A stretch of 64,000 bases of DNA from Patescibacteria group bacterium (GTDB taxonomy: Bacteria > Patescibacteriota > Patescibacteriia > 2-01-FULL-39-33). The stretch is taken from NCBI GenBank assembly GCA_038065695.1, contig JBBTQN010000016.1, positions 11,738 through 75,737 on the forward strand, given 5' to 3'. Under the pieces are notes generated by a model. It ran no database searches, was not told the origin of the DNA, and saw nothing but the letters and a program-made list of their open reading frames with translations. Shown piece after piece: positions 1 through 64,000 of the stretch. The translations under genes and the position numbers were made by a program. Every line of letters starts with the position of its first letter. Within the stretch, counting starts at the first letter, position 1.

Positions 1-1796
1 AAATACTGGCCGGTAATTGATTTTTTATTTTTCTTAATCTGCTCAAAGGTGCCTGCGGCGACCACTTCACCGCCGCGGATGCCCGCGCCCGGCCCGATAT
101 CAAGGAGCTGGTCGGCCGCGGCCATCATCTGTTCGTCGTGCTCCACGACAATCACGGTGTTGCCTTTGTCGCGCAATTTTCTCAAGGTTTCAATCAATTT
201 GGCGTTATCCCGGGCGTGCAAGCCGATGGACGGCTCGTCCAAAATATAAGTGACGCCTTCCAAACCCGAACCGATTTGCGTCGCGAGCCGCACCCGTTGC
301 GCCTCACCGCCGGCAAGCGTGTTCGCGCTCCTTGACAGGGTGAGATAGTTTAAGCCGACATTTTGCAAGAAGCCGATTTTCCTCAAAATTTCTTTCAAAA
401 CCTGTTTGGAAATCTTGCCTTCGCGCGAAGCGCCTTGCCATTTCTTGCCCAGGTCGGCGAAAAATTTCTCCGCTTGGTCAATATCGATATTGGTGACTTC
501 CACGATATTGAGATTATCAATCGTGACCGCCAAACTCTCGGGCTTAAGCCGCGCGCCGCGGCAGGTGGGGCAAGTGGAGACGCGCATATATTCTTCCAAA
601 GTTTTTTGCAAATATTCTGATTTGCCTTGATCGTATTTTTTGTTCAAAAAACCGATGACGCCGTCAAATTGCCTTTTTTCATCGCCAGCGTCGTAAAATT
701 CGCCGTCGCCGTAAAAAATAGTTTGGAGCGCTTTTTCGGCAAGCTCGGCCACGGGCGAATTCAAATCAAACTTGTGTTTTTTCGCCACCTGCTCCAGCAG
801 TTTAAAATTGGAATTTTGGGAAGCAAAATTCCGCGCCCAGGGCTTTACCGCGCCCTCGGCCAAAGTAAGCCGGCGATTCGGGATGACCAAATCCGGGTCA
901 AAAACCATTTTAACGCCGAGGCCCTTGCAAGCCGGACAGGCGCCATAAGGCGAGTTGAAGGAGAAACTTCTCGGCTCCACTTCAGGCAAAGAAACCCCGC
1001 ATTCGCGGCAAACATAATAAAGGTTAAAGGGCAATTCTTTATCCTTTTCCGGAAGATAGATATTGATAAATCCGTCGCCCAAATCCAAAGCCAGATTGAC
1101 CGCTTTGGCCAGTCGCTGCCATTCAATGTCGTCTTGGTCTTGCTTTTTGAGCTCTTCGGACAAAACAATATTATCAATTAAAATTTCAATCGTGTGCGCC
1201 AAATTCTTGTCCAATTTCAGCTCCCGCGCCTCGTCAATGTTATAAAAATGGCCGTCTATTCGAAGCAATTCGTAATTGGCTTTATTAATCGCTTCTATTT
1301 GGGCGGTGTGAACGCCCTTTTTGTGATAGACGACCGGCGCTAAAATTTGGATTCTTTCGCCTCCAGGCAAGCTGATGATCTGTTCCAAAATCTGCGCCGG
1401 CGTCTGGCGAGAAACCTCTTGGCCGCATTTAGGGCAATGGATGACGCCGACTTTGGCATATAAGAGTCGCAAATAATCGTAAATCTCGGTAATCGTGCCG
1501 ACCGTGGAACGCGGATTGACCGAAGACGATTTCTGGTCAATGGCGATGGTGGGAGTGAGCCCCTCAATACTGTCCACATCCGGCTTGTCCATTAAATCCA
1601 AAAACTGTTTGGCGTAGGAAGACAAACTCTCGGCGTAACGCCTTTGGCCTTCGGCGTAAATCGTGTCAAAAGCCAGCGAGGATTTGCCCGAGCCCGAGAG
1701 TCCGGTGATGACCACCAGTTTGTTTTTGGGAATATCAACGCTGATGTTTTTCAGGTTGTTGACGCGCGACCCTTTGATGGAAATTTTATCCGGCAT
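1..1796 (-). CDS. uvrA: excinuclease ABC subunit A (UvrA), N-terminal ~598 aa; C-terminal half lies beyond window start
   Basis: Minus-strand translation from ATG at 1796 reads [54 protein letters not shown]..., with CxxC zinc-finger pairs and the [22 protein letters not shown] signature. The frame is still open at position 1 (...[17 protein letters not shown]). Confidence 0.9.
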
Positions 1797-1800
1797 ATCG

Positions 1801-1845
1801 TCGTCCCCCTCCCCTTACGAAGGGGAGGGTTGGGGAGGGGTTTAG
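1801..1845. repeat. GGGGAGG-family palindromic element (half unit): ccctccccttacgaaggggagggttggggagggg, directly upstream of uvrA start
   Basis: Hairpin CCTCCCCTT-N-AAGGGGAGG followed by TTGGGGAGGGG. The same architecture recurs at 24113-24226, 44515-44612 and 54511-54565. Confidence 0.8.
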
Positions 1846-1904
1846 AAAATAAAAAGTCAACATTTATTATATACGAAACCGTCAAGGGTGTCAAAGGGAA
1901 TTTA

Positions 1905-1950
1905 TAACCAGTAACCAGTAACTGGTAATTGGTAATTGGTAATTGAATTT
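1905..1950. repeat. short tandem/inverted word repeat (accagtaaccagtaactggtaattggtaattggtaatt)
   Basis: Direct reading. A related ggtaattggtaaatggtaactggtaatt word occurs at 41101-41130. Confidence 0.7.
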
Positions 1951-1959
1951 TTTTAACAA

Positions 1960-2340
1960 AACCTCCTCCTCCGTCATTCCCGTCCCCGCCTTCGCGAGGA
2001 TAAACTCCAGCGGGAATCCAGACTAATTCCAATTAAATCCGTGACTTTATCCTGGATCCCGGCTTTCGCCGGGATGACGGAAAAAAAAGGAGAAAAAATG
2101 TGGGACAAAAAATCCCCGCGTAATAAGACATCTTATCACGCGGGGGAACAAAAGGGGTCAAAGGGGTCAGGACTGCCCGCCTGCTTCGCTATGCGAAGCA
2201 TTGCGGGCAGGCTTGCGGACGGCCGCGAAACGCCAAAAGTCGTAGAAATCATCCCCAAGCCAGCCGAGGTCCAAGACGCGCCTAGCACTGCCCCCGTCGA
2301 GGCAGGCGAAGCGACGACCGCCGACGGCACTACGCCAAGT
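1960..2340. repeat. GC-rich hairpin repeat region (tcattcccg...cgggaatccag; tcctggatcccggctttcgccgggatgacg; gcccgcctgc...gcgggcaggc)
   Basis: Local GC is far above that of flanking DNA and several perfect stems are present. The plus-frame translation gives the repeat-derived peptide SWIPAFAGMT. Confidence 0.6.
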
Positions 2341-2877
2341 TGAGCCCAGCGCTCCGATTGGAAACTGCCTTTGAAGTTCGGGCTGGGCAGCGCCCAGAGC
2401 CAGAAGCTCTTCAATCTTGGCGGGACGATAGCCGAGTTTGTCTATCTCGGCCAGTACCTCATCGCCGTTGTTGAAATGGCGGTTGAAATGAAGAAGCTCC
2501 ACCGTCACTTCTTGTTTGCCTGTTCCAGTGATTGGGAAGTGTTCGGCGGTGATGTCCGGGTTCTCCCGGTCATACTTGCCGGCGGTAATTATGTCGGCGA
2601 GGGATTGGGTGTAATCGATGACGAGATTGTATTTCCCTGCCACATAGCGGCTGGCTTCTTCGGCCGCTTGGCGCGCCGTTTGAGCAGTAAAGATTTCCGC
2701 GACTTTGCGAGTTGTGATAATCATTTCCGCGACTCTTTGTTTTAAATTTTTATCCGTCTCTAAAAGACGCAAATCATCGTCGCTTCCGCCTGCCGCGAGC
2801 ACCTCATCGGCAAGCGCCTTAAAAACCTGAAACGCCTTGCCAAACGCCTGCAAAAATTCACTCTTTGGCTTACCCAT
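2167..2877 (-). CDS. hypothetical protein; C-terminal ~60 aa read through the GC-rich repeat region
   Basis: The ORF 2167..2916 is minus-strand. The likely start is MGKPKSEF at 2877, and there is no recognisable family. The 3' end overlaps repeat DNA (2167-2340). Confidence 0.45.
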   Translation of the reverse strand: MGKPKSEFLQAFGKAFQVFKALADEVLAAGGSDDDLRLLETDKNLKQRVAEMIITTRKVAEIFTAQTARQAAEEASRYVAGKYNLVIDYTQSLADIITAGKYDRENPDITAEHFPITGTGKQEVTVELLHFNRHFNNGDEVLAEIDKLGYRPAKIEELLALGAAQPELQRQFPIGALGSTWRSAVGGRRFACLDGGSARRVLDLGWLGDDFYDFWRFAAVRKPARNASHSEAGGQS

Positions 2878-3025
2878 CTTCTCACTCCTTATTTTTATGG
2901 CCTGCCACCTGTCCAAAGCCCATCTCCGGACTTATGGCTTACCATTATCCGCGTTAAAAGGACAACGAGTCATTATAGCAACCTTCGATAATTCTGTCAA
3001 ACTGCTATTTAGCGCATAACAAAAC

Positions 3026-3165
3026 GCGTAGAGACGTTGTGCTGCAACGTCTCCGGAGCCGTAGCATCGCTACGGCTCTACCTAACAAAACCGCCCTTCA
3101 GCGGTTTCATTGTAGAGACGCGGCGGTGCCGCGTCTCAAAAGACGCCCCAGCGGGGCGTCTGCTA
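3026..3165. repeat. cluster of five consecutive GC-rich hairpins (agagacgttgtgctgcaacgtctc; gagccgtagcatcgctacggctc; aaaccgcccttcagcggttt; gagacgcggcggtgccgcgtctc; agacgccccagcggggcgtct)
   Basis: Perfect inverted repeats read directly. They belong to the gtagagacgc...gcgtctctac family, also seen at 27728-27755, 45568-45630, 54927-54995 and 60215-60244. Confidence 0.8.
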
Positions 3166-3175
3166 CATTTTTATA

Positions 3176-4072
3176 TTACAGCCCAAATTTTTTAATATTT
3201 TCATTCGCGATTTTCTGGATTTTGGCGATTTCCGCTTTGCCGGCCGGCGAAGCAAATAAATGTTTGAATCTTTTTTGAACTTTTAAAAATTCTTCAACGG
3301 GGATTTTTTTATTTATCTTTATCCTCCCGACCAGCTCGCCGTTGACATATTCAATTATCGGATAAGATCCCGACTGAACCGCGAGTTGCGCCACCGAAAC
3401 CGTGTCTTTGGCTTCAATCCCCCAGCCCGGCACGCACGGCGTATAAATTTGTAAATATTTCGGACCCTTGATGCTCAAGGCCTTTTTCACCTTGGCCGTC
3501 AAATCCGGCAGATCGCCGACCGTGACGGTCGCCACATAAGGCAAATGATGCGCCAAAGCGATTCCGATCATATCCTTTTTAGACAAATCATTGCCGAAAG
3601 AACGCTCCCCGGCTGGAGTGGTGGTGGTATTAGCGTCCAGAGGCGTGGCGCCGCTGGACTGGTAGCCGGTATTTTGGTACGCCTCGTTGTCGTAGCAGAT
3701 GTATAAAATATTTTCGCCCCGTTCCCACATGCCGGAAATATTTCCCAAGCCGATGTCAAAAGTCGCGCCGTCCCCGCCGATGGCAATAATATTTATGTCT
3801 TTGTCTTTTTTTTGGTATTTCAAGGCCGCCAAAATGCCGGAAGCGACCGAGGAGGCATTTTCAAACAAGCTATGGATGTAAGGCGTCTTAAAAATAGTGT
3901 TGGGATACTTCGTCGTCGTCACTTCCATGCAGCCGGTGGCGTTGGTGATGATCGTGTCGGGCCCGGCCGCGTCAATTATAAGCCGCAGCGCCACGATCAT
4001 CCCGCAGCCGGCGCAAGCGCTGTGCTTCGGGGAAAAATTTCTGGATAGGGGAGATTTATATTTTTTATTCAT
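3176..4072 (-). CDS. porB: pyruvate/2-oxoacid:ferredoxin oxidoreductase beta subunit (TPP-binding)
   Basis: Carries HSACAGCGMIVALRL and GCME Cys motifs, the IAIGGDGATFDIG TPP-binding motif and YDNEAYQNTG. Confidence 0.9.
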   Translation of the reverse strand: MNKKYKSPLSRNFSPKHSACAGCGMIVALRLIIDAAGPDTIITNATGCMEVTTTKYPNTIFKTPYIHSLFENASSVASGILAALKYQKKDKDINIIAIGGDGATFDIGLGNISGMWERGENILYICYDNEAYQNTGYQSSGATPLDANTTTTPAGERSFGNDLSKKDMIGIALAHHLPYVATVTVGDLPDLTAKVKKALSIKGPKYLQIYTPCVPGWGIEAKDTVSVAQLAVQSGSYPIIEYVNGELVGRIKINKKIPVEEFLKVQKRFKHLFASPAGKAEIAKIQKIANENIKKFGL

Positions 4073-4120
4073 AAAATTATAGTGGAATAAAACTACTTAA
4101 ATCACTAACAATAGAATTGT

Positions 4121-4969
4121 TTACTTCTTCTGCTTTTGTTCGAGATAATTTTTAACTTTATTAATTGTAGAATAATCATATCCCTTCGCCTTAAGTAATT
4201 CCACGCAGACAGAAGGATCTTCTCCTTTATAATATTTTATATCATCAAAACACCTCGCAATATTAAAAGGATAATCAATGCTGTATCCTGACATTTTTTC
4301 TACACCAATACATATATTACAATCATCATTAATATTATTTTTTTCATTAAACATTTTATTCCTTTGATTTATATAATACCAAAACTGGTAAGCCGTCATG
4401 CAAGCGTTCGGATAATAGTCTTTTTCATCGGTGATTTGCCAGTCATCATAAGGCCAAGCAAAATAATCAAGATCTAATTTATATTTATCATATAATTCAT
4501 CACATAATTTCAAATCGTTAGTGGCCATTAGTTTATCATGATAAGTATTAAATAAGCACAGATTTTTATCAGCAGAAAGAGAGCACAATTCCGGCGCTGG
4601 TATGGCGGGTACGCCCAAATAACTGCCAAAAAACAACCGCCAAGCTACAAATCCGCCAAATAATAGAAAACAACAAAATCCGATGATTGAAAAAATACGC
4701 AAGAATAAATTTTTCTTTATTTCTTTTAATAATAATATAAAAAATAATATAATCCATAATACCAAACCAACGACCGCGCCAAACATAAACGAAATAGCTT
4801 GTCCGATATTAAAACCAAAAAAGTCGCCCCTCAATAAAAAAGCGCCCCCCGTATAAATAATCAAAAACACGATGAAAGCTACCAAAAATGAAGAGGAAAA
4901 AATTTCAAATTTATTTAATTTATTACGCTCCTCGGCAGAGCGCATAAGCTGATCACTTAGTTGGTTCAT
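4121..4969 (-). CDS. hypothetical integral membrane protein with Cys-rich (8 Cys) C-terminal domain; very AT-rich, inserted between porA and porB
   Basis: Three to four predicted TM helices (FLVAFIVFLIIYTGGAFLL, FMFGAVVGLVLWIILFFILLL, IIGFCCFLLFGGFVAW) are followed by a Cys-rich domain (CSLSADKNLC...CDEL...CMTAY...CNICIG...CFDD...CVEL). Codon usage is dominated by AAT, TAT and AAA. Confidence 0.6.
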   Translation of the reverse strand: MNQLSDQLMRSAEERNKLNKFEIFSSSFLVAFIVFLIIYTGGAFLLRGDFFGFNIGQAISFMFGAVVGLVLWIILFFILLLKEIKKNLFLRIFSIIGFCCFLLFGGFVAWRLFFGSYLGVPAIPAPELCSLSADKNLCLFNTYHDKLMATNDLKLCDELYDKYKLDLDYFAWPYDDWQITDEKDYYPNACMTAYQFWYYINQRNKMFNEKNNINDDCNICIGVEKMSGYSIDYPFNIARCFDDIKYYKGEDPSVCVELLKAKGYDYSTINKVKNYLEQKQKK

Positions 4970-4989
4970 ATATTTATTAAATTATTAAA

Positions 4990-6165
4990 TTATTTTCCGA
5001 CGAAAATTATTTTCTCTTTGGTTCTCTTGGATATCTCAATGGTCTTTTTTATCATCTCCTTGGTAATATCGCGACCGCCCAAACCCATGATAACACCGGT
5101 GATTTTCGCTTGGCTTTGGCCATACAAAGCGCGCTTTATCTCGGTCGCTAAAATCCCTTCAGTGCCGAGTGAAATCGATTTGTCCAGCACGGCGATATTT
5201 TCGGCCTTAACCAACAATTTAATAATTTCATCGTCCGGAAACGGCCGGAAAGCGGTGATTTTTAAGATACCGATTGTGTTTTTGTGTTTTTGTGTTTTTG
5301 TGTTTTTGTGATATTCATCCACCGCCTCTTTCATTGTCCCTAAAACTGAACCCATCGCCACGATGACGGTCTTGGCGTTTTTATCGCCATAATATTCCGC
5401 CAAGTTAAGCGGCCGGCCGAATATTTTTTTAAAATTATCCATTTCCTTTTTAATCTCCGCTTTTGAGGCGGCCAAATCATCGTGCAAACTTTTCCTGATT
5501 TCAAAATAATGTTCCGGCGTGACCAGCGGCCCGAAAGTCAAAGGATTTTTTACATCCAATTTTTCCGAGGACTGATAAGCCGGCAAATATTTTTTGATTT
5601 TTTCCGCGGCTTCAATTTCCACCGGCTCCACCACATGAGTGAGAATAAAGCCGTCCAAATTCACCATCACCGGAAGCTCCAATTTCTCCCCCACTTTATA
5701 AGCCAAGATATGTAAGTCACAAACTTCCTGCACGGTCTCGCCAAAAAGCATTATCCAGCCGGCGTCGCGCATAATCATCACGTCCTGCTGATCATTCCAG
5801 ATATTTATCGGCGCCGAAACTGAACGATTGGCGTCGGTCATAACCACCGGGAGCCGCATGCCCGCCAGATTATAAAGCACTTCAGCCATAAGCAGTAACC
5901 CCTGCGAAGAAGTGGCGGTATAAGTCCTCACCCCGGCCGCCGACGCGCCCAAAACGATGGAAGCCGCGGCGAATTCGCTTTCCGCCCGCACATATTCAAA
6001 ATCCGCCTTGCCGGCCTCGCTGTTGGGCTGGCCATCGGCTTTCAGCTTGGCCAGTTCTTCCACAATATGCGTCTGCGGCGTGATGGGATACGCAGAAACC
6101 ACACCTACGCCGATATTATTAATTGTCTCGGCAATCGCCCGACTGCCTTCTAATATTTTTTTCAT
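4990..6165 (-). CDS. porA: pyruvate/2-oxoacid:ferredoxin oxidoreductase alpha subunit
   Basis: Reads MKKILEGSRAIAETINNIGVGVVSAYPITPQTHIVEELAKL..., which is the POR alpha domain architecture. Confidence 0.9.
   Translation of the reverse strand: MKKILEGSRAIAETINNIGVGVVSAYPITPQTHIVEELAKLKADGQPNSEAGKADFEYVRAESEFAAASIVLGASAAGVRTYTATSSQGLLLMAEVLYNLAGMRLPVVMTDANRSVSAPINIWNDQQDVMIMRDAGWIMLFGETVQEVCDLHILAYKVGEKLELPVMVNLDGFILTHVVEPVEIEAAEKIKKYLPAYQSSEKLDVKNPLTFGPLVTPEHYFEIRKSLHDDLAASKAEIKKEMDNFKKIFGRPLNLAEYYGDKNAKTVIVAMGSVLGTMKEAVDEYHKNTKTQKHKNTIGILKITAFRPFPDDEIIKLLVKAENIAVLDKSISLGTEGILATEIKRALYGQSQAKITGVIMGLGGRDITKEMIKKTIEISKRTKEKIIFVGK
5275..5310. repeat. 8-bp microsatellite (gtgttttt)x~4.5 inside porA coding sequence (encodes KNTKTQKHKNT in frame)
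   Basis: Direct reading of tgtgtttttgtgtttttgtgtttttgtgtttttgtg. Confidence 0.85.
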
Positions 6166-6177
6166 AAACCAAAAAGA

Positions 6178-7209
6178 TTAATACTTTATATACGCCTTTA
6201 CTAAGTCTTCATCTCCTCCGGCATTAATAAATTCTTGTAAACGCGGATCGTCCGAAAGATTATATTTTTTTCTGAAATCAATAATCGCCTTCGCTTGATT
6301 GATATCTTTTTTATTTTCAAAGTCGGCTAAATCGCGGAAACAGTCTCGTCCCAATGAATTGATTAATTTCGCCGTTGGTTTCAACCTGGCGGAAAAATAA
6401 GGCCTGACCAAATCGTAATAAACCTGATTTTGATCATCGAATTTATCATGATTCAATTCATATATTTTCTCCACCATATCGGAAAACAGCCGTGATAAAA
6501 ATTCATACTCCGAGTTTCCTTCACTGATCACGATCATCCCCTCTTCAATCTCTTCGGCTGAAAGCAACCTTTTGTCGCGTTCAATCGCCAACTCGCGATA
6601 TTTAGGATGCTGGCGAATATTATTCCTAAAAAAATCAACATTCAATCTGTCGGTGATCATCTCGTCCCAGCCCTTAAAATGAAATTCCTCTTTTTCTTCC
6701 ACTGGTTTCCCATGTCTTATACTCCAACCTTGTCGTAATTGATCTCTTATTTCTATCGTGTCATCGGTGGCGACAATATAATGTTTCGTGACCGCGTAAA
6801 GATGAAGAAATTCATGAGTTAAAATGTCCAATATCGCGAGTAAGTTATTTTTTTGTTCCTTTAAAAACTCTTCACAGATAAAAATACCTTGATTATTGCA
6901 AAACGCCGGATTGACTTCGTAATCCCTATTATAATTTTTCTCACATAAATCTCGGGGTAAAATATGAATCATGGATGGAGTTATTTCAATCGGCTCAATT
7001 TCAATTTGTCTTTTAATAGTTTCTCTTAATTCAAGTGCCAGCCATTCTATGTGATTTACTAGTTCCGGTGATTTCTCCACTTCGCCCTCAACGGTCATTT
7101 CTAAAAAATCTTTGAAGTCAGCTGAAACTACCTCATTATCTTCTCCCTCAAGCGGCCTCTTGCTTGAATCGACAAAATATAAATTTTTTTCAAGTTTGCC
7201 TTCGGGCAT
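6178..7209 (-). CDS. HExxH-motif protein, paralog A of tandem triplet (putative zincin-like metallohydrolase, unknown family)
   Basis: Carries HEFLH and a C-terminal IIDFRKKYNLSDD, and shares GEVEKSPEL...IHILP motifs with the neighbouring paralogs. Confidence 0.7.
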   Translation of the reverse strand: MPEGKLEKNLYFVDSSKRPLEGEDNEVVSADFKDFLEMTVEGEVEKSPELVNHIEWLALELRETIKRQIEIEPIEITPSMIHILPRDLCEKNYNRDYEVNPAFCNNQGIFICEEFLKEQKNNLLAILDILTHEFLHLYAVTKHYIVATDDTIEIRDQLRQGWSIRHGKPVEEKEEFHFKGWDEMITDRLNVDFFRNNIRQHPKYRELAIERDKRLLSAEEIEEGMIVISEGNSEYEFLSRLFSDMVEKIYELNHDKFDDQNQVYYDLVRPYFSARLKPTAKLINSLGRDCFRDLADFENKKDINQAKAIIDFRKKYNLSDDPRLQEFINAGGDEDLVKAYIKY

Positions 7210-7231
7210 ATAAATTATCCGCCGAAATTAT

Positions 7232-8245
7232 TTATTTCTTAATCATTTTTAACGCTTGCTCAATATTTTTATCCTCCGGCAAGCCGTATTTTTTTCTAAA
7301 ATTGATGATTTGATGAAGAGTATCATCCCCTTCAACTAAGTCGATATTAGCCAAATCAGTGAAGGCGCCATCACCTAATTTCCTTATCAATTTTCCCGCC
7401 CCAGGTAAATCGCCATTAAAATAATGATAAAAAAATTTGTTTCTCACTTCTAAATCATCTTCAAAATCATCTTGATGGCGTTTATAAATCGATTCATATA
7501 AATCTTTGAATAACGACTCTAAAAAATAATAAACACCAGAGAATCGGTTAGGAAGAACTGTTTTTCCTTCTTCTTTTTGTTTAGTGGTTAATTTTTTTTC
7601 CAATTGCTCTACCTGTTCAGCAAAACGCGGATCTTTAGATATCTTTCGAATATATATCAATCTGGTTAAATATTGCGTGATCGCTTCATTTAGCCCAAAG
7701 AATAAACGACGCGACTTTTTCACATCTTGGTAGGTGGCTCCATATCCGACAGCATAACCTTTTTGATATGGTCTAACATGGACTCGGCCTTCTTGATCAA
7801 TAAATTGAGAAAACTTATGAACCGAGGATTGATGTAAAAATTCATGTACTAATAAAAGTATTTTTTCTAATTCACTAACTTTATTATCCTTCAACTTATC
7901 AGCATCTAACCAAATACCAAAATCGGTTGCTGTAAAGGTTGGAATTCTTTCGGGATTATGAGAGCTAAAGATAGATAGAAGAGTGTCGTGAGGTAATAGG
8001 TGTACTAAATTTCTGTCGTTAAAAACATTAACTTCAACACCGAATTCTCTCGCCTCATTATGGACAATCTTTCTGGCTGAATCAATGAGCTCGGAAAGTT
8101 CTTTAGACTTTTCCAACTCTTTTTCCTTAACAAATTCAGAAACAATAGTATAATTACTATCTTCTTTCATTGGATTATTAAAGTCAGCCCCTTCATCTGA
8201 CTTTTCATTTTTAATAAAAATGTTTTTTCTTAATCCTTCAGACAT
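7232..8245 (-). CDS. HExxH-motif protein, paralog B of tandem triplet
   Basis: Carries LVHEFLHQSSV, GLNEAITQYLT and INFRKKYGLPED. The ORF track starts at 8305, but the Met at 8245 avoids overlap with paralog C. Confidence 0.65.
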   Translation of the reverse strand: MSEGLRKNIFIKNEKSDEGADFNNPMKEDSNYTIVSEFVKEKELEKSKELSELIDSARKIVHNEAREFGVEVNVFNDRNLVHLLPHDTLLSIFSSHNPERIPTFTATDFGIWLDADKLKDNKVSELEKILLLVHEFLHQSSVHKFSQFIDQEGRVHVRPYQKGYAVGYGATYQDVKKSRRLFFGLNEAITQYLTRLIYIRKISKDPRFAEQVEQLEKKLTTKQKEEGKTVLPNRFSGVYYFLESLFKDLYESIYKRHQDDFEDDLEVRNKFFYHYFNGDLPGAGKLIRKLGDGAFTDLANIDLVEGDDTLHQIINFRKKYGLPEDKNIEQALKMIKK

Positions 8246-8264
8246 ATTATTTTTTAAACAATTT

Positions 8265-9209
8265 TTAAATCTTTTCCTTAAGCAATCCTTTTTCAGAATA
8301 TTCAATTCTACCAGTTAATATTTCATCTTCCGGCAAGCCGTACTTTTCTCGGAAAGCCGCGATTTGTTTTAATGTCTCAAGAGAGTCATCTGGTTTTAAT
8401 CGGGAAATATCAAGATAACTGTGGGGATTTAGGATCGCAAAAAGAGGCAACAGCGAACCGCCTGAAAAATAAGATTTTACCATTTCCTTAATCACTTCAT
8501 CTTTGTCTTGATATTTATCTTGATTAACTTCTCTTAATTTTTCGGCTAAATCATCAAGTAATCTTTCCAAATAGTCATAACCGCGCGGTCCCGGTATCTC
8601 TTTTTCTTTCGCTGCTCCTTCTTCCTGGTTTTGGATATGATCCCGATAAAATTTTTTTGTCAAATATTGAGTAATTGTTTCATTTAAACCGCCAAAACAC
8701 ATTTCGGTTTTTGATAAATCGGCATAACCGCCTCTTTTTACCGACAAACCAGCATAAAAATCAAATTTTTTCTCCTCATCTTCCAAATAGGCAAGTTTTG
8801 TTATTGATGCTTGATGGAATAATTCATGAATCACGGCAATGAGTGAATCAATATCGACCGTCTTAAAAAATTTTTCATTCAATAAAATGCCGCGATTTGT
8901 GTGAGTGCCATAAATATTTTCATGAAGAGGCCGTTTTACATACGCCCGAAGTTTTTCTTCCGGCAAAAAATGGACGATATCAGCCGTAAGATTAAACGGC
9001 TCCACCCCGTATTCGGCGGCTATCTCGCGAATCTTTTCTGTCAACCAATCAATCTTTTCCGACCATTCCGGAGATTTCTCTATCTCTCCTTCAAATGGAC
9101 GGCTCTGACACTCACTTAATTCTTTTTTTAAATCGTCTTCTTTTTCTTTGGAAACCTGCTTTTGTTCCTTGCCGCGGAAAAAAATATTTTCTTTTAAGAT
9201 TTGTCTCAT
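8265..9209 (-). CDS. HExxH-motif protein, paralog C of tandem triplet; start overlaps porG stop (ATGA)
   Basis: Carries VIHELFHQASITK, GLNETITQYLT and AAFREKYGLPEDE. Its ATG at 9209-9207 overlaps the porG TGA at 9208-9206. Confidence 0.7.
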   Translation of the reverse strand: MRQILKENIFFRGKEQKQVSKEKEDDLKKELSECQSRPFEGEIEKSPEWSEKIDWLTEKIREIAAEYGVEPFNLTADIVHFLPEEKLRAYVKRPLHENIYGTHTNRGILLNEKFFKTVDIDSLIAVIHELFHQASITKLAYLEDEEKKFDFYAGLSVKRGGYADLSKTEMCFGGLNETITQYLTKKFYRDHIQNQEEGAAKEKEIPGPRGYDYLERLLDDLAEKLREVNQDKYQDKDEVIKEMVKSYFSGGSLLPLFAILNPHSYLDISRLKPDDSLETLKQIAAFREKYGLPEDEILTGRIEYSEKGLLKEKI

Positions 9210-9757
9210 AAAACTAAATTATTACTCACTACTTCGTACCCTCTCTTCGCCGCTTCTATATTCTTTTTTCCCACTTCGCCCTCAAATTTTTTACTAATCG
9301 CCTTTTCTACCGCTTTGAAACTGACTAAACCCGACAAGCCGGCAAAAGCGCCGACTAAAACCGTGTTAAAAATCGGCTTGCCGATGGTTTCTGTCGCAAT
9401 GTCAGTGGCAGCAATCGTTTTAATGGCCACGCCGGGCGGCGCTTTGAATTCCACCGCCGATCTTTTGGTGTTTATTAAAACGATCGTCCCTTTTTTCGCG
9501 CCCTTGAAAATTTCTACGATGTTAATTAAAGATTCATCTTGAATAATAATATAATCCGGCTCATAAATTTGCGAGCGCAACCGGATAAATTTGTCGTCAA
9601 TCCTCACATACGCCTCCACCGGCGCGCCGCGCCGCTCCACGCCGAAATTAGGAAAGGCCTGCGAAAATTTGCCGTCATAAAAAATCGCTTCCGCCAGAAG
9701 CTCGGCCATCGTAACTGACCCTTGGCCGCCACGGCCATGAATACGGATTTCTATCAT
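9206..9757 (-). CDS. porG: pyruvate/2-oxoacid:ferredoxin oxidoreductase gamma subunit
   Basis: Reads MIEIRIHGRGGQGSVTMAELLAEAIFYDGKF...FPNFGVERRGAPV. Confidence 0.9.
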   Translation of the reverse strand: MIEIRIHGRGGQGSVTMAELLAEAIFYDGKFSQAFPNFGVERRGAPVEAYVRIDDKFIRLRSQIYEPDYIIIQDESLINIVEIFKGAKKGTIVLINTKRSAVEFKAPPGVAIKTIAATDIATETIGKPIFNTVLVGAFAGLSGLVSFKAVEKAISKKFEGEVGKKNIEAAKRGYEVVSNNLVL

Positions 9758-9761
9758 AAAA

Positions 9762-10517
9762 TTATTTCAATATTTCCAACGCCTTATTTATAATCTGCTC
9801 CCACTGCTCCTTGGTCACCACGCCTTCCAGCTTGTGGCCGTTGACGAAAAAAGTCGGCGTGCCTAAAACGCCCAAAATCGTCGCGTCGTTAAAATCCTCT
9901 TGGACCGCCGGCAGATATGTCCCCTTTTTAGCACAATCGTCGTATTTTGCCAAATCCAGTCCTGAACGCTTGGCGATGTCGCGCAAAATTTCATCGGTAA
10001 AACCTTGGCTCTGCCCCAAATACATCCGGTCGTGAACCGGCCAGAATTTACCTTGCTCATTAGCGCACAAAGCCGCCGCCGCGATGGTCGGCGAATTATT
10101 ATCAATGGCCGGATAATTCCGATAAATGAAAAAAATCTGTTTTTGGTAGCGGCTGATAATTTCCCTGATAATCGGAAATTCCTCGCCAGTATGCGGACAT
10201 TGGAAATCGCCGAATTGCACAATCACCAACTTGGCTTGAGGGTTGCCAAAAGCCGGTCGGCCGGTTTTTTCCACTAATTGGCGAACGGCGCTCTTAGTTC
10301 CGCTGACGGCAAAACTGTCCAAATCAGTTGAACGAACGGCGCTCTTTCCTCCGCTGACGGTAAAATTGTCCAAATTGGTTGAATTGGCGTTGGCATTCGC
10401 CTCACCGGAAATATTTTTATTTTTTGAAGAGTTAAAAACCGCGGCGGACATAAAGCCAGCCACAAATAGAATTAAAATCACGAATAAAATTAAAAAAAAT
10501 ATTAATAATTTTTTCAT
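9762..10517 (-). CDS. DsbA/thioredoxin-fold protein with N-terminal membrane anchor; active-site variant CPHT; contains 42-bp in-frame tandem duplication
   Basis: Has an N-terminal TM segment and FGDFQCPHTGEE. A duplicated DLDSFAVSG(G/T)KSAVR unit is encoded at ~10290-10375. Confidence 0.7.
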   Translation of the reverse strand: MKKLLIFFLILFVILILFVAGFMSAAVFNSSKNKNISGEANANANSTNLDNFTVSGGKSAVRSTDLDSFAVSGTKSAVRQLVEKTGRPAFGNPQAKLVIVQFGDFQCPHTGEEFPIIREIISRYQKQIFFIYRNYPAIDNNSPTIAAAALCANEQGKFWPVHDRMYLGQSQGFTDEILRDIAKRSGLDLAKYDDCAKKGTYLPAVQEDFNDATILGVLGTPTFFVNGHKLEGVVTKEQWEQIINKALEILK

Positions 10518-10624
10518 TCCAAAAAAATATTAAAATATTGAATATTCAATATTTAAACTTGAAGTAATAAATCAATAAGATTTATCTTTATTATACCATA
10601 GGTTTATTTTTATTCCAAACATAT

Positions 10625-10652
10625 TGACTTCTTAAACCAAGTGTGATATACT
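10625..10652 (+). promoter_or_regulatory. sigma70-like promoter upstream of secG (TTGACT-16-TATACT with upstream TG)
   Basis: ttgact at 10625-10630 and tgatatact at 10644-10652. Confidence 0.5.
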
Positions 10653-10699
10653 AAAAACAAGCTGAAAATCGTATTTTTTTTCTCATCTTCAAAAAATAA

Positions 10700-10909
10700 A
10701 TGACCTTCAATATCATCCAATTAATCTTAGCCACCGCCTTAATTGTTGTCATTATTTTACAAAATCGGGGTTCGGGACTGGGCGCGGCTTTCGGCGGGGA
10801 CAGCAATGTCTATCGCACCAAACGGGGAATGGAAAAATTCCTGTTTCGGGCAACCGTCGTCATCGCGATAATTTTTTTCGTCACCGCGTTTATCAATGTC
10901 TTATATTAA
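10700..10909 (+). CDS. secG: preprotein translocase subunit SecG
   Basis: Reads LQNRGSGLGAAFGG...RTKRGMEKFL with two TM helices. Confidence 0.85.
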   Translation: MTFNIIQLILATALIVVIILQNRGSGLGAAFGGDSNVYRTKRGMEKFLFRATVVIAIIFFVTAFINVLY

Positions 10910-10939
10910 TCGTCTTTATATTAATCCGGTAAAAAAACC

Positions 10940-12772
10940 GTGAGTTTATTTTCATCTTGGGGAAAAAAGCTTTTTAGCGGCCTTTCCCAAACAAACAGAA
11001 AACTTAAACAGTTTGAAAGGCAACACCAGTTGGACAAACACCTGGTGCGTTCTTTAAATAAATCCAAATTCCTCTCTTTGAAGCAAATCAAATATTTTAC
11101 TCGCGTTCTTGACCGCCGAGAAAGCCGAAAAGTAAAATTGATTTCCGCCGTTGCCGCGATTGCCATCATCTCTCTTTTGGTAAAAATTTATTTTCTGACG
11201 ACCGTCGCCTTGCCGGCCTACGGCGGCGAGTATTCCGAAGGACTGATCGGCTCACCCCAATTCATCAACCCGATTTTAGCCCAAAGCAACGATGTGGATC
11301 TGGACATCTCCAGCTTGGTTTTCAGCGGGCTGATGCGGCAAGATAAAAACCGCCAGTTGACGCCGGACTTAGCCGACAGTTATGAAGTTTCCGACGACCA
11401 ATTGACTTATACCTTTCATCTGAAAAAAAACGTTAAATGGCACGACGGCGAACCGTTTAAAGCCGATGATGTAATTTTCACCGTCGCTTCCATCCAGGAC
11501 CCCGAATTTAAAAGTCCTTTGTCGCGAAGTTTCCGCGGCGTGGTCGCGGAAAAAATCGACGACTTCACGGTTAAATTCACTCTAAAAGAACCGTTCGCGC
11601 CTTTTTTAGGGCTTTTGACCTTTGGTATTTTGCCCGAACATTTATGGTATAATATCCCGGCCGCCAACGCCGATCTGACCGAGCTCAATAAACGGCCGAT
11701 TGGCACCGGCTCTTGGCAGTTTGAAAATCTAAAAAAAGACAAAGACGGCAATATCCGTTCCTATGCTTTAGTAAAAAATAAAGATTTTTACGGCGAGAAG
11801 CCGTATCTTAATGGAATTACTTTTAAATTTTTTGGCGATTTTCCGTCACTAGTGGAAGCAATAAAGAACAAGGATGTTTACGGCCTTTCTTATCTGCCGC
11901 GCGAATATCGCGAACAACTCAAAAAATACAAAAACATCAATTTTAATAATCTGAACCAACCCCAATACACGGCCATCTTTTTCAACCAGACCAAAAACGA
12001 CCTGCTTAAAGCCGACTATATCAGGCAGGCGCTCGCTCTCTCGGTTGACAAGCAAAAAATTCTTGACGACGTTTTCAAGTCGACCGGCAGAATTATCGAT
12101 TCTCCGACATTGCCGGGCATTGAAGATAATCCGGATATTAAAAAATATTCCTATGACCCGCAAGCGGCCAGCGCGCTCTTGGAAAAAAATGGCTGGGCAA
12201 TAATGAGCACCACGACCGAAGAAAGAGTCACTAAAAATATCAGACAAAAGAAAAATTTTCTTCTTACGATTACCTTGACGACCGTGGACCAACCGGAATA
12301 TGTCAAAACCGCCGAGCTGATCAAAAGCTTTTGGGAACAAATCGGCGTGGAGACAAAATTGAACATCGTTGACAAAGAAAAAATTCTGCCAGAAACAATC
12401 AAGCCGAGAGAATACGAGATTTTGATTTTTGGCGAAAATCTGGGCTCCGATCCGGACCCGTTCGCTTTCTGGCATTCGTCCCAAAACGAATATCCCGGTT
12501 TGAATCTGGCGATTTTTTCCGACAAAAAAGTGGATAAACTCTTGGAAGACGCGAGAAAAACCAACAATTGGGAAACTCGGAAAAAAAATTATCTGGAATT
12601 CCAAAAAATCGTCGCTGCCGAACTGCCGGCGATTTTCCTTTATAACCCGACTTACACTTACCCTCAAAACAAAGCCATCGGTGGCTTTGATTTGATCAGC
12701 ATCTCAGCGCCCGCTGACCGATTCGCCAATATAAACGAATGGTACATTAAAACAAAACGGGCGTGGAAATAA
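10940..12772 (+). CDS. ABC transporter substrate-binding protein, family 5 (Opp/Dpp-like), membrane-anchored
   Basis: An N-terminal anchor is followed by an SBP_bac_5-like region (YEVSDDQLTYTFHLKKNVKWHDGEPFKADDVIFT). Confidence 0.7.
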   Translation: MSLFSSWGKKLFSGLSQTNRKLKQFERQHQLDKHLVRSLNKSKFLSLKQIKYFTRVLDRRESRKVKLISAVAAIAIISLLVKIYFLTTVALPAYGGEYSEGLIGSPQFINPILAQSNDVDLDISSLVFSGLMRQDKNRQLTPDLADSYEVSDDQLTYTFHLKKNVKWHDGEPFKADDVIFTVASIQDPEFKSPLSRSFRGVVAEKIDDFTVKFTLKEPFAPFLGLLTFGILPEHLWYNIPAANADLTELNKRPIGTGSWQFENLKKDKDGNIRSYALVKNKDFYGEKPYLNGITFKFFGDFPSLVEAIKNKDVYGLSYLPREYREQLKKYKNINFNNLNQPQYTAIFFNQTKNDLLKADYIRQALALSVDKQKILDDVFKSTGRIIDSPTLPGIEDNPDIKKYSYDPQAASALLEKNGWAIMSTTTEERVTKNIRQKKNFLLTITLTTVDQPEYVKTAELIKSFWEQIGVETKLNIVDKEKILPETIKPREYEILIFGENLGSDPDPFAFWHSSQNEYPGLNLAIFSDKKVDKLLEDARKTNNWETRKKNYLEFQKIVAAELPAIFLYNPTYTYPQNKAIGGFDLISISAPADRFANINEWYIKTKRAWK

Positions 12773-12859
12773 CGAAGTCAAAAGTCTATAAAGTCTATAA
12801 AGTCAAAAGTTTAAAAATGACTTTGGACTTTAAGGACTTTCGACTTTAAGACTTCGTTC
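12773..12859. repeat. AT-word palindromic spacer of the 'tataaagtc/gactttata' family
   Basis: The sequence is gtcaaaagtctataaagtctataaagtcaaaagtttaaaaatgactttggactttaaggactttcgactttaagac. The same word set appears at 50461-50520, 57730-57842 and 61445-61566. Confidence 0.75.
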
Positions 12860-12944
12860 GCCGATGTGGCGGAATTTGGTAGACGCGCACGGTTCAGAGC
12901 CGTGTTCCCGCAAGGGAGTGAGAGTTCAAATCTCTCCATCGGCA
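12860..12944 (+). tRNA. tRNA-Leu (anticodon CAG), long variable arm, no encoded CCA
   Basis: Full cloverleaf read by eye: acceptor gccgatg/catcggc, anticodon loop ttCAGag, variable hairpin tcccgcaaggga and T-loop ttcaaat. Confidence 0.85.
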
Positions 12945-12960
12945 CAAAACCATCTCTCTT

Positions 12961-14919
12961 ATGGGCGCTTATCCCATAACCCTTAATCAATTAATAAAAT
13001 CTAACCAAAATAAAATGACACCAGAAAAGAACTTTCGTCCGGCAAGTTATGCCGGCCGAAGAAATTTTCGCTCAAGCGGAAAAAGCCGTTTTGACGCCTC
13101 TAAAAAAACGACTACTAACCGAAGCGACCATGGGCAAACCCCAAGCCGCCAATTTTTTCGCGGACAAAAACCAGCCGGACCGACTCAAGAAAAAAATAAA
13201 CAAAAATGGGTCGCAACGCCCCAAGTCGCCAAAAGAAGCAACGATAAAGGCGAGAGCCAAGTTTTAAAAATCATTCCGATCGGCGGCTGTGAAGAAGTCG
13301 GCCGCAATATGACTGTTTTTGAATACGGAAATGACATCGTCATCTTGGATATGGGCATCCAATTTCCGGAAGAAGACATGCCCGGCATTGATTATATTAT
13401 TCCCAACATCAACTACCTGAAAGGCAAGGAGAGAAATATCCGAGGCGTAATTTTCTCGCACGGACATCTGGACCATATCGGCGCCGCGCCAATTCTCTTG
13501 CCGAAATTGGGCAATCCGCCGGTCATCGGCCGCGACCTCACCCTCGCGATGATTAAAGAACGACTGGAAGATTATGAAAAAGGCAGCGCCAAAAAACTGA
13601 AGACCATTAATATTAGAAATATTAAAGAACGGATAAAATTGGGCGTTTTCCAAATCGGATTTTTCCAAATTGAGCATTCTATTATGGACGCAGTCGGCAT
13701 TATCCTTTTCACGCCGCGAGGCACCGTTATCCACCCAGGCGACTGGACCATGGAAAAAGACCAACGAGGCCGGCCGTTCTTGGACTACACTCACTTGAAT
13801 AAACTGCCGCGGCCGAAAATTTTGATGCTGGAAAGTTTGGGCGCGATTGATGTGAGAACCAGCGCCACTTCGGAGGAAATGAAAAAAAATATCGCAGGTC
13901 TTATCAGCGGCGCGCCGGGGCGAGTAATTATCGGGACTTTCTCTTCTCAAATTGAAAGAATCAGTTGGATTATTGACACCGCCGAAAAACTCGGCAAAAA
14001 AATCGCTTTGGACGGCTACAGCATGAAGATGAACGTGGAAATCGCCAAAAAACTGGGCTACATCAAATATCGAAAAGACGCGGTGATTAAAATCGACCAA
14101 ACCGATGATTATCCCGATAATAAAATCGTCATTTTGTGCACGGGCGCCCAAGGCGAAGGCAACGCGGTCCTCTCGCGCATTATTGAAGGCGACCATCGGA
14201 ATATAAAACTAAAAAAATCAGACACCGTCATTTTGTCTTCTTCCATCATTCCGGGAAATGAGCGCACCATCCAGCGGCTTAAAGACAATCTTTACCGCCA
14301 ATGCGACAATGTCATCCACGGCAGCGTCATGGATATCCACGTTTCCGGCCACGGCAACAAGCAGGACATCATCCACATGCTCAAATCGGTGCGTCCTGAT
14401 TATTTCATCCCCGTCTATGCCAACCACTATATGCTCAAAGAAGCGGAAAAACTCGCCCGAAATATCGGCTTTGACCCGCGGCGGATTTTCGTCCCCGACA
14501 ACGGCCAAGTAATTGAATTTGACCGGCGCGGCGGCCAGCTTACGACCAAAAAAGTGCCCGCCAGTTATGTCTTTGTCGACGGACTGGGAATTACCGACAG
14601 CAACAATGTGGTCCTTCGCGACCGGCAAATGATGGCGCAGGACGGCATGATCGTCATTATCGCGACGATTGATTCGCGAACCGGCCAGCTCATCCATAAT
14701 CCGGATTTAATTTCACGCGGCTTCGTCTACCTCAAAGAAAACAAGAAGTTGATTGAAATGACGAGGCAAAAAGTGAAAAAAATCCTTAAAGACACCGATT
14801 TAAGAACGGCGCCCGAGGATCAATATCTCAAAGATTCAATCAGAAACGAAATCGGCAAATTCTTGTACCAAAAAACCGAAAAGCGGCCGATGATCTTGCC
14901 GGTCATCATCGAAGTATAA
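12961..14919 (+). CDS. rnj: ribonuclease J (metallo-beta-lactamase/beta-CASP) with ~95-aa basic N-terminal extension
   Basis: Reads KIIPIGGCEEVGRNMTVFEYGNDIVILDMG...FSHGHLDHIGA. The RNase J domain starts ~aa 100. The true start may be a downstream Met, for example 13015. Confidence 0.85.
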   Translation: MGAYPITLNQLIKSNQNKMTPEKNFRPASYAGRRNFRSSGKSRFDASKKTTTNRSDHGQTPSRQFFRGQKPAGPTQEKNKQKWVATPQVAKRSNDKGESQVLKIIPIGGCEEVGRNMTVFEYGNDIVILDMGIQFPEEDMPGIDYIIPNINYLKGKERNIRGVIFSHGHLDHIGAAPILLPKLGNPPVIGRDLTLAMIKERLEDYEKGSAKKLKTINIRNIKERIKLGVFQIGFFQIEHSIMDAVGIILFTPRGTVIHPGDWTMEKDQRGRPFLDYTHLNKLPRPKILMLESLGAIDVRTSATSEEMKKNIAGLISGAPGRVIIGTFSSQIERISWIIDTAEKLGKKIALDGYSMKMNVEIAKKLGYIKYRKDAVIKIDQTDDYPDNKIVILCTGAQGEGNAVLSRIIEGDHRNIKLKKSDTVILSSSIIPGNERTIQRLKDNLYRQCDNVIHGSVMDIHVSGHGNKQDIIHMLKSVRPDYFIPVYANHYMLKEAEKLARNIGFDPRRIFVPDNGQVIEFDRRGGQLTTKKVPASYVFVDGLGITDSNNVVLRDRQMMAQDGMIVIIATIDSRTGQLIHNPDLISRGFVYLKENKKLIEMTRQKVKKILKDTDLRTAPEDQYLKDSIRNEIGKFLYQKTEKRPMILPVIIEV

Positions 14920-14945
14920 TAATCCGTCATAAAATTTAAACTAAT

Positions 14946-14986
14946 AAAAATCGTCCCCCACCTTTAAAGGTGGGGGACGATTTTTT
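14946..14986. terminator. bidirectional rho-independent terminator between convergent rnj and the downstream minus-strand gene
   Basis: The hairpin aaaaatcgtcccccacc-tttaaa-ggtgggggacgatttttt has A- and T-runs on both sides. Confidence 0.8.
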
Positions 14987-14996
14987 AAGGTTAAGA

Positions 14997-16034
14997 TTAC
15001 GGCTGTAAAATATCTTCCGTCCGGCCATTAATGGAAATAATCACCTTTTTGACGGTGGAAAATTGTTTCAGGGTCTGGATGATTTGGGCGCTGATCGCCG
15101 CCACGCGGCAAGAACCGCCGACTTGATACTCTAATTGCTCGTCAAAATCCGCTTTAGCCGTGCCACTCACAATCGTCACCTTTTGCAGTTTGACTCCCGG
15201 ATTAATATTCGTCTCATAACCGGCTTGCGCTTCGTCCTGGGTCAATTCGCCGGCTAAAAGAAGTTCTAAAGCGGCTTTGGCCGGCGTTTCGGTCTTAGCT
15301 ACAACCCGGTCAACCGGAAAAACTTTATTGCAAGTCATCGCCGGATCTAATTTGGTGTTATTAAAATAGATTTTTAATTTAGTCGTGTCGCCCAAGTTCA
15401 ATTTTAGCGGAACGGAAATTTTATCCGTATCCGAACCGTCCTTGGCCGAGGCCTGATAAACTTCCAAAACCACATCCGTGCTGGTCGGCGTCTTGGTTAG
15501 ATAATTTATTTCTTTGGTAAAAGCGCCGAACTGGCCCAGGTCCGGGCTTTGCGCCATCGCCGTGGAAGAAAATAAAACATCGCCGTTTCCGTCTTTCAAC
15601 CTGAAACTGACCACGCTCTCAAATACCCGGGCGATACCCTCCACTTTGAACGGCAAATTTACTTCACCGCCCGCGAAGGGATAAAAAACTGAAATGTTCT
15701 TGCCCGGCTGGCATTCATTCCTGAAATATGACCACTCTTCGCAAGCGCTGCCGTCGGAAAAAAAGCAAACGCCGTACTCGCCGCCATTGGGGTTGGTTTT
15801 AATCGTTGAATTTCCGCCTTGTTTCAAGCAAAAAGCCGAAGCAGGATTGGCGATGGCGGTGTTGCCGCAACCGGTGATAGGCATCGGCGAGACCGGGTTG
15901 CCGTGTTTGACCCATTCGCCGTTTTGGCAAAGCCAAGTGTCTTCCTCGCCGCGCAAAAAGACGAGACCGACGATGACCGCTAAAATGATAATGACCATTG
16001 ACAGCCCTAAAATAATAACGGTTTTCTTGTCCAT
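14997..16034 (-). CDS. membrane-anchored protein with DUF333-like Cys-rich domain and GerMN/Gmad2-like domains
   Basis: An N-terminal TM segment is followed by CQNGEW...CGNTAIANPASAFCLKQGG...GVCFFSDGSACEEWSYFRNEC and a C-terminal GerMN-like region. Confidence 0.5.
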   Translation of the reverse strand: MDKKTVIILGLSMVIIILAVIVGLVFLRGEEDTWLCQNGEWVKHGNPVSPMPITGCGNTAIANPASAFCLKQGGNSTIKTNPNGGEYGVCFFSDGSACEEWSYFRNECQPGKNISVFYPFAGGEVNLPFKVEGIARVFESVVSFRLKDGNGDVLFSSTAMAQSPDLGQFGAFTKEINYLTKTPTSTDVVLEVYQASAKDGSDTDKISVPLKLNLGDTTKLKIYFNNTKLDPAMTCNKVFPVDRVVAKTETPAKAALELLLAGELTQDEAQAGYETNINPGVKLQKVTIVSGTAKADFDEQLEYQVGGSCRVAAISAQIIQTLKQFSTVKKVIISINGRTEDILQP

Positions 16035-16133
16035 ATTTTTTAAGATTTTTTATTCTTTATTTCCTTAATAAAATTTAAACACATTTTATTTGTAAATTAA
16101 AATTTCATATTGGAAAAATATTTCAAAAATTTT

Positions 16134-16208
16134 TTGGCAGGGGCGGAAGGTGATGCTCCCTCGTCTGAGGTTTTGGAGACCTCCGTTCTACTGTTGAACT
16201 ACGCCCCC
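16134..16208 (-). tRNA. tRNA-Trp (anticodon CCA), encoded CCA; noncanonical D-loop (single G) and T-loop (AGCATCA)
   Basis: The minus strand reads GGGGGCG-TA-GTTC-AACAGTA-GAAC-G-GAGGT-CTCCAAA-ACCTC-AGAC-GAGGG-AGCATCA-CCTTC-CGCCCCT-G-CCA, and all four stems pair. Confidence 0.6.
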
Positions 16209-16238
16209 ATATATGGCCTAGGCCATATATTTCTTTAA

Positions 16239-16394
16239 TTATTTCGTTTCCTTGTGCGCCGTGTGCTTGCGGCAATGTTTGCAATATTTTTTCATTTCCA
16301 ATCGGTTCTTTAAAATCTTTTTATTTTTGCGGGAAAAATAATTGATTTTTTTGCAAACCGCGCACTCCATTTTGATTAAGTTTTCTTGGGACAT
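16239..16394 (-). CDS. rpmG: 50S ribosomal protein L33
   Basis: Reads MECAVCKKINYFSRKNKKILKNRLEMKKYCKHCRKHTAHKETK. The ORF track extends to 16445, but that would overlap tRNA-Thr, so the start is placed at the Met at 16394. Confidence 0.8.
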   Translation of the reverse strand: MSQENLIKMECAVCKKINYFSRKNKKILKNRLEMKKYCKHCRKHTAHKETK

Positions 16395-16418
16395 AAATAT
16401 TTTATTAATTATTCTGCA

Positions 16419-16490
16419 AGCCGACCGTCGGGATCGAACCGACAACCTACGGTTTACAAAACCGTTGCTCTACCATTGAGCTAGGTCGGC
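16419..16490 (-). tRNA. tRNA-Thr (anticodon TGT)
   Basis: Reads GCCGACC-TA-GCTC-AATGGTA-GAGC-A-ACGGT-TTTGTAA-ACCGT-AGGTT-GTCGG-TTCGATC-CCGAC-GGTCGGC-T. Confidence 0.85.
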
Positions 16491-16543
16491 AAATTTAATG
16501 GTGCCTTCCGGGTTGACCCAATGCGCCGTTTTTCTTTTTAATA

Positions 16544-16625
16544 TGGGCCGGGAGGGATTCGAACCCCCGAAGGCATAGCCAAGAGATTTACAGTCTCCCC
16601 CAGTTGACCACTTTGGTACCGACCC
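16544..16625 (-). tRNA. tRNA-Tyr (anticodon GTA), long variable arm
   Basis: Reads GGGTCGG...GACTGTAAATC...GGGGGTTCGAATCCCTCCCGGCCCA. Confidence 0.8.
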
Positions 16626-16626
16626 A

Positions 16627-16702
16627 TGGAGCCGTTGCGCGGATTTGAACCGCGGACCTACTCCTTACCATGGAGTTGCTCTACCAGCTGAGCTACAACG
16701 GC
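16627..16702 (-). tRNA. tRNA-Thr (anticodon GGT), encoded CCA
   Basis: Reads GCCGTTG-TA-GCTC-AGCTGGTA-GAGC-A-ACTCC-ATGGTAA-GGAGT-AGGTC-CGCGG-TTCAAAT-CCGCG-CAACGGC-T-CCA. Confidence 0.85.
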
Positions 16703-16862
16703 AAAATATTTTTATTTTTAAATCCAAGTTCCTGGAGTTGCTCTTCCAGGGTGGCGACAAAAGCTACGCTCGCTCGCTTTTGTCGGCGTCTCGCCTGCGC
16801 CCTTCGGGCTTGGCTCACTGCCACCCGTCGCCCTTCGGGCGACCCAGCTGAGCTACAACGGC
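16703..16862 (-). pseudogene. partial duplicate of tRNA-Thr(GGT) 5' half interrupted by a ~97-nt structured GC-rich insert
   Basis: The minus strand reads GCCGTTGTAGCTCAGCTGG, identical to tRNA nt 1-19. It continues with a hairpin-rich insert (gtcgcccgaagggcgac..., ggcgacaaaagc...gcttttgtcggc) and then TGGAAGAGCAACTCCAGG, which is 17/19 identical to tRNA nt 17-35. No anticodon arm, T-arm or acceptor strand follows. Confidence 0.7.
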
Positions 16863-16890
16863 AAAAATACACCTCCCTATTCTATCATAT

Positions 16891-17739
16891 TTACTTCATT
16901 TTTTCAATCGCTTCTTTGAACTCGGCCAATTTCCCATTCTTGGGATTGATTTGTTTCAGTCGGTTAAAACTGCGCCTGGCCAAACCCTTATCGCCCGCCC
17001 TCACGCCCAACTCCGTCAGTTTATCCAAATACTTTGGATTATTCGGCTCGACCGAAGATGCTTTAAGATAAGCGTCCAGCGCCTTGTCCGGCTTCCCCGT
17101 CACCTCATAAATTTGGCCTAAATCATCATAATAAGCCACCACTTTCGGATCCACTTCAAACGAACTTAAAAAATCGGTTTCCGCTTCTTCTAAACGCCCG
17201 TTCTTCAAATGCGCGGCATCATCGCTTTTTACCGTTCGCAGCTTAATCAAATATTTAAAAACTTCTTCCGCCTGGTCGTAATTTTTATTTTTAAAATATA
17301 ATTCACCTAAACTTTCGTACGCCTCAACATTTTTTTTGTCCTTGGCGATTACCTCAATAAGCTTTTTTTCCGCCGTACTGAAATCGTCTTCCTTAATTAA
17401 ATCATCCGCTTCTTTTAATATTTCCACCGGCTCTTTTTCTTCCGTTGCTTCACCTTGATATCTTTTTTCCAATTTGGAAACTTTTTCCTTAATTTCTTTA
17501 ATCTTGCCGGCAAAAAAATCCTTTTGCCGTTTGGAAGCATTTCTTATTTTTTCTCTCGCCTTGGCGCTGCTTCTCAAAAACTTGGCGTGAAGGATCTTCG
17601 TCCTGACTTCCCCCTGTTTTTCTCCGCTAATCGAGCTGATATCCAAACTTTTCAAATCAGGCAAGTGTTTGAAAAAAATATAGCCGAGATAGGCTAAACA
17701 AAAAACAATGACGATAATTATTAAAACCAACAAAATCAT
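16891..17739 (-). CDS. TPR-repeat protein with N-terminal membrane anchor
   Basis: An N-terminal TM segment is followed by a coiled-coil and TPR-like repeats (AYYDDLGQIYEVTGKPDKALDAYLKA). Confidence 0.6.
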   Translation of the reverse strand: MILLVLIIIVIVFCLAYLGYIFFKHLPDLKSLDISSISGEKQGEVRTKILHAKFLRSSAKAREKIRNASKRQKDFFAGKIKEIKEKVSKLEKRYQGEATEEKEPVEILKEADDLIKEDDFSTAEKKLIEVIAKDKKNVEAYESLGELYFKNKNYDQAEEVFKYLIKLRTVKSDDAAHLKNGRLEEAETDFLSSFEVDPKVVAYYDDLGQIYEVTGKPDKALDAYLKASSVEPNNPKYLDKLTELGVRAGDKGLARRSFNRLKQINPKNGKLAEFKEAIEKMK

Positions 17740-18578
17740 GAAATTAAATTTATTTTTTGAAATACCGCTCTTTCCACTTCTTTTATTGCTCCGTTCATTA
17801 TTTCCCGCGGATCTATTTCCAACTTTTGCTCCTTTAGTCCTTGTCGCAGTGAGGAGACAAAAGCCAATCGTAAATCCGTGTCTAAATTAACGATATTTAT
17901 TCCCGCTTTTACCGCTCGCTTTAGGTCTTCGCTTTTCACGCCGGAAGCGCCATGAAGCACTAAGGGGATATTGGTTTCTTTCCTTATTTCTTTCAATCTT
18001 TTAAAATCAATATTCTCTCGGCCGACAAAACGGCCATGCTTGGTGCCGAGGGAAATTGCCAAAGCGTCAACCCCGGTTTGTCTGACGAATTCTTTGACTT
18101 GCTTCGGGTCGGTCAGACGCTCGCCGCTTTTTTTCAGTCCCTTTTCCATCCCTTCTTGGCCCGCCAAAGCGCCTAATTCCCCTTGCGCCCAGACGCCGAA
18201 GCGATGGCCATACAAAGCCGCTTTTTTAGTTAAGGCGATGTTTTTAGCTAAGGGAAGTTCGGAACCGTCAAAATGGACCGAAGAAAAACCGGCTTTGACG
18301 CACTGAACTATGATATCAAAACTGCGGCCGTGGTCAAGGTGGAGGGCGACCGGTATTTGTCCAGTCTCGCTTTCCGCCACTGATTTGACGATGGCAATAA
18401 TGTTTTTCAACCCCGCGTATTTTATCGTCTTTTCCGACACCTGGATGATTACCGGCCGTCGGCTTTTCTTGACCGCCCGGGCAATCGCCAAAGTCGTCTC
18501 TAAATTGAAAGTGTTAAAAGCGCCGACGGCGGAATTTTTTTTCACTTGCCTGATAACACTTTTAATGTGGGTGAGCAT
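17736..18578 (-). CDS. fba: class II fructose/ketose-bisphosphate aldolase
   Basis: Carries VALHLDHG and LVLHGASG motifs, with a 4-nt overlap with the downstream gene. Confidence 0.8.
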   Translation of the reverse strand: MLTHIKSVIRQVKKNSAVGAFNTFNLETTLAIARAVKKSRRPVIIQVSEKTIKYAGLKNIIAIVKSVAESETGQIPVALHLDHGRSFDIIVQCVKAGFSSVHFDGSELPLAKNIALTKKAALYGHRFGVWAQGELGALAGQEGMEKGLKKSGERLTDPKQVKEFVRQTGVDALAISLGTKHGRFVGRENIDFKRLKEIRKETNIPLVLHGASGVKSEDLKRAVKAGINIVNLDTDLRLAFVSSLRQGLKEQKLEIDPREIMNGAIKEVERAVFQKINLIS

Positions 18579-18614
18579 AAGATTAAAAAATTAAGAAAAT
18601 AAGAAAATAAAAAA

Positions 18615-19367
18615 TTAAAAAGAATCAATTATCTTTCTAAATTCTTCCGCGTCCAGACTCGCTCCGCCAACCAAAAAACCGCTACCTAAATCCAATTTGG
18701 CAAAATCACCGGCATTTGCTCCGTCCACGCTGCCGCCGTAAATCAATCTGATATTGTTGTTCACCAGTGTTGCCGGATACAAATCAATCAGCGATTGGCG
18801 GATAGCGGCAAAAACCGCTTCCGCCTCTTCGGCTTCGACCGGCTGGCCGGTGCCAATCGCCCAAACCGGCTCATAAGCGATCACTAACTCCTCACTGCCG
18901 GTGAGATGGATATTTTTTAGCGCCCTTTCCAGCTGGCGCAAAACCACATAGTCGGTGTGTTTTTCCCGGCGTTCATCCATGGTCTCACCGACGCAAATTA
19001 TCGGGGTTAAATTATTTTCCAAAACCGCCCTCACTTTCAAATTGACTGTCTCATCGGTTTCACCCAAATGCGCCCGCCGTTCACTGTGGCCCAAAATCAC
19101 GAACTCGCAGCCAATTTCTTTCAAAGCTAACGGGGAAATTTCACCGGTATAAGCGCCCTTTTCCCGCCAAAAACCGTCTTGGGCGCCCAATTTTATTTTT
19201 TTATTCTTTAAAACTTCAGCGACTCTCGTCAAACTGACAAAAGCTGGACAGATGACAACTTCGACATTTGACTCGCCGCTTAATTTTTCGACAAATTGTG
19301 TCGCTAAATCTTCCTCTTCTTTCGGAGACAAATTCATTTTCCAATTGGCGATAATAATTTTTTTCAT
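18615..19367 (-). CDS. tpiA: triosephosphate isomerase
   Basis: Carries IIIANWKMN, ILGHSERR, AYEPVWAIGTG and IYGGSV. The start is set at the Met at 19367. Confidence 0.9.
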   Translation of the reverse strand: MKKIIIANWKMNLSPKEEEDLATQFVEKLSGESNVEVVICPAFVSLTRVAEVLKNKKIKLGAQDGFWREKGAYTGEISPLALKEIGCEFVILGHSERRAHLGETDETVNLKVRAVLENNLTPIICVGETMDERREKHTDYVVLRQLERALKNIHLTGSEELVIAYEPVWAIGTGQPVEAEEAEAVFAAIRQSLIDLYPATLVNNNIRLIYGGSVDGANAGDFAKLDLGSGFLVGGASLDAEEFRKIIDSF

Positions 19368-19371
19368 GTAT

Positions 19372-20310
19372 TTATTGCCACTTAAAATTATGATACACCC
19401 AATAAGCCAAACTCTTAGTGTCGACAAATCGATCATCGATGGTGTCGCTCCCCAAAACAACCGTAATTAATTTTTTGCCTGATTGGTCGGTAATCTGGCT
19501 GGCGAAGGAATAACCCGCTATTTCCAAATAACCGGTTTTCCCCGCCTCCACTCGATAAGACGAACCGCCAACGCCGAAGGTTTGATTTAAAATCCAATCC
19601 GTGCTGGCGATTTTTCGAGTAATATTTTTATTCAAAATCGTTATTTTATGATTACTAGTGCTCGCCGCGCGAAAAATTTCTTTTTGAGTAAAAGCCGTTT
19701 TGACTAAAATCGCGACATCAACCGCGGTTGATTTGTTGCCGTCTTCCAAGCCGGTCAAATCCACAAACTTTGTGTCTTTCATTCCCAATTCAAGCGCCTG
19801 ATCATTCATTTTTTTAATAAATTCCTCCTCGCTTAATCCGGTAGACCTCGCTAAAGCCACCGATGCTTCATTGGCGGAAGCCACTAGGGCGGTATAAAAA
19901 ACGTCCTTGACCGAAACCACCTCGCCAACCATCAAACGACTGGTCGCACCCTCGCGAAAATCGCTTTGGGCCATTGTTATCTCCTTATCCCAACCGGGGT
20001 TGTGCTCCAGAAAAACCAACGCCGTCATGAGCTTGGTGATACTGGCGATAGATCTGACTTCTTGAGGATTTTTCTCAAAAAGAATTTTTCCGCTTTCCGC
20101 GTCAACGACCAAAGCGCTTTTGGCCGTTACTTTCACTCCCGCGCTCTCCGGGTTCTCAACCGCTTGCGGCGCTTCCTCCTCTAAATAACGCATCTCGGCT
20201 TGAGGCAGGCGATAATCAACTTGGGTAAAATTATTCAAAGTCGCCTGCTCATTTACCTGCGCGTTAAAAAACAAACTAGCTAAAATTAAATTGATTAAAA
20301 TTTCAAACAT
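19372..20310 (-). CDS. D-alanyl-D-alanine carboxypeptidase (S11 serine peptidase)
   Basis: Has a signal peptide, SITKLMT (SxxK), SANEAS (SxN) and GKTGY (KTG). The track start at 20373 lies in repeat DNA, so the start is placed at the Met at 20310. Confidence 0.75.
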   Translation of the reverse strand: MFEILINLILASLFFNAQVNEQATLNNFTQVDYRLPQAEMRYLEEEAPQAVENPESAGVKVTAKSALVVDAESGKILFEKNPQEVRSIASITKLMTALVFLEHNPGWDKEITMAQSDFREGATSRLMVGEVVSVKDVFYTALVASANEASVALARSTGLSEEEFIKKMNDQALELGMKDTKFVDLTGLEDGNKSTAVDVAILVKTAFTQKEIFRAASTSNHKITILNKNITRKIASTDWILNQTFGVGGSSYRVEAGKTGYLEIAGYSFASQITDQSGKKLITVVLGSDTIDDRFVDTKSLAYWVYHNFKWQ

Positions 20311-20420
20311 GACATTTTCAAATGTCATCCCGAGGGAGAAGTGCCGAAGGCGCGACGACCGTGGGGATCCCATGGGATTGCCACGTCGCTCCGCTTACGC
20401 TTCGCTCCTCGCAATGACGG
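20311..20420. repeat. GC-rich hairpin repeat (tgtcatcccgagggag...gggatcccatgggattgcc...cctcgcaatgacgg)
   Basis: GC-rich with perfect stems. It shares its terminus (gggattgc...cctcgcaatgac) with the element at 29221-29285. Confidence 0.65.
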
Positions 20421-20422
20421 TT

Positions 20423-20974
20423 TTAATTATTAATATTTTCCACTCCTTGGAGCAGTTTTTCCAAATTATTATTGCGATTTAATTTTTCAAAATCCGGCAA
20501 TTCCTCTACTTTCGAAAGTCCCAGATATTTTAAAAAATCAAAGGTAATGCGATAAGCCGTAACTGCCTTTTTTTTGTCTTCCTCCGCCTCGATCAGCCCG
20601 CGCATCAGAAGATTTCGTAAAATCAGACTGCAATTAACGCCCCTGATAATCTCCAGCTCCGCTTTGGAAATTGGGCCCCGATAAGCGATGACGGTCAGAG
20701 CTTCAAGAGACGGCCGCGTCAGTTCGCCAGTCATCTCGCTTTTAATGAATTTTTTCACTATTTCACCGGAGTCGCCGGCCGTCGCCATTTGGTATTTATC
20801 ATCGATCTTAAGTAATTTTATTCCTCCCGCTCTGGTCTCATATTTTTTTTCCAATTCAGCCAAAGCGTTTTTTATTTCCTCAATCTCGACCGACATGAGC
20901 TTGGCTAATTCCTTGATACTTAGCGGCTTATGAGAGATAAACAACAAACTTTCTATTTGGTTTTCTATCGACAT
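20423..20974 (-). CDS. scpB: segregation and condensation protein B
   Basis: Reads IESLLFISHKPLSIKELAKL...EALTVIAYRGPISKAELEIIRGV. Confidence 0.85.
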   Translation of the reverse strand: MSIENQIESLLFISHKPLSIKELAKLMSVEIEEIKNALAELEKKYETRAGGIKLLKIDDKYQMATAGDSGEIVKKFIKSEMTGELTRPSLEALTVIAYRGPISKAELEIIRGVNCSLILRNLLMRGLIEAEEDKKKAVTAYRITFDFLKYLGLSKVEELPDFEKLNRNNNLEKLLQGVENINN

Positions 20975-20981
20975 ATGGGAT

Positions 20982-21683
20982 TTAAGATTTAATAGATTCA
21001 ACCATAATTTCGTCAAACACGCCTTTTTGCTTCACCACCACTTCTCCTTGCTTGATGAGTTCCAGAAGCGCCATAAAACAGACGACAACTTCAGTACGCG
21101 ATTTGGCATTTTTTAAAACCTGATAAAAATTAGTTTTACCGATCTCCCTCAAATGCTCCCTGATATTCGTCACCATTTCGCGCAAGCTGACGGTTCTTTC
21201 CATCACTTTTTGGGGCAAGCTAACGACATATTCAATTCGTTTTAAAATCTCACCAAAAACATCGGATAAAACTTTAGCGTTTAATTGCGGCGGCGGAGAA
21301 AAAGCCGGTTCAAATTGGAAAGCAATCCGTTCCCGGCTGAAAGAAAACCTCTTTTGGCCGATAATCTTTTCTATTATTTTTGAGGCCTCTTGGTAATCCT
21401 TGTAAATTTTAAGTTGGGCTTCAAGCTCTTCGGCGCTGTCTTCTTCTTCATCAATAGTCTGCGGCAGGAGAATTTTTGACTTAATAACCAGAAGTTTGGT
21501 CGCCACCACCAAAAAATCAGCCAACTCGGTGGCGCTGATGTCTTTTACCTCGTCCAAATAAGCCAGATATTGGTCGGTTACTTGCGCCAGAGAAACTTGG
21601 GAAATATCTAACTTCTGATTCTCAATTAATTGGAGTAAAAGGTCTAATGGACCACTAAACTGTTCTGTCTTTATTTGATACAT
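20982..21683 (-). CDS. scpA: segregation and condensation protein A
   Basis: Reads FSGPLDLLLQLIENQKLDISQVSLAQVTDQYLAYL. Confidence 0.85.
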   Translation of the reverse strand: MYQIKTEQFSGPLDLLLQLIENQKLDISQVSLAQVTDQYLAYLDEVKDISATELADFLVVATKLLVIKSKILLPQTIDEEEDSAEELEAQLKIYKDYQEASKIIEKIIGQKRFSFSRERIAFQFEPAFSPPPQLNAKVLSDVFGEILKRIEYVVSLPQKVMERTVSLREMVTNIREHLREIGKTNFYQVLKNAKSRTEVVVCFMALLELIKQGEVVVKQKGVFDEIMVESIKS

Positions 21684-21735
21684 TTAAAATAAATTACAAA
21701 TCACAAATAAATTATAAATTTTTTATTTTTCAACC

Positions 21736-22563
21736 TTAGTTATCAACCTCAAATTCCTGACCGTCATAAATATCGTTTTTAAAGAAATTATAAAAAGTTT
21801 TATAAGCATCCCTTGCTTTGGGTGGTAAATTTTCTATAAACTCACATAAAGCGTCATTTTCCAAACAATATTGTTTTGTAAATTCCGCGATAAATTGATC
21901 AAATGAGCTCTCCATCTCTGACTTAGGATAAACCCGTCCGACCGAACCTGAAAAAAAGATTCCTTCATTTTTTAGAATTTGATAGTTATTATCCAGCACT
22001 GTTTTGGCATCAGGATTTAGTTGTTCAATTAGTAACCCAACCGGATGGCCAGCGGTTTCATGAATAACTGTCGCAGAAAAATTATCGGGATTTTTCCCAT
22101 TAAAAGTAATATATTTCGGGATTTCCGCTATACCGTCATGAAAAAATCCCTCACATCCTGCGGAAAGATAACTTTCTTCACTTTGGAAATTTATTTCTTT
22201 GAGATAGCCCTTTAGCTTTTCAAGGGGGATGAATTTTTCCACTAATTCCTTTATAGTCCGCAGCCGGTCGATTCCTAAGCGACTGGCCATTTTTAAAGGA
22301 ATTAAATAATAGAGAGGATCTATTAAAACAGCTGATTCTTTGCCTAGATTAAATAAATCGGATATGAGCTCTTTTTCTTTCAGCCATTCTCGTTCTTGCT
22401 CATCCCAATCGATGCTAGGGTCAGGATAATCTCGCCTTGCTTGAGGTATTTGCTGAATCACTTCGTCAATCCATTCCAAATTCCTCTTCTTGCATAGTTC
22501 AATCAGCTGTTTTCTTTCCTCAAAGTCATTTTCTTTACTTCTGGTAGGTTCTTTTTCTGTCAT
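21736..22563 (-). CDS. hypothetical protein with HExxH motif (VIHETAGHPVG)
   Basis: No recognisable family. AT-rich. Confidence 0.4.
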   Translation of the reverse strand: MTEKEPTRSKENDFEERKQLIELCKKRNLEWIDEVIQQIPQARRDYPDPSIDWDEQEREWLKEKELISDLFNLGKESAVLIDPLYYLIPLKMASRLGIDRLRTIKELVEKFIPLEKLKGYLKEINFQSEESYLSAGCEGFFHDGIAEIPKYITFNGKNPDNFSATVIHETAGHPVGLLIEQLNPDAKTVLDNNYQILKNEGIFFSGSVGRVYPKSEMESSFDQFIAEFTKQYCLENDALCEFIENLPPKARDAYKTFYNFFKNDIYDGQEFEVDN

Positions 22564-22572
22564 GGGATATGG

Positions 22573-23142
22573 TTATTTCTTTTTCTTTTTCGCCACCCTC
22601 TTCTTTGCTGTTTTTTTTGCGACTTTATTTTTTACTTTCTTCATAATCTGCTTCGTCTTCTTAGGAATCTTGTATCCGCCCTTCATCGCCACATCAGCCA
22701 ATTTGGCTTCTTCCATCTGGACGAAATCTTTTACTCTCAAAAGGACGCTGTCGGTAAAACTGCCGGTAGAGAAAACCGCCTTTTTCGTCCCCACCATTGC
22801 CCTATCAATCAAAACTTCCAGCTGATGAAGTTTGCCAAAAGAAGAAATCGCTCCCGGTTTGATTTTTAAAATTTTAACCATCACCTTTTCATCGGGGATG
22901 GAAACTTTTTTCGCGCCCAAAACTTTTTTCAATTTGTTTAAATCAATTCTTTTATCAGCCGGCACAATCACTAAGGCGAAAGTCTTGTCCACTTGGATGA
23001 GCAGATTCTTGGCGATTTCTTTCAATTCTTTTTTAAGCGTTTGGGCGGCGTCATAGGCGGTATAGACCGTCTTGTGGGCAATCTCCTCATAATTAATGCC
23101 CTTTTTATCCAAATAATTTTTAACCTTGGCGGGTATTGGCAT
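22573..23142 (-). CDS. YbaK/ProX-type aminoacyl-tRNA deacylase domain protein with poly-Lys C-terminal tail
   Basis: Carries YbaK-like motifs (FALVIVPADKRIDLNKLKKVLGAKKVS...PGAISSFG) and the tail KKVKNKVAKKTAKKRVAKKKKK. Confidence 0.65.
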   Translation of the reverse strand: MPIPAKVKNYLDKKGINYEEIAHKTVYTAYDAAQTLKKELKEIAKNLLIQVDKTFALVIVPADKRIDLNKLKKVLGAKKVSIPDEKVMVKILKIKPGAISSFGKLHQLEVLIDRAMVGTKKAVFSTGSFTDSVLLRVKDFVQMEEAKLADVAMKGGYKIPKKTKQIMKKVKNKVAKKTAKKRVAKKKKK

Positions 23143-23166
23143 AAAATTAAATTTAAAAAATAATAT

Positions 23167-24087
23167 TTATCTAAGTGGCGGGATATTTTTGTTCAAAGTT
23201 TGAACCGTCCGATTGAAACACTGCCGGCCCGCGCCGTGAGAAAATATATCCGCGTCATTTATTGGCTTGAATGTGCCGTTTTCCGGACCGGTTCCGGCCG
23301 CGAGAGAAAAGATGGCGCAAATTTCGTATTTATCGGAAACGACGACTTTGTACTCATACGACTGGCCGGTCTCCGGATCTTTATAGCTGGCAAATTGCGG
23401 CAAAGAAAAATTTTCCGGCAACTTACTATTCTGTTGATAATAATCATTGATGATATAATTGAGGTTGATGAGGTCATTGACTCTTCCTTCATCAAATTTT
23501 AATGCCCGTGACTCCGTCGGTGAGCTGATAATGAAAAAACTGCCGATGACCGAACAGAGAACAACCACGACGACAACGACAAACATTGAAAGAGAGGTTT
23601 TACTTCTGATGGAAAAGTCCTTCCTTCTTAAATCGTAAAAATAGTAGCCGAAGATGCCGCCGGCAATCACCAGTATCACCACCGTTCTTAAAATTACCGC
23701 CAAGGCAAAATCACCGTCCAAAAAGCGGAAAAGCTGATAAACCAGCCGGCCGATGATGGTGAGGGCCGAAGCCAAGAGCATTAAATAAGTGAGCCAGCGG
23801 TGGATGCCGCTTTGATGGTTTAGGCCGCCGGTTCTGTAATTCTTATGAAGCCAATTGGCGACGGCCAGAAATATCGGCGTGATAATGATGGCGGAGGCGA
23901 TATTGAATTTCAAAGTCCCTTGCGAAAAACTGCCGCCGTATTCAATCATTTGAGGCACAAAAAATTTATTGATGATTTGAAAAAGAACGGCGCCGACTGA
24001 AATTGACATCCAGCCGAGCGTGATCAAACTTAAAAGGTTCAAAAACGCGTCAAACGCACCCTTACCTTTAGAAGAAGATTCTTCCAT
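23167..24087 (-). CDS. hypothetical integral membrane protein (4-5 TM)
   Basis: Hydrophobicity pattern only. Resembles the membrane proteins of unknown function common in CPR genomes. Confidence 0.5.
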   Translation of the reverse strand: MEESSSKGKGAFDAFLNLLSLITLGWMSISVGAVLFQIINKFFVPQMIEYGGSFSQGTLKFNIASAIIITPIFLAVANWLHKNYRTGGLNHQSGIHRWLTYLMLLASALTIIGRLVYQLFRFLDGDFALAVILRTVVILVIAGGIFGYYFYDLRRKDFSIRSKTSLSMFVVVVVVVLCSVIGSFFIISSPTESRALKFDEGRVNDLINLNYIINDYYQQNSKLPENFSLPQFASYKDPETGQSYEYKVVVSDKYEICAIFSLAAGTGPENGTFKPINDADIFSHGAGRQCFNRTVQTLNKNIPPLR

Positions 24088-24112
24088 AAATTTAGTGGTT
24101 ATGAATTAAATT

Positions 24113-24226
24113 CTTCCCCCTCCTTGTCTTAAGGAGGGGGTTGGGGGAGGTCTTAAAATAAATTTTATTTAAGACCCCTCCGTCCCGCTTGGCGGGACAC
24201 CTCCCCTTGAAACAAGGGGAGGATTT
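24113..24226. repeat. GGGGAGG-family composite palindromic element (three hairpins)
   Basis: The sequence is ccccctccttgtcttaaggaggggg-ttgggggagg-tcttaaaataaattttatttaagacc-cctccgtcccgcttggcgggac-cctccccttgaaacaaggggagg. Confidence 0.8.
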
Positions 24227-24540
24227 TATTTAGATCTTTTAATCATTAGTGGCAATTTCTCTTGCTTACCAAACAATTCTCTGGCCTTTTTCTTGCCCAA
24301 TGGCGTCAGGATGATTTCTTTAATGAACCACTTCTCCGCCGTTTTGATGCCGACACCGCGAATTAAACCTTTTTTTATCAGCCGTTCCACACTTTTGGTG
24401 ATAATACTGATTTGGCCGTCAATTTTCGGCCGCCTCTTTTGGCTGTCGTAAAACTTTATCAAGATTGATTTTGACGCCGAGTATTTTTTACCCTCCAATC
24501 CTCGGCGTAAAATATATTTCTGTAAGGCGGAGAGAGACAT
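24226..24540 (-). CDS. hypothetical small basic protein
   Basis: ORF only. Lys/Arg-rich. Confidence 0.4.
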   Translation of the reverse strand: MSLSALQKYILRRGLEGKKYSASKSILIKFYDSQKRRPKIDGQISIITKSVERLIKKGLIRGVGIKTAEKWFIKEIILTPLGKKKARELFGKQEKLPLMIKRSK

Positions 24541-24592
24541 ATGACGGAATTTCTAATTTCTAATTTCTAATTTCTAAATAATTTTCAATGAT

Positions 24593-25438
24593 TTAATTAT
24601 TGAATTTGAAAGTGGATAAAATTTGTTTTAAAATTTCTCCTTCATCACCAACAACCTTTAAACCAATAATATTTCCATCGTGCTTCAATAAATATATAGT
24701 TTCCAAATTCATGTCCGCGCTCCAAGCTTTAATAAAATCATTGTTGCCAATTGTAATCTTTTGATAGGATGAATTTTCAGAATTGATTGTCTTTTTTGCT
24801 TCTTCCAAAGTTTTTCCGGGCCACGCAAATTCGCGAATAACATACTGGTCTATAGTATCTGATGTTTTTACGGAAATAATATTAATGATGCCAACCCACT
24901 TACACGTATCACAACCTTTTTTATCCTTATTAGCATATGCTTCTGACGTGTAGAGAGAGTTATTAAAAACTATATATCCCTTCGGATATTTAAACTCAAA
25001 TCCATACTGACTATTGGAATAAGTAGACCAGCCGGCGGTTGGGTCGGTAGCACCCGTATCTTTAACAAAAGTGATTCTGACCACCTTCACAACGCCATCA
25101 GCCAGATTGCCTTCCACGAGCACGCGGTCGCCGTCTTTAAATTCGGCAACATTACAGGGAGTGAAACCTTGGGCGTTATTGTCGCATTGGCTATAATCGC
25201 CAAATGAAAGCGTGGCCGATACGGCCGGCTTGCCCGGTTCTTCATAGAGAAAAGTTTTATTCGCCCAATTGGAAATATTACCGGTCTTGGTAAAGTTGAC
25301 GGCCGGAGCTGATTCTTGATTGGTATTGGCGTTTTGGTTTTCGTTTGACGGCTGGTTTTGATTGCCGGTCGGAATAAGCGAACAGCCGGCCAAAACAAAA
25401 GCCGCGACAACTGCCAAAGCAAGGAGAGATTTTTTCAT
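24593..25438 (-). CDS. putative lipoprotein
   Basis: Has a signal peptide with a LAGC lipobox, an N/Q-rich linker, and several Cys. Confidence 0.5.
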   Translation of the reverse strand: MKKSLLALAVVAAFVLAGCSLIPTGNQNQPSNENQNANTNQESAPAVNFTKTGNISNWANKTFLYEEPGKPAVSATLSFGDYSQCDNNAQGFTPCNVAEFKDGDRVLVEGNLADGVVKVVRITFVKDTGATDPTAGWSTYSNSQYGFEFKYPKGYIVFNNSLYTSEAYANKDKKGCDTCKWVGIINIISVKTSDTIDQYVIREFAWPGKTLEEAKKTINSENSSYQKITIGNNDFIKAWSADMNLETIYLLKHDGNIIGLKVVGDEGEILKQILSTFKFNN

Positions 25439-25575
25439 AAAAATAGTTAATTATTTTACTGTTAATTTTTACTACCCCCCCCCACAAATCTACGAATCAT
25501 TTACAAATCTACAAATTACAAATAATTATTTGTAGTATTTATAAATTCGTAGTGGGATTTGTAGATTTGCGGGGG

Positions 25576-27006
25576 TTAGCTCGCCATTTCGGTGTCAAAA
25601 CCTTCCTCGGTTTGGATCCCCTTTTCCAATTGAATATGCGCTTCTTTCAAGGTTTTTTTGGAAACCACATTGGGCGCGTCCACCATCAAATCGCGGCTGT
25701 CGCCGGTCTTGGGGAAGACGATGACTTCGCGGATGTTGGACTCGTTTTGCAAAATAGACATTATCCGATCCATACCCGCGGCAATGCCACCGTGAGGCGG
25801 GGCGCCAAATTCAAACGCTTCCAATATGTGACCGAAGCGATTCTGGATTTCCTCTTCTTTGAGGCCTAAAAGCTTAAAAATTTTTTTCTGAATATCTTGC
25901 CTATGGATCCTAATGGAGCCGCCCCAAATCTCGTTGCCATTTAACGCCAAGTCATAAGCGTAAGCGCGCCATCTTTCCGGTTCATCTGGATATTTTTCCA
26001 TATCTTCTTTTTGAGGCATGGTAAAAGGGTGGTGGTTGGCGACCAACTTCTTGGCCGTCTGGGAATGGCTGAACATCGGCGTGTCAATAACCCAACAGAA
26101 AGCGAGCTCGTCCGGATTATTTTTATCGTCCCTTAAATCCGGTTTATCCGAACCGTATTTCTCCATTGCCTCGGCGTAGGACAAGCGCGGGAAAGGCGTT
26201 TCTTTTATTTTTTTGCCCGGATACAACTCTTTAATTATTTTTATCATCAGTTCCTCGGTCAAATTCAAAACATCTTCCTGCTCAACAAAACTCATTTCCA
26301 CATCAATCTGGGTAAATTCGGCTTGACGGTCGCCTCGAGTGTCCTCATCGCGGAAACATCTCGCGATTTGGAAATATTTTTCGGCGCCGGCGACCATCAA
26401 AAGCTGTTTGAATTGCTGGGGCGACTGGGGCAAAACATAGAATTTACCGGGCCATAGGCGGGCGGGCACGATGAATTCGCGCGCGCCTTCCGGCGTGCCC
26501 TTGGTCAGAATCGGCGTTTCAATTTCCAAAAATCCTTTTTCATCGTAAAAATCACGCGCTAATTTAATAACTTTATAGCGCATCACCATGTTAGCGGTCA
26601 TTCTCTCGGTGCGTAAATCCAAATAGCGGTATTTGAGGCGAAGCTCTTCATTCACACCGGCCGTGCTCTTATCCAACTCAAACGGCGGGGTTTTGGCTTC
26701 GTTCAAAATCTCCAGACTGGTGGCGAGCATTTCCACCGTGCCTGTGGGAATCTTATCATTGATCATATCAGCCGGCCGCTTATTAATCTGACCGGTGATT
26801 TTGACCACGAATTCACTCCTTAATTTTTCTGCCAATTTATAAGCTTCCTTATTTGAAGGAATAAAAACCACCTGCATCAGGCCGCTTCGGTCGCGAAGGT
26901 CAATAAAAATAATTTTGCCGTGATCCCTCCGGCCATGGACCCAGCCGGAAATCGCCACCTCCTTTCCCGCTTGGCTTACTGCCTCCAGCACTGATGTTTT
27001 TGACAT
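25576..27006 (-). CDS. aspS: aspartate--tRNA ligase (compact archaeal/eukaryal-type, no GAD insertion)
   Basis: Has an N-terminal OB fold, FYVLPQSPQQFKQLLM, FQIARCFRDED (motif 2) and GGIAAGMDRIMSIL (motif 3). Confidence 0.75.
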   Translation of the reverse strand: MSKTSVLEAVSQAGKEVAISGWVHGRRDHGKIIFIDLRDRSGLMQVVFIPSNKEAYKLAEKLRSEFVVKITGQINKRPADMINDKIPTGTVEMLATSLEILNEAKTPPFELDKSTAGVNEELRLKYRYLDLRTERMTANMVMRYKVIKLARDFYDEKGFLEIETPILTKGTPEGAREFIVPARLWPGKFYVLPQSPQQFKQLLMVAGAEKYFQIARCFRDEDTRGDRQAEFTQIDVEMSFVEQEDVLNLTEELMIKIIKELYPGKKIKETPFPRLSYAEAMEKYGSDKPDLRDDKNNPDELAFCWVIDTPMFSHSQTAKKLVANHHPFTMPQKEDMEKYPDEPERWRAYAYDLALNGNEIWGGSIRIHRQDIQKKIFKLLGLKEEEIQNRFGHILEAFEFGAPPHGGIAAGMDRIMSILQNESNIREVIVFPKTGDSRDLMVDAPNVVSKKTLKEAHIQLEKGIQTEEGFDTEMAS

Positions 27007-27148
27007 AAGAATAGAGTAAACCCCGTTAAATAAAAATCCTTATAGGATTTTTGGCAACGAAGTTGCCTATTTAATGGGGTAAAATTTAATGAATTTATTA
27101 TAACAAAAAAGCCGATTAAAAACAACCGGCTTACATTGGGGGAAAATC

Positions 27149-27709
27149 TTAAAAAATTTTCAAAAGCGAATTGAAAGTCCTGATCTCTTTTTCGCCAACA
27201 TTAACGGCTAAATTATTTAATTCAATAATAAGTTGCCTTTGGGTTTTAGCGCGAATGACGGGACAATACCCCAAATGGCTCAACAGCCCAAAAAGCGACT
27301 TGTTTAGAATCAGCAAACCGTGTTTCGCGTCAGGAGCCAAAGAGAGCTCCGCCAAAAAATTATCCGCCAAGAAAAAAACTTCTTGGTCAATAAAATCATA
27401 TTTAATTAAGGCGTCTATCGCCTCCAAGAAGTAGTCGGCAATGATGATTTTTTCCAAACTGCCGGATATTTTCCGATATCTTTTGGCAATGCCCGCTCCG
27501 GCCACCCTTTTATACCGAGAGTTACCCGCCAGCATTAAATCAATAACCAAAAACGGCTCCAAATGGCCGCTCAATTTAGAAATAATTTTTTTGGCGCCTT
27601 TGGCGATGGCCGTCACCTTGCCGAGATCTCTGGTATAGACGATATACTGCCGGTCAAAATCATTGTAATGGTCGCGGCGCAGAATGATGCCAGTAGTTAA
27701 TTGAGTCAT
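27149..27709 (-). CDS. recO: DNA repair protein RecO (short form)
   Basis: Has an N-terminal OB-fold region (GIILRRDHYNDFDRQYIVYTRDLGKVTAIAKGAKK). The track start at 27745 lies in a hairpin, so the start is placed at the Met at 27709. Confidence 0.6.
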   Translation of the reverse strand: MTQLTTGIILRRDHYNDFDRQYIVYTRDLGKVTAIAKGAKKIISKLSGHLEPFLVIDLMLAGNSRYKRVAGAGIAKRYRKISGSLEKIIIADYFLEAIDALIKYDFIDQEVFFLADNFLAELSLAPDAKHGLLILNKSLFGLLSHLGYCPVIRAKTQRQLIIELNNLAVNVGEKEIRTFNSLLKIF

Positions 27710-27727
27710 TGGAAATTGTTTTATTTT

Positions 27728-27755
27728 GTAGAGACGCATTGCCATGCGTCTCTAC
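27728..27755. repeat. hairpin gtagagacgcattgccatgcgtctctac overlapping ruvX stop codon
   Basis: A perfect 10-bp stem. Member of the gtagagacgc hairpin family. Confidence 0.85.
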
Positions 27756-28132
27756 TGGCTATCCAAATAGCTTTGTAAAATAATCATGGCGGCGACGGCA
27801 TCTTCGTCTCCCTTGGGAGAGAGCCGCTTGGCATAGCGAGTAGTTAATTGTTCATCTTGGATTTCAATATTTATATTTAATGATTCTTCTAATCGACAAA
27901 TAAAATCTTGAGTTATGTCAACTTGCTCCGGAGAATGAGCTTGAGAATTAATCGGCAGGCCGACAATAATTTTTTCTATCCCCTCTTCATCGCAAATTTT
28001 TTTGAGCTCTTTAAATAAAAAATCTTTGTTCTTATTTTTTAAAATCTTAAAGGGCGTAGCCACTCGGCTTTCCGTGTCGCCAAGCGCCAAACCTACTTTT
28101 GATTTGCCGTAATCCATGCCTAATAATTTCAT
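27752..28132 (-). CDS. ruvX: Holliday junction resolvase-like RNase H-fold protein YqgF/RuvX
   Basis: Reads LGMDYGKSKVGLALGD...EKIIVGLP. Confidence 0.8.
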   Translation of the reverse strand: MKLLGMDYGKSKVGLALGDTESRVATPFKILKNKNKDFLFKELKKICDEEGIEKIIVGLPINSQAHSPEQVDITQDFICRLEESLNINIEIQDEQLTTRYAKRLSPKGDEDAVAAMIILQSYLDSQ

Positions 28133-28229
28133 AAATTAAACTTTATAAATAGTGCCAATGCTATGACTGGAAGCAACCCTTAAATTAAATCTTTGGTTTT
28201 AGTGCGGTGATTCGGGAGTGGGTATGGTT

Positions 28230-28895
28230 TTATTTGAAAATTTGCTTATCTATTTTCTTCGCTTCGCCAACAAAAAATTTTTGCCACTCGTTTGGGTTGA
28301 TTTCTTTAATCATTCTGGGATAATCCTTGACTTCTCTTACTCTTAACAATTGGCTGCCCAATTGAATCGGGTCGATGTGCCAATCAAATTTTATCTTCGC
28401 TTTTTTAATTAATCCGTCAAGCCGCCATTTTTTATCTTTAAGAATAAAATACAAATCAATAAAATCGCGCGAACGGGGATTCTGGTAGATGGTAAAAATT
28501 TTGTTGACGGCAATATCAATCAAGCTGTCAATAAAAAGCCAACTGATTTTGTTTTTCCTTTCAATCCGCGGAAAGGGGTAATAAGTGAATTCGGTCTTGA
28601 TGATTTCGCCGTTTTTAAAATGGAGAAAAAAAAGATTCCGATTGAAACTTTGCTTGAAATCAACTTTTTTAAAGCCGCATTTCTTACTGATTGATTTAAA
28701 AAAGATAAAAATCGCTTGGGAATCGACTTCTTTTTCGGAAAAAAAATCCAAATCTTCCGAAAGCCGATGATGGAGATAAAATCCCGCCAAAGCGATGCCG
28801 CCGGTCAAATAAAAATCACGGCAGATTCCGGAATTAGTGGAAACTGCCTCTAAAACTTTTTTTTGATTTTGAGTCAAGATTTTTTCCGCGGCCAT
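28230..28895 (-). CDS. nucleotidyltransferase AbiEii/AbiGii-like toxin family protein
   Basis: Reads FYLTGGIALAGFYLHHRLSEDLDFFSEKE, matching the GGTAL..HR.S.DLDFF signature of AbiEii (DUF1814) proteins. Confidence 0.6.
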   Translation of the reverse strand: MAAEKILTQNQKKVLEAVSTNSGICRDFYLTGGIALAGFYLHHRLSEDLDFFSEKEVDSQAIFIFFKSISKKCGFKKVDFKQSFNRNLFFLHFKNGEIIKTEFTYYPFPRIERKNKISWLFIDSLIDIAVNKIFTIYQNPRSRDFIDLYFILKDKKWRLDGLIKKAKIKFDWHIDPIQLGSQLLRVREVKDYPRMIKEINPNEWQKFFVGEAKKIDKQIFK

Positions 28896-29080
28896 AACAA
28901 AAATTCAAGATATTTTTTCTTTTGCGAATCAAGACGGAGGCGGGACCAATATTTTTTTAATTCCCCTTTTCTAATTTTTTCTTTATTCAAACCAAAATTA
29001 ACCATTTGTTCAAGACGCCAAATGGCGTATTGTTTCTTGTCTTTTTTTAACTCGCTGGTTTTAACTGACCAATTATACAT
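28874..29080 (-). CDS. small basic ORF overlapping the AbiEii start by 22 nt (possible cognate partner, or remnant)
   Basis: ORF only. Reads MYNWSVKTSELKKDKKQYAIWRLEQMVNFGLNKEKIRKGELKKYW. Confidence 0.3.
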   Translation of the reverse strand: MYNWSVKTSELKKDKKQYAIWRLEQMVNFGLNKEKIRKGELKKYWSRLRLDSQKKKYLEFLLWPRKKS

Positions 29081-29220
29081 ATAATTTATACCTATTTATC
29101 CATTAATTATAGCAAATTTTAAGTTAAAAATCAATAATAAAAATTTTCCAACAACGGCCAATTCCGAGACTGATTTATTGCCATTGTTTTGATTTTTAAA
29201 AAAAATGATTTGAAAAATTA

Positions 29221-29285
29221 TTCTTTTTTTTAGATGGGATTGCTTCGGTCGTCCCGCCAAGGCGGGACTCCCTCGCAATGACATT
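29221..29285. repeat. GC-rich hairpin repeat (gggattgcttcggtcgtcccgccaaggcgggactccctcgcaatgac)
   Basis: Has the stem cccgcc-aa-ggcggg and shares its termini with 20380-20420. Confidence 0.65.
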
Positions 29286-30054
29286 ATAAAATAGTTAAAA
29301 TATCCCCGCCTTTTTCGCCGACGGCGATGGTGTGTTCAAAATGCGCCGAGAGCGAGCCGTCACGAGTGACGATCGTCCAGCCGTCGTCAAGCGTTTCCAC
29401 TTCCCAAGAACCGGCATTAACCATCGGCTCAATCGCCAAAGTCATGCCTTTTTCAAGTTTAATATTTTTAAAATCGTTGCTGATATAATTCGGCACTTGC
29501 GGCTCTTCGTGGGCTTGGTAACCGACGCCATGGCCAACCAATTGCCGGACGATTGAAAAACCGTTTTTTTCAACCTGGCTTTGGATTTCTTTGGCAACAT
29601 CAAGAAGTCGGCTACCGGCTTTAGCTTTTTTAATACCCCGCCCTAGCGCTTCCTCGGTGACGGCCATCAATTTTTTCGCTTCCTTGCTCACCCGTCCGAC
29701 TGCCACCGTCCTTGCGATATCGGTATAAAAATCTTTGTATTCCAAGCCGCAATCAAGGCCGACAATGTCGCCATTTTTCAAAATCCGATTCGGCTCGGCG
29801 AGGCCATGGACCACTTCGTCATTTACGGAAACGCACAAAGCCGACGGATAGACATGTTCGGCCCAAGCCGCTTTGTAGCCCTTAAAACTCGGCCGGCCGC
29901 CTTTTTCTTTGATGAGTTTTTCCACCAAATCATTGAGTTCCTTGGTGCCCACGCCCGGCTTAATTTTTTTTATCACCAAATTCAAAATTCCGGCCAAGAT
30001 ATGGCCGCCCTCGCGCATAATTTCAATTTCTGCCGAAGTTTTTGGTTTGACCAT
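29284..30054 (-). CDS. map: type I methionine aminopeptidase
   Basis: Reads IEIMREGGHILA...VHGLAEPNRILKNGDIVGLDCG...HFEHTIAV. Confidence 0.9.
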   Translation of the reverse strand: MVKPKTSAEIEIMREGGHILAGILNLVIKKIKPGVGTKELNDLVEKLIKEKGGRPSFKGYKAAWAEHVYPSALCVSVNDEVVHGLAEPNRILKNGDIVGLDCGLEYKDFYTDIARTVAVGRVSKEAKKLMAVTEEALGRGIKKAKAGSRLLDVAKEIQSQVEKNGFSIVRQLVGHGVGYQAHEEPQVPNYISNDFKNIKLEKGMTLAIEPMVNAGSWEVETLDDGWTIVTRDGSLSAHFEHTIAVGEKGGDILTIL

Positions 30055-30060
30055 AAAAAA

Positions 30061-30738
30061 TTATTTCACTAAATTCAGTTTATTCCTCAAATCAAATACC
30101 AGGTGTCTGACGAATTGCTGAAAAACGCCTTCAATGTGCTTTTCGCCGTCAAGGCGGATGAGAATCTTTTTGCTTTCAAAAAATTCAATAATCGGCGCCA
30201 TCTCGCCGTGATAAACCAATAAGCGCTGTCTCACCACTTCTTCCTTGTCATCATCGCGTTGGAAAAGCGGTTCGCCGCAAGTATCGCAAACGGCTTCTTT
30301 TTTAGTCGGCGAATACTTCAAATGCCAAGAATGACCGTTCTTGCAAACCCGCCGGCCGGACATCCTTTCCACAATCACCTCATCTGAAACATGGATTAAA
30401 AAAACATAATCAAGGTCAACCGCCCCGCTGATGACTTCGGCTTGGCTTAAAGTGCGCGGATAGCCGTCAATGACAAAACCGAAACGGCAATCATCTTTTT
30501 TTATCCGCTCCAAAATCAAGCGGTCCACGATTTCGCTCGGCACCAATTTGCCTTCGTTCATATATTTTGCCACTTCCAAGGATAAGGGATGAGCCGGGTC
30601 ATCTTTAATGGGGTGTAAAATCTGCCCCGAGGAAATGTGGGGAATATCAAAAGTAGCGGCCAAGAGCTCCGCCTGCGTCCCCTTGCCCGAAACGGGCGGA
30701 CCGAGGACGATAATTTCGAATGGCTTTTCGTTTGACAT
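30061..30738 (-). CDS. adk: adenylate kinase (zinc LID)
   Basis: Reads IIVLGPPVSGKGTQAELLA with LID Cys CKNGHSWH...CDTCG. Confidence 0.9.
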   Translation of the reverse strand: MSNEKPFEIIVLGPPVSGKGTQAELLAATFDIPHISSGQILHPIKDDPAHPLSLEVAKYMNEGKLVPSEIVDRLILERIKKDDCRFGFVIDGYPRTLSQAEVISGAVDLDYVFLIHVSDEVIVERMSGRRVCKNGHSWHLKYSPTKKEAVCDTCGEPLFQRDDDKEEVVRQRLLVYHGEMAPIIEFFESKKILIRLDGEKHIEGVFQQFVRHLVFDLRNKLNLVK

Positions 30739-30919
30739 AAATATAATTTTAGTTTTTAATTTTTAAATAAATTCTAATTTTTAATGTTTAAAAATTAAAA
30801 CATTAAAAATTATTTAAAAATTAAAAATTGGAAATTAAAAATTTACAAGACACTTTTATTTTACTTTATTCTTCTTAAAAAAGAAAGCCCCTATTTAGGG
30901 GCTTCAACTGATTACCGAG
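30739..30919. repeat. AT-word palindromic spacer ('ttaaaaatt' words)
   Basis: The palindrome is taatttttaatgtttaaaaattaaaacattaaaaatta. Confidence 0.6.
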
Positions 30920-32194
30920 TTAAATTTCCTCGTAATCTCTCATCGAGAGTTGGGCGTTGATTTGAGTCATAGATTCAATCACCACCGAGACCACGATGAG
31001 CAAGCTCGTGCCACCCACGACCAGAGTCTGGGTGCCGGTGATGCCCGCCGTCACGAGAGGCAGAACCGCGACCACACCCAAAAACAAAGCGCCGATGAAG
31101 ATAATTCTAGTGACGATTTTTTGCAAATATTCCGCCGTGCTCCGGCCCGGCCTGATGCCCGGGATGAAGCCGCCGTTCTTCTGCAAATTTTCCGAAATCT
31201 GGTCGGGATGAAAAATAACAAAGGTATAAAAATAAGTAAAAGCCACCACTAAGACAAAATACAAAATGCCGTAGAACAGCTGATTCTGAAAAAATTGAAT
31301 CACCCATTGAGCGGAGGCGACCAGCCAGGTCGTCTTGGCGCGCAAAAAGAGTTGCGCGATCATCGGCGGAATCAGAATGATGGAAATCGCGAAGATAATC
31401 GGAATGACGCCGGCTTGGTTGACCCGAAGAGGCAAATGGGTGTTGGTGCCGCCGTACATCTTATTGCCCCGGACTCGACGCGCGTAAGAAATGGGGATGT
31501 TGCGTTGGCCTTCGGTGATAAGAACCACGGCCGCCACCGTAATCAAGGCGATAATGCCGAAAATAATCATATTGATAATTTCCGCCTTATCAAAAGTGTA
31601 TAAGGTGCTGCCGATGGAGGCGGGCAATCCGGAAATAATGCCGGCAAAAATTAAAAGCGAGATGCCGTTACCAATGTGTTTTTCGCTGATGAGTTCCCCG
31701 ATCCACATTAAAAATATCGTGCCAGCGGTAATGGTGGACATCGCCAAAAACATCTGCCAAGAACTGAAGTTGGGCAGAAAACCAGCCGCGGATTGGCGAA
31801 GCAGAGTAATCATGCCGAAAGCCTGCAAAAAAGACAAAGGGATGGTCGCCCAACGGGTCCATTGGTTGATTTTCGCTCGGCCGTATTCGCCTTCTTTGGA
31901 AAGCTCCTCAAGCGAGGGAACGACCATCGCTAAAAGCTGAAAAATAATGGAAGCGGTAATATAAGGCGCCACGCCAAGCATGACAATGGAAAAATTCTCC
32001 ATACTGCCGCCGGAAAAGACATTCATCAGCCCCAAAAGTTGGTTGGAACTGAAAAGTTTTTTTAATCCTGACGGGTCAATGCCAGGCACGGGAATATGGG
32101 CCGCGATGCGAAAAATCACCAGCATGCCAAAAACAAAGAGGAGACTTTTTCGCAAATCTTTTATCTTCCAAATTTGGATAAGTTTATCAAACAT
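30920..32194 (-). CDS. secY: preprotein translocase subunit SecY
   Basis: A 424-aa protein with 10 TM helices, starting MFDKLIQIWKIKDLRKSLLFVFGMLVIFRIAAHIPVPGI. Confidence 0.9.
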   Translation of the reverse strand: MFDKLIQIWKIKDLRKSLLFVFGMLVIFRIAAHIPVPGIDPSGLKKLFSSNQLLGLMNVFSGGSMENFSIVMLGVAPYITASIIFQLLAMVVPSLEELSKEGEYGRAKINQWTRWATIPLSFLQAFGMITLLRQSAAGFLPNFSSWQMFLAMSTITAGTIFLMWIGELISEKHIGNGISLLIFAGIISGLPASIGSTLYTFDKAEIINMIIFGIIALITVAAVVLITEGQRNIPISYARRVRGNKMYGGTNTHLPLRVNQAGVIPIIFAISIILIPPMIAQLFLRAKTTWLVASAQWVIQFFQNQLFYGILYFVLVVAFTYFYTFVIFHPDQISENLQKNGGFIPGIRPGRSTAEYLQKIVTRIIFIGALFLGVVAVLPLVTAGITGTQTLVVGGTSLLIVVSVVIESMTQINAQLSMRDYEEI

Positions 32195-32235
32195 AATTAA
32201 AAGTCAAAAATAGATGAAAACACACCCGATGGGCT

Positions 32236-32691
32236 TTATGATTTAGAAGATTTTATAAACTGGATTTTCCCGCCTCCTTCTTCAATCGCCTTTTGGGCGG
32301 AGGCAGAAAAAGCATTGGCAACGACGGTTAATTTTTTGGTCAACTTGCCGGCGCCTAATATCTTGATACCATTTTTAGTGTCGCGAATCAAGCCGGCTCT
32401 GATCATCAATCGAGCATTGATAACATCGCCATCTTGGAATTTTTTCTCCAAATCAGCCAAATTAACCACGGCAAACTTTTTGTTCAAGCTTTGAAAACCG
32501 CGCTTTTTAGGAATGCGCCTCAATGTCTGCTTTAGTCCCAAGAGCTTTAAACCGCCCTTGCCGCCGGATCTCGCCCTTTGGCCTTTCATACCCCGGCCGG
32601 AATAAGTGCCGCGCTTGCCCCCGCGACCAACCCGACGCGATTTTCTTTTTGAACCTTTAGCTGGTTTCAAATTGGATAAATTAAGTGGCAT
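32236..32691 (-). CDS. rplO: 50S ribosomal protein L15
   Basis: Reads KPAKGSKRKSRRVGRGGKRGTYSGRG. Confidence 0.9.
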   Translation of the reverse strand: MPLNLSNLKPAKGSKRKSRRVGRGGKRGTYSGRGMKGQRARSGGKGGLKLLGLKQTLRRIPKKRGFQSLNKKFAVVNLADLEKKFQDGDVINARLMIRAGLIRDTKNGIKILGAGKLTKKLTVVANAFSASAQKAIEEGGGKIQFIKSSKS

Positions 32692-32694
32692 AAT

Positions 32695-33207
32695 CTATTT
32701 ATTATTTTCTTGATTTAAATCTTTCTTTTCACTTTTCACCGCCTTTAATTTTTTTAGCCCCTCAATCGTCGCTTTGACGTTGTTAATCTTATTTTTGCCG
32801 CCCATTATCTTGGAAACAATATTTTCCACTCCCAAAAGTTCCAAAACCAAACGCACCGAACCACCGGAAATAATACCGGTGCCGACCGGAGCGGGTTTGA
32901 GCATCACTTTGGCCGCGCCATACTTCTGTAAAACTCCGTGAGGGATCGTGCCTTTGGTCAGGTTGACTTTGATTAAATTTTTTTCCGCTTTTTTGCTGGC
33001 CTTGCCCACGGAATCGGAAACGTCCTTGCCCTTAGCCAAGCCAAAACCGATCCGGCCCTTCCGGTCGCCGACCAAGACCGCCGCTCGAAATCTCATTCTT
33101 TTGCCGCCGGCCATGACTCTGGTGACCCGAGCGATTTCAACGATGGTCTGGTCGAATTCGGATTGCTCCTTTTTTCCCTTAAAGCTTCTTCTCTTATTAT
33201 TGGACAT
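32695..33207 (-). CDS. rpsE: 30S ribosomal protein S5 (directly followed by L15; no L30 gene)
   Basis: Reads VTRVMAGGKRMRFRAAVLVGD...GTGIISGGSVR. Confidence 0.9.
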   Translation of the reverse strand: MSNNKRRSFKGKKEQSEFDQTIVEIARVTRVMAGGKRMRFRAAVLVGDRKGRIGFGLAKGKDVSDSVGKASKKAEKNLIKVNLTKGTIPHGVLQKYGAAKVMLKPAPVGTGIISGGSVRLVLELLGVENIVSKIMGGKNKINNVKATIEGLKKLKAVKSEKKDLNQENNK

Positions 33208-33217
33208 ATATTTTTAA

Positions 33218-33577
33218 TTAAATTTTTAAACCGGCGTTTCTCGCGCCGTCGGCGACCGCCTTGATTCGGCCGTGGTATTTGGCTTCGCCTTTGTCAAAAA
33301 CCGCCTGTTTAACTCCTTTAGCCAGAGCTTTTTCCGCGATGATTTTTCCCAATCCGGCCGCCTTTTCTGTTTTGGTTTTACCGGTCTTGACTTCCCCGTC
33401 ACTTGCGCTCACGATGGTTTTTCCCGCTTCATCATCAATCAGCTGGGCGTAAATATGCTTCAAACTTCTAAATACCGAAAGTCGCGGGCGACTCTTCGTC
33501 CCAGAAATTTTTGCTCTCACTCTTTTCTTTCTCCTTAATTGAATTTGATTTTTTAATTTAGCTTTTTTCATAACCAA
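33218..33577 (-). CDS. rplR: 50S ribosomal protein L18
   Basis: Reads [20 protein letters not shown]. Confidence 0.9.
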
Positions 33578-33580
33578 TAA

Positions 33581-34120
33581 TTATTTAGCCGCCGCCTTGC
33601 CGGCTTTGCGCCTTAAAACTTCATCCGCGTATTTAATTCCTTTACCTTTGTAGGGCTCGGGTTTTTTAATTCTTTTTATTTGAGCGGCCGTTTCGCCGAC
33701 CAATTGCTTGTCAATCCCGCTGATGGCGATAATATTGCCTTCCATTTTTATTTCAATCCCGTCAGGAATCGCGTATTCCACCGGATGAGAAAAACCGACA
33801 TTTAAAATTAACTTTTTACCTGACACGGCCGCCTTAAAACCAATGCCGTTTATTTCCAATTTTTCAGAAAAGCCTTCGGTCACGCCTAAAACCATATTTT
33901 TAATCAAACTGCCGAAAAGCCCCCATAAAGCGCGTTGCGACTTTTCGGTTTCGTCTTCAACTTTAATATTAAAGATGCCGTCATTTATCGCCACTTTGAC
34001 TTGGGGATGAATTTCCTGGCGCAATTCGCCTTTCGGACCCTTAACCACGACAAAATTAGCTTCTATTTTAGCTTCTACTCCCGCGGGGATCTTGATCAAT
34101 TGTTTACCGATTCTACTCAT
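33581..34120 (-). CDS. rplF: 50S ribosomal protein L6
   Basis: Reads MSRIGKQLIKIPAGVE...FSHPVEY. Confidence 0.9.
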   Translation of the reverse strand: MSRIGKQLIKIPAGVEAKIEANFVVVKGPKGELRQEIHPQVKVAINDGIFNIKVEDETEKSQRALWGLFGSLIKNMVLGVTEGFSEKLEINGIGFKAAVSGKKLILNVGFSHPVEYAIPDGIEIKMEGNIIAISGIDKQLVGETAAQIKRIKKPEPYKGKGIKYADEVLRRKAGKAAAK

Positions 34121-34163
34121 ATTTTAAAAATATAAAAATATAAAAACTTAAAAATAAATTTTA

Positions 34164-34562
34164 TTAATAGATTTCACAGATTACCTCGCCGCCCAATCCT
34201 GTTTTTTTCGCCTCTTTGCCGGTCATCAGTCCTTGCGAAGTCGAGACGATCGCTAAGCCGTAATTATTTAAGACTTTGGGCAAATTATCTTTGCTGGCGT
34301 AAACCCGCCGGCCCGGTTTGGAAATCTTCTTGATCGAAGAAATAGCCGGCTCATTGTCTTTATACTTAAGCTGGATATTAAAACCGCCGAATTTCTTGTC
34401 TGGACTATAATCCATCTCTTCAAAACCATTAATAAAGCCTTCCTTCTTTAAAATCTTAATAATTTCCAGTTTCATCTTGGAAAAAGGAACATAAACCTCT
34501 TCTTTTTTCACTCTTGAGGCATTTCTGATTCTGGTTAGCATGTCAGCGATTGGATCAGTCAT
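34164..34562 (-). CDS. rpsH: 30S ribosomal protein S8
   Basis: Reads [15 protein letters not shown]...TSQGLMT. Confidence 0.9.
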
Positions 34563-34676
34563 AATATTAAAAACTTAAAAATATAAAAACTTAAAAATAA
34601 ATTTTTATCTGGATTATTATTTACATTTAATATTCTCTTCATATTTTTATATTCTTGTATTTTTATATTTTTATTG
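34563..34676. repeat. AT-word palindromic spacer ('tataaaaat' words) between rpsH and S14
   Basis: The sequence is ataatattaaaaacttaaaaatataaaaacttaaaaataaattttt...tttttatattcttgtatttttatattttta. Confidence 0.6.
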
Positions 34677-34862
34677 TTACCATGAAGATTTGCCAATACC
34701 TGGGATTTGACCGCTGGTGGCCAGCTCCCGGAAACAAATGCGGCACAACTTAAACTTTCTCATATAACCATGCCGACGACCGCAACGCCAGCATCGGTTA
34801 ACCGATCGGGTAGAATATTTTTGTTTCTTTTTTGATCTCGCGATTTGCGCTTCGGTTGCCAT
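34677..34862 (-). CDS. rpsZ: 30S ribosomal protein S14 type Z
   Basis: Reads [24 protein letters not shown]. Confidence 0.9.
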
Positions 34863-34968
34863 AATTTTAAAAATATAAAAATATAAAACTATAAAAATAT
34901 AAATTTTGGAACTGATTATTTTTTAGATCTAACATATTTTATTCTTGTATTATTGTGTTCTTGTATTT

Positions 34969-35514
34969 TTATGATTTTTGAAAAGGAAAACCAAGTAATT
35001 TAAACAATTCAAGTCCTCTTTCACGACTTTGGGCATTGGTGGTGATGGAAATCTCCAAACCGTGGATCCGTTCCACCTCGTCAGAACGAATTTCCGGAAA
35101 AACATTATGTTCTTTAAGCCCGATATTCAGATTGCCTTGAGAGTCAACATTTTTTTCCGGCAGACCTCGAAAATCGCGGATTCTCGGCAAGGAGACATTA
35201 ATCAGTTTGTCTAAAAAGTCATACATCCGTTTTCCCCTTATGGTCACCTTGACGCCCACGACCATATTTTCGCGCACTTTAAAAGCTGATATTGCCTGAC
35301 GCGCCTTAGCGCGCACCGGCTTCTGACCGGTAATACGCATTAAATTGTTTTCCACGTTTTCCAAGAGAGCATTGTCGGTGCTTCTGGAATTAATGCCCAC
35401 ATTGACGCTTACTTTCTCGATTTTCGGCGCGGCCATTTTATTTTTCAAGCCAAAACTAGCCACCAATTTCGGCGCCACTTCTTCCTGATATTTCTTGTAT
35501 AATTTAGATTTCAT
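34969..35514 (-). CDS. rplE: 50S ribosomal protein L5
   Basis: Reads APKIEKVSVNVGIN...GLEISITT. Confidence 0.9.
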   Translation of the reverse strand: MKSKLYKKYQEEVAPKLVASFGLKNKMAAPKIEKVSVNVGINSRSTDNALLENVENNLMRITGQKPVRAKARQAISAFKVRENMVVGVKVTIRGKRMYDFLDKLINVSLPRIRDFRGLPEKNVDSQGNLNIGLKEHNVFPEIRSDEVERIHGLEISITTNAQSRERGLELFKLLGFPFQKS

Positions 35515-35560
35515 ATCTTAATTATTCGTATATTCGTAATTATTCGCGATTCGTAGAGTA

Positions 35561-35881
35561 TTAAATTTCTTCTTTGCATTTTTTACAAACGCGCACTTTT
35601 ACTTTTTCGCCTGATTCCAATTTATTAATTTTGTAGCCGACTCTCGCGTCTCGGCCGCATTTCGGACAAATCAAAGAAACTTGCGAAATTCTGACCGCCC
35701 GAGGGAACTGAATCCTCTGCCCTTTTTCTCCCTGTCTTTTCCCTTTTTGGTGCTTAATAATCAAATTCAAACCTTCAATCATTAATCGGCCCTCACCGGC
35801 AAAAACCTGCAAAACCTTGCCGGCCTTGCCTTTATCCTTGCCCGAGAGCATTTTCACTTTGTCTCCTTTCTTAATCTTCAT
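35561..35881 (-). CDS. rplX: 50S ribosomal protein L24 with C-terminal CxxC...CxxC zinc-ribbon extension
   Basis: Reads [22 protein letters not shown]...CPKCG...CKKC. Confidence 0.85.
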   Translation of the reverse strand: MKIKKGDKVKMLSGKDKGKAGKVLQVFAGEGRLMIEGLNLIIKHQKGKRQGEKGQRIQFPRAVRISQVSLICPKCGRDARVGYKINKLESGEKVKVRVCKKCKEEI

Positions 35882-35986
35882 ATCTTAATTTAATTTGACT
35901 ACTTGATAAATTATTTATTATTTTTTCTCATCGTCCCGCCTTTTTAATTTTGATATTTTAATTTATTAATTTCTTAATTTTTTAAT

Positions 35987-36358
35987 CTACAACACCTCTG
36001 AAGCCAGAGAAATAATTTTCTGATACCCCAAATTCCTCAACTCCCTCGGTACCGGGCCGAAAACACGAGTCCCCTTCATCTCTTTTTCCTTCAAGTCAAT
36101 AATAACGGCCGCATTTTCATCAAAGCGGATATAAGAGCCATCCGAGCGGCGAACTTCCTTTTTGGTGCGGACCAAAACGGCATGGACCACATCGCCCTTT
36201 TTAACCAGGCTGTGAGGCACGGCTTCTTTTACGGAGGCAGTGACAATGTCGCCGATTCTGGCATATCTCTTTTGATAGCCGCCCAAAACTTTAATCACCT
36301 GGAGCTTTCTGGCTCCGGTATTGTCCGCGGATTTTAGCATTGACCTTGGTTGAACCAT
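35987..36358 (-). CDS. rplN: 50S ribosomal protein L14
   Basis: Reads [24 protein letters not shown]. Confidence 0.9.
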
Positions 36359-36408
36359 ATTATTTTAAAAATATAAAAATATAAAAATATTCTTGTATTC
36401 TTGTATTT

Positions 36409-36663
36409 TTATATTCTTGTATTCTTGTAAACCACCCGCCACCTTTTATCCTTACTCATCGGCCGGCATTCGATAAACTCAATCACATCCCCGATCTTGT
36501 ATTGATTCTTGGGATCGTGGACTTTATACTTTTTGCTTACTTTATATCTCTTGTGGTATCTGGGGTGCATTTTAAAACGGTCAATTTTAACCACGACGGT
36601 CTTTTCCATTTTATCGGAAACCACTTCGCCTTTGAATTTTTTTAATATTTTATTTTCCTTCAT
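36409..36663 (-). CDS. rpsQ: 30S ribosomal protein S17
   Basis: Reads [27 protein letters not shown]. Confidence 0.9.
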
Positions 36664-36672
36664 ATCTTTAAT

Positions 36673-36861
36673 TTAAGCTTTTTTTTGTTTTATTACCGTA
36701 AGTATTCGCGCGATATCTTTCTTTATCACCCTGACTTCGCGCATATTTTTCAATTGCTTCTGTCTTACTTTAAAATTTAAATCATCCAATTTACTTTGCA
36801 TTTCCTTCAATGTTTGATTTAACTCTTCAATTGATTTTAATCTAATTTCCTTTAATTCCAT
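36673..36861 (-). CDS. rpmC: 50S ribosomal protein L29
   Basis: Reads ELNQTLKEMQSKLDDLNFKV. Confidence 0.8.
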   Translation of the reverse strand: MELKEIRLKSIEELNQTLKEMQSKLDDLNFKVRQKQLKNMREVRVIKKDIARILTVIKQKKA

Positions 36862-36872
36862 ATCTGAATTAA

Positions 36873-37280
36873 TTATTTTTTGATAATAAATTTCGCCCTG
36901 ATCGGCAATTTGTAAGCGGCGAGCTCCATCGCCTCTTTGGCTTCTTTCTCGGCGATGCCATCCATCTCAAAAATGATATTGCCCGCTTTCACCGCGGCCA
37001 CATAATATTCCGGCGCGCCCTTGCCGCCGCCCATCGTGGATTGGCTGCCTTTGTTGGTAATCGGCCGATGCGGAAAAACCCGGATCCAAATCTTGCCGCC
37101 GCGCCTGATAAACCTAGCCATCGCCCGACGAGCCGCTTCCAGTTGGGAGGATTTGATCCAGCCGCCGGTCGTGGCTTTGAGCCCAAACTCGCCAAAAGCA
37201 ATGCTGTCATTGCTGGTGGCTCGGCCTTTTATATCCGGACGATGATGTTTTCTGTTTTTTAATTTTTTTGGCGCTAACAT
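36873..37280 (-). CDS. rplP: 50S ribosomal protein L16
   Basis: Reads MLAPKKLKNRKHHRP...RRGGKIWIRVFP. Confidence 0.9.
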   Translation of the reverse strand: MLAPKKLKNRKHHRPDIKGRATSNDSIAFGEFGLKATTGGWIKSSQLEAARRAMARFIRRGGKIWIRVFPHRPITNKGSQSTMGGGKGAPEYYVAAVKAGNIIFEMDGIAEKEAKEAMELAAYKLPIRAKFIIKK

Positions 37281-37294
37281 ATCTTAATAATAAT

Positions 37295-37984
37295 TTATTT
37301 TTTCTCTTTCGTATTATCAATTTCTTTACGATTGAAGACTTCGCCGCGGTAAATCCAAACTTTCACTCCGATTTTGCCGTAAATCGTCTGAGCCGCGCCG
37401 CGGCAGTAATCAATATCCGCCCTTAAAGTATGAAGGGGAATCTTGCCGGAAAAAAGCGTTTCTTCCCGGGCGATTTCCGCGCCGTTCAGCCGGCCGGCAA
37501 CGGTGATTTTGACGCCCTTGGCTCCCGCTTTTTCCACCCGGGCAATCGCCTGCTTGACCGCGCGCCTAAACGGAATGCGTTTTTCCAAATCAGCAATTAC
37601 TCCGTACATCACAATCGGCGCGTCAAGTCCCGGCTTATCCACTTCAAAAACATTAACCGTGATATTCTTAATGCCTTTCTGGCGGCTAAAAGCGTCTTTA
37701 AAAAATTTGTTGTGGATCTCTTTTTTCAGTTCCTCGGCGCCCTGCCCGCCGTGGCCGATGATAACGCCCGGCTTGCCAGCGTAGATATTGATGCTGACCG
37801 AATTGGCCGAACGCTCAATTTCCACCTTGGAGATTCCAGCCAGTTTTAATTTTTCCCTAATAAATCGGCGCGCCGAAACATCCTGTCTTAACAATTCAGG
37901 AAACTCTTGGTCGGCAAACCATTTGGAACTCCAAGTTTTATTGATTTTTAGCCGAAAAACTTTCGGATGAACTTTCTGACCCAT
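37295..37984 (-). CDS. rpsC: 30S ribosomal protein S3
   Basis: Reads MGQKVHPKVFRL, a KH domain and GAEIAR. The start is set at the Met at 37984. Confidence 0.9.
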   Translation of the reverse strand: MGQKVHPKVFRLKINKTWSSKWFADQEFPELLRQDVSARRFIREKLKLAGISKVEIERSANSVSINIYAGKPGVIIGHGGQGAEELKKEIHNKFFKDAFSRQKGIKNITVNVFEVDKPGLDAPIVMYGVIADLEKRIPFRRAVKQAIARVEKAGAKGVKITVAGRLNGAEIAREETLFSGKIPLHTLRADIDYCRGAAQTIYGKIGVKVWIYRGEVFNRKEIDNTKEKK

Positions 37985-38066
37985 AATTATAAAAATATAA
38001 AAATACAAGAATATAAAAATATTTTATTTTGAATTGTTTTTTGTTTTGTTGATTTTTTAATAACTA

Positions 38067-38600
38067 TCATCCTGATTTTCGATTAAAAAATCTTTTTGTA
38101 AATCCCTTCTTTGCCTTTTTATCTTGTCGTTCGTTTGGTTTTTTCCCTTCTTTTTTCGCTTCCGCTTTTTCTTTTACCTCAAACTCTTTCAAATCATCAA
38201 CCTTTATAATATCGTCTTTCTGATCTTCTTTTGGTTTGGCTTTTTTAATTTTCCCCGGCTCGGTTGGGACCCGCTCGGCCAAAATCAGAGAGAGATGAGA
38301 GGTGCGCTTTCGAATCGGCGTGGCTCGACCCATCGCTCTAGGCATAAAACGGTGAATCGTCGGACCGCCGTCAACTCTGATTTCCTTGATATATAAATTA
38401 CCTCTTTTCAAATTAAAATTCTCTTCGGCGTTTGAAATCGCTGACCTGATCAGCTTCTCCACTGGCCCAGTCGCTCTCTTCTTTAAAAACTTCAATTGGG
38501 TTAAGGCCTCTTCCACGTCTAAACCTTTAGTCAGATCAATGACTAATCTTACCTTCCTCGGCGACATTCTTAAAAAATTTGTTTTGGCTTTTAATTCCAT
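38067..38600 (-). CDS. rplV: 50S ribosomal protein L22 with Lys/Glu-rich C-terminal extension
   Basis: Reads KAKTNFLRMSPRKVRLVIDLTKG. Confidence 0.85.
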   Translation of the reverse strand: MELKAKTNFLRMSPRKVRLVIDLTKGLDVEEALTQLKFLKKRATGPVEKLIRSAISNAEENFNLKRGNLYIKEIRVDGGPTIHRFMPRAMGRATPIRKRTSHLSLILAERVPTEPGKIKKAKPKEDQKDDIIKVDDLKEFEVKEKAEAKKEGKKPNERQDKKAKKGFTKRFFNRKSG

Positions 38601-38618
38601 ACTGTTTTATTCGGCTGG

Positions 38619-38921
38619 TTATTTTTTCTCCGCCTCGGTCTTGGAGACGTCAATCGCTTTTTGAATCTTGCCGCCGTGCTTGACGAACTTGCGCGTCGGA
38701 GAAAATTCTCCTAGTTTATGGCCGACCATATTTTCCACCACGAAAACTTGAATAAATTCCCGGCCGTTATGAACGCCAAAAGTATAGCCTACCATTTCCG
38801 GCGTAATCGTGCAACCTCGAGACCAAGTCTTGATAACCACTTTGTCTCCCTTTTTTATTTTGGCCATTTTCTTGAGAAGTTTCTCGTCGACATAAGGGCC
38901 TTTTTTCAAACTTCTTGACAT
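38619..38921 (-). CDS. rpsS: 30S ribosomal protein S19
   Basis: Reads [18 protein letters not shown]...[17 protein letters not shown]. Confidence 0.9.
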
Positions 38922-39020
38922 ATTATTTTAGCTTATTAGCTGGTTAGCTTATTAGCTTGTTAGGATTCTCTTTTTATTTTTCCTAAGAAGCTAATAAGCT
39001 ACAAGCTACAACCTAATTAA
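38922..39020. repeat. AT-word palindromic spacer (ttagcttattagctggttagcttattagc ... gctaataagctacaagctac)
   Basis: An inverted repeat of the word 'gcttattagc' lies between rpsS and rplB. Confidence 0.65.
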
Positions 39021-39866
39021 TTATTTTTTCTTCCTTGACGGCCGGCGAGAAAGAATGAAGCGCTGTGAATACTTTCCTTTATTTCTCGTCCTGACGCCCA
39101 AAGCCACTTTGCCCCAAGGCGTTTTGGGTGATTTAAGACCGATCGGGTTGACGCCTTCACCGCCGCCATGAGGGTGATCGACCGGGTTCATCGCTTTGCC
39201 TCTCACCGTCGGCCTGATGCCTCGATGCCGCATTCGGCCGGCCTTGCCCCAGCGGATATTTTTAAAATCAGGATTGCTCACCACGCCAATCGTCGCCAAG
39301 CAGTCTTCATTAACCAATCTCACTTCTCCCGAGGGCATTTTAAGCTGAGCCAAATGGTTGTCAAAACCCATTAAATAAATTGAATTGCCGGCGCTCCGCG
39401 CCAACTGTCCGCCTCGGCCGGGAATCAATTCCACATTATAGACAAACATGCCGGCGGGGATGAATTTTAAGGGCATCGCGTTGCCCACTTTAATATCCGT
39501 CAAATTCTTTGAGCTCTTGACCGACTCACCGACTTTCAATTCTTGAGGAGCGACCATATATCTCTTTTCGCCGTCTTGATAAAAAAGCAGAGCGATCCGC
39601 GCGTTTCGGTTTGGATCATATTCAATGGAAACGACCTTGGCCGGTATCTCAAATTTGTCTCTTTTAAAATCAATCACTCTGATTTTTTTCCGCGCTCCGC
39701 CTCCTTGATGGCGCACGGTAATCTTACCTTGGGCGTTTCGGCCCGCCATTCTCTTTTTAGACACGATCAAGCCTTTCTCGGGTTTGTGCCGAGTGATGTC
39801 TCCTCTTTCCAAAACCGAAGTTTGGCGTCTCGCCGGGCTGGTTGGTTTGTATATTTTAATTGGCAT
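39021..39866 (-). CDS. rplB: 50S ribosomal protein L2
   Basis: Reads [16 protein letters not shown]...HPHGGGEG. Confidence 0.9.
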
Positions 39867-39944
39867 AATTTTATTAGCTTATGGCCCATGGCATATGGCT
39901 TACGGTATTTTATAAAAGCCATAAGCCATATGCCATATGCCGCG
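39867..39944. repeat. long hairpin spacer (gcttatggcccatggcatatggcttacgg...ccataagccatatgccatatgcc) between rplB and rplW
   Basis: An inverted repeat with a ~20-bp stem. Confidence 0.7.
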
Positions 39945-40427
39945 TTACGTGCCTTCTTGTATCTGAATCGCCTGGCCTTCAGGCAGGGTGATGATCGCTT
40001 TCTTCCAGCCCTTTCTGGTGCCAAAGCTCCGGCCCATTCTCACTTTTTTTCCGGAAAAATTTAAAATGTTAACGCTCGCGGGCTTCACGCCATAACGATT
40101 CAAAATCGCTTGGGCGATTTGAATTTTATTGGCGCCGATGTCAACGGCAAAAACATATTTATTCAAAATCCCCAAGCCCGTGCTTTTTTCCGTGATGAGC
40201 GGACGAATTAAAACGCCATGAAACTCTTTCTTCGACAAAATCTTCTCTTTCAATTCTTTGTTTGTTTTTGTCGGCTTGATGGCCGCCTTCTCTTCTTTAA
40301 TCTTCTGTTCTTTAATTTCCGGCTCCATTTTCACCTCTTCTTTTTTCGCAACTTTAACCTTCGGCTCACGCTTGGCCGCCTTCTCTTCTTTCTTGGCTGG
40401 TTTTTTAAAACTGCTAAATATTCCCAT
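39945..40427 (-). CDS. rplW: 50S ribosomal protein L23 with Lys/Glu-rich N-terminal extension
   Basis: Reads LIRPLITEKST...FAVDIGANKIQIAQAI. Confidence 0.85.
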   Translation of the reverse strand: MGIFSSFKKPAKKEEKAAKREPKVKVAKKEEVKMEPEIKEQKIKEEKAAIKPTKTNKELKEKILSKKEFHGVLIRPLITEKSTGLGILNKYVFAVDIGANKIQIAQAILNRYGVKPASVNILNFSGKKVRMGRSFGTRKGWKKAIITLPEGQAIQIQEGT

Positions 40428-40441
40428 ATAATATAGTTGCG

Positions 40442-41098
40442 TTATTTTATCTTCCGATAATGCTTCTCAATTATTTTAATCGCTTTCTCCGAGGTTAAAA
40501 TCGTGTCGTATTTCAAAACATCCAGGCAGTTCAAGCTGTCCGCCAAAATCGTGTTGGCATTCTTGAGATTCAAAGCCGCTCGGATAAAATCCCGGTCATT
40601 TTTGTCCAGAACCAACAAAAATTTCTTGCTTTTTTCCAAATCTTCAATTTTTGTCTTCAATTCTTTGAGCCAACCGCCCAAGGCCTTAGTTTTGACTTCT
40701 TTCAATTTTAATTCATTGAAAACCACCAAGGAATTTTCTTTCACTTTATCCGAAAGGCACATCGCCAGAGCCAGCTGTTTCTGCTTCTTGTTCACTTTCT
40801 CTTTGAAATTCCGGTCTTTTCTTGGGCCGAAAGTGACGCCGCCGCCAATCCATAAAGGTGAACGGATTGAGCCGTGCCGCGCTCGGCCGGTGCCTTTTTG
40901 GCGCCACGGCTTTTTGCCGCCGCCTCTCACTTCGCCCTTGGTCTTAGTGTGGGCCAAAACTTGCCTGGAGTTGGCCATTTGCGCGACCACCACCTGATGG
41001 ACGACCTCATTCTTCGGTTTGACGCCAAAAATCCGGGAACTTAATTCCATCTCTTTCATTTTCTCGCCGCTTAAATTGTAGACGGGAATCTTTATCAT
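40442..41098 (-). CDS. rplD: 50S ribosomal protein L4
   Basis: Reads QVVVAQMANSRQVLAHTKTKGEVRGGGKKPWRQKGTGRAR. Confidence 0.9.
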   Translation of the reverse strand: MIKIPVYNLSGEKMKEMELSSRIFGVKPKNEVVHQVVVAQMANSRQVLAHTKTKGEVRGGGKKPWRQKGTGRARHGSIRSPLWIGGGVTFGPRKDRNFKEKVNKKQKQLALAMCLSDKVKENSLVVFNELKLKEVKTKALGGWLKELKTKIEDLEKSKKFLLVLDKNDRDFIRAALNLKNANTILADSLNCLDVLKYDTILTSEKAIKIIEKHYRKIK

Positions 41099-41146
41099 AT
41101 CGGTAATTGGTAAATGGTAACTGGTAATTATTATTCTATTTTATTT

Positions 41147-41878
41147 TTATTTTTTTTCCTTAACCTCTTCCGACGCTTTAGTTTGGTCTTCAATTTTAAC
41201 TTCTTTTTTAATTCCTTCCACTGACGCCTCTTCTTGTTTTACTTCTTCTTTCTTTAATTCCATCTTGCCCGGTCCGTAAATCATTAGAAGTCCGTTTCTC
41301 GCTCCCGGGACCGCGCCAGAAACATATAAAATATTTTTTTCTTTATCAATCTCCACGACTTTGAGGCCGCTCACCGTTACTTGCGCGTCACCCATGTGTC
41401 CAGGCATTCTTTTGCCCTTCATCACTCTTTGCGGATCGGTATTGCCGATGGAGCCGGGCATTCTTTCCTGGTCTTTGTGGCCATGGCTGCTTTTCTGGCC
41501 GTGAAAACCGTGGCGCTTGACCACGCCCTGGAAGCCCCGCCCTTTGGAATTGCCCGTCACTTTAATTTTATCGCCGGCTTCAAAAGCCCCCACCGTAATC
41601 ACATCGCCGCGATTTAAACCGCCCATCTCATCTTCGGCGATTTCAAACTCACGCAAAGTTTTCAACTTGGGTAAATCCTTCAAGTGGCCGGCTTGCGGCT
41701 TTTTCAATTTTTTAGCCGCGCCAAAGCCGACTTGGACTGCCGTCGTGTTTTCTTTGCCCTTAGTTTTCAACTGGGTGATTACATTGGGCTCGGCCAAGAC
41801 TGCCGTGACCGGAACCACGTCGCCGTTATCCTTGAAAACCTGGGTCATTTCTAATTTTTTGCCTAGAATAAATTTCAT
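41147..41878 (-). CDS. rplC: 50S ribosomal protein L3 with C-terminal extension
   Basis: Reads GKKLEMTQVFKDNGDVVPVT...GFHGQKSSHGH. Confidence 0.9.
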   Translation of the reverse strand: MKFILGKKLEMTQVFKDNGDVVPVTAVLAEPNVITQLKTKGKENTTAVQVGFGAAKKLKKPQAGHLKDLPKLKTLREFEIAEDEMGGLNRGDVITVGAFEAGDKIKVTGNSKGRGFQGVVKRHGFHGQKSSHGHKDQERMPGSIGNTDPQRVMKGKRMPGHMGDAQVTVSGLKVVEIDKEKNILYVSGAVPGARNGLLMIYGPGKMELKKEEVKQEEASVEGIKKEVKIEDQTKASEEVKEKK

Positions 41879-42260
41879 ATTTTATATGATACCAATATAC
41901 GAATGTTTACCAATGATACGAATGTTGCTTTGGGAATAACTTAGAATGATTAGTAGCATTGGTATGATTCGTATATTAGTATCATATTTTATTTGTATAA
42001 AAAAACCTGGCCACATACCTTAAGCCAGATTCAACTTGTCGCGCCAAAAAGCACTACTTGTTAAATTCTATATCTTAATTTAGTATGTCGGTTTTCCCTT
42101 TTTAATCGATGTCGATTATGGAGGTTTTCCCCTTTTTGCTTCTATAATTACGCGGGAACTTTCTCCATTTTCTTCATTGATTATAATTCTCTACGAATTA
42201 CGAATTTTTACGAATTTACGAATATTTGTATATTCGTACCGATTCGTAATTCGTAGAAGG
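41879..42260. other. 382-bp structured spacer between rpsJ and rplC (word palindromes; terminator-like hairpin ctggcttaaggtatgtggccag + T-run on minus strand at ~42002-42040)
   Basis: Direct reading. There are no convincing ORFs, and the region contains direct repeats of ggttttccc(c)ttttt. Confidence 0.5.
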
Positions 42261-42608
42261 TTACATTTTAATCTCAATGTTGACTCCGGCCGGCAAATTT
42301 AAATTCATGAGCGCGTCCACCGTCTTACTGTCAGGATCAATGATGTCAATCAAGCGCTTGTGAACTCTCATTTCAAACTGATCTCGGCTGTCCTTATGGA
42401 CAAAAGTCGATCGGTTGACGGTATATTTTTTCTTTTCCGTCGGCAGGGGAATCGGACCGGCGACTTTGGCGCCGAATCTCTGGCAGGTCTCAATAATCTT
42501 TTTCGCCGAACTGTCAATAATCTTGTTATCGTACGCCTTGATTTTTATCCTGATCCGTTGGTGCGCCTTTTCATTAGTCGCGCTTGCCGCCGAGGTTTTA
42601 CTGGCCAT
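42261..42608 (-). CDS. rpsJ: 30S ribosomal protein S10
   Basis: Reads [24 protein letters not shown]...GPIPLPT. Confidence 0.9.
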
Positions 42609-42678
42609 TATTTTTTAATTAACTATTTCTTCGCTCACATAAGGGACCCCAAAAAAGGGATCCCTTATGGAAAAACTT

Positions 42679-43869
42679 TTATTTAATGATTTTAGTGACG
42701 ACACCCGCGCCCACCGTGTGTCCACCCTCTCTAATCGCGAATTTCATTTTTTCTTCCATCGCCACCGGTTTGCCCAGTTTCACTTTCAAATTATTGATGG
42801 TATCGCCCGGCATCACCATTTCCACGCCTTCGGCGAGTTCAATCTCACCGGTCACATCGGTGGTGCGGACATAAAACTGCGGCTTGTAGCCCTTGAAAAA
42901 CGGTTTGTGCCGGCCGCCTTCCTCTTTGGACAGGACATAAACTTCCGCTTCAAAATCGGTATGCGGGGTGATTGAGCCCGGCTTGGCGAGTACTTGGCCG
43001 CGCTCCACTTCTTCTTTTCTGATGCCGCGGAGCAAAATGCCGGCATTATCGCCCGCTCGGCCTTCATCTAATGACTTGTTAAACATTTCAATGCCGGTGA
43101 CCACGGTCTTTTTGGTTTCGCCCAAACCGACGATTTCCACTTCTTCATTGAGCTTGACCAGGCCTCTTTCAATCCGGCCGGTCACGACCGTGCCGCGGCC
43201 TTCAATGGAAAAAACATCTTCAATCGGCATTAAAAACGGCTGGTCAGTCGCTCTCTGCGGCTCGGGAATATAAGTATCCAAAGCTTCCATCAGTTTCATC
43301 ACCGGCTCGGCGTCCGGACCGGTCGGATCCGCCAGCGCTTTCAAAGCGCTGCCTCGGATAATCGGCGTAGCATCGCCGGGGAATTCATATTTTTTGAGTA
43401 AGTCGCGGATTTCTTCTTCCACTAAATCAATCAAAGACGGATCGTCCACTTGGTCAACTTTATTGATGAAGACCACGATATAAGGCACGCCGACTTGTCT
43501 CGCGAGCAAGATGTGCTCTCTGGTCTGGGGCATCGGGCCGTCAGTCGCGGCCACGACCAAAATCGCGCCGTCCATCTGCGCCGCGCCGGTAATCATGTTT
43601 TTAATGTAGTCAGCATGACCCGGGCAGTCCACATGCGCGTAGTGCCTTTTTTCGGTTTCATACTCCACATGAGCGGTCGCGATCGTTATACCGCGCGCTT
43701 TTTCTTCCGGCGCCGCGTCAATCTGGTCAACTGACTTATCCTGCGCTCTAAACCCTTTAGCTCTTAAAATCTTTAGGATCGCCGCCGTCAAAGTCGTTTT
43801 GCCATGGTCCACATGGCCGATGGTGCCCACATTGATATGGGGCTTGCTTCGGTCAAATTGTTCTGCCAT
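42679..43869 (-). CDS. tuf: elongation factor Tu
   Basis: Reads [23 protein letters not shown]...DCPGHADY...NKVD. Confidence 0.95.
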
Positions 43870-44060
43870 TTTTTTAAACCTTTGGTTGAGGCCCCCGCCA
43901 AAGGCGGGTTTTATCCAGACCTCACTCTTTATTTATAAAAACACAAGAATATAAGAAAAAATATAAAAACACAGAAACCCAAATATTTTTATGTTTTTGT
44001 GTTTTATATCTTTATAATTATAGCATATTTTAAATATTTAGCAAGAGCAGTTATCCCTAA

Positions 44061-44459
44061 TTATTCCACCGTCTCAAAATAAAGCGGGTCTTCCTCGTTT
44101 TTTTCCTTATTTTGGCTAAAATCTTCGGAAGATATTGGGTTTTCCGGCTCGGCCGGCGAGCCAAAATCCGACCCGGCTCCCTCTGTCCAATCTGGCTTAT
44201 TACGACCATTTTCCGTTAAATCAGCCGGAAAATCAGCTTGGCCAAAGGGCAAATCTTGGTCTTTATCCTCCCACCAATTACGCCAATCATCGTCGTTACG
44301 GCCAATTTCAGCCAAAAAATCATCAGGGGAAAAGTCATCGTCAGAAACCATTTTTTCATAATCGGAAAAAGGCATAATCACAAAACTCGGCTCGCCATTT
44401 TCATCCAAAATAATGGCTTTATCGCCGGTTTTTTTAATGAGAGAGAAAAGTTTTTTCAT
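44061..44459 (-). CDS. hypothetical acidic protein; N-terminus resembles Phd/YefM antitoxin fold
   Basis: Reads KAIILDENGEPSFVIMPFSDYEKMV, followed by a D/E/W-rich tail. Confidence 0.35.
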   Translation of the reverse strand: MKKLFSLIKKTGDKAIILDENGEPSFVIMPFSDYEKMVSDDDFSPDDFLAEIGRNDDDWRNWWEDKDQDLPFGQADFPADLTENGRNKPDWTEGAGSDFGSPAEPENPISSEDFSQNKEKNEEDPLYFETVE

Positions 44460-44514
44460 AGGATTTTAGGTTACCCACGAATCTACAAATCTTGCTACGA
44501 ATTTACAAATCGAT

Positions 44515-44612
44515 TTCCCCTCCTTTCTAAGGAGGGGTTAGGGGAGGTTATGAAAGTCACGAAAATTGGCGTGAGTTTCAAAACCCCTCCTAACCTCCCC
44601 TTTGAAAGGGGA
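44515..44612. repeat. GGGGAGG-family composite palindromic element (hairpin-arm-hairpin-arm-hairpin)
   Basis: The sequence is cccctcctttctaaggagggg-ttaggggagg-ttatgaaagtcacgaaaattggcgtgagtttcaaaa-cccctcctaa-cctcccctttgaaaggggagg. Confidence 0.85.
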
Positions 44613-44720
44613 GGAATTTAACGAATATTCGTAAATTCGTAAAAATTCGTAATTCGTAGTTATTTTTATCTAAATTTAGCTAATTTTTATAAATAAAATA
44701 TTAATAATTTCTCTACGGGG

Positions 44721-44757
44721 TTGACTTTTTTATTAGATATGGTATAAATGGTATAAT
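44721..44757 (+). promoter_or_regulatory. sigma70-like promoter (TTGACT-16/17-TATAAA/ATAAAT; duplicated -10 ggtataaatggtataattgg)
   Basis: ttgact at 44721-44726. The downstream gene has a strong SD, aagaggag, 8 nt before its ATG at 44843. Confidence 0.55.
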
Positions 44758-44842
44758 TGGGTGTTAAGTCAGCGCTTGTTTTGATTGGCAAAATGAGCGA
44801 GCTGACTATGAAAATAGGACATTAACAAAGAGGAGAAAAAAG

Positions 44843-45232
44843 ATGATGTCACCTTCTGAACAAAAACGATTTGTTGCTGTTGCTATTCTGTGCTTACTTT
44901 TTACTGCCGTCGTTGGCGGGACAGTAGGATACCATCATGGTCTTGCGGATGGTAAAAACGCTCTACAAGAAACCGCGCCGGTGGAAACCGCTCAAAAAGA
45001 AATGACGGAAAAGATTCCTCAATTCTTCCCAATGAACCCACCAAATATGGAAGTGGTGAGTGAATGGAGCAATAAATTATCCCCCGTTCCTTTTTCTCAT
45101 GCTAATTATGGCGACAACGCCAAATCCAGATATGTGAAAATTGATGGGAGGATGGCAGTGCAGTCAGTAGAATACCAAGCGATGTCTATTGCCTTCATCC
45201 CGCCGGATTGCGGCGAAAGCGAAGGACAGTGA
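44843..45232 (+). CDS. hypothetical membrane-anchored protein (foreign composition, strong SD)
   Basis: An N-terminal TM segment (FVAVAILCLLFTAVVGG). GC is higher than in the host genes. Confidence 0.5.
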   Translation: MMSPSEQKRFVAVAILCLLFTAVVGGTVGYHHGLADGKNALQETAPVETAQKEMTEKIPQFFPMNPPNMEVVSEWSNKLSPVPFSHANYGDNAKSRYVKIDGRMAVQSVEYQAMSIAFIPPDCGESEGQ

Positions 45233-45268
45233 ACGGAAAACGGAAAAACAGGAAAGGAGAAAAAACAA

Positions 45269-45451
45269 ATGGACAAATCACTCACAGAGATGGAGTGCGT
45301 GGAAGAAATCGGTTTTGACGATCTCCAACAGAGATTGGAAAAACTGGTTAATCTTTTGAAAGAGCGTGAAACGGGATGTTTCACTTGGCACGAGATGCTC
45401 AACGAGCAGTTGAAAAAGCTCCACGGTCTTCTGTGTCCGCTCTTTTCTTAA
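45269..45451 (+). CDS. hypothetical small protein (strong SD ggaaaggag)
   Basis: ORF only. Confidence 0.4.
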   Translation: MDKSLTEMECVEEIGFDDLQQRLEKLVNLLKERETGCFTWHEMLNEQLKKLHGLLCPLFS

Positions 45452-45485
45452 GTAGCACCTTCCCTTGTAAAACACAATCAACATC

Positions 45486-45532
45486 CGACCCGCCTTGAGA
45501 CAAAGCTGTCTCTCGGCCGGGTCTTTTTTTTG
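45486..45532 (+). terminator. rho-independent terminator (gacccgcc...ggccgggtc + T8)
   Basis: A hairpin followed by tttttttt at 45524-45531. Confidence 0.7.
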
Positions 45533-45567
45533 TTTTGAAAAGAACATTCTTGTCTTCGATGTTCCGT

Positions 45568-45630
45568 TGTAGAGACGGATTGCATCCGTCTCCGACGCCC
45601 AATTGAGACGCATGGCAATGCGTCTCTACA
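45568..45630. repeat. nested hairpins of the gtagagacgc family (tgtagagacggattgcatccgtctcc...gagacgcatggcaatgcgtctctaca)
   Basis: Perfect stems. The inner loop 'catggcaatg' is the reverse complement of the loop at 27728-27755. Confidence 0.8.
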
Positions 45631-45739
45631 TTTTCATCTTATAATATTTATAAAATAGTGGCAAGATATTGAAAACAACCCCGCAAATGCAGGGTTGCCT
45701 TTGGTAGTAAAAATTATTTCAAATTCATGATTTATTCGC

Positions 45740-46018
45740 TTAAAATAAATCATCATGCGATCCGGTAGCCACTAATTCCAAAACCAAAATGTCATGCCGG
45801 TAGCGATAGATTAAAAGCCAATCAGGCGCAATATGACATTCCCAGCAATCCTTAAAATTGCCGACTAATTTATGATTGCAATTTTTATCCGGAACATCTT
45901 TTCTTTCAATCAATAAGCTAATAATTGCTTTCAAATTATTAAATAAATCAGGATCTGATTTTTTTAATTTACGATATTGCCGCTTGAATTTGTTTGTATA
46001 CCAGATTGAATAAGCCAT
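45740..46018 (-). CDS. yafQ: type II toxin YafQ/RelE family mRNA interferase
   Basis: Reads KFKRQYRKL...HKLVGNFKDCWECHIAPDWLLIYRYRHDILVLELVATGSHDDLF. Confidence 0.8.
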   Translation of the reverse strand: MAYSIWYTNKFKRQYRKLKKSDPDLFNNLKAIISLLIERKDVPDKNCNHKLVGNFKDCWECHIAPDWLLIYRYRHDILVLELVATGSHDDLF

Positions 46019-46021
46019 AAA

Positions 46022-46306
46022 CTAGGATAAGAGCTGTTTTTCTAATTCCTTTAAACTCCTTGCCGGCTTACGACGACCGGATTTGTAAGCTGCCTCCATT
46101 GCAGCAATTTCGGCTAAAATCTTTTTTTCTTGTTCTGGCGTAAAACCATTTTCGGTCGTTAGTAAAAAGGGCACGCCCTGATCGCGAACCACTTTGGCCA
46201 AATAAATCTTGATCCCTGTGCTTAAATCAAGGCCCAAAGAATTAAAAATTTTCGCGGCTTGGCGCTTGATTTTTTTATCCACTCTGGCTTGGACTAATTC
46301 AGTCAT
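46022..46306 (-). CDS. dinJ: type II antitoxin DinJ/RelB family
   Basis: Reads ARVDKKIKRQAAKIFNSLGLDLSTGIKIYLAKVVRDQGVPFLL, 3 nt upstream of yafQ. Confidence 0.8.
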   Translation of the reverse strand: MTELVQARVDKKIKRQAAKIFNSLGLDLSTGIKIYLAKVVRDQGVPFLLTTENGFTPEQEKKILAEIAAMEAAYKSGRRKPARSLKELEKQLLS

Positions 46307-46423
46307 AAAATTTAATATTATTAATATATTCATATTGTATTACATTGTATAGACATTGTCAATAGAGTTATCCACAACCAAAAAATCCCCCGCCAGAACG
46401 GAAGATTTTTTTATTATAATAAC

Positions 46424-48556
46424 CTATTTCCTTTCCGTGGCTTTGCCGGCTCGTCCTTCCACAATCTTCATTTCCACATTCTTCGGCACTTCGCTGTATT
46501 TCAAAAATTCCATCGTGGAAGAAGCGCGGCCTTGGGTGAGCGAGCGCAGCACCGTGGCGTAGCCGAACATTTCCGCGAGCGGCACTTCGGCGGAAATCAC
46601 TTTGACTTTGGCCGAGCCGATTCCCCTTTCATCCATATTGCCGATGATGGCGCGGCGCGAATTCAAATCGCCGATGACATCGCCCATGAATTGTTCGGGC
46701 GTGACGGCTTCAATTTTCATAATCGGTTCCAAAATCACCGGACCGGCTTGCTTGACCGCGGCTTGAAACGCCAGGGAGCCGGCAATTTTAAACGCCGCTT
46801 CGGAAGAGTCCACTTCGTGATACGAGCCGTCATAAACCGTCACCCGAATATCAATCAAAGGATAGCCGGCGATGACACCTCTATCCATCGCCTCACGCGC
46901 GCCTTTTTCAATCGGCTTAATGTATTCTTTGGGAATCACGCCGCCTTTGATTTCGTCAACAAATTCAAAAATCTTGTTCGGCTCGGACGGCTCAACTTTA
47001 AGCCAACAATGGCCGTATTGTCCCCGGCCGCCGGACTGACGGATATATTTGCCTTCGGCTGCCGCCATTTTTTTGATCGTCTCTTTGTAAGCGACTTGCG
47101 GCGCGCCGACATTGGCCTCCACTTTGAACTCGCGCTTCATGCGCTCAACGATGATATCCAAATGAAGCTCGCCCATGCCGGAAATGATCGTCTGCATTGT
47201 TTCTTCATCGGTCCGGACGCGGAAGGTCGGGTCTTCTTCGGAAAGCTTGGACAAAGCGATACCCATTTTTTCTTGGTCGGCTTTGGTCTTGGGCTCAATC
47301 GCGATATCAATGACCGGTTCGGGGAAAGTGATCCTTTCCAAAAATATCGGGTGGCTCGGGTCGGACAAAGTGTCGCCGGTAGTCGTGCCTTTGAGCCCCA
47401 CGATGGCGGCGATTTCTCCGGCATACACTTCCTCAATGTCTTCGCGAGAGTTGGCGTGCATGCGCAGGATCCGGCCGACTCTTTCTTTATTGCCGTTGGT
47501 ATTGTTTAAAATATAAGAGCTGGATTTAAGGACGCCGCTGTAAACGCGGTAAAAAATAAGCTTGCCGACGAACGGGTCGGTCGCCACTTTGAAAGCCAAG
47601 CCGACCAAAGGCGCGTCGTCTTTCACTGCCACTTTTATTTCTTTACTCTCGTCGTCAACATCGTGGCCGATAGGCGCGGCGATATCCAAAGGAGACGGCA
47701 AAAATTCGTCCACCGCGTCCAGTAAGAATTGGACGCCTTTATTTTTTAAAGCCGAGCCGCAAAGAATCGGTACAATTTTATTTTTTATGGTCGCCTGACG
47801 CAAAACCCGCTTCAAATCGGCGATGGGAATTTCTTCGCCCGCCAAATATTTTTCGGTCAATTCATTATCATGTCCGGAAATCGCTTCCACTAATTTCGCC
47901 CGATATTCTTTCGCTCTTTCTACCTCATTGGCGGGAATTTCGGTGTCTTCCCATTTCGTCCCCAACTCATCTTGGTAAATGCGCGCTTTCATCTCAAAAA
48001 GGTCAATGATGCCCTTAAAAGTTTCGGCCGCGCCGATCGGAATCTGAATCGGGTGGGCGTTTGGGGTAAGCCGGTCGTGAATGGTCGCGAGGTCATGATA
48101 AAAATCCGCGCCCATCCGGTCCATCTTATTGATGAAGCCGATTTTCGGCACGTGATACTTTTCCGATTGCCGCCAGACAGTCTCGGACTGCGGCTCCACG
48201 CCGGCCACGCCGTCAAAAACAATCACCCCGCCGTCCAAGACGCGGAGCGACCGCTCCACTTCGGCGGTGAAGTCAACATGGCCCGGCGTGTCAATGATAT
48301 TGATTTGAATGTCGCCCCCGCCCAGCCACTCGGCGTTCGGCCAAAAGCAAGTCGTCGCGGCCGAGGTTATGGTGATGCCGCGCTCTTGCTCTTGTTCCAT
48401 CCAATCCATCGTCGCTTCGCCTTCATGGACCTCACCCATTTTGTGTTTTTTGCCGGTGTAAAACAAAACCCGCTCGGTGACGGTCGTCTTTCCAGCGTCG
48501 ATGTGAGCGATGATGCCAATATTTCTGATTTTTTCCAGGGGTTCTAAACGAGGCAT
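46424..48556 (-). CDS. fusA: elongation factor G
   Basis: Reads [26 protein letters not shown]...DTPGHVDF. Confidence 0.95.
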
Positions 48557-48639
48557 AAGAATCTAATTTTTAATTTTGTAATTTTTAATTTTTAAATAAT
48601 ACTCTAATTTTTAATTTTTAATTTCAAAAAAATAAAAAA

Positions 48640-49107
48640 TTAACTTGAAAAATGCGCGAAGGCCCGGTTGGCCTCCGCCATCCGATAGACATCCTGTTTC
48701 TTCTTGATGGCCGCGCCTTCATTGTTGAAAGCGTTGATGATTTCTTCCGCCAATTTTTCCGCCATCTTTTTGCCTTTCTTCGCTTTAGCCGCGTCAATCA
48801 GCCAGCGGCAACCGAGATTGAAGCTTCTTTTGGAACGCACGGAAACCGGCACTTGATAATTGGCGCCGCCGACGCGTTTGCTTCTGATTTCTACTGTTGG
48901 TGAAACATTTTTTATCGCTTGCTCAAAGACCGAAATGGCGTCCTGCTTGGTTTTGTTGGAAATAATATCCATCGCGTCGTAAACGATTTCCTGGGCGACC
49001 GATTTCTTGCCGCGTTCCATGATGTAATTAATAAACTTCGCGATATCCTCGCGATTGAATTTTAGATCTGGTTCAATGGCTCTGACTGGCGCTTTTTTTC
49101 CTCGCAT
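48640..49107 (-). CDS. rpsG: 30S ribosomal protein S7
   Basis: Reads MRGKKAPVRAIEPDLKFN...NAIKKKQDVYRMAEANRAFAH. Confidence 0.9.
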   Translation of the reverse strand: MRGKKAPVRAIEPDLKFNREDIAKFINYIMERGKKSVAQEIVYDAMDIISNKTKQDAISVFEQAIKNVSPTVEIRSKRVGGANYQVPVSVRSKRSFNLGCRWLIDAAKAKKGKKMAEKLAEEIINAFNNEGAAIKKKQDVYRMAEANRAFAHFSS

Positions 49108-49142
49108 AATTTTAAAAATATAAAAATAATAAAAATATAAAA

Positions 49143-49571
49143 TTAAGCCTTTGCCTTCTTGTCTTTCTTCACTCCGTAAATGCTTCGGCCGCGCTTCCTG
49201 CCTTCCACGCCCGCCGAATCATAGACGCCCCGGACAATATGGTATCTCACGCCCGGTAAATCTTTGACTCGGCCGCCGCGAATCAAAACAATGGAGTGTT
49301 CCTGTAAGTTGTGGCCGATGCCCGGGATATAAGCGGTCACTTCCTGGCCATTGGATAAGCGGACACGAGCAATCTTCCGAAGAGCGGAGTTCGGCTTCTT
49401 CGGCGTTGTGGTCCTCACCTGGATACACACGCCGCGTTTGAACACGTTGCCTTTTCTAATGGTCTTCCTTTGGCGATGCAAGGTGTCTAAGGTGATTTGC
49501 AAATCCGGCGTTTTGGATTTCTTTTTATTCGGTTTTCTTTTCTTCCGAAGCAGTTGGTTGATGGTAGGCAT
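49143..49571 (-). CDS. rpsL: 30S ribosomal protein S12 with ~15-aa N-terminal insertion
   Basis: Reads [13 protein letters not shown]...[30 protein letters not shown]. Confidence 0.9.
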
Positions 49572-49829
49572 AATTATAAAAAATTAAGAAATTAAAAAAA
49601 TAAAAAAATAAATTTATTTATCCAAATATTATTTGTAGATCCGTAAAGGATTTGTAGATTCGTGGGAGTTCGTGGGAGAATAAAAAGTTCCCCCGCGGGG
49701 AACCCCAAAAATTAGAATTAGGTTGTTTTTATCCTAAGTATTTTGGGGTGTAATTATTAATAATTAACTCTAAATATTCTAACTGATTCGCCGAGATAAG
49801 TCAACTAGGCAATTTTCCAATGGCTAAAA

Positions 49830-50459
49830 TTACAAAAATCTGGCCAAGAAATTTAAAATTAAATTAAAGAAAGACCCCAAAATGCTCCTAGGCAAAAAAC
49901 TGTCCAAAATCACCAAAACTAAAAGAATCCAAGGGCCATTGATGGAAAATTTATATTTAAACTCATCAAATCGGCTGGGTAATAAGCTGAACAGCACCTT
50001 TGAGCCGTCCAAAGGCGGAATCGGAATCAGGTTGAAAACCATTAAAATGGTGTTGACTAAAACCAACAAAAACAAAAAATTAGTCAAAAGATTATACGGG
50101 CCGAGAGCGGGAGCGACGAATTTTAGGATAATGCCGAATATAAAAATCCCCAAGAAATTTGAAAATGGCCCGGCCAGAGAGATTACACCCTCGGCTAAAC
50201 GAGGATTTTTGGTATTACCCAAGTTCACCGGCACCGGCTTGGCCCAGCCAAAGCCGACAAAAACCAGCATTAAAAATCCCAACGGGTCTAAGTGCGCCAA
50301 AGGGTTTAAGGTCATTCGCCCCGCCTGCTCGGCCGTGCTGTCGCCGAAAAAACGCGCGGCGGCAGCGTGGGAAAATTCATGAATGGTCAAAGTGACCAAG
50401 ATGGCGAGGATCCAAGTGACGAAAAAAATCGGGTCGGAAAATATCCAATTGATGGGCAT
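49830..50459 (-). CDS. site-2 protease family (M50) membrane metalloprotease
   Basis: Carries the TIHEFSHAAAA HExxH motif in a TM helix, plus LIPIPPLDG. Confidence 0.75.
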   Translation of the reverse strand: MPINWIFSDPIFFVTWILAILVTLTIHEFSHAAAARFFGDSTAEQAGRMTLNPLAHLDPLGFLMLVFVGFGWAKPVPVNLGNTKNPRLAEGVISLAGPFSNFLGIFIFGIILKFVAPALGPYNLLTNFLFLLVLVNTILMVFNLIPIPPLDGSKVLFSLLPSRFDEFKYKFSINGPWILLVLVILDSFLPRSILGSFFNLILNFLARFL

Positions 50460-50460
50460 G

Positions 50461-50700
50461 CGATGAAGTTGAAAGTTTATAAAGTCTGTAAAGTCAAAAG
50501 TCTGACGACGACTTTATTTTATATTAACATTATTGACTTATTTTGACAAATATGATAAGATTATATCCATAAACAAATATCTTGAGAATTTTTAATTTCC
50601 AATTTTTAATTTTTAAATAATTTTTAATGATTTAATTTTTAAAAATTAGAAATTAGATCATTATTTAAAAATTACAAAATTAAAAATTAAAAATTTCATT
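50461..50700. repeat. AT-word palindromic spacer ('tataaagtc' then 'ttaaaaatt' words)
   Basis: Direct reading. Confidence 0.6.
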
Positions 50701-50880
50701 ATGTCTCAAACTTGTTCCATCTGCGGCCGAGGGACGGCGACCGGATTCAATGTCAGCCATTCCAAAGTAAAAACCAAAAGAAAACAAAAAATTAATTTGA
50801 AAAGCAAGAAAATCGGCGGTCGGAAAATAAAAATCTGCACCAATTGCCTCAAGACGATGAGCAAGAAGGCCGCCAAGTAA
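50701..50880 (+). CDS. rpmB: 50S ribosomal protein L28 (59 aa; below ORF-track length cutoff)
   Basis: Translates to MSQTCSICGRGTATGFNVSHSKVKTKRKQKINLKSKKIGGRKIKICTNCLKTMSKKAAK. Confidence 0.75.
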   Translation: MSQTCSICGRGTATGFNVSHSKVKTKRKQKINLKSKKIGGRKIKICTNCLKTMSKKAAK

Positions 50881-50999
50881 TACGCCTCTCTGCGCCCCGC
50901 TTATCAAAAATAGCCCATCAACTATTGGGCTATTTTATTTTTATATTTTTATATTCTTGCTTGCCCCGTATCCAACTTTGTTGTGATACTGGGGTATTT

Positions 51000-51503
51000 T
51001 TAAAACGTATGCGCTTCATAAACCGTCTGGTATTCAAAAAGCTCGTCCTCATTGAACCATAAATAAATTTCCCTTTCCGCGTCATTTTTATCCGATGAAG
51101 CATGAACCAGATTTTCCACGACTTTGCCCTGCGCGTCGGCATGGCGATAACTCACATGGGCGTAGTCGCCCCTGATGGTGCCTGGCAATGCCGCTTTCGG
51201 CTCGGTTGGGCCGACCATCATCCGCACATTTTCAATCGCGTCCACGCCTTCTATCACCATCGCCACCACCGGACCGGAAGTGATAAAATCCATCAAATTG
51301 TTTCTCACTTTCTCCCCCCGCCGTTTAATAATATCCTCACCGTAATGCTCACCAGCTTTATCCGCCTTTACCCAACAGAGTCTCATCCCGACGATTTTCA
51401 TGCCCGCCCTTTCAAAGCGAGTGGTAATTTCTCCCACTAATCCACGCTTAATCGCGTCGGGTTTGAGTAGAACCAATGTTCGTTCTATCGCTTCCGGTTT
51501 CAT
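51000..51503 (-). CDS. ndk: nucleoside diphosphate kinase
   Basis: Reads ERTLVLLKPDAIKRGLVGEI...NLVHASSD. Confidence 0.8.
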   Translation of the reverse strand: MKPEAIERTLVLLKPDAIKRGLVGEITTRFERAGMKIVGMRLCWVKADKAGEHYGEDIIKRRGEKVRNNLMDFITSGPVVAMVIEGVDAIENVRMMVGPTEPKAALPGTIRGDYAHVSYRHADAQGKVVENLVHASSDKNDAEREIYLWFNEDELFEYQTVYEAHTF

Positions 51504-51508
51504 AAAAA

Positions 51509-51889
51509 TTATTTAGTAATTAATTCTTTAACTTTTTGAATTACTTCGGCGGGCGTGTGCTGGGATTTGACGAAATAATCGGCGGCGCCCAAATTCGTTC
51601 CTTTTTCCTTGTCCGATTCCTGGCCCAAATTGGTCAGGAGCAAAACCGGAATGTCTTTTGTCTCCATTTCCGCTTTCATATTCTGTAAAATAGTGAATCC
51701 GTCTATCTCGGGCAAAATCACATCCAATAAAACAACCGCCGGCTTTTCTTTTTTGGCGATTTCAATCGCCTCGCTGCCGCGGTCAGTCGCCGTCACTTCG
51801 TATCCTTCGGCTTCCAGCCGCATCTTGTACATTTCCACGATCATCGGGTCGTCTTCAATGAGGAGAATCTTAGTTTTAGCGTCGGACAT
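51509..51889 (-). CDS. stand-alone response regulator receiver domain (CheY-like)
   Basis: Reads KILLIEDDPMIVEMY...VLLDVILPEIDGF...LLLTN. Confidence 0.8.
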   Translation of the reverse strand: MSDAKTKILLIEDDPMIVEMYKMRLEAEGYEVTATDRGSEAIEIAKKEKPAVVLLDVILPEIDGFTILQNMKAEMETKDIPVLLLTNLGQESDKEKGTNLGAADYFVKSQHTPAEVIQKVKELITK

Positions 51890-52019
51890 ATTGAATAAAT
51901 AATAATTAACGAGATTATCTTAGCAAAGAAAATAAAAAATCGCAAGAAGGCCACTTCCCTCTGCCACTCCATTAATCCCAAATAAAAAAGGCATCCGTCA
52001 TCAATGACTAGATGCCTCG

Positions 52020-52619
52020 TTAAATCTTTCTCCTTGCTTTGTATGCCAGGTATTTCTCCAAATATCTTTCTTCATTGTACTTATATGAAGGATTAAAATC
52101 AGCAATAATTATCGAACCATGACTCCTTATGGTTTTTTGCGTATACTTACTCCCATAATCAAGCATTTTTAATTTTCCGTCATCAATAGAAAAATTCCTT
52201 GGGTTCATCCAGTGGTGATTATCGCTACCAAAAAACGGATTGTCGTCATTTGAATCAAATAATATCTCTGTCGCCTGACTCAAAATTGCTCCCCATTCTT
52301 TTACTTGTTCTTTTCCCGCTAATTGGATATTGAAAAATCCAAACAAAGAAAAAAATGTCGGCTGCAAAATAGGATGTCTGGTTTTTAAATAAAAAATAAA
52401 TTCCCGCCAATTTTTTAAGATACCGCCAAATAAATATGACTTGACATCACCCATATCTTCTTTTTGAAGGGGCGGATTACCTCCAAAATAACGCTGGAGG
52501 TTTCTTTTTGTCAAAGCAATAGAAGTTAAAAAACGAATCATCGGCAGTTTAAAAACTAATCCCAATTTAGGAAACACGAATACAACCCGTGTCTTTCCTT
52601 TGCAAATATACATAGCCAA
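52020..52619 (-). CDS. hypothetical protein
   Basis: ORF only. A weak kinase-like HHWMNPRNFSIDDGKLKMLDYGS segment. Confidence 0.35.
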   Translation of the reverse strand: MAMYICKGKTRVVFVFPKLGLVFKLPMIRFLTSIALTKRNLQRYFGGNPPLQKEDMGDVKSYLFGGILKNWREFIFYLKTRHPILQPTFFSLFGFFNIQLAGKEQVKEWGAILSQATEILFDSNDDNPFFGSDNHHWMNPRNFSIDDGKLKMLDYGSKYTQKTIRSHGSIIIADFNPSYKYNEERYLEKYLAYKARRKI

Positions 52620-52701
52620 TACCCTCCCTTCTGCTTATTGTCAAGTTACAATTTCTCTAGGAGAGATATTACTATATTATGATAAAAAAATCAATAGTTT
52701 A

Positions 52702-53589
52702 TTATTTAATCAACTGCCACTTTACTCCATTACTCTCAAATACTATATCTCCATTCCTATCCGTCCTAAAAATCTTCACCCCCATCTCCTCCAAATAATA
52801 AATGGCGCGGAAAGAGGGCAGGCCGTATGAATTGTCAGCGCCGACTTCAATGACGGCGTATTGGGGCTGGACAACGGCCAGAAATTCTTGGCTGTTGCCG
52901 TTGGAAGAGCCGTGATGACCGACTTTCAAAAGGTCGGCTTTGACGAGCTCGGGAGAGCTGGAAGCCAGCTTTTCTTCCTGCTCAAAATCGCCCATAAAAA
53001 GCGCGGTTGAGGAAACATAAGACAAGCGGAAAACAATTGACGAATTATTAAGATTATCAAAACGCCGACCCTCAATATTCTCTAAAGGCCAGAGTATTTC
53101 TATCGTCGTGGAGGCGTCCAGCGCGATTTGTTTTTGGCCGTCCACAATTTCCACGGGGATATTTTTTTCTTTAATTAAGTTTAAAAATTCAATATAATCG
53201 CCGGCAGTGTGGCTCGCGCCGGTCATCATAACTTTTTCCACCCGATATCTTTTTAGCACTTCCACCAGGCCGGTGACATGATCGGCATGCGGATGGGTCA
53301 AGATGACGAGCTCCAAATCATTGTCGGTGAGAGGCAGATATTTGCCCAATTTTTCCAAAACCGAATTATCCGGCCCGCCGTCAACTAAAATGTCGTCGCC
53401 TTTGGCCGTCCGGATGAGCTCGCTGTCGCCTTGGCCCACGTCAAAGAAGTAAATTTTTAATTCTGGTTGCGGGTTGGAAGCGGTATCAGATAATACCTGC
53501 GGCTGGCGAGAATTATAAAAAATTAAAAAAACAAGAAAACAAGAAAATAAAATGACAATAAATATAATTTTTGTTTTTTTGTTAAACAT
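52702..53589 (-). CDS. membrane-anchored MBL-fold hydrolase (ComEC C-terminal lactamase_B-like domain as separate ORF)
   Basis: An N-terminal TM segment is followed by LILTHPHADHVTGL and KVGHHGS. Confidence 0.65.
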   Translation of the reverse strand: MFNKKTKIIFIVILFSCFLVFLIFYNSRQPQVLSDTASNPQPELKIYFFDVGQGDSELIRTAKGDDILVDGGPDNSVLEKLGKYLPLTDNDLELVILTHPHADHVTGLVEVLKRYRVEKVMMTGASHTAGDYIEFLNLIKEKNIPVEIVDGQKQIALDASTTIEILWPLENIEGRRFDNLNNSSIVFRLSYVSSTALFMGDFEQEEKLASSSPELVKADLLKVGHHGSSNGNSQEFLAVVQPQYAVIEVGADNSYGLPSFRAIYYLEEMGVKIFRTDRNGDIVFESNGVKWQLIK

Positions 53590-53607
53590 CGTTAATTTCT
53601 TAATTTC

Positions 53608-55152
53608 TTAATTTTTTAATTTCTTATTCGTATTATACACCCAAACCGCAATCACCCCGTAGAGCGCGACCACCAAAAAAATATTTAGCCACTCTATTTG
53701 GAGGCTTGAGAGTGGCACTTTTGACAAGCGATCAACCACCCAAAGAAAATAACCAGCGGCAAAATAGCTGACATAACCCAAGAGTTTTCCGAGCGGCAAA
53801 AAAACCGCGCCAACGACCGCGTTGATAAAGCCCCAAACCATTAAAAACGGAATGGTGGGCAAAATTAAAATATTGGCCAGAAAAGAAGAAAGAGAAAGCC
53901 GATGAAAATAAAAAATTATCAAAGGTAAGGTCATTATTTGGGCGGCCAAGGTCATAATAAATATTTCTTTGACTTGCCAAAATTCGGGCAGGCGGCGGAA
54001 ATATTTTTCCAAAATAGGAACGAGATAAATCAAGCCGATGACCGCCATAAAAGAAAGCTGAAAACCGACGTCAAAAATCAAAACTTTCGGGTTGAAGGCG
54101 AGCATCACGGCGGCGGCAAAAACAATCAGATTAAGCGAGTTATTCAGCCGGCCGACTTTCTGGGCATACAAGACGAGGATGCCCATAATCGCCGAGCGGA
54201 CGGCCGAAGCCGGCGCGCCGATCATGACAATATAAAAAACAATGATGGCGGCGATGGCCCAAAACGCCTTTGGCCGAGATATCCCGAGGCCAATCGCGAC
54301 GCTCATTAAAACCATGGAAATAATGGCAATATGCTGGCCGGAAATGGCGATGATATGGGTGACGCCGGTTTGGGAAAATTTATCCATCCACGCCGGCGAC
54401 AAACCGCCGCGGTTGTTAAAAAGCATCGCCTGAAGAAGGGCGTTTTGCGGCTCTCGAATGGAGAGGGAGAGGCCATTAGACAAAAATTTTTTCGCTTTTA
54501 ATACATTAATTATTAGACCCCTCCCCAACCCTCCCCTTGAGACAAGGGGAGGGGGATTTGTTTTAGAAATCTTCGCGAACGAACACACCGAATAAATATC
54601 ATATCGGGCTAAATATTTTTCATAATCAAAATCATCGAACTTTTCCGGTTTTTTTAGTTGGCAAGAAACACCGACTTCATCACCGTATTGATATTTAGGA
54701 TAAAGCGGTAAGGTCAATAAAACTTTGCCGCTAACCGGTATTTTACCCGCCAATTTTGAATTAATAGTTATTTTCTGCTTATCAATCCGTTCGTCAATAT
54801 CGGCGACAACACCGGAAAAGTTGGTTTCTCGGCCGTTATAATAGTAAATTTTCGTTTCGTCGGAAAAATCAGGCAGAGAAATTTGATAACGCCAAACGCC
54901 GAGGAAGAAACAAAAAATAAAAAATATTAAGACGCCCCACCGGGGCGTCTCTACAACGGGCAAGCCCGCCTTCGCTAAAGCTACGGCGGGCAAGGAAAAA
55001 ATCAGCCCGAGAGCTGATATTAAAATTAAACAAAAGATAATAAACGAGTTAAAAGAAAAAAAACTGGAAACACCGACGCCGACAATAAAAAATAAAAGAC
55101 AAAATAAAAATATTTTTGATTTGGAATGGGTAATTCTCTGCCAATAATTCAT
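53608..55152 (-). CDS. comEC: DNA internalization competence protein ComEC/Rec2 (DUF4131 + competence domain) carrying two in-frame palindromic-repeat insertions
   Basis: Reads GVWRYQISLPDFSDE...YDIYSVCSF (DUF4131) and HIIAISGQHIAIISMVLM (competence domain). Repeat DNA at 54511-54565 and 54927-54995 is translated in frame. Confidence 0.75.
   Translation of the reverse strand: MNYWQRITHSKSKIFLFCLLFFIVGVGVSSFFSFNSFIIFCLILISALGLIFSLPAVALAKAGLPVVETPRWGVLIFFIFCFFLGVWRYQISLPDFSDETKIYYYNGRETNFSGVVADIDERIDKQKITINSKLAGKIPVSGKVLLTLPLYPKYQYGDEVGVSCQLKKPEKFDDFDYEKYLARYDIYSVCSFAKISKTNPPPLVSRGGLGRGLIINVLKAKKFLSNGLSLSIREPQNALLQAMLFNNRGGLSPAWMDKFSQTGVTHIIAISGQHIAIISMVLMSVAIGLGISRPKAFWAIAAIIVFYIVMIGAPASAVRSAIMGILVLYAQKVGRLNNSLNLIVFAAAVMLAFNPKVLIFDVGFQLSFMAVIGLIYLVPILEKYFRRLPEFWQVKEIFIMTLAAQIMTLPLIIFYFHRLSLSSFLANILILPTIPFLMVWGFINAVVGAVFLPLGKLLGYVSYFAAGYFLWVVDRLSKVPLSSLQIEWLNIFLVVALYGVIAVWVYNTNKKLKN
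54511..54565. repeat. GGGGAGG-family palindromic element inside comEC ORF (encodes [15 protein letters not shown])
   Basis: The sequence is cccctccccaaccctccccttgagacaaggggagggggatttg. Confidence 0.85.
54927..54995. repeat. gtagagacgc-family hairpins inside comEC ORF (encode LPAVALAKAGLPVVETPRWGV)
   Basis: The sequence is ttaagacgccccaccggggcgtctctac followed by cccgccttcgctaaagctacggcggg. Confidence 0.8.
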
Positions 55153-55195
55153 TATTTTTTGAATTACGAAATGACATGATTTATTTATATCTAAA

Positions 55196-55300
55196 TTCAG
55201 AAATTGCCTTATTTTCGCCGCGAGGACTGTTTGAGCCCCGCCTTGGCGGGGCGAGTTCCGCAGCCAGAAAATAAGGCAATTCCTGAATTTAGTAATTCGC
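55196..55300. mobile_element. MITE-like element: 25-bp perfect terminal inverted repeats flanking a GC-rich hairpin core
   Basis: Reads ctaaattcagaaattgccttattttc...gccccgccttggcggggc...gaaaataaggcaattcctgaatttag. Confidence 0.7.
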
Positions 55301-55309
55301 AGATATTTA

Positions 55310-56396
55310 TTATTCCTTAATTTTTCCTCTTAAATAGCTCTCCACAAAATCATCAATCTCCCCGTTCAAGACGCGGTCCACATCGGCAGTTTCGTGTTCG
55401 GTCCGGTGATCTTTGACTAATTTATACGGATTGAGGACATAAGAACGCGCTTGATTGCCCCATTCGGCTTTCTGATAGTCCCCTTTCATCACCTTTACTC
55501 TTTCGCCTTCCTCGGTTTCATAATATTTTAAAAGTTTTGCCTTCAAAATCCTGATGGCGCTCTTCTTGTTTTGGAGCTGGGAGCGTTCGTTTTGGCATTT
55601 GGCGGCGAGGCCGGTGGGAAGGTGAGTGATTCGTACCGCCGAGTCAGTCGTGTTGACGCTCTGTCCGCCGTGACCCGAAGCGCGCATCACTTCAATTTTT
55701 AAATCCTCGTCTTTGAGCTCAATCTCCTTAATCCCCTCCGATTCCGGCAAAACCTCCACCAAAGCGAATGAGGTGTGGCGCATTTTTTCCGCGTCAAACG
55801 GCGAAATGCGCACCAAACGATGGACGCCATTCTCGGATTTTAGCCAGCCGTAAGCCCAGCGGCCGCTGATTTCTATCGTCGCGCTCTTTAGTCCCGCTTC
55901 CGCGCCCGGCGTTTCATCCACCACCTTCGCCTCAAAATTGTGCCGCTCGCAAAACCTCAAATACAGCCGCCGGAGCATTTGCGCCCAGTCCTGCGCGTCC
56001 ACCCCGCCGGTGCCGGCGTGGATGGAGACGACCACGCTTCCCTCGTCATAACGCCCGGAAAATAAAACCAAGAATTCCAATTCTTTGAATTCTTGGATTA
56101 GTTTTGACAGTTTTTTTCCAATTTCTTCCGACAGGCCGCTGTCATCCATCTGGGCCAGCTCGCCGAGTTCATCAACTTCATTTTTTAAATTTTCCCAACT
56201 CGCCAAATCTGATTTTAAATTTTCATACCTTTGGCTGATGACCCTGGCTTTTTCCGGCTCCGCCCAAAAATCGGAGTGAGAAATTTCCTTCTCCAATTCG
56301 GCGATTTCCTTTTTTACTTTATCCAAGTCAAAGCAACCTCCAAATTCCAGAGATTTGACGCTTCAAATCTTTAATTTGACTCGATGTCTCATTCAT
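55310..56396 (-). CDS. prfB: peptide chain release factor 2 with programmed +1 ribosomal frameshift (CTT TGA C at 56333-56327, SD-like GGAGG 3 nt upstream)
   Basis: ORF0 MNETSSQIKDLKRQISGIWRLL stops at TGA 56330-56328. The +1 frame continues DLDKVKKEIAEL...RISPFDAE (SPF motif)...GGQSVNTTDSAVR...GQH-like. Confidence 0.85.
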
Positions 56397-56397
56397 A

Positions 56398-56736
56398 CTA
56401 CTTCAGTTGCTTTAATTGGTTTATAAAATCAAAAATACCATTGGCCTGCCCGAAGAGATCCTGATAATTACCGAACAAATCCTTGACTAACGGCGGCAGC
56501 CAGATGAAGGCGGCGATAATCGGCGCCACAATAACCACCAGCCAAATGATTGAAATCACTATCCGCCAAAACATGAAACTCCTGATTTTTTGAGTGTCGG
56601 CGTAAATCGCGCGGTTGTATTTTAAATTTTCTTCCAATAATTTCCTTAATTCCTCCTTTTCTTCTTTGACCAAGTGCTCGGTTGCTTTGGCGTAATTGAT
56701 GTCCTCCTCTATTCGGCTTAAAAAATTTTGATCCAT
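56398..56736 (-). CDS. hypothetical small membrane protein
   Basis: ORF only, with one or two TM segments. Its stop is 1 nt from the prfB ATG. Confidence 0.4.
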   Translation of the reverse strand: MDQNFLSRIEEDINYAKATEHLVKEEKEELRKLLEENLKYNRAIYADTQKIRSFMFWRIVISIIWLVVIVAPIIAAFIWLPPLVKDLFGNYQDLFGQANGIFDFINQLKQLK

Positions 56737-56858
56737 AAAATCTAAATTATAAATTCAAAATTACAAATCCCAAATAGTTGCTAAAAAACGTTAATTTTTA
56801 AAGAATTTTGGAATTTGATATTTTAGATTTGGGATTTATTCTATTATACCACATTACT

Positions 56859-57554
56859 CTATCTGACAACACAGTTTTCCACAAACCGACTCGCGAGGTC
56901 GCGAAACTCCGCCATTTCGCCCACCGAAAAACTCGCACCGGTATAATTTTTCTCAATCAATTCGCCTTGGGGCGAAAAATTCTGTAAATAATACGTCTGG
57001 GCGCCGGCAATCAGCTCAACCATTTTGGTCAAATCCTCTTTCTGATGGAATCCTTTAATTAAAGTGCTTCTAAATTCATGGGGCAGACCGCTGTCTCTGA
57101 TAATTTTTACGCTTTCTTTAATCGCTTCTTCAGCCACGGCCTGGCCGCAAATTTCTAAGTAACGGCCCAAAGGCGCTTTGATGTCCATCGCCAGATAATC
57201 AATCAGCCCCGCCTCAATTAATTTTTTCAAAACATCGGGCAAAAGCCCGTTGGTGTCCAATTTGACCGAATAATCGATTTTTTTTATTTCTGCTAAAAAT
57301 GCCGCGAGATCGGCTTGGATGGTCGGCTCGCCGCCGGAAATCACCGCGCCGTCCAGATATTTTCTTCTTCTGTTTAAATATTCAAAAACATAATCTTCCG
57401 GCATTGGGTTTCCGGCTGAAATGAGCTCGGGCAAAACCAAATTCGGATTATAACAAAAAGGACAGCGCATATTACAACCGCTGGTAAATATGATCGCTGC
57501 CACCTTTTGCGGATAATCCAGTAAAGTCACTGGTTGTAATCCGCCGATTTTCAT
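56859..57554 (-). CDS. nrdG: anaerobic ribonucleoside-triphosphate reductase activating protein (radical SAM)
   Basis: Reads TSGCNMRCPFCYNP. Confidence 0.85.
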   Translation of the reverse strand: MKIGGLQPVTLLDYPQKVAAIIFTSGCNMRCPFCYNPNLVLPELISAGNPMPEDYVFEYLNRRRKYLDGAVISGGEPTIQADLAAFLAEIKKIDYSVKLDTNGLLPDVLKKLIEAGLIDYLAMDIKAPLGRYLEICGQAVAEEAIKESVKIIRDSGLPHEFRSTLIKGFHQKEDLTKMVELIAGAQTYYLQNFSPQGELIEKNYTGASFSVGEMAEFRDLASRFVENCVVR

Positions 57555-57573
57555 AAGTCTTTTTGTCTTACAA

Positions 57574-57729
57574 TCAATCGTTTAAGACGCCGCTCTTTTC
57601 AAAAGTCTTCCGGTCGGAAAATTCCGATTGTTTGCCCGGATTCCACTGGTCCACCGGCCGAATGTAGCCGACGACGCGGGAATAAACCTCGCAGAGCTGG
57701 CGTTTCGCTGTTGTTTTGTCACCTTCCAT
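57574..57729 (-). CDS. nrdD: NrdD glycyl-radical C-terminal module encoded as separate 51-aa ORF
   Basis: Translates to MEGDKTTAKRQLCEVYSRVVGYIRPVDQWNPGKQSEFSDRKTFEKSGVLND, which matches the class III RNR C-terminal RVxGY...WNxGKxxE glycyl radical motif. Confidence 0.7.
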   Translation of the reverse strand: MEGDKTTAKRQLCEVYSRVVGYIRPVDQWNPGKQSEFSDRKTFEKSGVLND

Positions 57730-57842
57730 ATAAAAATTTATTTATTAATAAATTTTAATTTATAAAGTCCATAAAGTCGAAAGTCTATAAAGTCGTCTGA
57801 TTAATGACTTTAAGAACTTTATGAACTTTTAACTTTATAGAC
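57730..57842. repeat. AT-word palindromic spacer ('tataaagtc' family) separating nrdD body from its glycyl-radical tail
   Basis: The sequence is ttttaatttataaagtccataaagtcgaaagtctataaagtcgtctgattaatgactttaagaactttatgaacttttaactttatagactt. Confidence 0.75.
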
Positions 57843-59888
57843 TTAAAGCGGCAATTTATCCTCTTGCTGTCTGACAAAACCGATCTCCTCGTCACAAACT
57901 GGACAATAGCGATGTTCGCCATTAAGGTAGCCGTGCTTAGGACAGACCGAAAAAGTCGGCGTCAAGGTGTAGTAGGGCAAACGAAAATTCTCCGCGATTT
58001 TTCTGACCAATTTTTTGGTGCTTTCAATATCAGACAACCGCTCTCCTAAAAAGCCGTGGATGACCGTGCCGCCGGTGTACTTAATTTGCAAATCATCCTG
58101 CTGTTCCAACACTTCAAAGATATCATGGGAAAAATTGACCGGCAAATGAGTGGAATTGGTGTAATAAGGCGCCGCGCCCTTTTCCCGGTAGGCCTCTTCG
58201 TTGGCCACGATAATGTCAGGATAAAGCTCTTTGTCCTTTTTGGCAAATCGGTAGGTCGTGCCTTCCGCCGGCGTCGCTTCCAGATTGTAAAGCTGGTTAT
58301 CTTCTTCTTGATAGCGCGCCAGCCGTTCCAGCATAAAATCAATCACTTTAAGCGCGAATTCCTTGCCTTCGGGCGTGGAAAGCGGCCGATTCATAAAATT
58401 CAAAACCGCTTCATTCATCCCGTTGATGCCAATCGTGTTGAAATGATTGCGCCAGTATTCGCCAAATCGCTCTTTGATGTCGCCAAGATAAAAACGGCTA
58501 TAAGGATAAAGCCCGCTTTCGGTAAAATTTTCCAAAATTTTTCGCTTTAATTCCAAGCTTTGGCGGGATAAATCCATCACTTGACCGAGGCGACTGAAAA
58601 AACCGTCTTGGGTTTTGGCGAGATAGCCGATGCGAGGCAAATTGATGGTGACGACGCCGATGGAGCCGGTCAGCGGATTAGCGGCAAAAATCCCGCCGCC
58701 GCGCTTCCGAAGCTCCCGATTATCCAGCCTCAATCTGCAACACATTGACCTCGCGTCCTCCACTTTCATATCACTGTTGATAAAATTGGCGAAATAAGGA
58801 ATCCCGTATTTAGCGGTCATCTCCCAAATCGGGCTAAGCACTTCATTATCCCAATTGAAATCGCGCGAAATATTATAAGTCGGAATGGGAAAAGTGAATA
58901 CCCGCCCCTTGGCGTCGCCTTCAAACATCACTTCGGCAAACGCCTTATTGATCAAATCCATCTCCGGCTGGAATTCTTTGTAAGTTTCGGTTTGCGGCGC
59001 GCCGCCGATAATAACCGCTTCGTCGGCTAAGGTGGAAGGACACAATAAATCAAAAGTTAAATTACTAAAAGGCGTTTGAAATCCGACTCTGGTCGGCACA
59101 TTCATATTAAACACGAATTCCTGAAGCGCTTGTTTGACCTGTTTGTACTCTAAACCGTCATGGCGGACAAAAGGCGCGAGTAAGGTGTCAAAATTGGCCA
59201 AAGCGACCGCGCCGGCCGCCTCGCCTTGTAAAGTATAAAGAAAATTCACCGCGTGGCCTAAAGCGACGCGGAAATGCTTGGCGGGCTTGCTCTGGACCTT
59301 GCCGTTCACCCCGCCAAAACCGACTCTTAAAATCGCCTGCAAATCCCAACCGCAGCAATAAACCGCGAGAAGTTGGAGGTCATGGAGATGAATGGCGGCG
59401 CTTACATGCGCTTCTCTGATTTCTGGCGGATAGATCTTATTGAGCCAATAATGCGAGCTGACCGAGGAAGCGACGTGATTATTGAGCCCTTGGAGCGAAT
59501 AAGCCATATTGGCGTTTTCCTTGACCCGCCAATCCAATTGCTTCAAATAGCCGTCAATAACATCATTGGAATTAATCAGTTCTTTCAGTTCCCGAAGCCG
59601 AGCGTGCTGTTCGCGGTAAATAATGTAAGATTTGGCCGCTTTAACCAAATCGGCGTCAATTAAAATCTCCTCCACGATATCCTGAATTTCTTCAATCGCC
59701 GGAATTGAGCGAGGATGGAATTTGCTATTGAGTAGCCGCATCACTCGTTCGGCCAATTCTTCGGCCAAAGGCAAATCTTCCCGGCCGACCGCTTTTAGGG
59801 CCTTAAAAACCGCCTGAATGATTTTGTTTTGGTCAAAATCAACAATCCGGCCGTCCCGTTTCTTTACCTGCTTGATTTGGTTTTCCAT
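57843..59888 (-). CDS. nrdD: anaerobic ribonucleoside-triphosphate reductase (class III), ATP-cone + catalytic body + zinc ribbon; lacks glycyl-radical tail
   Basis: Has an N-terminal ATP-cone (VKKRDGRIVDFDQNKI), a catalytic domain and C-terminal CPKHG...CPVC. It ends DEEIGFVRQQEDKLPL without the RVxGY motif. Confidence 0.85.
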   Translation of the reverse strand: MENQIKQVKKRDGRIVDFDQNKIIQAVFKALKAVGREDLPLAEELAERVMRLLNSKFHPRSIPAIEEIQDIVEEILIDADLVKAAKSYIIYREQHARLRELKELINSNDVIDGYLKQLDWRVKENANMAYSLQGLNNHVASSVSSHYWLNKIYPPEIREAHVSAAIHLHDLQLLAVYCCGWDLQAILRVGFGGVNGKVQSKPAKHFRVALGHAVNFLYTLQGEAAGAVALANFDTLLAPFVRHDGLEYKQVKQALQEFVFNMNVPTRVGFQTPFSNLTFDLLCPSTLADEAVIIGGAPQTETYKEFQPEMDLINKAFAEVMFEGDAKGRVFTFPIPTYNISRDFNWDNEVLSPIWEMTAKYGIPYFANFINSDMKVEDARSMCCRLRLDNRELRKRGGGIFAANPLTGSIGVVTINLPRIGYLAKTQDGFFSRLGQVMDLSRQSLELKRKILENFTESGLYPYSRFYLGDIKERFGEYWRNHFNTIGINGMNEAVLNFMNRPLSTPEGKEFALKVIDFMLERLARYQEEDNQLYNLEATPAEGTTYRFAKKDKELYPDIIVANEEAYREKGAAPYYTNSTHLPVNFSHDIFEVLEQQDDLQIKYTGGTVIHGFLGERLSDIESTKKLVRKIAENFRLPYYTLTPTFSVCPKHGYLNGEHRYCPVCDEEIGFVRQQEDKLPL

Positions 59889-60214
59889 AAATTTGCCACA
59901 CCTTCGGAAAAATGAGAAAAAAGATGATAAAAGAGGAATTTAAGCCAAAATTTTAACGAATAAACAGATTTCGGCGGGTGGGGCCAGCCGATTTCAAAAA
60001 TTAAAATTAGAGTAAAAATCACAAAATAAAAAAATAGACCCGCGAGCGAAAATCAATAATTTTAAAATTCAAAAAATCTTCGCCAGATCTATCTTATCAT
60101 TGCTTCCCAACATCTTTAATTATAACACCTTCAAGCCCCTTGTCAAAAATCGCTTTTTGGCTGGTTTTTTAAAATTTTAAAGACGGTTTGGGGATAACAT
60201 TTTGGATAAAAAAA

Positions 60215-60244
60215 GCGTCGAGACGCCCGACGGGGCGTCTCGAC
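60215..60244. repeat. hairpin gcgtcgagacgcccgacggggcgtctcgac downstream of ftsZ
   Basis: A perfect stem, in the gtagagacgc family. Confidence 0.8.
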
Positions 60245-60268
60245 AAATTAATTTCTTGATTTTTTAAT

Positions 60269-61444
60269 TTATCTCATCTTTTTCCTGATGAAAGCCGGGA
60301 TTTCCAAATCCTCTTCTTCCACCCGCGGCCGAATCCTAGATGGCGGCGCCGGCCTTTCTTTTTCTTCCATTTTAGCCGTTTCTGTTTTTGGCGCTTTGGT
60401 TTCGGTCGGTTTTTCATCAATCACCCGGCGGGAAAACAAGCGATTCATTGAATATCTCGGCTCTTCTAAGGATGAACGGCTGGCCTTTTCTTTATCGCCG
60501 AATCCGGTGGCGACCACCGTGATTCTCACTCTGTCTTTCATCGCCTCGTCAATCGCGACGCCGAAAATGATTTTCGCGTTGGAGTCGGCGCTTTCCGTAA
60601 TCGCCTCGGCCGCTTCATGGACCTCGTCCATCGTCAAGTTTGGCCCGCCCATCACAATAAACAAGATTCCGCGCGCCCCGTCAATTGAAACATCCAAAAG
60701 CGGAGAGGAAACCGCCATTTTGGCGGCGGCCACCGCTCGGTTTTCGCCATTCGCCTCGCCAATACCCATCAAGGCCGAGCCAGAATCAAGCATAATCGCT
60801 TTGACATCGGCAAAATCAAGATTGATTAAAGAAGGCATGGTGATGAGCTCGGAAATCCCCTGCACGCCTTGACGCAAAACATCATCAACGACTTTAAATG
60901 AATCGAGAATGGAGGTCTTCTTGTCAATAATTTGAAAAATTTTATCGTTGGGAATGGTAATAATTGTGTCCACCCGATCTCGAAGTTCATGATAGCCGCG
61001 TTCAGCGATCGCCGCGCGCTGCGTGCCCTCAAAGGAAAACGGCTTGGTCACCACCGCGACCACCAAAGCGCCAAGTTCTTTGGCGACTTGCGCCACCATC
61101 GGCGACGCGCCGGTGCCGGTGCCGCCGCCCAAACCGCAAGTAACGAAAACCATATCCGCCCCTTTTAAGGCGTCACGGATGTCATTAATGCTTTCTTGCG
61201 CCGCTTGAAAACCAAGTTCCGGATCCATCCCCGCTCCCAGTCCGCGAGTGGTCATCTGGCCGATATGAAGCTTGTGCTTTGCTTCGTTGTGATGAAGCGC
61301 TTGGACATCGGTATTAATCGCCATAAATTCCACGCCTTTGATTTTTGAGGCGATCATTCGATTGATGGCGGATCCGCCGGAGCCCCCCACGCCGATCACT
61401 TTAATTTTGGCAAAAGTTTCAAGTTCCGGTTTTATTTCGGGCAT
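60269..61444 (-). CDS. ftsZ: cell division protein FtsZ
   Basis: Reads IKVIGVGGSGGSAINRM...GGGTGTGASP. Confidence 0.95.
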   Translation of the reverse strand: MPEIKPELETFAKIKVIGVGGSGGSAINRMIASKIKGVEFMAINTDVQALHHNEAKHKLHIGQMTTRGLGAGMDPELGFQAAQESINDIRDALKGADMVFVTCGLGGGTGTGASPMVAQVAKELGALVVAVVTKPFSFEGTQRAAIAERGYHELRDRVDTIITIPNDKIFQIIDKKTSILDSFKVVDDVLRQGVQGISELITMPSLINLDFADVKAIMLDSGSALMGIGEANGENRAVAAAKMAVSSPLLDVSIDGARGILFIVMGGPNLTMDEVHEAAEAITESADSNAKIIFGVAIDEAMKDRVRITVVATGFGDKEKASRSSLEEPRYSMNRLFSRRVIDEKPTETKAPKTETAKMEEKERPAPPSRIRPRVEEEDLEIPAFIRKKMR

Positions 61445-61566
61445 ATAATTTAGTTTATAAAGTTTATAAAGTTAAAAGTTTATAAAATCATCTTTTTAAT
61501 AATTATTTTTATCTAATATACTTTTGACTTTATAGACTTTATAGACTTTATAGACTTTTGACTTCG
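61445..61566. repeat. AT-word palindromic spacer ('tataaagtt ... gactttatagac' inverted)
   Basis: The pairing gtttataaagtttataaagttaaaagt ... acttttgactttatagactttatagactttatagac forms a near-perfect long palindrome. Confidence 0.75.
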
Positions 61567-62811
61567 TTAGGGTAAAAATGACTTAAACCATCTTCTCATT
61601 TGACTCGCGGCTTTGTCAACGCTCCGAAAGCGGCTTAAGATTTTCAGGCCGAAACCGCCTCGCTGCAGTTCGCTCCCCCAAATCACCAAGCCGATCGCCG
61701 TGGTAAAAGACAAATCGCTTACTTTATCCAGATTGGAAATCAATTCTTGCGGATAGCCGAGTGAAGCGGGAAGACGCAAAGTTTTTTTCGCCACTTCCGT
61801 CATCCCGTCAAGTTTCGCGCCCGAGCCGGTCAAAACCGCGCCCGCCGGCAACATTCCCGAACGGCCGATCTTCTTAAGTTCCTTGTCCACCCGTTCCATT
61901 ATTTCTTCCACTCTGGCTTCAATGATTTCCGCGACTTCTTTCTTGGAAAAATAACCGTCTTCTATTCCGCCCAAATCGGCAAATTTCATTTCATCCGTCT
62001 TCTTGAAACTTTCCGAAAGCGCGCTGCCTTCACGGAGTTTTATCTTTTCCGCCGTATCCAGTGAAATCCGCAGTCCGATGGCGATATCGTTGGTGATGTA
62101 TTCGGAGCCGATCGGCAAAACCGCCGTGTGCAGCACGTTATTTTCCTCAAAAACCGCGATGCCGGTCGTCGCGCCGCCGATATTTACCAACACCACTCCC
62201 AATTCTTTCTGGCGATTGGTCAAAACACTCTCCGCCGAAGCTAAAATGGACAAAACCTCATCATCAATATCCAAGCCGGTGCGATAAACGCATTTGGTCA
62301 AATTTTTTATCTGCGCCGCGAGGCCTTGGATGATTTGCGCTTCCACTTCCAGCCGAATGCCGGTCATGCCAATCGGATCCTTAATGCCAGTTTGCGAGTC
62401 AACGGTAAAACTTTTTGGGATGACATGAAGGATTTCATAATTCGGTGGAATCGCGACGGCTTGCGCCGCGGCGATTACCCGTTCCACATCCTCTGATCTG
62501 ATTTCGCCGTCCGCTTTGGAAACGGCGACGACTCCCTTGCTCTCACTCGCGATAATATGACTGCCATTAATTCCAACCCAAGCGTGGTCAATCGGCTGGC
62601 CGATCATCCGCTCCACTTTTTCCAAAGCGGAAGAAATCGAGGAAACCGCGTCTTCAACGCTGGTGACGATGCCTTTGCTGATTCCTTGAGCCGGCACTTC
62701 CGTCGCGCCGATGATTTTCAGCCGCTCGTCTCCTTTTTCCTTTTGGCCGACCACGACTCGGATCGCGGTTGAGCCGACATCAAGTCCGGTTATTAAATCG
62801 CTTTTAAGCAT
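61567..62811 (-). CDS. ftsA: cell division protein FtsA
   Basis: Reads LITGLDVGSTAIRVVVGQ...actin-like ATPase fold. The start is set at the Met at 62811. Confidence 0.9.
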   Translation of the reverse strand: MLKSDLITGLDVGSTAIRVVVGQKEKGDERLKIIGATEVPAQGISKGIVTSVEDAVSSISSALEKVERMIGQPIDHAWVGINGSHIIASESKGVVAVSKADGEIRSEDVERVIAAAQAVAIPPNYEILHVIPKSFTVDSQTGIKDPIGMTGIRLEVEAQIIQGLAAQIKNLTKCVYRTGLDIDDEVLSILASAESVLTNRQKELGVVLVNIGGATTGIAVFEENNVLHTAVLPIGSEYITNDIAIGLRISLDTAEKIKLREGSALSESFKKTDEMKFADLGGIEDGYFSKKEVAEIIEARVEEIMERVDKELKKIGRSGMLPAGAVLTGSGAKLDGMTEVAKKTLRLPASLGYPQELISNLDKVSDLSFTTAIGLVIWGSELQRGGFGLKILSRFRSVDKAASQMRRWFKSFLP

Positions 62812-62893
62812 GGGATAAAACTTAGTTATTATTATAAAACAGAAAGAAAATCTATTCAATAGCCAAAAAACAAAAAATGAACAAATTTTGTGT

Positions 62894-63346
62894 TCAAGGC
62901 ATTTTTAGGATTTTTCCTATTCTTTTTTCAAAATTTTCCATCTTTCTCGCTTTGGCCAATGAAACCCTCTCGTGCTCGTAGCCGACTAAATGCGCCAAGC
63001 CATGAATAAGGAGCCGGGCCACTTCCACTTCAAAAGAAACATTGAATTCTTTTGCTTGCCTTTTAGCGATAGGCGCGCAAATCACCACTTCGCCCAAATA
63101 ATTTTTTTCTTCCGGCGGATTGATGAATTCGCCCTTCTCTTCGGCAAAGCTCAAAACATCAGTCGCTTTTTTTTGTCCTCGCCATTTATGATTCAATTTT
63201 TTTATCTCCGCTTCGCCGACAAAAGCGAGAGAAAAATACCACTGGCCTTTTAATTTTGACTCTTTAAAAAAATATTGGACAATTTGTTTTAAATATTTTG
63301 AGGGGTAAGTCGTTTTCGTCCGATAATTAACTTCAAATTTTAACAT
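62894..63346 (-). CDS. ybeY: rRNA maturation endoribonuclease YbeY
   Basis: Reads HGLAHLVGYEHE (H3xH5xH). Confidence 0.85.
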   Translation of the reverse strand: MLKFEVNYRTKTTYPSKYLKQIVQYFFKESKLKGQWYFSLAFVGEAEIKKLNHKWRGQKKATDVLSFAEEKGEFINPPEEKNYLGEVVICAPIAKRQAKEFNVSFEVEVARLLIHGLAHLVGYEHERVSLAKARKMENFEKRIGKILKMP

Positions 63347-63370
63347 ACTTTTTAAACGGCGAATAACTGA

Positions 63371-64000
63371 TTATTTACAAACCTTTGCCTGTGCGATAGC
63401 ATCACCCGCGAGGCAATCAACCTGCTGGCAGGTTTTCCCGACAGAACAGTCGGCATTGGCCTGGCAACTTTTTTCATAGCAAACGCCGGTGGCGGTCTCA
63501 CAACTGTTGCCACCGTCGGGAAGCGGCCCGCAGGGCTTGTCTTGGCAAAAAACACCCAAGCAATTCGCGGCCAGCAAGGTGTTGACTGCTTTGAAGGTCT
63601 TGATCATCATATTGAAAATGGCGGGATAACGGAATTCATTCACGTCGCTTAGAAGATATTCAAAAGTATAAATTTTGGTCTTTTCCGGATTGACCAGATA
63701 CGCCTCCAAGCCGGAGGGCGAAAAAATCCCCTCCAAAACATCAGCTTTGACCGTCTTTAAATCGCTCAAAGAAGTTTGGGGGTGTAAATTTAAATACCAA
63801 TTGGCGGCGGAGAGCTTGTCCGGATTGTCTTTGACGGAAATCCGGATGATCTCCCCGGTGTCCGTGGTAATGACCACCTGGCGGCTGGCGGAAATCGGGC
63901 TCACCGGCCAGTTTTTGATGTTTAAAAATTCAAAATTATCGCCGGCAAAACTGGTGGTGACAACTTGAACGGCGCTCGCATCTTTTATTTTGGCTGAATT
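63371..64000 (-). CDS. hypothetical Cys-rich (likely secreted) protein, N-terminus beyond window end
   Basis: The frame is open to the window edge. The C-terminus carries CQDKPCGPLPDGGNSCETATGVCYEKSCQANADCSVGKTCQQVDC. Confidence 0.4.
   Translation of the reverse strand, partial: NSAKIKDASAVQVVTTSFAGDNFEFLNIKNWPVSPISASRQVVITTDTGEIIRISVKDNPDKLSAANWYLNLHPQTSLSDLKTVKADVLEGIFSPSGLEAYLVNPEKTKIYTFEYLLSDVNEFRYPAIFNMMIKTFKAVNTLLAANCLGVFCQDKPCGPLPDGGNSCETATGVCYEKSCQANADCSVGKTCQQVDCLAGDAIAQAKVCK

Follow-up and report, generated by a model that had tools for sequence, protein, structure and literature searches.

Word-repeat spacers in a Patescibacteria ribosomal protein operon as possible members of a dispersed family of small non-coding repeats

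The stretch analysed here (the window, 64 kb) is a Hainich groundwater contig from a CPR (Candidate Phyla Radiation) Patescibacteria genome, Candidatus Buchananbacteria-like. It carries an S10-spc operon in which 10 of the 17 internal junctions reach or exceed 40 nt and are occupied by AT-rich repeated words (Table 1). The genes, gaps and words named in a preliminary description of this DNA are all found in place, as are the terminator-like hairpin and T-run (42003-42032) in the S10-L3 gap and the word palindromes after secY, before tuf and adjoining rpmB. The view of an exceptionally padded operon stands in part: gaps of 0-20 nt are the norm in most relatives, but padded operons also turn up here and there among other Patescibacteria and some Chloroflexi.

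Table 1. Word elements and neighbouring features of the window. Gap, length of the intergenic gap in nt; MFE in kcal/mol; z, MFE against 200 dinucleotide shuffles; period, tandem unit in nt with p against dinucleotide-preserving shuffles.
Feature	Positions	Strand	Gap	Description	MFE	z	Period (p)
Octamer array in pyruvate:ferredoxin oxidoreductase (PFOR) gene	5274..5310	-		cacaaaaa words, translated as HKNTKTQKHKNT
aaagtc-N3 nonamer hairpin	12773..12859	+		cgaagtcaaaagtctataaagtc...; 32 nt identical to 61535-61566
ctacaaat/tacgaat word hairpin outside operon	25439..25575	-		inverted-repeat z 8.7
secY-adk gap palindrome	30742..30845	-		~105 nt, aattaaaaa words; downstream of canonical terminator 30884-30905
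S8-L6 spacer	34121..34163	-	43	solitary T-rich array, tttttata words; stops 5 nt before ATG; no hairpin; 95% identical to 34567-34605		-0.3	8 (0.005)
S14-S8 spacer	34563..34676	-	114	A-rich words tataaaaa/tacaagaa, loop, T-rich words; weak hairpin	-15.1	-2.4
L5-S14 spacer	34863..34968	-	106	5' tacaagaa words, 3' tttttata words; no significant fold		+0.6	8 (<0.005)
L24-L5 spacer	35515..35560	-	46	direct tacgaat words only	-0.6	+1.4
L14-L24 spacer	35882..35986	-	105	A-rich attaaaaa/aagaaatt words; unstructured		+0.25	8 (<0.005)
S17-L14 spacer	36359..36429	-	50	tacaagaa array 36366-36429, then tttttata arm; short AU hairpin	-7.0	-3.5
L22-S3 spacer	37985..38066	-	82	A-rich run, then T-rich arm tatttttatattcttgtatttttatatttttat; no significant fold		+0.7
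L2-S19 spacer	38922..39020	-	99	strong hairpin, gtagctt/gcttattagc words and complement agctaataagc; foot 4 nt past stop, 6 nt ahead of start	-36.0	-7.2
L23-L2 spacer	39867..39944	-	78	strong hairpin, ggcatat/ggcttat heptamers and their complement	-37.8	-6.3	7 (<0.005)
L3-L4 spacer	41099..41146	-	48	solitary ttaccaN heptamer array; wholly unstructured; word makes palindrome at 1905-1945	0		7 (<0.005)
S10-L3 gap, 3' element	41879..41990	-	382 (whole gap)	long hairpin, atactaat/tacgaat/taccaat words; stops 8 nt before L3 ATG; absent from relatives	-35.8	-9.6
S10-L3 attenuator/terminator-like hairpin	41996..42032	-		GC-rich stem ctggc...gccag and U7 run
S10-L3 conserved structured RNA motif	42111..42175	-		AUGGAGAAAGUUCCCG...GGGGAAAACCUCCAU; not a word repeat
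S10-L3 gap, 5' element	42180..42260	-		tacgaat-word hairpin, begins 3 nt past S10 stop	-32.4	-8.5
tuf-S10 gap hairpin	42609..42678	-		GC-rich, ataagggatccc/gggtcccttat	-25.5	-4.8
tuf upstream region	43940..44044	-		sigma-70-like promoter 44017-44044, then word palindrome ataaaacacaaaaacataaaaata / tgtgtttttatat...
rpmB upstream palindrome	50580..50698	.		second copy of secY-adk element

The spacers are present in independent data. Seven of them are recovered at 100% identity in Logan assemblies of two other runs, ERR3858116 and ERR3858118, and comparable elements are seen in dozens of unrelated MAGs. Contigs of both runs terminate within the repeated spacers, which indicates that the spacers are repeated and nothing more. 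An origin as assembly or simulation artefacts, for which we find no supporting point, can thus practically be dismissed.

The spacers are built from tandem arrays of 7-9 nt words, which are either solitary or joined head-to-head to a second array made of the complementary word, a pairing that gives many of them the look of imperfect palindromes. In 8 of 14 operon gaps a tandem period of 7-8 nt stands out from dinucleotide-preserving shuffles (p<=0.01). Folding separates the spacers into four strong hairpins (L2-S19, L23-L2 and both outer elements of the S10-L3 gap), two or three weak ones, including S17-L14 and S14-S8, and unstructured arrays of 7-8 nt words, which make up 6 of 13 spacers. No fold better than shuffles was found for L5-S14, L22-S3, L24-L5, L14-L24, L3-L4 and S8-L6, and the inverted-repeat scores agree on the non-folding spacers; that of S14-S8 does not exceed its shuffles either. 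Hence, the proposal that all spacers are imperfect palindromes is half right, and it fails at 35515-35560, where the tacgaat words have no inverted partner. The S17-L14 array enters the end of the S17 coding sequence by 21 nt, encoding ...YKNTRI*, and S17 has 84 aa here versus 79 aa in the relative L087. T-rich arrays lie directly upstream of starts in S8-L6, S14-S8, L5-S14, S17-L14 and L22-S3, and also at rpsG and rpsL.

The centre of the S10-L3 gap is of another kind. The structured RNA motif is present in 16 genomes with compensatory changes in 5 of 10 pairs, and has no Rfam match at E<=1; the attenuator-like hairpin with its T-run has equivalents at a conserved position in L087, L003, L005, L006 and L007. 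The centre is a separate conserved feature, a structured leader motif with a putative attenuator. The GC hairpin of the tuf-S10 gap, which relatives carry too, also forms a class distinct from the word spacers.

The word elements are not special to the ribosomal operon. Comparable arrays and palindromes occupy many gaps elsewhere in the window (at 1905, 12773, 24541, 25439, 30742, 43950, 44460, 48557, 49108, 49572, 50465, 50580, 57730 and 61445), occur between convergent or divergent genes, and lie within coding sequence in two regions, at 5274 and 36409; such breadth argues against an operon-specific device. The word families tataaaaa/tacaagaa, tacgaat/ctacaaat, aaagtc-N3 and aattaaaaa are common to the operon spacers and other gaps, and gctaataa/gccataa coexists with them. 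Further ctacaaat/tacgaat elements lie at 44460-44842 and 49572-49829, and further aaagtc-N3 members at 50465-50501, 57730-57842 and 61445-61566. In the aaagtc hairpins the core is 90% paired versus only 59% for the variable triplet (p=7e-11); this fits pairing as a by-product of inverted word arrays, and we count it in favour of the dispersed-repeat reading given below. None of the window's word hairpins is called terminator-like, though canonical terminators occur in the genome. Tandem arrays are commoner in the operon (8 of 14 gaps versus 7 of 35 elsewhere in the window).

Comparison of the gaps with one another reveals identical non-periodic segments of 32-43 nt at distant sites. Exact matches shared by different gaps reach 43 nt, whereas the longest ones in Markov resamples of the gaps measure 14-20 nt. 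Segments with 100% identity include 36 nt of the 3' arm of the S10-L3 5' element (42191-42226), found inverted at 44624-44659, 34 nt of the S14-S8 5' arm (34641-34674), which is the exact reverse complement of 37989-38022 in the L22-S3 spacer, and 32 nt shared by the sites at 12773 and 61535. In addition, the secY-adk element (from 30747) and the rpmB element (50580-50685) are 90.6% identical over 106 nt. The identical segments contain irregular spacers and lie kilobases apart in both orientations. Since they are non-periodic, this DNA did not grow in place; the elements were copied between sites.

This bears on an alternative in which nothing is dispersed or mobile and the AT-rich intergenic background has merely been expanded locally by replication slippage. 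Inverted-repeat scores do not exceed shuffles in very AT-rich gaps, and slippage in prokaryotes is known to yield simple repeats on the heptamer scale, according to the passage of PMC4679880 that refers to Mrazek 2007. However, slippage does not account for identical non-periodic segments kilobases apart, the GC-containing words ggcatat, agctaataagc, tacgaat and aaagtc are not background composition, and a relative of the same GC content lacks arrays. We therefore regard this alternative as quite improbable. Equivalent spacers placed uniformly between all genes, as mere background composition, were named earlier as grounds to refute the feature, and this is partly the case: similar spacers do fill many other gaps, but they are non-uniform and exceed background composition.

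The relatives point to rapid change. The nearest one, L087 (L2 81% identical, similar GC), has none of 17 junctions of at least 40 nt and no arrays in the orthologous 16.8 kb, versus 10 of 17 and seven arrays in the window. Relatives farther away do have elements, but of other kinds and at other junctions; L015 has five near-identical hairpins of 118-123 nt at five different junctions, and L013 and L022 have multi-copy families too. Between L006 and L008, with coding sequences 86% identical, whole elements differ at three junctions, the L2-S19 elements are unrelated, and nested insertions are seen when the two are compared. The suggested comparison of orthologous spacers thus gives absence in the nearest relative and rapid presence/absence and replacement in others. 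The word elements turn over quickly among relatives and look like recent gains.

The hairpins might instead be functional intercistronic RNA elements that tune segment stability and stoichiometry along the long ribosomal mRNA, either as sites where RNase III, J or Y processes the transcript or as blocks to 3' exonucleases. Such roles are known for intercistronic REPs of E. coli and for stem-loops of the Clostridium cip-cel operon. The four very stable hairpins fill their gaps, beginning a few nt past the stop and leaving 6-16 nt ahead of the start; for 100 hairpins in relatives the foot medians are 6 nt past the stop and 13.5 nt before the start. The arrays are enriched in the operon, and RNase J is encoded in the window. 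Against this, 6 of 13 spacers are unfolded, hairpin-bearing junctions vary among relatives with none in the closest, and elements also turn up in coding sequence and between genes that converge or diverge. Ribosomal proteins are equal in stoichiometry, so differential stability is not obviously needed. An excess of G·U over A·C mismatches, sought in the mRNA sense in the stems of the window (14 versus 15) and of the 100 hairpins in relatives (164 versus 204), is absent, which gives no indication of selection on RNA pairing. Processing by RNases, one of the functions proposed at the outset, is thus left unsupported, as half of the spacers are unfolded and positions are unconserved, and we consider an intercistronic RNA function unlikely.

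Shine-Dalgarno (SD)-like motifs precede 4 of 79 genes and none of 24 in the ribosomal cluster, and the 20 nt before starts are 80% A+T. In this context the word arrays might be protein-binding arrays: on RNA, a ribosome standby or enhancer site or a repressor site for S1-, cold-shock- or CsrA-like proteins in SD-less translation; on DNA, sites for a nucleoid-associated or transposase-like protein. Besides the absence of SD sites, the arrays stop within a few nt of start codons, solitary arrays are unstructured, and conservation is confined to the word cores, with variable spacers and inter-core triplets. The cores TACGAAT and AAAGTC recur in distant Patescibacteria, Chloroflexi and viral contigs; TACGAAT ranks first of 60 same-composition heptamer classes by genome loci, and three-fold TACGAAT occurs in 63 viral stretches versus 3 and 1 for same-composition controls. 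Such recurrence suggests that the cores are recognised by some conserved protein and are not just junk. Protein-binding arrays have been proposed for the TAACTGA heptamer repeats of Beggiatoaceae, which likewise lie upstream of ribosomal protein genes without ribosome-binding sites (RBSs) (PMC4679880). On the other side, a single protein would not explain the many unrelated words in one genome, the nearest relative manages without arrays, viral TACGAAT arrays show no orientation preference to flanking ORFs (16 sense versus 25 antisense, on crude gene calls), and no candidate protein was found. As regards the nucleoid protein first proposed, the conserved cores may leave some room for a binding protein; arrays existing for such a protein are a possibility to which we give limited weight.

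We suggest, at a probability of about 0.55, that the spacers are part of a genome-wide, lineage-specific population of small non-coding repeats. In the best reading the family is akin to REPs (repetitive extragenic palindromes), MITEs (miniature inverted-repeat transposable elements) or minisatellites. It seems to be selfish or neutral DNA that spread recently, and not a set of dedicated RNA signals. Of the functions first proposed, the lineage-specific selfish spacer family is thus the one that fits, with dispersed copies, none in the nearest relative and rapid replacement in others; RNase processing does not. The elements would have spread as REP- or MITE-like non-autonomous elements or via recombination between copies, and arrays would lengthen and shorten by replication slippage, in units too long for mismatch repair. 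They occupy the space that follows the stop codon, with the hairpin foot at a median distance of 6 nt, and leave free the last ~13 nt ahead of the next start. Their presence in the genome's most conserved operon may be tolerated because this lineage starts translation without an SD site, from a leader that is short, AU-rich and unstructured, and because an insertion farther upstream does no damage. The four strong hairpins probably affect the polycistronic mRNA, by pausing, as a 3' exonuclease barrier or by weakening translational coupling; these side effects look like consequences and not the reason for the elements' existence. Against this reading, the window proteins with Pfam data include no transposase, RAYT (REP-associated tyrosine transposase) or IS gene, and no target-site duplication is recognisable at the elements.

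Further observations could point away from the dispersed-repeat reading. The array excess in the operon gaps could indicate a function linked to high expression, the T-rich arrays next to start codons would also fit a translation-related role, and the recurrence of the word cores in distant genomes and viral contigs counts against it as well.

Among known systems, the REP/BIME/REPIN elements of Proteobacteria are repetitive extragenic palindromes mobilised by RAYT transposases. Like these, the window elements are short, imperfect, many-copied palindromes, extragenic and often intercistronic in operons, able to form mRNA hairpins, lineage-specific and variable among relatives; some families even have CTAC/GTAG at the hairpin foot (tctacgaat...attcgtaga; gttgtagc). 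However, their arms are 7-9 nt word arrays with variable spacers, unlike the one conserved ~35-nt unit of REPs, half of the copies are solitary, several unrelated word families coexist, a RAYT is not seen in the window, and the host is a CPR bacterium, a group for which the literature searched holds no REP census.

MITEs and transposon ends with subterminal repeated binding sites share the ends-only architecture [word>]n-loop-[<word]n, the size (80-120 nt), the near-identical multi-copy state of L015 and the nesting of L008 versus L006. They differ in that no target-site duplication or parent element was found for the window repeats, whose words abut at 7-9 nt spacing, tighter than is usual for protein-binding sites.

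Rickettsia palindromic elements are 100-150 nt long, conserved in sequence and mostly inserted in frame into genes. The window repeats share the small palindromic form, the reduced host genome and the ability to enter coding sequence while the protein stays intact (the PFOR linker and the S17 C-terminus), but such intrusions are rare and short here.

Last but not least, tandem heptamer repeats and long simple sequence repeats are known elsewhere, among them the cyanobacterial STRR heptamers. The TAACTGA repeats of Beggiatoaceae, cyanobacteria and Bacteroidetes (PMC4679880) differ in their words, in being almost always direct (169 direct versus 1 indirect set in Maribeggiatoa), whereas window arrays often pair with an inverted array into hairpins, and in unit length, 8- and 9-nt units being as common as 7 nt in the window. 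They resemble the window arrays as direct, intergenic repeats of 7-nt-scale units, ending a few nt upstream of RBS-less starts, also in ribosomal protein operons, with a patchy distribution across phyla that suggests horizontal spread.

The S10-spc genes lie on the minus strand in the order tuf, S10, L3, L4, L23, L2, S19, L22, S3, L16, L29, S17, L14, L24, L5, S14, S8, L6, L18, S5, L15, secY, adk, map. The S5-L15 junction carries no L30, whose absence is expected in CPR (Candidate Phyla Radiation) bacteria. The gaps are located where the preliminary description had placed them, and 10 of the 17 internal junctions measure at least 40 nt. The spacers are not assembly artefacts, since stretches of 3.4-3.9 kb that contain seven of them are matched at 100% identity in the Logan assemblies of two further sequencing runs. 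The contigs of those two runs terminate within tataaaaa-type spacers, as repeated sequence breaks short-read assembly. In 8 of 14 operon gaps the tandem periodicity of 7-8 nt is stronger than in dinucleotide-preserving shuffles (p ≤ 0.01); elsewhere arrays are less frequent, with 7 of 35 gaps at this threshold.

The spacers had also been described as imperfect palindromes throughout, and this holds only for a part of them. With the minimum free energy (MFE) compared with 200 dinucleotide shuffles, four strong RNA hairpins are found (-32 to -38 kcal/mol, z from -6 to -10): in L2-S19, in L23-L2 and at either end of the S10-L3 gap. The folds of S17-L14 and S14-S8 are weak, and in six spacers (L5-S14, L22-S3, L24-L5, L14-L24, L3-L4 and S8-L6) the fold does not surpass that of shuffles, with an MFE of 0 for L3-L4. 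The scores of inverted-repeat alignment agree with the MFE results. The observation was real, and its generality was overstated.

Comparable arrays and palindromes, often made of the same words, occupy many gaps of the window outside the operon (table). Distant sites share identical non-periodic stretches with irregular spacers, and the longest exact match between gaps is 43 nt, compared to 14-20 nt in first-order Markov resamples. Word-array DNA was copied between sites, not grown in place. Pure slippage in situ, in which tandem words would multiply where they stand, is very unlikely as the source of the spacers. We suggest that they belong to a lineage-specific dispersed repeat family built from word arrays, with features of REP (repetitive extragenic palindrome), MITE and minisatellite elements, which the operon tolerates rather than needs; we put the probability of this reading at about 0.55.

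Features of the window and their positions
Feature	Position (strand)	Details
aaagtc-N3 nonamers	12773, 50465, 57730, 61445	
ctacaaat/tacgaat words	25439, 44460, 49572	
tagaaat words	24541	
aattaaaaa words	30742, 48557, 50580	
T-rich octamers		upstream of rpsL and rpsG
ttaccag palindrome	1905	
36-nt identity	42191-42226 = 44624-44659	
34-nt exact reverse complement	34641-34674 vs 37989-38022	
32-nt identity	12773-12804 = 61535-61566	
106-nt palindrome		secY-adk gap vs rpmB upstream region, 90.6% identity
Motif in centre of S10-L3 gap	42111-42175 (minus)	AUGGAGAAAGUUCCCG...GGGGAAAACCUCCAU, also given as AUGGAGAAAGAUCCCG...GGGGAAAACCUCCAU
Attenuator hairpin	41996-42032	
Promoter-like sequence	41886-41913 (minus)	TTGGTA-N16-TATCAT, with TG
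Separate GC-rich repeat family	20374-20422, ~29250-29284, 1960-2080	gtcattgcgagg...; gtcattcc...gggatgac
S14 gene	34677-34862	
tacaagaa array at S17 end	36409-36429	encodes YKNTRI
cacaaaaa array (x4.5), in frame	5274-5310 (minus)	gene at 4990-6165; encodes HKNTKTQKHKNT
RelB/YafQ pair	45740-46333	between fusA and tuf
AbiEii-family gene	28230-28895	between ruvX and map
Small ORF, uncalled	16209-16418 (minus)	MSQENLIKMECAVCKK...CKHCRKHTAHKETK

Alternatively, the palindromes might be functional intercistronic RNA hairpins, serving as processing or stabiliser elements. Over 100 intercistronic hairpins of Patescibacteria operons, the hairpin foot lies a median of 6 nt past the stop codon and 13.5 nt ahead of the start. 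However, the positions of the elements vary among relatives, and the stem mismatches have no bias towards G·U: in the mRNA sense G·U and A·C number 164 and 204 over the 100 hairpins and 14 and 15 in the window. A·C mismatches would be expected to disappear under purifying selection for RNA pairing, and they have not. Among aaagtc elements, pairing amounts to 90% in the conserved core and to 59% in the variable triplet between cores (p=7e-11), so the palindrome seems to result incidentally from the head-to-head placement of two arrays of one word. The 106-nt element has two copies, which differ too little for compensatory changes to be informative. Altogether, we find a role as functional RNA hairpins quite improbable. 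Intrinsic (Rho-independent) termination was considered as well and rejected, as none of the word hairpins was called terminator-like, their stems being AT-rich and without a U tract; canonical terminators, in which a U tract follows a GC-rich stem (5-20 bp), do exist after secY and, as the separate attenuator hairpin, in the S10-L3 gap.

The window corresponds to the reverse strand of an 86-kb contig (ENA ERZ1292629, Hain_H43_01um) from the 0.1-µm-filtered Hainich groundwater metagenome. Among species representatives the nearest ones are Candidatus Buchananbacteria and further Patescibacteria, at 72-77% identity in L2; in a collection of 5.8 billion proteins, matches of 100% set aside, the closest L2 has 81% identity, and an exact-protein look-up with RNase J for closer relatives gave no match. 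In the nearest relative (locus L087), with a GC content of 45% against 43.5% in the window, arrays are absent from the orthologous 16.8 kb and every junction is shorter than 40 nt. The padding thus arose in the lineage of the window. Among other Patescibacteria padded operons are sporadic (L013, L014, L015, L040, L042 and L053), and both the elements and the junctions differ. L015 has five near-identical hairpins of 118-123 nt, one at each of five junctions, and L013 and L022 have multi-copy families of their own. In L006 and L008, with coding sequences 86% identical, whole elements differ at three junctions and the L2-S19 elements are unrelated.

The same two genomes offer a further observation. 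In the L3-L4 and L22-S3 gaps a GC-rich palindrome of 26-31 nt, with the core ccgccagc(c/t)ggcgg, sits in the dead centre of the ccataagc-word hairpins of one genome only, and these nested palindromes are a second, smaller insertion layer. The separate GC-rich repeat family of the window, found in its intergenic gaps, also has gtcattgcgagg-type counterparts in many Patescibacteria (L013, L040, L053), including inside ribosomal operons.

The translation starts suggest why such spacers could be tolerated. Motifs resembling the Shine-Dalgarno (SD) sequence precede 4 of 79 genes, and the ribosomal cluster, with its 24 genes, has none; they are similarly scarce in close relatives and present at 15 of 20 genes in Chloroflexi loci. 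The host genome is essentially SD-free. The 20 nt upstream of the starts are 80% A+T, with T at position -1 in 73% of genes; ttaagatATG and tttttaaaat(t)ATG recur as start contexts, and relatives show ctaatNNatATG. As the starts are SD-less and A+T-rich, insertions kept upstream of the last ~10 nt remove no ribosome-binding signal. We suggest that the spacers may be tolerated for this reason. The padded operon also shows that SD-less start regions can accept long insertions between cistrons.

The S10-L3 gap is a composite one, with word hairpins specific to the window at both ends and a conserved centre. A gap of 200-950 nt at this place is general across the Patescibacteria loci and not across the Chloroflexi loci. 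The central rpsJ-rplC motif occurs in 16 genomes, all Buchananbacteria-like, and 5 of its 10 pairs have compensatory changes; in all close relatives a GC hairpin with a U-run follows it. Over 41800-44150 no leader family of Rfam 15 matched at E ≤ 1, the hits being confined to spurious matches of miRNA precursors to palindromes, and a scan of the whole window at the gathering thresholds gave five tRNAs only. The motif is likely a previously undescribed ribosomal-protein leader with an attenuator. The S10-L3 palindrome also has a promoter-like sequence in its 3' arm, with a -10 box (TATCAT) that ends 7 nt before the L3 ATG; if used, this promoter would make the L3 transcript leaderless or nearly so.

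Some words of the window recur far beyond its lineage. TACGAAT clusters were found in 6 of ~75 sampled genomes, two of them Chloroflexi, which places this heptamer at the top of 60 classes of the same composition, 50 of them being without any cluster. Exact TACGAAT x3 occurs in 63 stretches of IMG/VR contigs, compared to 3 and 1 for two control heptamers of the same composition. The viral carriers (loci L090-L152, e.g. L103 5395-5415 and L116 4793-4854) are phages and giant-virus MAGs with GC of 30-65%, and many of the arrays sit in GC-rich phage genomes, where they are conspicuous. With crude gene calls, the arrays in viral contigs have no preferred orientation relative to the flanking ORFs. 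They often lie beside AATTAGG arrays, as is also seen in the ribosomal operons of two Chloroflexi loci (L066, L069). AAAGTC-N3 arrays are present in at least 10 Patescibacteria, including the distant L027 from the same aquifer, and are missing from the closest relative of the window.

Such sharing of words across phyla hints at horizontal spread or at a conserved recognising protein. Cores such as TACGAAT/AATTACG and AAAGTC-N3 form tandem or head-to-head arrays at non-orthologous intergenic sites, and they do so in distant Patescibacteria, in the ribosomal operons of Chloroflexi and in contigs of phages and giant viruses. They might be a shared vocabulary, not arbitrary slippage units, and mark an undescribed class of array elements that spreads horizontally. 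A conserved protein would recognise these elements, be it a transposase-like enzyme acting on single strands or a factor of SD-less translation that binds RNA or DNA; this extension is speculative, and we regard it as unlikely. DNA-uptake sequences, considered in view of the ComEC gene in the window, were judged unlikely, for the arrays are tandem, the word families are many and the words are common to several phyla.

Some Chloroflexi operons are padded in another manner, with heptamer arrays such as aggttcc and ccctagc, not complementary to each other, around a short central hairpin. In L080 (Candidatus Promineofilum), L066 and L069 nearly every gap of the ribosomal operon is filled with aggttcc...ccctagc/cctggcc followed by a normal GGAG site, and the orientation of the arrays relative to transcription is always the same.

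Repeats of this kind also reach into genes and mislead gene callers: S14 was left uncalled on the contig, and the ends of S3 and S17 are affected. A tacaagaa array encodes the last residues of S17, which is 84 aa long, compared with 79 aa in the nearest relative. In a pyruvate:ferredoxin oxidoreductase gene a cacaaaaa array lies in the linker of the alpha subunit, beginning ~20 residues into the PFOR_II Pfam match; it is repeat DNA absorbed into a protein. The RelB/YafQ toxin-antitoxin pair and the AbiEii-family gene are, by their positions, accessory genes inserted into the conserved str/S10-spc neighbourhood. An uncalled small ORF amid tRNA genes resembles ribosomal protein L33 by eye, with two CxxC pairs.

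Small dispersed repeats have hardly been described so far in CPR bacteria, whose genomes of ~1 Mb are assumed to be streamlined. Even S10-spc was invaded by several repeat families in the time since close relatives diverged, which indicates active repeat dynamics in these reduced genomes. Such repeats also fragment short-read assemblies. The recurrence of words across phyla and the covarying rpsJ-rplC RNA motif are two leads of potential.

In the literature on CPR repeats, REPs, SD use in Patescibacteria and the word arrays we found no prior description of such repeats in CPR bacteria, and a survey of REP elements across many phyla does not include Patescibacteria (PMC12306157). REP/REPIN elements are imperfect palindromes in many dispersed extragenic copies; the 64 kb surveyed here have both palindromes and dispersed copies, only about half of the copies being palindromic. 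The GTAG/CTAC foot occurs in the tacgaat/ctacaaat and gtagctt families and is absent from tataaaaa, ggcatat, aattaaaaa and aaagtc. Unlike the REP/REPIN unit, a single conserved palindrome, the arms here are periodic at 7-9 nt. No REP-associated tyrosine transposase (RAYT; Y1 transposase, PF01797), other transposase or IS is among the window proteins with Pfam data. Terminal inverted repeats as in MITEs are present (cgaagtc...gacttcg, tctacgaat...attcgtaga), and no target-site duplication is recognisable in the AT-rich flanks.

Long simple sequence repeats, in which direct units of 5-11 nt stand in tandem over a greater length than chance would give, are found here, in the 8 operon gaps (of 14) and the 7 other gaps (of 35) mentioned above. 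Simple repeats of this unit length, chiefly heptamers, are patchily abundant in prokaryotes (PMC4679880). Among them, TAACTGA repeats precede start codons without a ribosome-binding site (RBS), ribosomal operons included, in Beggiatoaceae, cyanobacteria and Bacteroidetes; binding of S1, Csp or CsrA was proposed, and horizontal transfer is suspected (PMC4679880). That the arrays of the window are likewise kept for the binding of a protein seems to us unlikely, and the dispersed repeat family is preferred. The word TAACTGA itself is not used in the window, which has different words. As in the TAACTGA-type upstream repeats, the arrays end a few nucleotides short of start codons that have no RBS.

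Follow-up and report, generated by a model that had tools for sequence, protein, structure and literature searches.

In the str operon of Escherichia coli, secondary tufA promoters lie inside fusA, and the dinJ promoter of the same organism carries a LexA box. Doc, the partner of the antitoxin Phd, inactivates EF-Tu, and decay is common among chromosomal toxin-antitoxin pairs. The layout of the E. coli str operon has been described (PMC6735719), the tuf promoter of a saccharibacterium functions stand-alone as a strong promoter (PMC10633639), and Parcubacteria lacking the anti-Shine-Dalgarno (anti-SD) motif show SD-poor translation initiation (PMC9297842).

The locus analyzed here lies in a stretch of 64,000 nucleotides (the window) from a genome of groundwater Patescibacteria. 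Its upstream border is fusA (EF-G; 46424..48556, minus strand, a 710-aa ORF) and its downstream border tuf (EF-Tu; 42679..43869, minus strand, a 396-aa ORF); Pfam domains are listed for both on public contigs, in the case of fusA on one carrying the identical gene. As an earlier note on this DNA had stated, the two genes are normally adjacent and are split here, the distance being 2,554 bp in the window (457-5,066 bp in Patescibacteria) versus ∼30-170 bp in ∼33 non-Patescibacteria loci, with a single case of 402 bp. We consider it likely that this interval is not a single island and rather constitutes a layered accessory site, composed of a gene X, an older plus-strand cassette and, as the newest part, a dinJ-yafQ toxin-antitoxin module. 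An assembly chimera at repeats was rejected as the main explanation, given that the fusA-dinJ-yafQ join occurs in four independent short-read contigs. The complete arrangement is present in several long assemblies; short-read contigs break at repeats, and the joins between cassette and X and between cassette and toxin-antitoxin pair are visible only in the longer assemblies.

Gene X and the promoter of tuf

Gene X (44061..44459, minus strand) encodes a protein with a Phd/YefM-like N-terminal domain, an acidic disordered tail and a C-terminal EEDxxYFExVE motif. A single-sequence search retrieved only 2 proteins, and a profile from syntenic relatives was needed to reveal a family of 461 clusters (E<=1e-3), all unnamed. 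In each of the ten other lineages with both genes on the contig, X directly precedes tuf, the X of one of them (L010) being recognized by eye only, below the HMM cut-off of E<=1e-3. Three more loci, the window's own assembly included, have it in the same spacer, among them two in which it follows fusA and the contig ends before tuf. It is absent from ∼65 non-Patescibacteria loci. This synteny across Patescibacteria indicates that X is a conserved, uncharacterized and Patescibacteria-specific gene that is resident at the locus, and not cargo. With its Phd/YefM-like N-domain, acidic tail and YFExVE motif, it would represent the bottom layer, adjoining tuf upstream. In 13 loci, the window among them, X has tuf on its downstream side and either fusA or cargo on its upstream side, the simplest loci having the order fusA-X-tuf alone. 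Lineages with X beside tuf range from Falkowbacteria-like groups to Saccharibacteria.

The resemblance of the N-terminus to the Phd/YefM fold, pointed out in the earlier note, is borne out by a match to PhdYeFM_antitox (PF02604, E 2.9e-5), yet this match stays below the gathering cut-off (24.2 versus 29.8 bits); with TIGR01552, X reaches 17.8 bits, under the cut-off of 20.8. Within the family, 38 of 58 members match PF02604 at E<=0.01, the best at 1.4e-7. AlphaFold2 models residues 1-40 confidently as helix-strand-strand-helix and the rest without confidence; a Foldseek search with this model in the PDB yielded no match at E<=0.001, only half-CBS-like chance matches, and the X profile found nothing among PDB sequences. 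X could be a working antitoxin, either for YafQ or for a toxin encoded elsewhere (e.g., a Doc-type kinase targeting EF-Tu), in which case the locus would hold two toxin-antitoxin-related systems. Its N-domain is homologous to Phd/YefM, its acidic tail is disordered and, as in antitoxins, carries short conserved motifs, and it always adjoins tuf, which encodes the target of Doc. However, none of the 13 loci (window plus 12) has a cognate toxin gene adjacent to X, the family size and the fixed synteny are unlike those of mobile toxin-antitoxin modules, and the window's X scores under the Pfam and NCBIfam cut-offs, so that we find this reading improbable. A bolder reading, which we hold to be less likely than not, is that X stands at the root of a Phd/YefM-fold branch without toxins, fixed in the str locus throughout Patescibacteria, whose frame carries the main tuf promoter and whose conserved tail motifs might contact either that promoter or a part of the translation machinery (EF-Tu, EF-G or the ribosome). 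Such a branch, if real, would couple the supply of EF-Tu to X, a binding and regulatory role that is speculative. The X of the window lacks the mid motif of the family and may therefore be drifting.

A TTGACA-17-TAAAAT sequence is present inside the reading frame of 10/10 canonical X genes, where it falls within conserved Leu-Thr...Asp-Lys-Ile codons; the conserved Leu-Thr pair is written TTG ACA in all ten, with other Leu and Thr codons varying. Transcription of tuf appears to depend on this promoter within the X gene. In the window, a tuf promoter (TTGCTA-16-TGnTATAAT, 10/12 match with an extended -10; 44017..44044, minus strand) is predicted in the X-tuf spacer, and equivalent promoter-like sites are found 3' of X in three other lineages. 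For X itself no promoter could be recognized in the window, and a generic promoter scan found no enrichment over shuffles (10 found versus 7.1 expected); all promoters and terminators at the locus are sequence predictions. A hairpin followed by U6 just 3' of the fusA stop codon (46380..46411, minus strand; fold -27 kcal/mol, z -3.5) is the probable fusA terminator. fusA would stop at this terminator of its own, and tuf would be served by a separate promoter that lies past the insertion point, in the X-tuf spacer in the window and within the X frame in most relatives. Inserts between fusA and X would spare EF-Tu expression because the tuf promoter lies downstream of them, and the spacer probably tolerates cargo since tuf has its own promoter. 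Many Patescibacteria have accessory genes in the fusA-X spacer, and the cargo found there in other lineages includes a pilin-like protein, LamG, a giant secreted protein, and a phosphatase plus GNAT. For Patescibacteria genetics, this spacer is a candidate site, neutral or permissive, for insertions, and the arrangement offers a testable handle on how the expression of the most abundant translation factor is organized in these reduced genomes.

The dinJ-yafQ module

The antitoxin gene of the dinJ/relB family (46022..46306, minus strand; 94 aa in the public call, the longest ORF reaching 46333) lies immediately 5' of a yafQ-type toxin gene of the RelE superfamily (45740..46018, minus strand, 92 aa), with 3 nt separating the dinJ stop from the start of yafQ. 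Profile searches upheld these assignments, already made in the earlier note, at curated cut-offs of both Pfam and NCBIfam: DinJ matches RelB (PF04221; 38.5 bits, cut-off 22.4, E 1.1e-9) and RelB_DinJ (TIGR02384; 59.4 bits, cut-off 45.65), and YafQ matches YafQ_toxin (PF15738; 99.9 bits, cut-off 30, E 9.9e-29) and RelE_StbE (TIGR02385; 77.1 bits, cut-off 27.9). Matches in the PDB are DinJ 4q2u_A (2e-7) for the antitoxin, and 9lew_B (1.5e-11) and 4ml2_A (1.6e-8) for the toxin. The toxin fails the strict NCBIfam YafQ model TIGR00053 (61.8 bits, cut-off 87.25), and is best classed as YafQ-like within RelE/StbE, and not as a close YafQ orthologue. In a BLASTP alignment, its residues H49, H62, D66, H88 and F92 correspond to E. 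coli H50, H63, D67, H87 and F91, which we take to be the four catalytic residues and the C-terminal Phe. None of the five proteins of the interval matched a PADLOC defence-system model. NCBI annotation already calls the toxin a YafQ family toxin. Overall, the pair is ordinary and already annotated, and only its address is unusual.

A promoter (TTGACA-17-TACAAT, 11/12 match; 46334..46362, minus strand) is predicted for dinJ-yafQ, and three ACAATGT/ACAATAT repeats, probably the DinJ operator, extend across its -35 to -10 region. This region is kept in three other modules, that is in 4/4 with that of the window. Six nucleotides upstream of the -35 hexamer lies TTATCCACA (46368..46376, plus strand), a putative DnaA site that agrees with the DnaA-box consensus; TGTGGATAA is invariant in four of four aligned modules with differing contexts. 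A 13-bp hairpin followed by UUUU (45672..45701, minus strand; centroid -19.3 kcal/mol), 40 nt past the yafQ stop, probably terminates the unit. Most likely, DinJ dimers would occupy the ACAATGT repeats over the promoter and repress it, the C-terminal part of DinJ would wrap YafQ and inhibit the toxin, and upon degradation of DinJ, YafQ would cut ribosome-bound mRNA via its conserved His/His/Asp/His set. One could also see in it a decaying or domesticated remnant without toxin activity, kept as spacer or regulator, given how often chromosomal pairs decay and how far the toxin scores under the strict equivalog-type model. This seems rather unlikely to us, since both ORFs are full length, five of five catalytic or C-terminal YafQ residues are kept, the promoter/operator region is conserved in four modules and the 3-nt spacing is retained.

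In other Patescibacteria, the promoter-dinJ-yafQ unit of ∼0.65 kb follows greA in one case and an aminotransferase gene in another, and stands at a third locus as well; the nearest YafQ homologues, which lie there, are 73% (greA), 52% (aminotransferase gene) and 71% (third locus) identical. DNA homology is limited to 46394/46377 through 45740, a hairpin of differing sequence precedes every related module, and the GC content of yafQ lies in the 3rd percentile of host genes. No convincing target-site duplications were found flanking the unit. Since the same unit stands at unrelated Patescibacteria loci, it is, from these comparisons, demonstrably mobile and would be the newest layer. For the order of insertion, the evidence consists of two short contigs from relatives, L098 (890 bp) and L099 (1.6 kb). 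L098 shares with the window the cassette promoter, leader, SD and upstream repeats. L099, whose fusA DNA is 82% identical to that of the window, has two orf129 paralogues converging on fusA and the cassette terminator core, without the toxin-antitoxin pair. The cassette would thus predate the module and would have been present in the common ancestor with these close relatives, ∼0.9 kb including the ∼0.65-kb dinJ-yafQ unit having later been inserted between the fusA stop and the cassette terminator; alternatively, the pair may have been lost in L099.

The plus-strand cassette

The two hypothetical plus-strand genes with strong AGGAG sites reported in the earlier note are indeed found: orf129 (44843..45232) encodes a small SD-led protein that bears a membrane anchor at its N-terminus, and orf60 (45269..45451) an SD-led protein of 60 aa, called as a gene on public contigs. 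AGGAG is located 7-9 nt 5' of both (AAAGGAG at 9 nt in the case of orf60), and precedes 6/6 starts when the window, L098 and L099 are taken together. HMM searches with both ORFs found no family in Pfam, NCBIfam or PHROG, and orf60 had no family, phage or defence-system match in Pfam, NCBIfam, PHROGs, phage records and PADLOC. Only four homologues of orf129 were detected among 1.84 billion representatives. Homologues are present in L098 and, as a tandem pair, in L099, with a distant one elsewhere in L100. The homologues keep its length, its membrane anchor and the three motifs of its conserved core (MNPP..EVMSEW / RYVKIDGRLA / FVPPDCGESE) at 36-48% identity in the alignment. A metagenome scan with the family turned up just one distant homologue, whose locus is unrelated, and added no fusA-tuf contexts. 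orf129 is, by these features, a predicted membrane-anchored protein of a rare Patescibacteria family. A phage or viral origin of the cassette was rejected, with an IMG/VR scan, tblastn against 50,697 phage records and PHROGs all empty.

The predicted cassette promoter (44721..44757, plus strand) reads TTGACT, TATAAA at 16 nt and then TGGTATAAT. Of the TTGACT-17-TATAAT-like promoter proposed earlier, the TTGACT at 44721-44726 is retained, but not the spacing, TATAAA lying at 16 nt and TATAAT at 25 nt; L098 has TTGACT-17-TATAAT at the aligned place. A hairpin follows in the 5' leader (44767..44807, plus strand; -20.3 kcal/mol, z -3.7), the sequence of which is largely conserved in L098. The proposed hairpin plus T8 terminator was confirmed (45487..45531, plus strand; stem 45487-45523 plus U8, -23.5 kcal/mol, z -4.1), and its core CGCCTTGAGAC...GTCTCTCGGC is also present in L099, abutting the fusA stop codon. 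These predicted signals indicate that the cassette, oriented convergently, is a real, separately transcribed and SD-led unit. It is very hard to believe that the ORFs are no genes, the region being non-coding or occupied by a 111-aa minus-strand ORF (45278-45613) with AGGAG present by chance, for although database families are missing and homologues only four, these homologues retain length, anchor and motifs, AGGAG stands at every start, the purine skew shifts to the plus strand across the cassette, and a predicted promoter and terminator bracket the unit.

Host genes of the window mostly lack an SD, as the note had remarked: among 84 crude ORF calls, ∼10 show an SD-like match of 4 nt at all, and orf129 is the sole ATG-start call with a match of at least 5 nt. 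The SD-less host genes and the conserved SD-led cassette form a small natural experiment on translation initiation. The higher GC ascribed to the plus-strand genes holds only relative to neighboring spacers, orf129 being in the 57th and orf60 in the 44th percentile of 63 host genes.

Island or layers, and comparison with described systems

A compositional scan for an island found the region host-like except for yafQ: tetranucleotide profiles are unremarkable (44th-82nd percentile), yafQ is the only GC outlier in the interval relative to 63 host genes, and the outliers of the scan are fusA and tuf themselves, with high GC and no island signal. The flanking repeats of the proposed island are where they were reported, but are not specific to it, their families being scattered over the window's intergenic spacers. 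TACGAAT-type arrays (44476-44510 and 44618-44659) surround a 98-nt palindrome (44515-44612; -61 kcal/mol, z -7.2) at 44476..44659, and arrays plus palindrome also precede the cassette in L098; window-wide, 14 TACGAAT-type matches were counted versus 4.6 expected. A twin-hairpin GTAGAGACG element (45568..45630; -32.8 kcal/mol, z -5.7) recurs at 3028-3081 and 27728-27755; short-read contigs break at this element. Rfam (gathering search of the window, E-value search of 43800-46500) gave only tRNAs and chance-level matches, and no family covering leader, palindrome or hairpins. As signs of mobility, no integrase or transposase ORF, no nearby tRNA and no island-specific boundary repeat were found.

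Cassette and toxin-antitoxin pair differ in their distribution among relatives: L099 lacks the pair, which in other genomes occupies different loci, the cassette is found only in close relatives, and X is invariable. Comparison of the fusA-tuf junction across relatives thus shows a gene content shared for X, partly for the cassette, and not for the pair. For every part, the nearest homologues are those of Patescibacteria or of groundwater metagenomes, and there is therefore no evidence for an origin outside Patescibacteria. Of the foreign island that had been proposed, the mobile toxin-antitoxin pair stands; a single 2.3-kb island does not, X being resident. We give almost no credence to the acquisition of the whole 2.3 kb, Phd-like protein included, as one island with addiction or defence cargo: the gap is large and gene-dense, contains a toxin-antitoxin pair, uses SD unlike the host and has repeats at its edges, yet X keeps its position across Patescibacteria, L099 has the cassette without the pair, the pair occurs elsewhere without the cassette, tetranucleotide and GC values are host-like, the repeats are genome-wide, integrase and tRNA are absent, and PADLOC finds no match. 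With the layered site, the Patescibacteria fusA-tuf junction emerges as an open one that repeatedly gathers accessory genes, often related to the cell surface, whereas it is tight elsewhere. The toxin-antitoxin pair adds little alone; the X family and the embedded promoter merit follow-up.

Compared to E. coli DinJ-YafQ (PDB 4q2u, 4ml0, 4ml2), the module of the window has the same gene order with the antitoxin first, the same sizes (94 and 92 aa), the shared RelB/DinJ and YafQ profiles with His/His/Asp/His and C-terminal Phe, and its own promoter with repeated operator-like motifs. Yet the two YafQ proteins are only 33% identical, and the activity of the module of the window is a predicted one; its dinJ promoter carries a conserved DnaA-box-like 9-mer in place of the LexA box of E. 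coli, and it sits between fusA and tuf in a host hardly using SD. With the Phd/YefM antitoxins (PF02604; Phd-Doc, YefM-YoeB), X shares residues 1-40, which match profile positions 12-52, and a disordered acidic tail with short conserved motifs. It differs from them by the lack of a partner toxin gene and of the first strand of the fold, by scores under the curated cut-offs, by its fixed position in the str locus, and by family-specific motifs (GLTE..LLDKINRDIAIWK in the middle, EEDRYYFEPVE at the C-terminus).

As in the SD-poor Parcubacteria, the leaders of host genes in the window are A/T-rich and hardly ever contain an SD, a comparison made with anti-SD-less organisms and from a window that holds no 16S 3' end; the cassette genes differ in keeping a strong AGGAG, as do their homologues in two relatives. 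The likeness to the E. coli str operon is that promoters situated within the gene preceding tuf would be able to drive its transcription. Unlike in E. coli, the carrier of the promoter would be the lineage-specific X and not fusA, and fusA and tuf lie 0.5-5 kb apart, with a spacer that repeatedly takes up cargo.

Layout and composition of the fusA-tuf interval

The minus strand of the window carries, in this order, rpsL, rpsG, fusA (46424-48556), dinJ (46022-46306/46333), yafQ (45740-46018), a 132-aa acidic ORF that we call X (44061-44459), tuf (42679-43869), rpsJ and rplC, and two plus-strand genes, orf129 (44843-45232) and orf60 (45269-45451), lie between yafQ and X. The gap separating fusA from tuf measures 2,554 bp; the earlier note had seen in it a single foreign island of 2.3 kb. 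Using EF-G as a query against 185,579 species genomes, we obtained 80 loci, in which the gap spans 457-5,066 bp at Patescibacteria-type loci and ∼30-170 bp, plus one case of 402 bp, at the others. Proteins identical to those of the region were found on an 86-kb contig of the Hainich groundwater metagenome (ERZ1292629, Hain_H43; NCBI label 'Patescibacteria group bacterium'). Patescibacteria-type str loci, with EF-G 61-71% identical to that of the window, also occur in five records titled 'uncultured Gammaproteobacteria bacterium' (L007, L011, L012, L018, L020); X is present in L007, L011, and L020, and the taxon labels of these records are probably wrong. Further along the window, a 209-aa ORF (49830-50459, minus strand) is homologous to Peptidase_M50 (E 1e-13) and is found at the equivalent place in relatives; the public gene calls there, two opposite-strand ORFs with no family match, are probably a mis-call.

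The tetranucleotide profile of the interval is ordinary, the outliers being fusA and tuf. The plus-strand ORFs, previously described as higher in GC, fall at the 57th (orf129) and 44th (orf60) percentiles among 63 host genes, and yafQ is the sole GC outlier among the region's genes (0.323 GC, 3rd percentile). The flanking repeats taken as island ends belong to families that fill intergenic spacers window-wide (for instance at 3028-3081, 27728-27755, 30742-30845, 34562-34679, 39877-39941, 41884-42257, and 50583-50698). Most spacers hold imperfect palindromes of 7-8-nt tandem units (TACGAAT, TAAAAAT, AAGCCAT, and others) together with twin GTAGAGACG hairpins, and short-read contigs break at such repeats. 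The initial observation is thus mostly upheld, in its gap, its dinJ-yafQ pair, its Shine-Dalgarno (SD) contrast, and its terminator, but not in its GC, its composition, or its island ends.

The dinJ-yafQ module and the orf129-orf60 cassette

Both toxin-antitoxin assignments withstand profile searches: yafQ scores 99.9 bits against YafQ_toxin (cut-off 30) and 77.1 against RelE_StbE (27.9), dinJ scores 38.5 against RelB (22.4) and 59.4 against RelB_DinJ (45.65), and the pair matches solved DinJ-YafQ structures. Residues H49, H62, D66, H88, and F92 align with the catalytic set and the C-terminal Phe of E. coli YafQ. Since the toxin stays under the cut-off of the strict NCBIfam YafQ model (61.8 versus 87.25), it is best described as a YafQ-like toxin of the RelE superfamily, and NCBI already annotates it as YafQ-family. 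Its closest homologues sit in other settings, one (73% identity) after greA in L101, another (71%) among unrelated genes in L102, and a third (52%) after an aminotransferase gene in L103, a Magasanikbacteria-type contig.

The DNA similarity of these modules to the window starts at 46394/46377 and ends at the yafQ stop codon (45740), and the region upstream of dinJ-yafQ is kept in all four. It comprises an invariant TGTGGATAA, a TTGACA-17-TACAAT promoter motif, and three ACAATGT-type repeats. TGTGGATAA is the complement of TTATCCACA, the DnaA-box consensus, and in each of the four genomic contexts this DnaA-box-like 9-mer is perfectly matched a short way ahead of the -35 hexamer (window 46368-46376; L101 ∼780-790; L102 ∼225-235; L103 ∼4640-4650), which hints at a DnaA-linked control of the toxin-antitoxin promoter. 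With a hairpin and U6 after fusA (46380-46411, minus strand), a 13-bp hairpin and U4 after yafQ (45672-45701, minus strand), and the conserved upstream region, the module looks transcriptionally self-contained. dinJ-yafQ is a discrete, normal, already annotated mobile module, and its location between fusA and tuf reflects a site permissive for accessory genes, with no special link to translation.

The plus-strand cassette formed by orf129 and orf60 ends, as had been proposed, in a predicted hairpin and T8 terminator (stem 45487-45523, then U8; -23.5 kcal/mol, z -4.1). Its predicted promoter was recognized correctly in TTGACT (44721-44726) but not in its exact 17-nt spacing, as TATAAA follows at 16 nt along with a second TGGTATAAT; the homologous place in L098, a close relative, reads TTGACT-17-TATAAT. 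The contrast in SD use is real and marked: among 84 crude ORF calls across the window, an SD-like match of even 4 nt was present in about 10, and the ATG starts almost all follow A/T-rich leaders, whereas AGGAG lies 7-9 nt ahead of both orf129 and orf60 and precedes 6/6 cassette starts in the window, L098, and L099, another close relative. The SD-poor host starts fit the report that the anti-SD motif is missing in about half of Parcubacteria (PMC9297842). GGAGG-type sequences lie upstream of the longest-ORF starts of a few host ORFs (52020-52619 and 55310-56326, both minus strand), whose start codons are uncertain, so that the host may retain some SD recognition.

Only four orf129 homologues were found among 1.84 billion representatives; common to them are the motifs MNPP..EVMSEW, RYVKIDGRLA, and FVPPDCGESE, as well as a membrane anchor. 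The L098 homologue is preceded by the repeats, the promoter, the hairpin of the leader, and the SD seen in the window, and a distant homologue lies in L100, at an unrelated locus of a further Patescibacteria genome. In L099, whose fusA DNA is 82% identical to that of the window, two tandem orf129 paralogues run convergently right up to the fusA stop codon. They share the terminator core CGCCTTGAGAC...GTCTCTCGGC with the end of the window cassette, and the toxin-antitoxin pair is missing, which makes ∼45533-46423 the extra segment in the window; by this comparison the cassette would be older than the toxin-antitoxin pair. The cassette gave zero matches in phage, viral, PHROG, and PADLOC data. 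Its 5' leader (window 44762-44842; L098 370-448) contains a 41-nt hairpin and is better conserved from the window to L098 than the protein it precedes (∼48% amino-acid identity); it matched no Rfam family, and hence could be a regulatory leader.

X, a Phd/YefM-like gene beside tuf

X, with its Phd/YefM-like N-terminus, had been counted as island cargo, but it is a resident gene: Patescibacteria-type loci from the EF-G scan have an X-like ORF directly upstream of tuf. An HMM search of the fetched loci placed X in the fusA-tuf interval of L007 (3897-4319), L008 (12087-12419), L011 (13396-13689), L013 (5729-6010), L047 (12742-13098), L087 (6001-6366), L089 (6001-6399), L091 (6001-6273), and L093 (6001-6489), as well as of L002 and L095, fetched copies of the window's own contig. 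In L009 and L020 it comes after fusA on contigs that stop short of tuf, and an 81-aa look-alike in L010, under the E<=1e-3 cut-off, was recognized by eye. The same search found X in none of the non-Patescibacteria loci. X did not turn up in L012, L016, L019, and the Gracilibacteria and Peregrinibacteria loci either, and is hence widespread, not universal.

A profile built from the syntenic sequences gathers 461 protein clusters, all unnamed, and four diverse members checked in their own contigs all lie between fusA and tuf. Four parts are conserved: the N-terminus has a Phd/YefM-like module (..KKTGDkaIIlD..YVxM..DYExL) and the middle a helix GLTE.ELLDKINRDIAIWK (also written GLTE..LLDKINRDIAIWK), followed by an acidic linker and, C-terminally, by EEDRYYFEPVE. 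PhdYeFM_antitox is matched individually by 38/58 members, and no toxin gene lies beside X in the loci examined. In AlphaFold2 models, confidence was restricted to the N-terminal helix-strand-strand-helix plus, for a canonical member, the mid helix; structure searches were uninformative, and our literature search returned nothing linking an X-like protein to Patescibacteria str loci. The island reading is partly supported, in the mobile dinJ-yafQ, and fails for X.

Cargo between fusA and X, and the tuf promoter

Wherever cargo is seen, it lies between fusA and X, and it often consists of cell-surface proteins: N-methyl pilin-like entries in L011 (12186-13325) and L013 (two; 2726-5519), two LamG proteins in L091 (3557-5846), and a 1,251-aa protein with a putative peptidoglycan-binding domain (PG_binding_1) plus a DKNYY protein in L019 (2229-7085). 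L012 carries a histidine phosphatase and a GNAT protein (12085-13555). The fusA-X spacer thus recurs as a cargo site in Patescibacteria, and the membrane anchor of orf129 together with the other cargo suggests that the cassette product may be a small cell-envelope protein. Such cargo is plausibly tolerated because tuf is independent of read-through from fusA.

X apparently carries the tuf promoter inside its reading frame. Its conserved Leu-Thr is encoded by TTG ACA in 10/10 canonical genes, and 17 nt further its Asp-Lys-Ile reads GAT AAA/AAG/ACA ATA/ATT, the codons together forming a near-consensus TTGACA-17-TAAAAT, TAAGAT, or TACAAT (L087 and L089, both 6148-6176; L007 4050-4078; L093 6154-6182; the same codons in L008, L011, L013, L091, L020, and L009). 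In the rest of these genes, TTG makes up 26% of Leu codons and ACA 22% of Thr codons, and all four codons are used for the invariant Thr of KTGD; the chance of such fixed codons is ∼6e-7, even with only five independent lineages counted. The X of L047, from Saccharibacteria, is without the mid motif, and the same hexamers are found in the X-tuf spacer instead. The window X has lost both motif and hexamers, and the window tuf relies on a predicted promoter, TTGCTA-16-TGnTATAAT, 17 nt past the X stop (44017-44044); similar sites occur in L087, L089, and L013. For one Saccharibacteria tuf promoter, strong activity on its own has been reported (PMC10633639). The collateral result is the more interesting one: a Patescibacteria-wide, toxin-less Phd/YefM-like gene is fixed beside tuf, apparently bearing its promoter, at a fusA-tuf junction that is open in Patescibacteria and closed in other bacteria.

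Follow-up and report, generated by a model that had tools for sequence, protein, structure and literature searches.

Putative intrastrand triplex motifs of the BoxC/PIT/TM kind form a dispersed repeat family in a Patescibacteria genome

To our knowledge, no function has been accepted for the BoxC, PIT and TM elements of bacteria, which have been known since the 1990s. Intrastrand triplex motifs were defined by Holder et al. 2015, and in class II of these motifs a pyrimidine block is followed by a purine block and then by a reverse-Hoogsteen block (PMC4666352). The E. coli family was named BoxC, then PIT elements (Hoyne, Maher et al. 2000) and then TM_ECO, the last with the consensus CCCTCNCCC-N3-6-GGGNGAGGG-N3-GGGNGAGGG (PMC4666352). 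E. coli MG1655 has 23 TM copies, all intergenic and without bias of strand or gene class, and five inverted pairs, each of which joins a TTA-loop type to a CCG-loop type; no E. coli copies were found on phages or plasmids, and TM loci show raised variability between strains (PMC4666352). As a single-stranded oligonucleotide the E. coli motif forms a stable triplex by CD and NMR, the NMR evidence speaking against a quadruplex, whereas the duplex gave no triplex signal and neither did DMS footprinting, the sole instance of in vivo probing in E. coli (PMC4666352). In E. coli, PIT elements act neither as promoters nor as terminators; triplexes of the purine motif do not form in RNA; and the proposal of Holder et al. 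for E. coli is that of a polymerase obstacle provoking local rearrangement (PMC4666352). Cyanobacteria carry very many G/C-rich triplex motifs, for example 443 in Microcystis (PMC4666352).

The DNA analyzed here, which we call the window, is a 64-kb stretch with 43% G+C and AT-rich spacers from an uncultured member of the Patescibacteria (CPR), taken from a Hainich groundwater assembly. A preliminary description had picked out four GC-rich loci with one shared architecture, and had taken them for a dispersed multi-copy family of structured elements that occur both as solo copies and as inverted pairs. All four were confirmed where they had been placed, and this general picture was upheld. The word GGGGAGG has 12 exact matches in the window, all 12 of them inside the four loci at three per locus, whereas shuffled sequence gives 6.1 ± 2.5 scattered matches. 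No other cluster of G/C blocks was found in the window in a search for 7-mers made up of G/A or of C/T and containing six or more G or C. The four loci resolve into six repeat units, two of them solo (A and D) and the rest forming two inverted pairs (B and C), with three units on each strand. Each unit follows a formal motif, in which a pyrimidine (Y) block, a loop, a complementary purine (R) block and a second loop are followed by a triad-compatible third block. This motif is found nowhere else in the window, and 300 block-shuffled windows contained 0 examples of it, even at stem length 7. The units and their parts are:

Unit A (solo), 1805-1842, plus strand: 10 perfect triads; its C run begins at 1805
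Unit A, 1807-1816, plus strand: Y block CCCTCCCCTT, then loop ACG
Unit A, 1820-1829, plus strand: R block AAGGGGAGGG, then loop TTG
Unit A, 1833-1842, plus strand: third (reverse-Hoogsteen) block GGGAGGGGTT
Unit A in the uvrA 5' leader: the order on the mRNA strand is third block, Y, R
Unit B-left (subtype a), 24116-24151, plus strand: 9 perfect triads
Unit B-left, 24116-24125, plus strand: Y block CCCCCTCCTT, then loop GTCTT
Unit B-left, 24131-24140, plus strand: R block AAGGAGGGGG, then loop TT
Unit B-left, 24143-24151, plus strand: third block GGGGGAGGT
Locus B center, 24151-24174: AT-only palindrome TCTTAAAATAAATTTTATTTAAGA, a hairpin in the Watson-Crick model
Unit B-right (subtype b), 24174-24222, minus strand: 8 perfect triads with loop 2 allowed up to 22 nt
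Unit B-right, minus strand: Y block CCTCCCCT(T), loop, R block (A)AGGGGAGG, 18-nt loop 2, third block GGAGGGGT
Unit B-right, 24182-24198, given on the plus strand: loop 2 hairpin GTCCCGC-TTG-GCGGGAC, which folds on its own
Unit C-left (subtype a), 44517-44549, plus strand: 9 perfect triads
Unit C-left, 44517-44525, plus strand: Y block CCCCTCCTT, then loop TCT
Unit C-left, 44529-44537, plus strand: R block AAGGAGGGG, then loop TTA
Unit C-left, 44541-44549, plus strand: third block GGGGAGGTT
Locus C center, 44550-44580: imperfect palindrome ATGAAAGTCACGAAAATTGGCGTGAGTTTCA between the two C units
Unit C-right (subtype b), 44581-44614, minus strand: 10 perfect triads
Unit C-right, minus strand: Y block CCTCCCCTTT, loop, R block AAAGGGGAGG, loop TTA, third block GGAGGGGTTT
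Unit D (solo), 54517-54555, minus strand: same as unit A apart from loop 1
Unit D, minus strand: Y block CCCTCCCCT(T), loop GTCTC, R block (A)AGGGGAGGG, loop TTG, third block GGGAGGGGT

The units are about 33-38 nt long, with the exception of B-right, which reaches 49 nt through the hairpin in its loop 2. Loop 1 measures 3-7 nt in the six window units, or 1-7 nt depending on the register chosen, and loop 2 measures 2-3 nt in five of the six and 18 nt in B-right. The window consensus is CC(C)CTCC(CC)TT...AAGG(G)GAGG(G), and the G+C content lies above 50%. As an oligonucleotide, the full unit C-left reads CCCCTCCTTTCTAAGGAGGGGTTAGGGGAGGTT. Some 0.7 kb past the right end of the window, the same contig carries a fifth locus (E) made up of three clustered units (L001, 365-540). 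In the approximately 72 kb seen there are 8 perfect units, or about one per 9 kb, and any figure for the whole genome would be an extrapolation from this density.

The units show no preference for strand or gene function. Locus A adjoins the start of uvrA, which is read from the minus strand and has its ATG at 1796, 8 nt away from the element. The genes on either side of locus B are in tandem on the minus strand, those that border locus C diverge, and locus D is in frame within comEC (CDS 53608-55152, minus strand), between the DUF4131 and Competence domains. The siting that had been reported, at gene boundaries with one in-frame copy inside comEC, is therefore correct for most loci, including the position of A upstream of uvrA; the one correction is that the genes around locus C are divergent and not convergent.

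Each element had been described as a hairpin with an abutting arm. Both parts are real, but the relation that defines them had been missed: the arm mirrors the purine strand of the hairpin, which is the layout of a class II purine-motif intrastrand triplex motif. The six window units each form 8-10 perfect triads (G·G-C, A·A-T or T·A-T) with no mismatches. A finder built on the ITxF criteria (stems of 6-15 nt, at most one mismatch, loops of 1-6 nt; PMC4666352) assigned all six units to class II, although the 18-nt loop 2 of B-right lies outside the ITxF loop limit, and in a control it recognized five of six published E. coli TM sequences, the sixth having a T in its purine block that the finder cannot read. 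It is highly probable, from these sequence features and those described below, that the loci are copies of a dispersed purine-motif (class II) intrastrand triplex motif, belonging with BoxC, PIT and TM. The window units depart from the TM_ECO/BoxC consensus, being alike in design and different in sequence; with TM_ECO they share a dispersed distribution, the lack of strand bias and inverted pairs made of two subtypes. Only tRNAs reach the gathering score of an Rfam family in the window, the matches at loci B and C being far below it, and no Rfam model for the window motif was found at gathering or permissive thresholds. A literature search on palindromic repeats in Patescibacteria returned nothing specific.

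Further evidence for the triad rule comes from other genomes. When one genome per species was scanned with a pattern consisting of the 3' strand of the hairpin and the abutting G block, at least 120 loci were obtained, with 134 matches listed; the matches are not phylogenetically independent, and the statistics below are to be read accordingly. The matches listed come from Cyanobacteria, Nitrospirota, Planctomycetota, Proteobacteria, Bacteroidota and Patescibacteria, and from further phyla that include Omnitrophota, Poribacteria, Armatimonadota, Chloroflexota, Acidobacteriota and others. Although the number of matches is near a rough chance estimate for the scan pattern, we take them as real because a perfectly complementary 7-nt stem, which the pattern left free, stands on the 5' side in 96 of the 134 listed. 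The mirror relation takes several forms, such as GGAGGGG then GGGGAGG, GGGGAGG then GGAGGGG, GGAGGGGG then GGGGGAGG, or all-G then all-G. Where a perfect stem is asymmetric, 63 arms among the matches listed are mirrored and 3 are direct (Fisher p = 9e-12), all 3 direct arms being of the self-symmetric GGGGAGGG(G) type. The arm base opposite a stem A, again among the matches listed, is A in 79 cases, T in 16, and G or C in 0, with hairpins picked without reference to the arm and a scan pattern that allowed G at this position. Finally, the first base past the arm core, which is free of any pattern constraint and stands opposite the hairpin-closing A-T pair (CCTT...AAGG), is T in 102 of 119 units among the matches listed against a background of 24% (p = 2e-46), and is never C.

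These rules are exactly those of the antiparallel purine-motif triple helix, with its G·G-C, A·A-T and T·A-T triads. They would not be predicted by a dimeric protein site on duplex DNA, by a plain hairpin or by a G-quadruplex. All window units obey them, as do nearly all units in other phyla and on viral contigs, and the hairpin inserted in loop 2 of B-right leaves the triads on both of its sides intact. The viral contigs hold 131 complete units in 359 kb, many of them as close inverted pairs. A pattern search beyond the window had been proposed as a check on the family, and the element is indeed present elsewhere: on the same contig, in many phyla and on viral contigs.

Copies of the unit are insertions, since the copy in the uvrA leader is missing in the nearest relatives and the sites in comEC differ between CPR lineages. 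A promoter of the sigma-70 type, TTGACA-17-TATAAT with 12 of 12 consensus positions, is located at 1894-1866 on the minus strand upstream of unit A, and the unit therefore lies within the uvrA 5' leader. No unit was found upstream of uvrA in the three closest UvrA relatives (74-76% identity), one of them from the same sample; these have the same UvrA N-terminus, similar promoter-like sequences and short AT-rich leaders. A second contig, from another sample (L129), ends before the uvrA leader. Unit D encodes a 15-residue insert in the linker between the DUF4131 and Competence domains of the window ComEC. The gene order prfA-comEC-MBL-response regulator-ndk is kept in the comEC contigs compared, except in L124, which has an extra gene after comEC. 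The comEC of L122 carries a perfect unit in frame in the same linker as in the window (SLLPLTKGEVGRGLNN), that of L124 carries a unit in the N-terminal loop (ISPLPLRKGGLGRV), and that of L123 carries a whole composite in the N-terminal loop; units are absent from most comEC homologs. An identical ComEC is encoded on 6 other contigs. The N-terminal loop of the window ComEC contains in-frame hairpins as well; these were considered as triplex units and rejected, their stems being of mixed G/C composition.

Frames that stay open for 40 codons or more to either side surround 39% of the units in the scan loci among the matches listed, as against 73% of random positions, the 39% being a crude upper estimate of coding copies. 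The units are thus preferentially intergenic, and coding copies are not rare. Inspection by eye of the borders of every copy, in AT-rich flanks, gave no consistent target-site duplication, a check that had been proposed earlier, and no target motif or transposase was found in the stretch of about 72 kb. The positional polymorphism between related genomes that had been expected of a mobile element was observed at both the uvrA leader and the comEC sites. The elements are probably mobile, judging from presence and absence among fairly distant relatives with 50-76% protein identity. Together, presence elsewhere and positional polymorphism argue against a conserved gene-specific regulator.

Short palindromes that often form inverted doublets and are mobilized as single-stranded hairpins by RAYT, an IS200/IS605-like tyrosine transposase, are known as REP or REPIN sequences. 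It is quite improbable that the units belong to them. There is a resemblance in the inverted doublets, in solo copies that look like half-elements, in the intergenic preference and in heterodimer pairing, all of which recall REP dimers (PMC3733652), and unit A and locus E are flanked by CGTCGTC. However, the GTAG/CGTC tag that defines the REP superfamilies (PMC3733652) is found within 8 nt upstream of very few units (GTAG 2/186, CGTC 4/186) and is lacking in five of the six window units. Moreover, REP elements have no third mirror block, and no RAYT was seen in the approximately 72 kb, within which the window ORFs were screened in part.

A cis-acting RNA element at gene boundaries, whether a hairpin that sequesters SD and anti-SD sequences, a terminator or an mRNA stabilizer, would account for some features of the uvrA copy, but as an explanation of the family it is highly unlikely. 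The uvrA leader transcript includes unit A, the purine block of which is paired, in the folded RNA, within a hairpin of 10 bp reaching to 8 nt before the AUG. On the plus strand a T-rich tail comes after the B-right hairpin, and a pyrimidine-motif RNA triple helix is chemically possible on C-rich transcripts (PMC4666352). Against this, the uvrA copy is missing in the three nearest relatives with their short AT-rich leaders, the units have no common orientation to transcription, the genes flanking locus C diverge and locus D falls inside a coding region. The triad rule is kept although purine-motif triplexes do not form in RNA, and the PIT elements are without promoter or terminator activity (PMC4666352). 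An intrinsic terminator, named at the outset as the alternative that would count against the family, was rejected: one of the six units fits the consensus, and does so on the strand antisense to both neighboring genes. The promoter scanner confirmed no promoters around locus C.

The composition of the stems, with their SD-like and anti-SD-like words, had suggested a bearing on ribosome binding, and this suggestion found no support. An SD core is present at 4 of 67 starts, which is below the 10.6% found upstream of all ATGs and agrees with the earlier impression of a genome nearly without Shine-Dalgarno sequences, and, of the four loci, only A lies close to a start codon. An SD device is unlikely because the host hardly uses SD sequences. 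In other taxa, 28 of the 96 perfect-stem units among the matches listed are all-G/all-C and have no GGAGG word. The SD and anti-SD words are thus best read as a by-product of the homopurine/homopyrimidine composition that, with an occasional A, the triplex design requires. The modeled hairpin in the uvrA leader may well lower translation as a side effect of the insertion.

The paired loci might also be seen as a non-autonomous transposon (MITE) of about 100 bp with terminal inverted repeats, of which the solo copies would be decayed halves, and we give this view very little credence. Composites B and C are indeed about 100 bp long with inverted ends, and presence/absence polymorphism exists. 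The left unit of both is of subtype a (CCCCTCC / GGAGGGG + GGGGAGG) and the right unit, on the opposite strand, is of subtype b (CCTCCCC / GGGGAGG + GGAGGGG), and so the ends are not exact inverted repeats. The facing arms read GGGGAGG ... CCCCTCC and are not Watson-Crick complementary; because subtype a is joined with subtype b, the arms of these pairs cannot pair by Watson-Crick rules. The same mixing of subtypes occurs in composites of other phyla, for example L083, L119 and L056. B and C have central spacers with no sequence relation to one another, and therefore there is no single element of about 100 bp; a three-way alignment of B, C and E has a mean column identity of 59%, the B and E spacers sharing end bases. 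No copy shows a target-site duplication, and the conserved module is the 33-nt unit, which stands alone in most genomes. The supposed 100-bp element is two units around an arbitrary AT-rich spacer and not a transposon-like sequence. The higher-order mirrored palindrome of the preliminary description survives as inverted pairs around an AT spacer, with halves that are not exact inverted copies, and its MITE/REP-like label is not upheld, there being no family tag, terminal inverted repeats, duplications or common interior. When folded with Watson-Crick pairs only, the composites give a hairpin, a central stem and a second hairpin (z about -8), with their arms forced into a helix that has a mismatch and a bulge, and the solo units reach z -1.7 to -3.0. 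By this folding model, the paired copies could instead form an ordinary multi-hairpin structure.

A G-quadruplex formed by the two G blocks in competition with the hairpin, also raised earlier, is extremely unlikely: the canonical pattern of four runs of at least three G is present in units A and D (GGGGAGGGTTGGGGAGGGG, loops of 1, 2 and 1 nt) but not in the other four of the six units, those of B and C, which hold only two such runs each, a quadruplex needs no C-rich block, mirrored A, A/T-only position or trailing T, and NMR on the E. coli motif disfavors it (PMC4666352).

We present a hypothetical model for the class II triplex motif. When the G-rich strand becomes single-stranded, as in replication, repair, transcription bubbles or DNA uptake, it would fold into the hairpin, and the third block would then be laid in the major groove of that hairpin. 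Selection would keep the three-stranded fold, which could serve as the recognition structure for a copying or moving activity. Alone or besides such a recognition role, it could act as an obstacle to polymerases and so promote local rearrangement. The family in this genome would behave as small DNA of a selfish or unstable nature. Its consequences for genes, namely the stable hairpin in the uvrA leader and the 15-residue insert in the ComEC linker, would be incidental, and it would not be a dedicated regulatory device in this genome. The complementary C-rich strand has a pyrimidine-motif design, for which an RNA form may be possible, as in the uvrA leader, subject to cytosine protonation.

It is a tentative and somewhat unlikely proposal that the three-stranded fold is itself the selected unit in living cells, read by a single-strand-specific enzyme or acting as a universal polymerase roadblock. 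If it is true, few mobile DNA structures in bacteria would be as widespread as these motifs, which could also enter proteins by in-frame insertion. Positions that matter to the third strand only, which are the mirrored A, the A/T opposite the A-T pair and the trailing T, are kept across distant hosts and phages, and this conservation argues for selection on the three-stranded fold. The motif is not confined to intergenic DNA or to cellular chromosomes. In several lineages ComEC gains peptide segments that are PPLxxxGGLGRG-like, and annotators of CPR and cyanobacterial genomes should treat such segments as repeat-derived.

Compared with described systems, the units are similar to REP, BIME and REPIN sequences in their short GC-rich hairpins, inverted doublets, intergenic siting and proposed mobility as single-stranded DNA, and differ from them in having a third mirror block and in lacking the GTAG/CGTC tag as a family feature. 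They are similar to Rickettsia palindromic elements in that palindromic repeats are tolerated in frame and add a peptide segment in a variable region; in-frame insertion of this type is seen in the comEC of the window, L122, L123 and L124, whose units have neither the sequence nor the length of RPE. In contrast to the window units, RPE are 100-150 bp long, AT-richer, of family-specific sequence, CGTC-tagged (PMC3733652) and without a homopurine mirror design. The R block, loop 2 and third block together make up a homopurine mirror repeat with the same base triples as H-DNA. In H-DNA two blocks suffice, with negative supercoiling of the duplex DNA, whereas the third Watson-Crick block on the same strand of the present units would let a lone strand fold.

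Among the cyanobacteria, listed matches in Microcoleus, Nostoc, Planktothrix and others carry the same three-block unit, and in Nostoc L032, Brasilonema L087 and Kastovskya L112 the stems, loop 2 and third block match those of units A and D, with one mismatch in the C-rich block of L087. The identity of the cyanobacterial motifs with ours comes from the scan, as PMC4666352 gives counts and not consensus, context or coding copies. Close in design, too, is BoxC/PIT/TM_ECO of E. coli, with which the units share the class II three-block order, a length of about 35 nt and an A or T opposite A. In some copies loop 2 is TTA, as in the window C-left unit, which has the TM type A loop. In E. coli there are likewise tens of dispersed copies without strand or gene-class bias, the loci vary between relatives, and inverted pairs combine two different subtypes (A + B there, a + b here). 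The differences are in sequence (CCYCYCC-TT...AA-GGRGRGG with a GGAGG core in the window, as against CCCTCNCCC...GGGNGAGGG in E. coli), in the host, which belongs to the Patescibacteria (CPR) and not to the Proteobacteria, and in the presence here of an in-frame comEC copy and a 5'-leader copy, with related units common on viral contigs. The sequences thus point to a further family of the known BoxC/PIT/TM design, in a host clade new to it. New beyond the published description are the CPR host, the in-frame comEC copies at differing sites and the 5'-leader copy, as well as the frequency on viral contigs, the hairpin tolerated in loop 2 and the conservation of the third strand across phyla.

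The family of intrastrand triplex units, in which a C-rich block is followed by a G-rich block and its mirror, extends beyond the window to a fifth locus on the source contig, locus E. It is made up of three clustered units and one small extra hairpin, lies between two tandem genes, and has a central spacer, TCTTAGATAACAATTATTTCAAGA, whose ends are similar to the ends of the spacer of locus B, an inverted pair of units. The sequence ATCGTCGTC is found immediately 5' of both unit A, the solo unit in the uvrA leader, and the left unit of locus E, and the right unit of locus E is followed by the inverse tag, GACGAC. The CGTC tag is not general to the family, being present in 4 of 186 units elsewhere.

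Locus E and the CGTC-type flanks (L001, source contig)
L001 365-540: locus E, same triplex-motif family, ~0.6-0.8 kb past window position 64000
window 1796-1804; L001 about 378-386 and 527-535 (including the inverse): ATCGTCGTC flank

Shine-Dalgarno sequences are nearly absent: across the whole window, a GGAG, GAGG or AGGA core lies within 20 nt upstream of only 4 of 67 gene starts, and such cores are rarer there than upstream of random ATGs. Some 70 nt separate the uvrA promoter from a GGAGGAGGAGG run upstream of it (1960-1970, minus strand), which lies outside any triplex unit.

The region encoding the comEC N-terminal loop contains two more in-frame GC-rich hairpins, GCCCGCC...GGCGGGC and AGACGCCCC-GGT-GGGGCGTCT, with a DNA fold z of -5.6. 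They were ruled out as triplex units because their stems are mixed G/C. In style they are similar to GTCCCGC-TTG-GCGGGAC (24182-24198) in loop 2 of the right unit of locus B, and small inserted hairpins of this style may form a further family.

Hairpins and other repeats in the window
54930-54991, minus: two in-frame comEC hairpins
34108-34181, 34559-34680, 34859-34978, 36357-36434, 37981-38054, 43929-44005, 49104-49169, 49568-49633, 53507-53640: 8-nt-period tandem arrays
35515-35563, 42182-42256, 44618-44668: ATTCGTAA-type 8-nt arrays
12770-12824, 50465-50515, 57748-57844, 61443-61569: intergenic TAAAGTC / AAAGTCTAT repeat arrays
30753-30873, 48560-48642, 50557-50700, 24548-24611: palindromic TAATTTTT-type blocks, AT-only, 60-120 nt long

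The ATTCGTAA-type arrays are inverted relative to each other (90% complementary over 48 nt), the TAAAGTC / AAAGTCTAT arrays include an inverted pair (48 nt, 88% complementary) with 49 kb between its members, and the AT-only blocks are inverted copies of one another (80% complementary over 121 nt). One ATTCGTAA-type array adjoins the right end of locus C, the other inverted pair of units, and ACGAAT words are found on its left side. The first set of 8-nt-period arrays consists of AAAAATAT, TTCTTGTA and related sequences, frequently in inverted arrangement; these occupy intergenic spacers of unusual length, among ribosomal-protein and other genes, with start codons directly downstream.

The uvrA gene of a relative recovered from the same groundwater sample has an RVT_1 reverse-transcriptase gene immediately upstream of it (L127 26-1024). 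A Nitrospirales chromosome segment (L031, whole 8 kb) carries 13 units, some of which flank inserts of several hundred bp, and a viral contig (L166 8485-9409) carries five units, four of them spaced at about 198 nt in an array-like arrangement.
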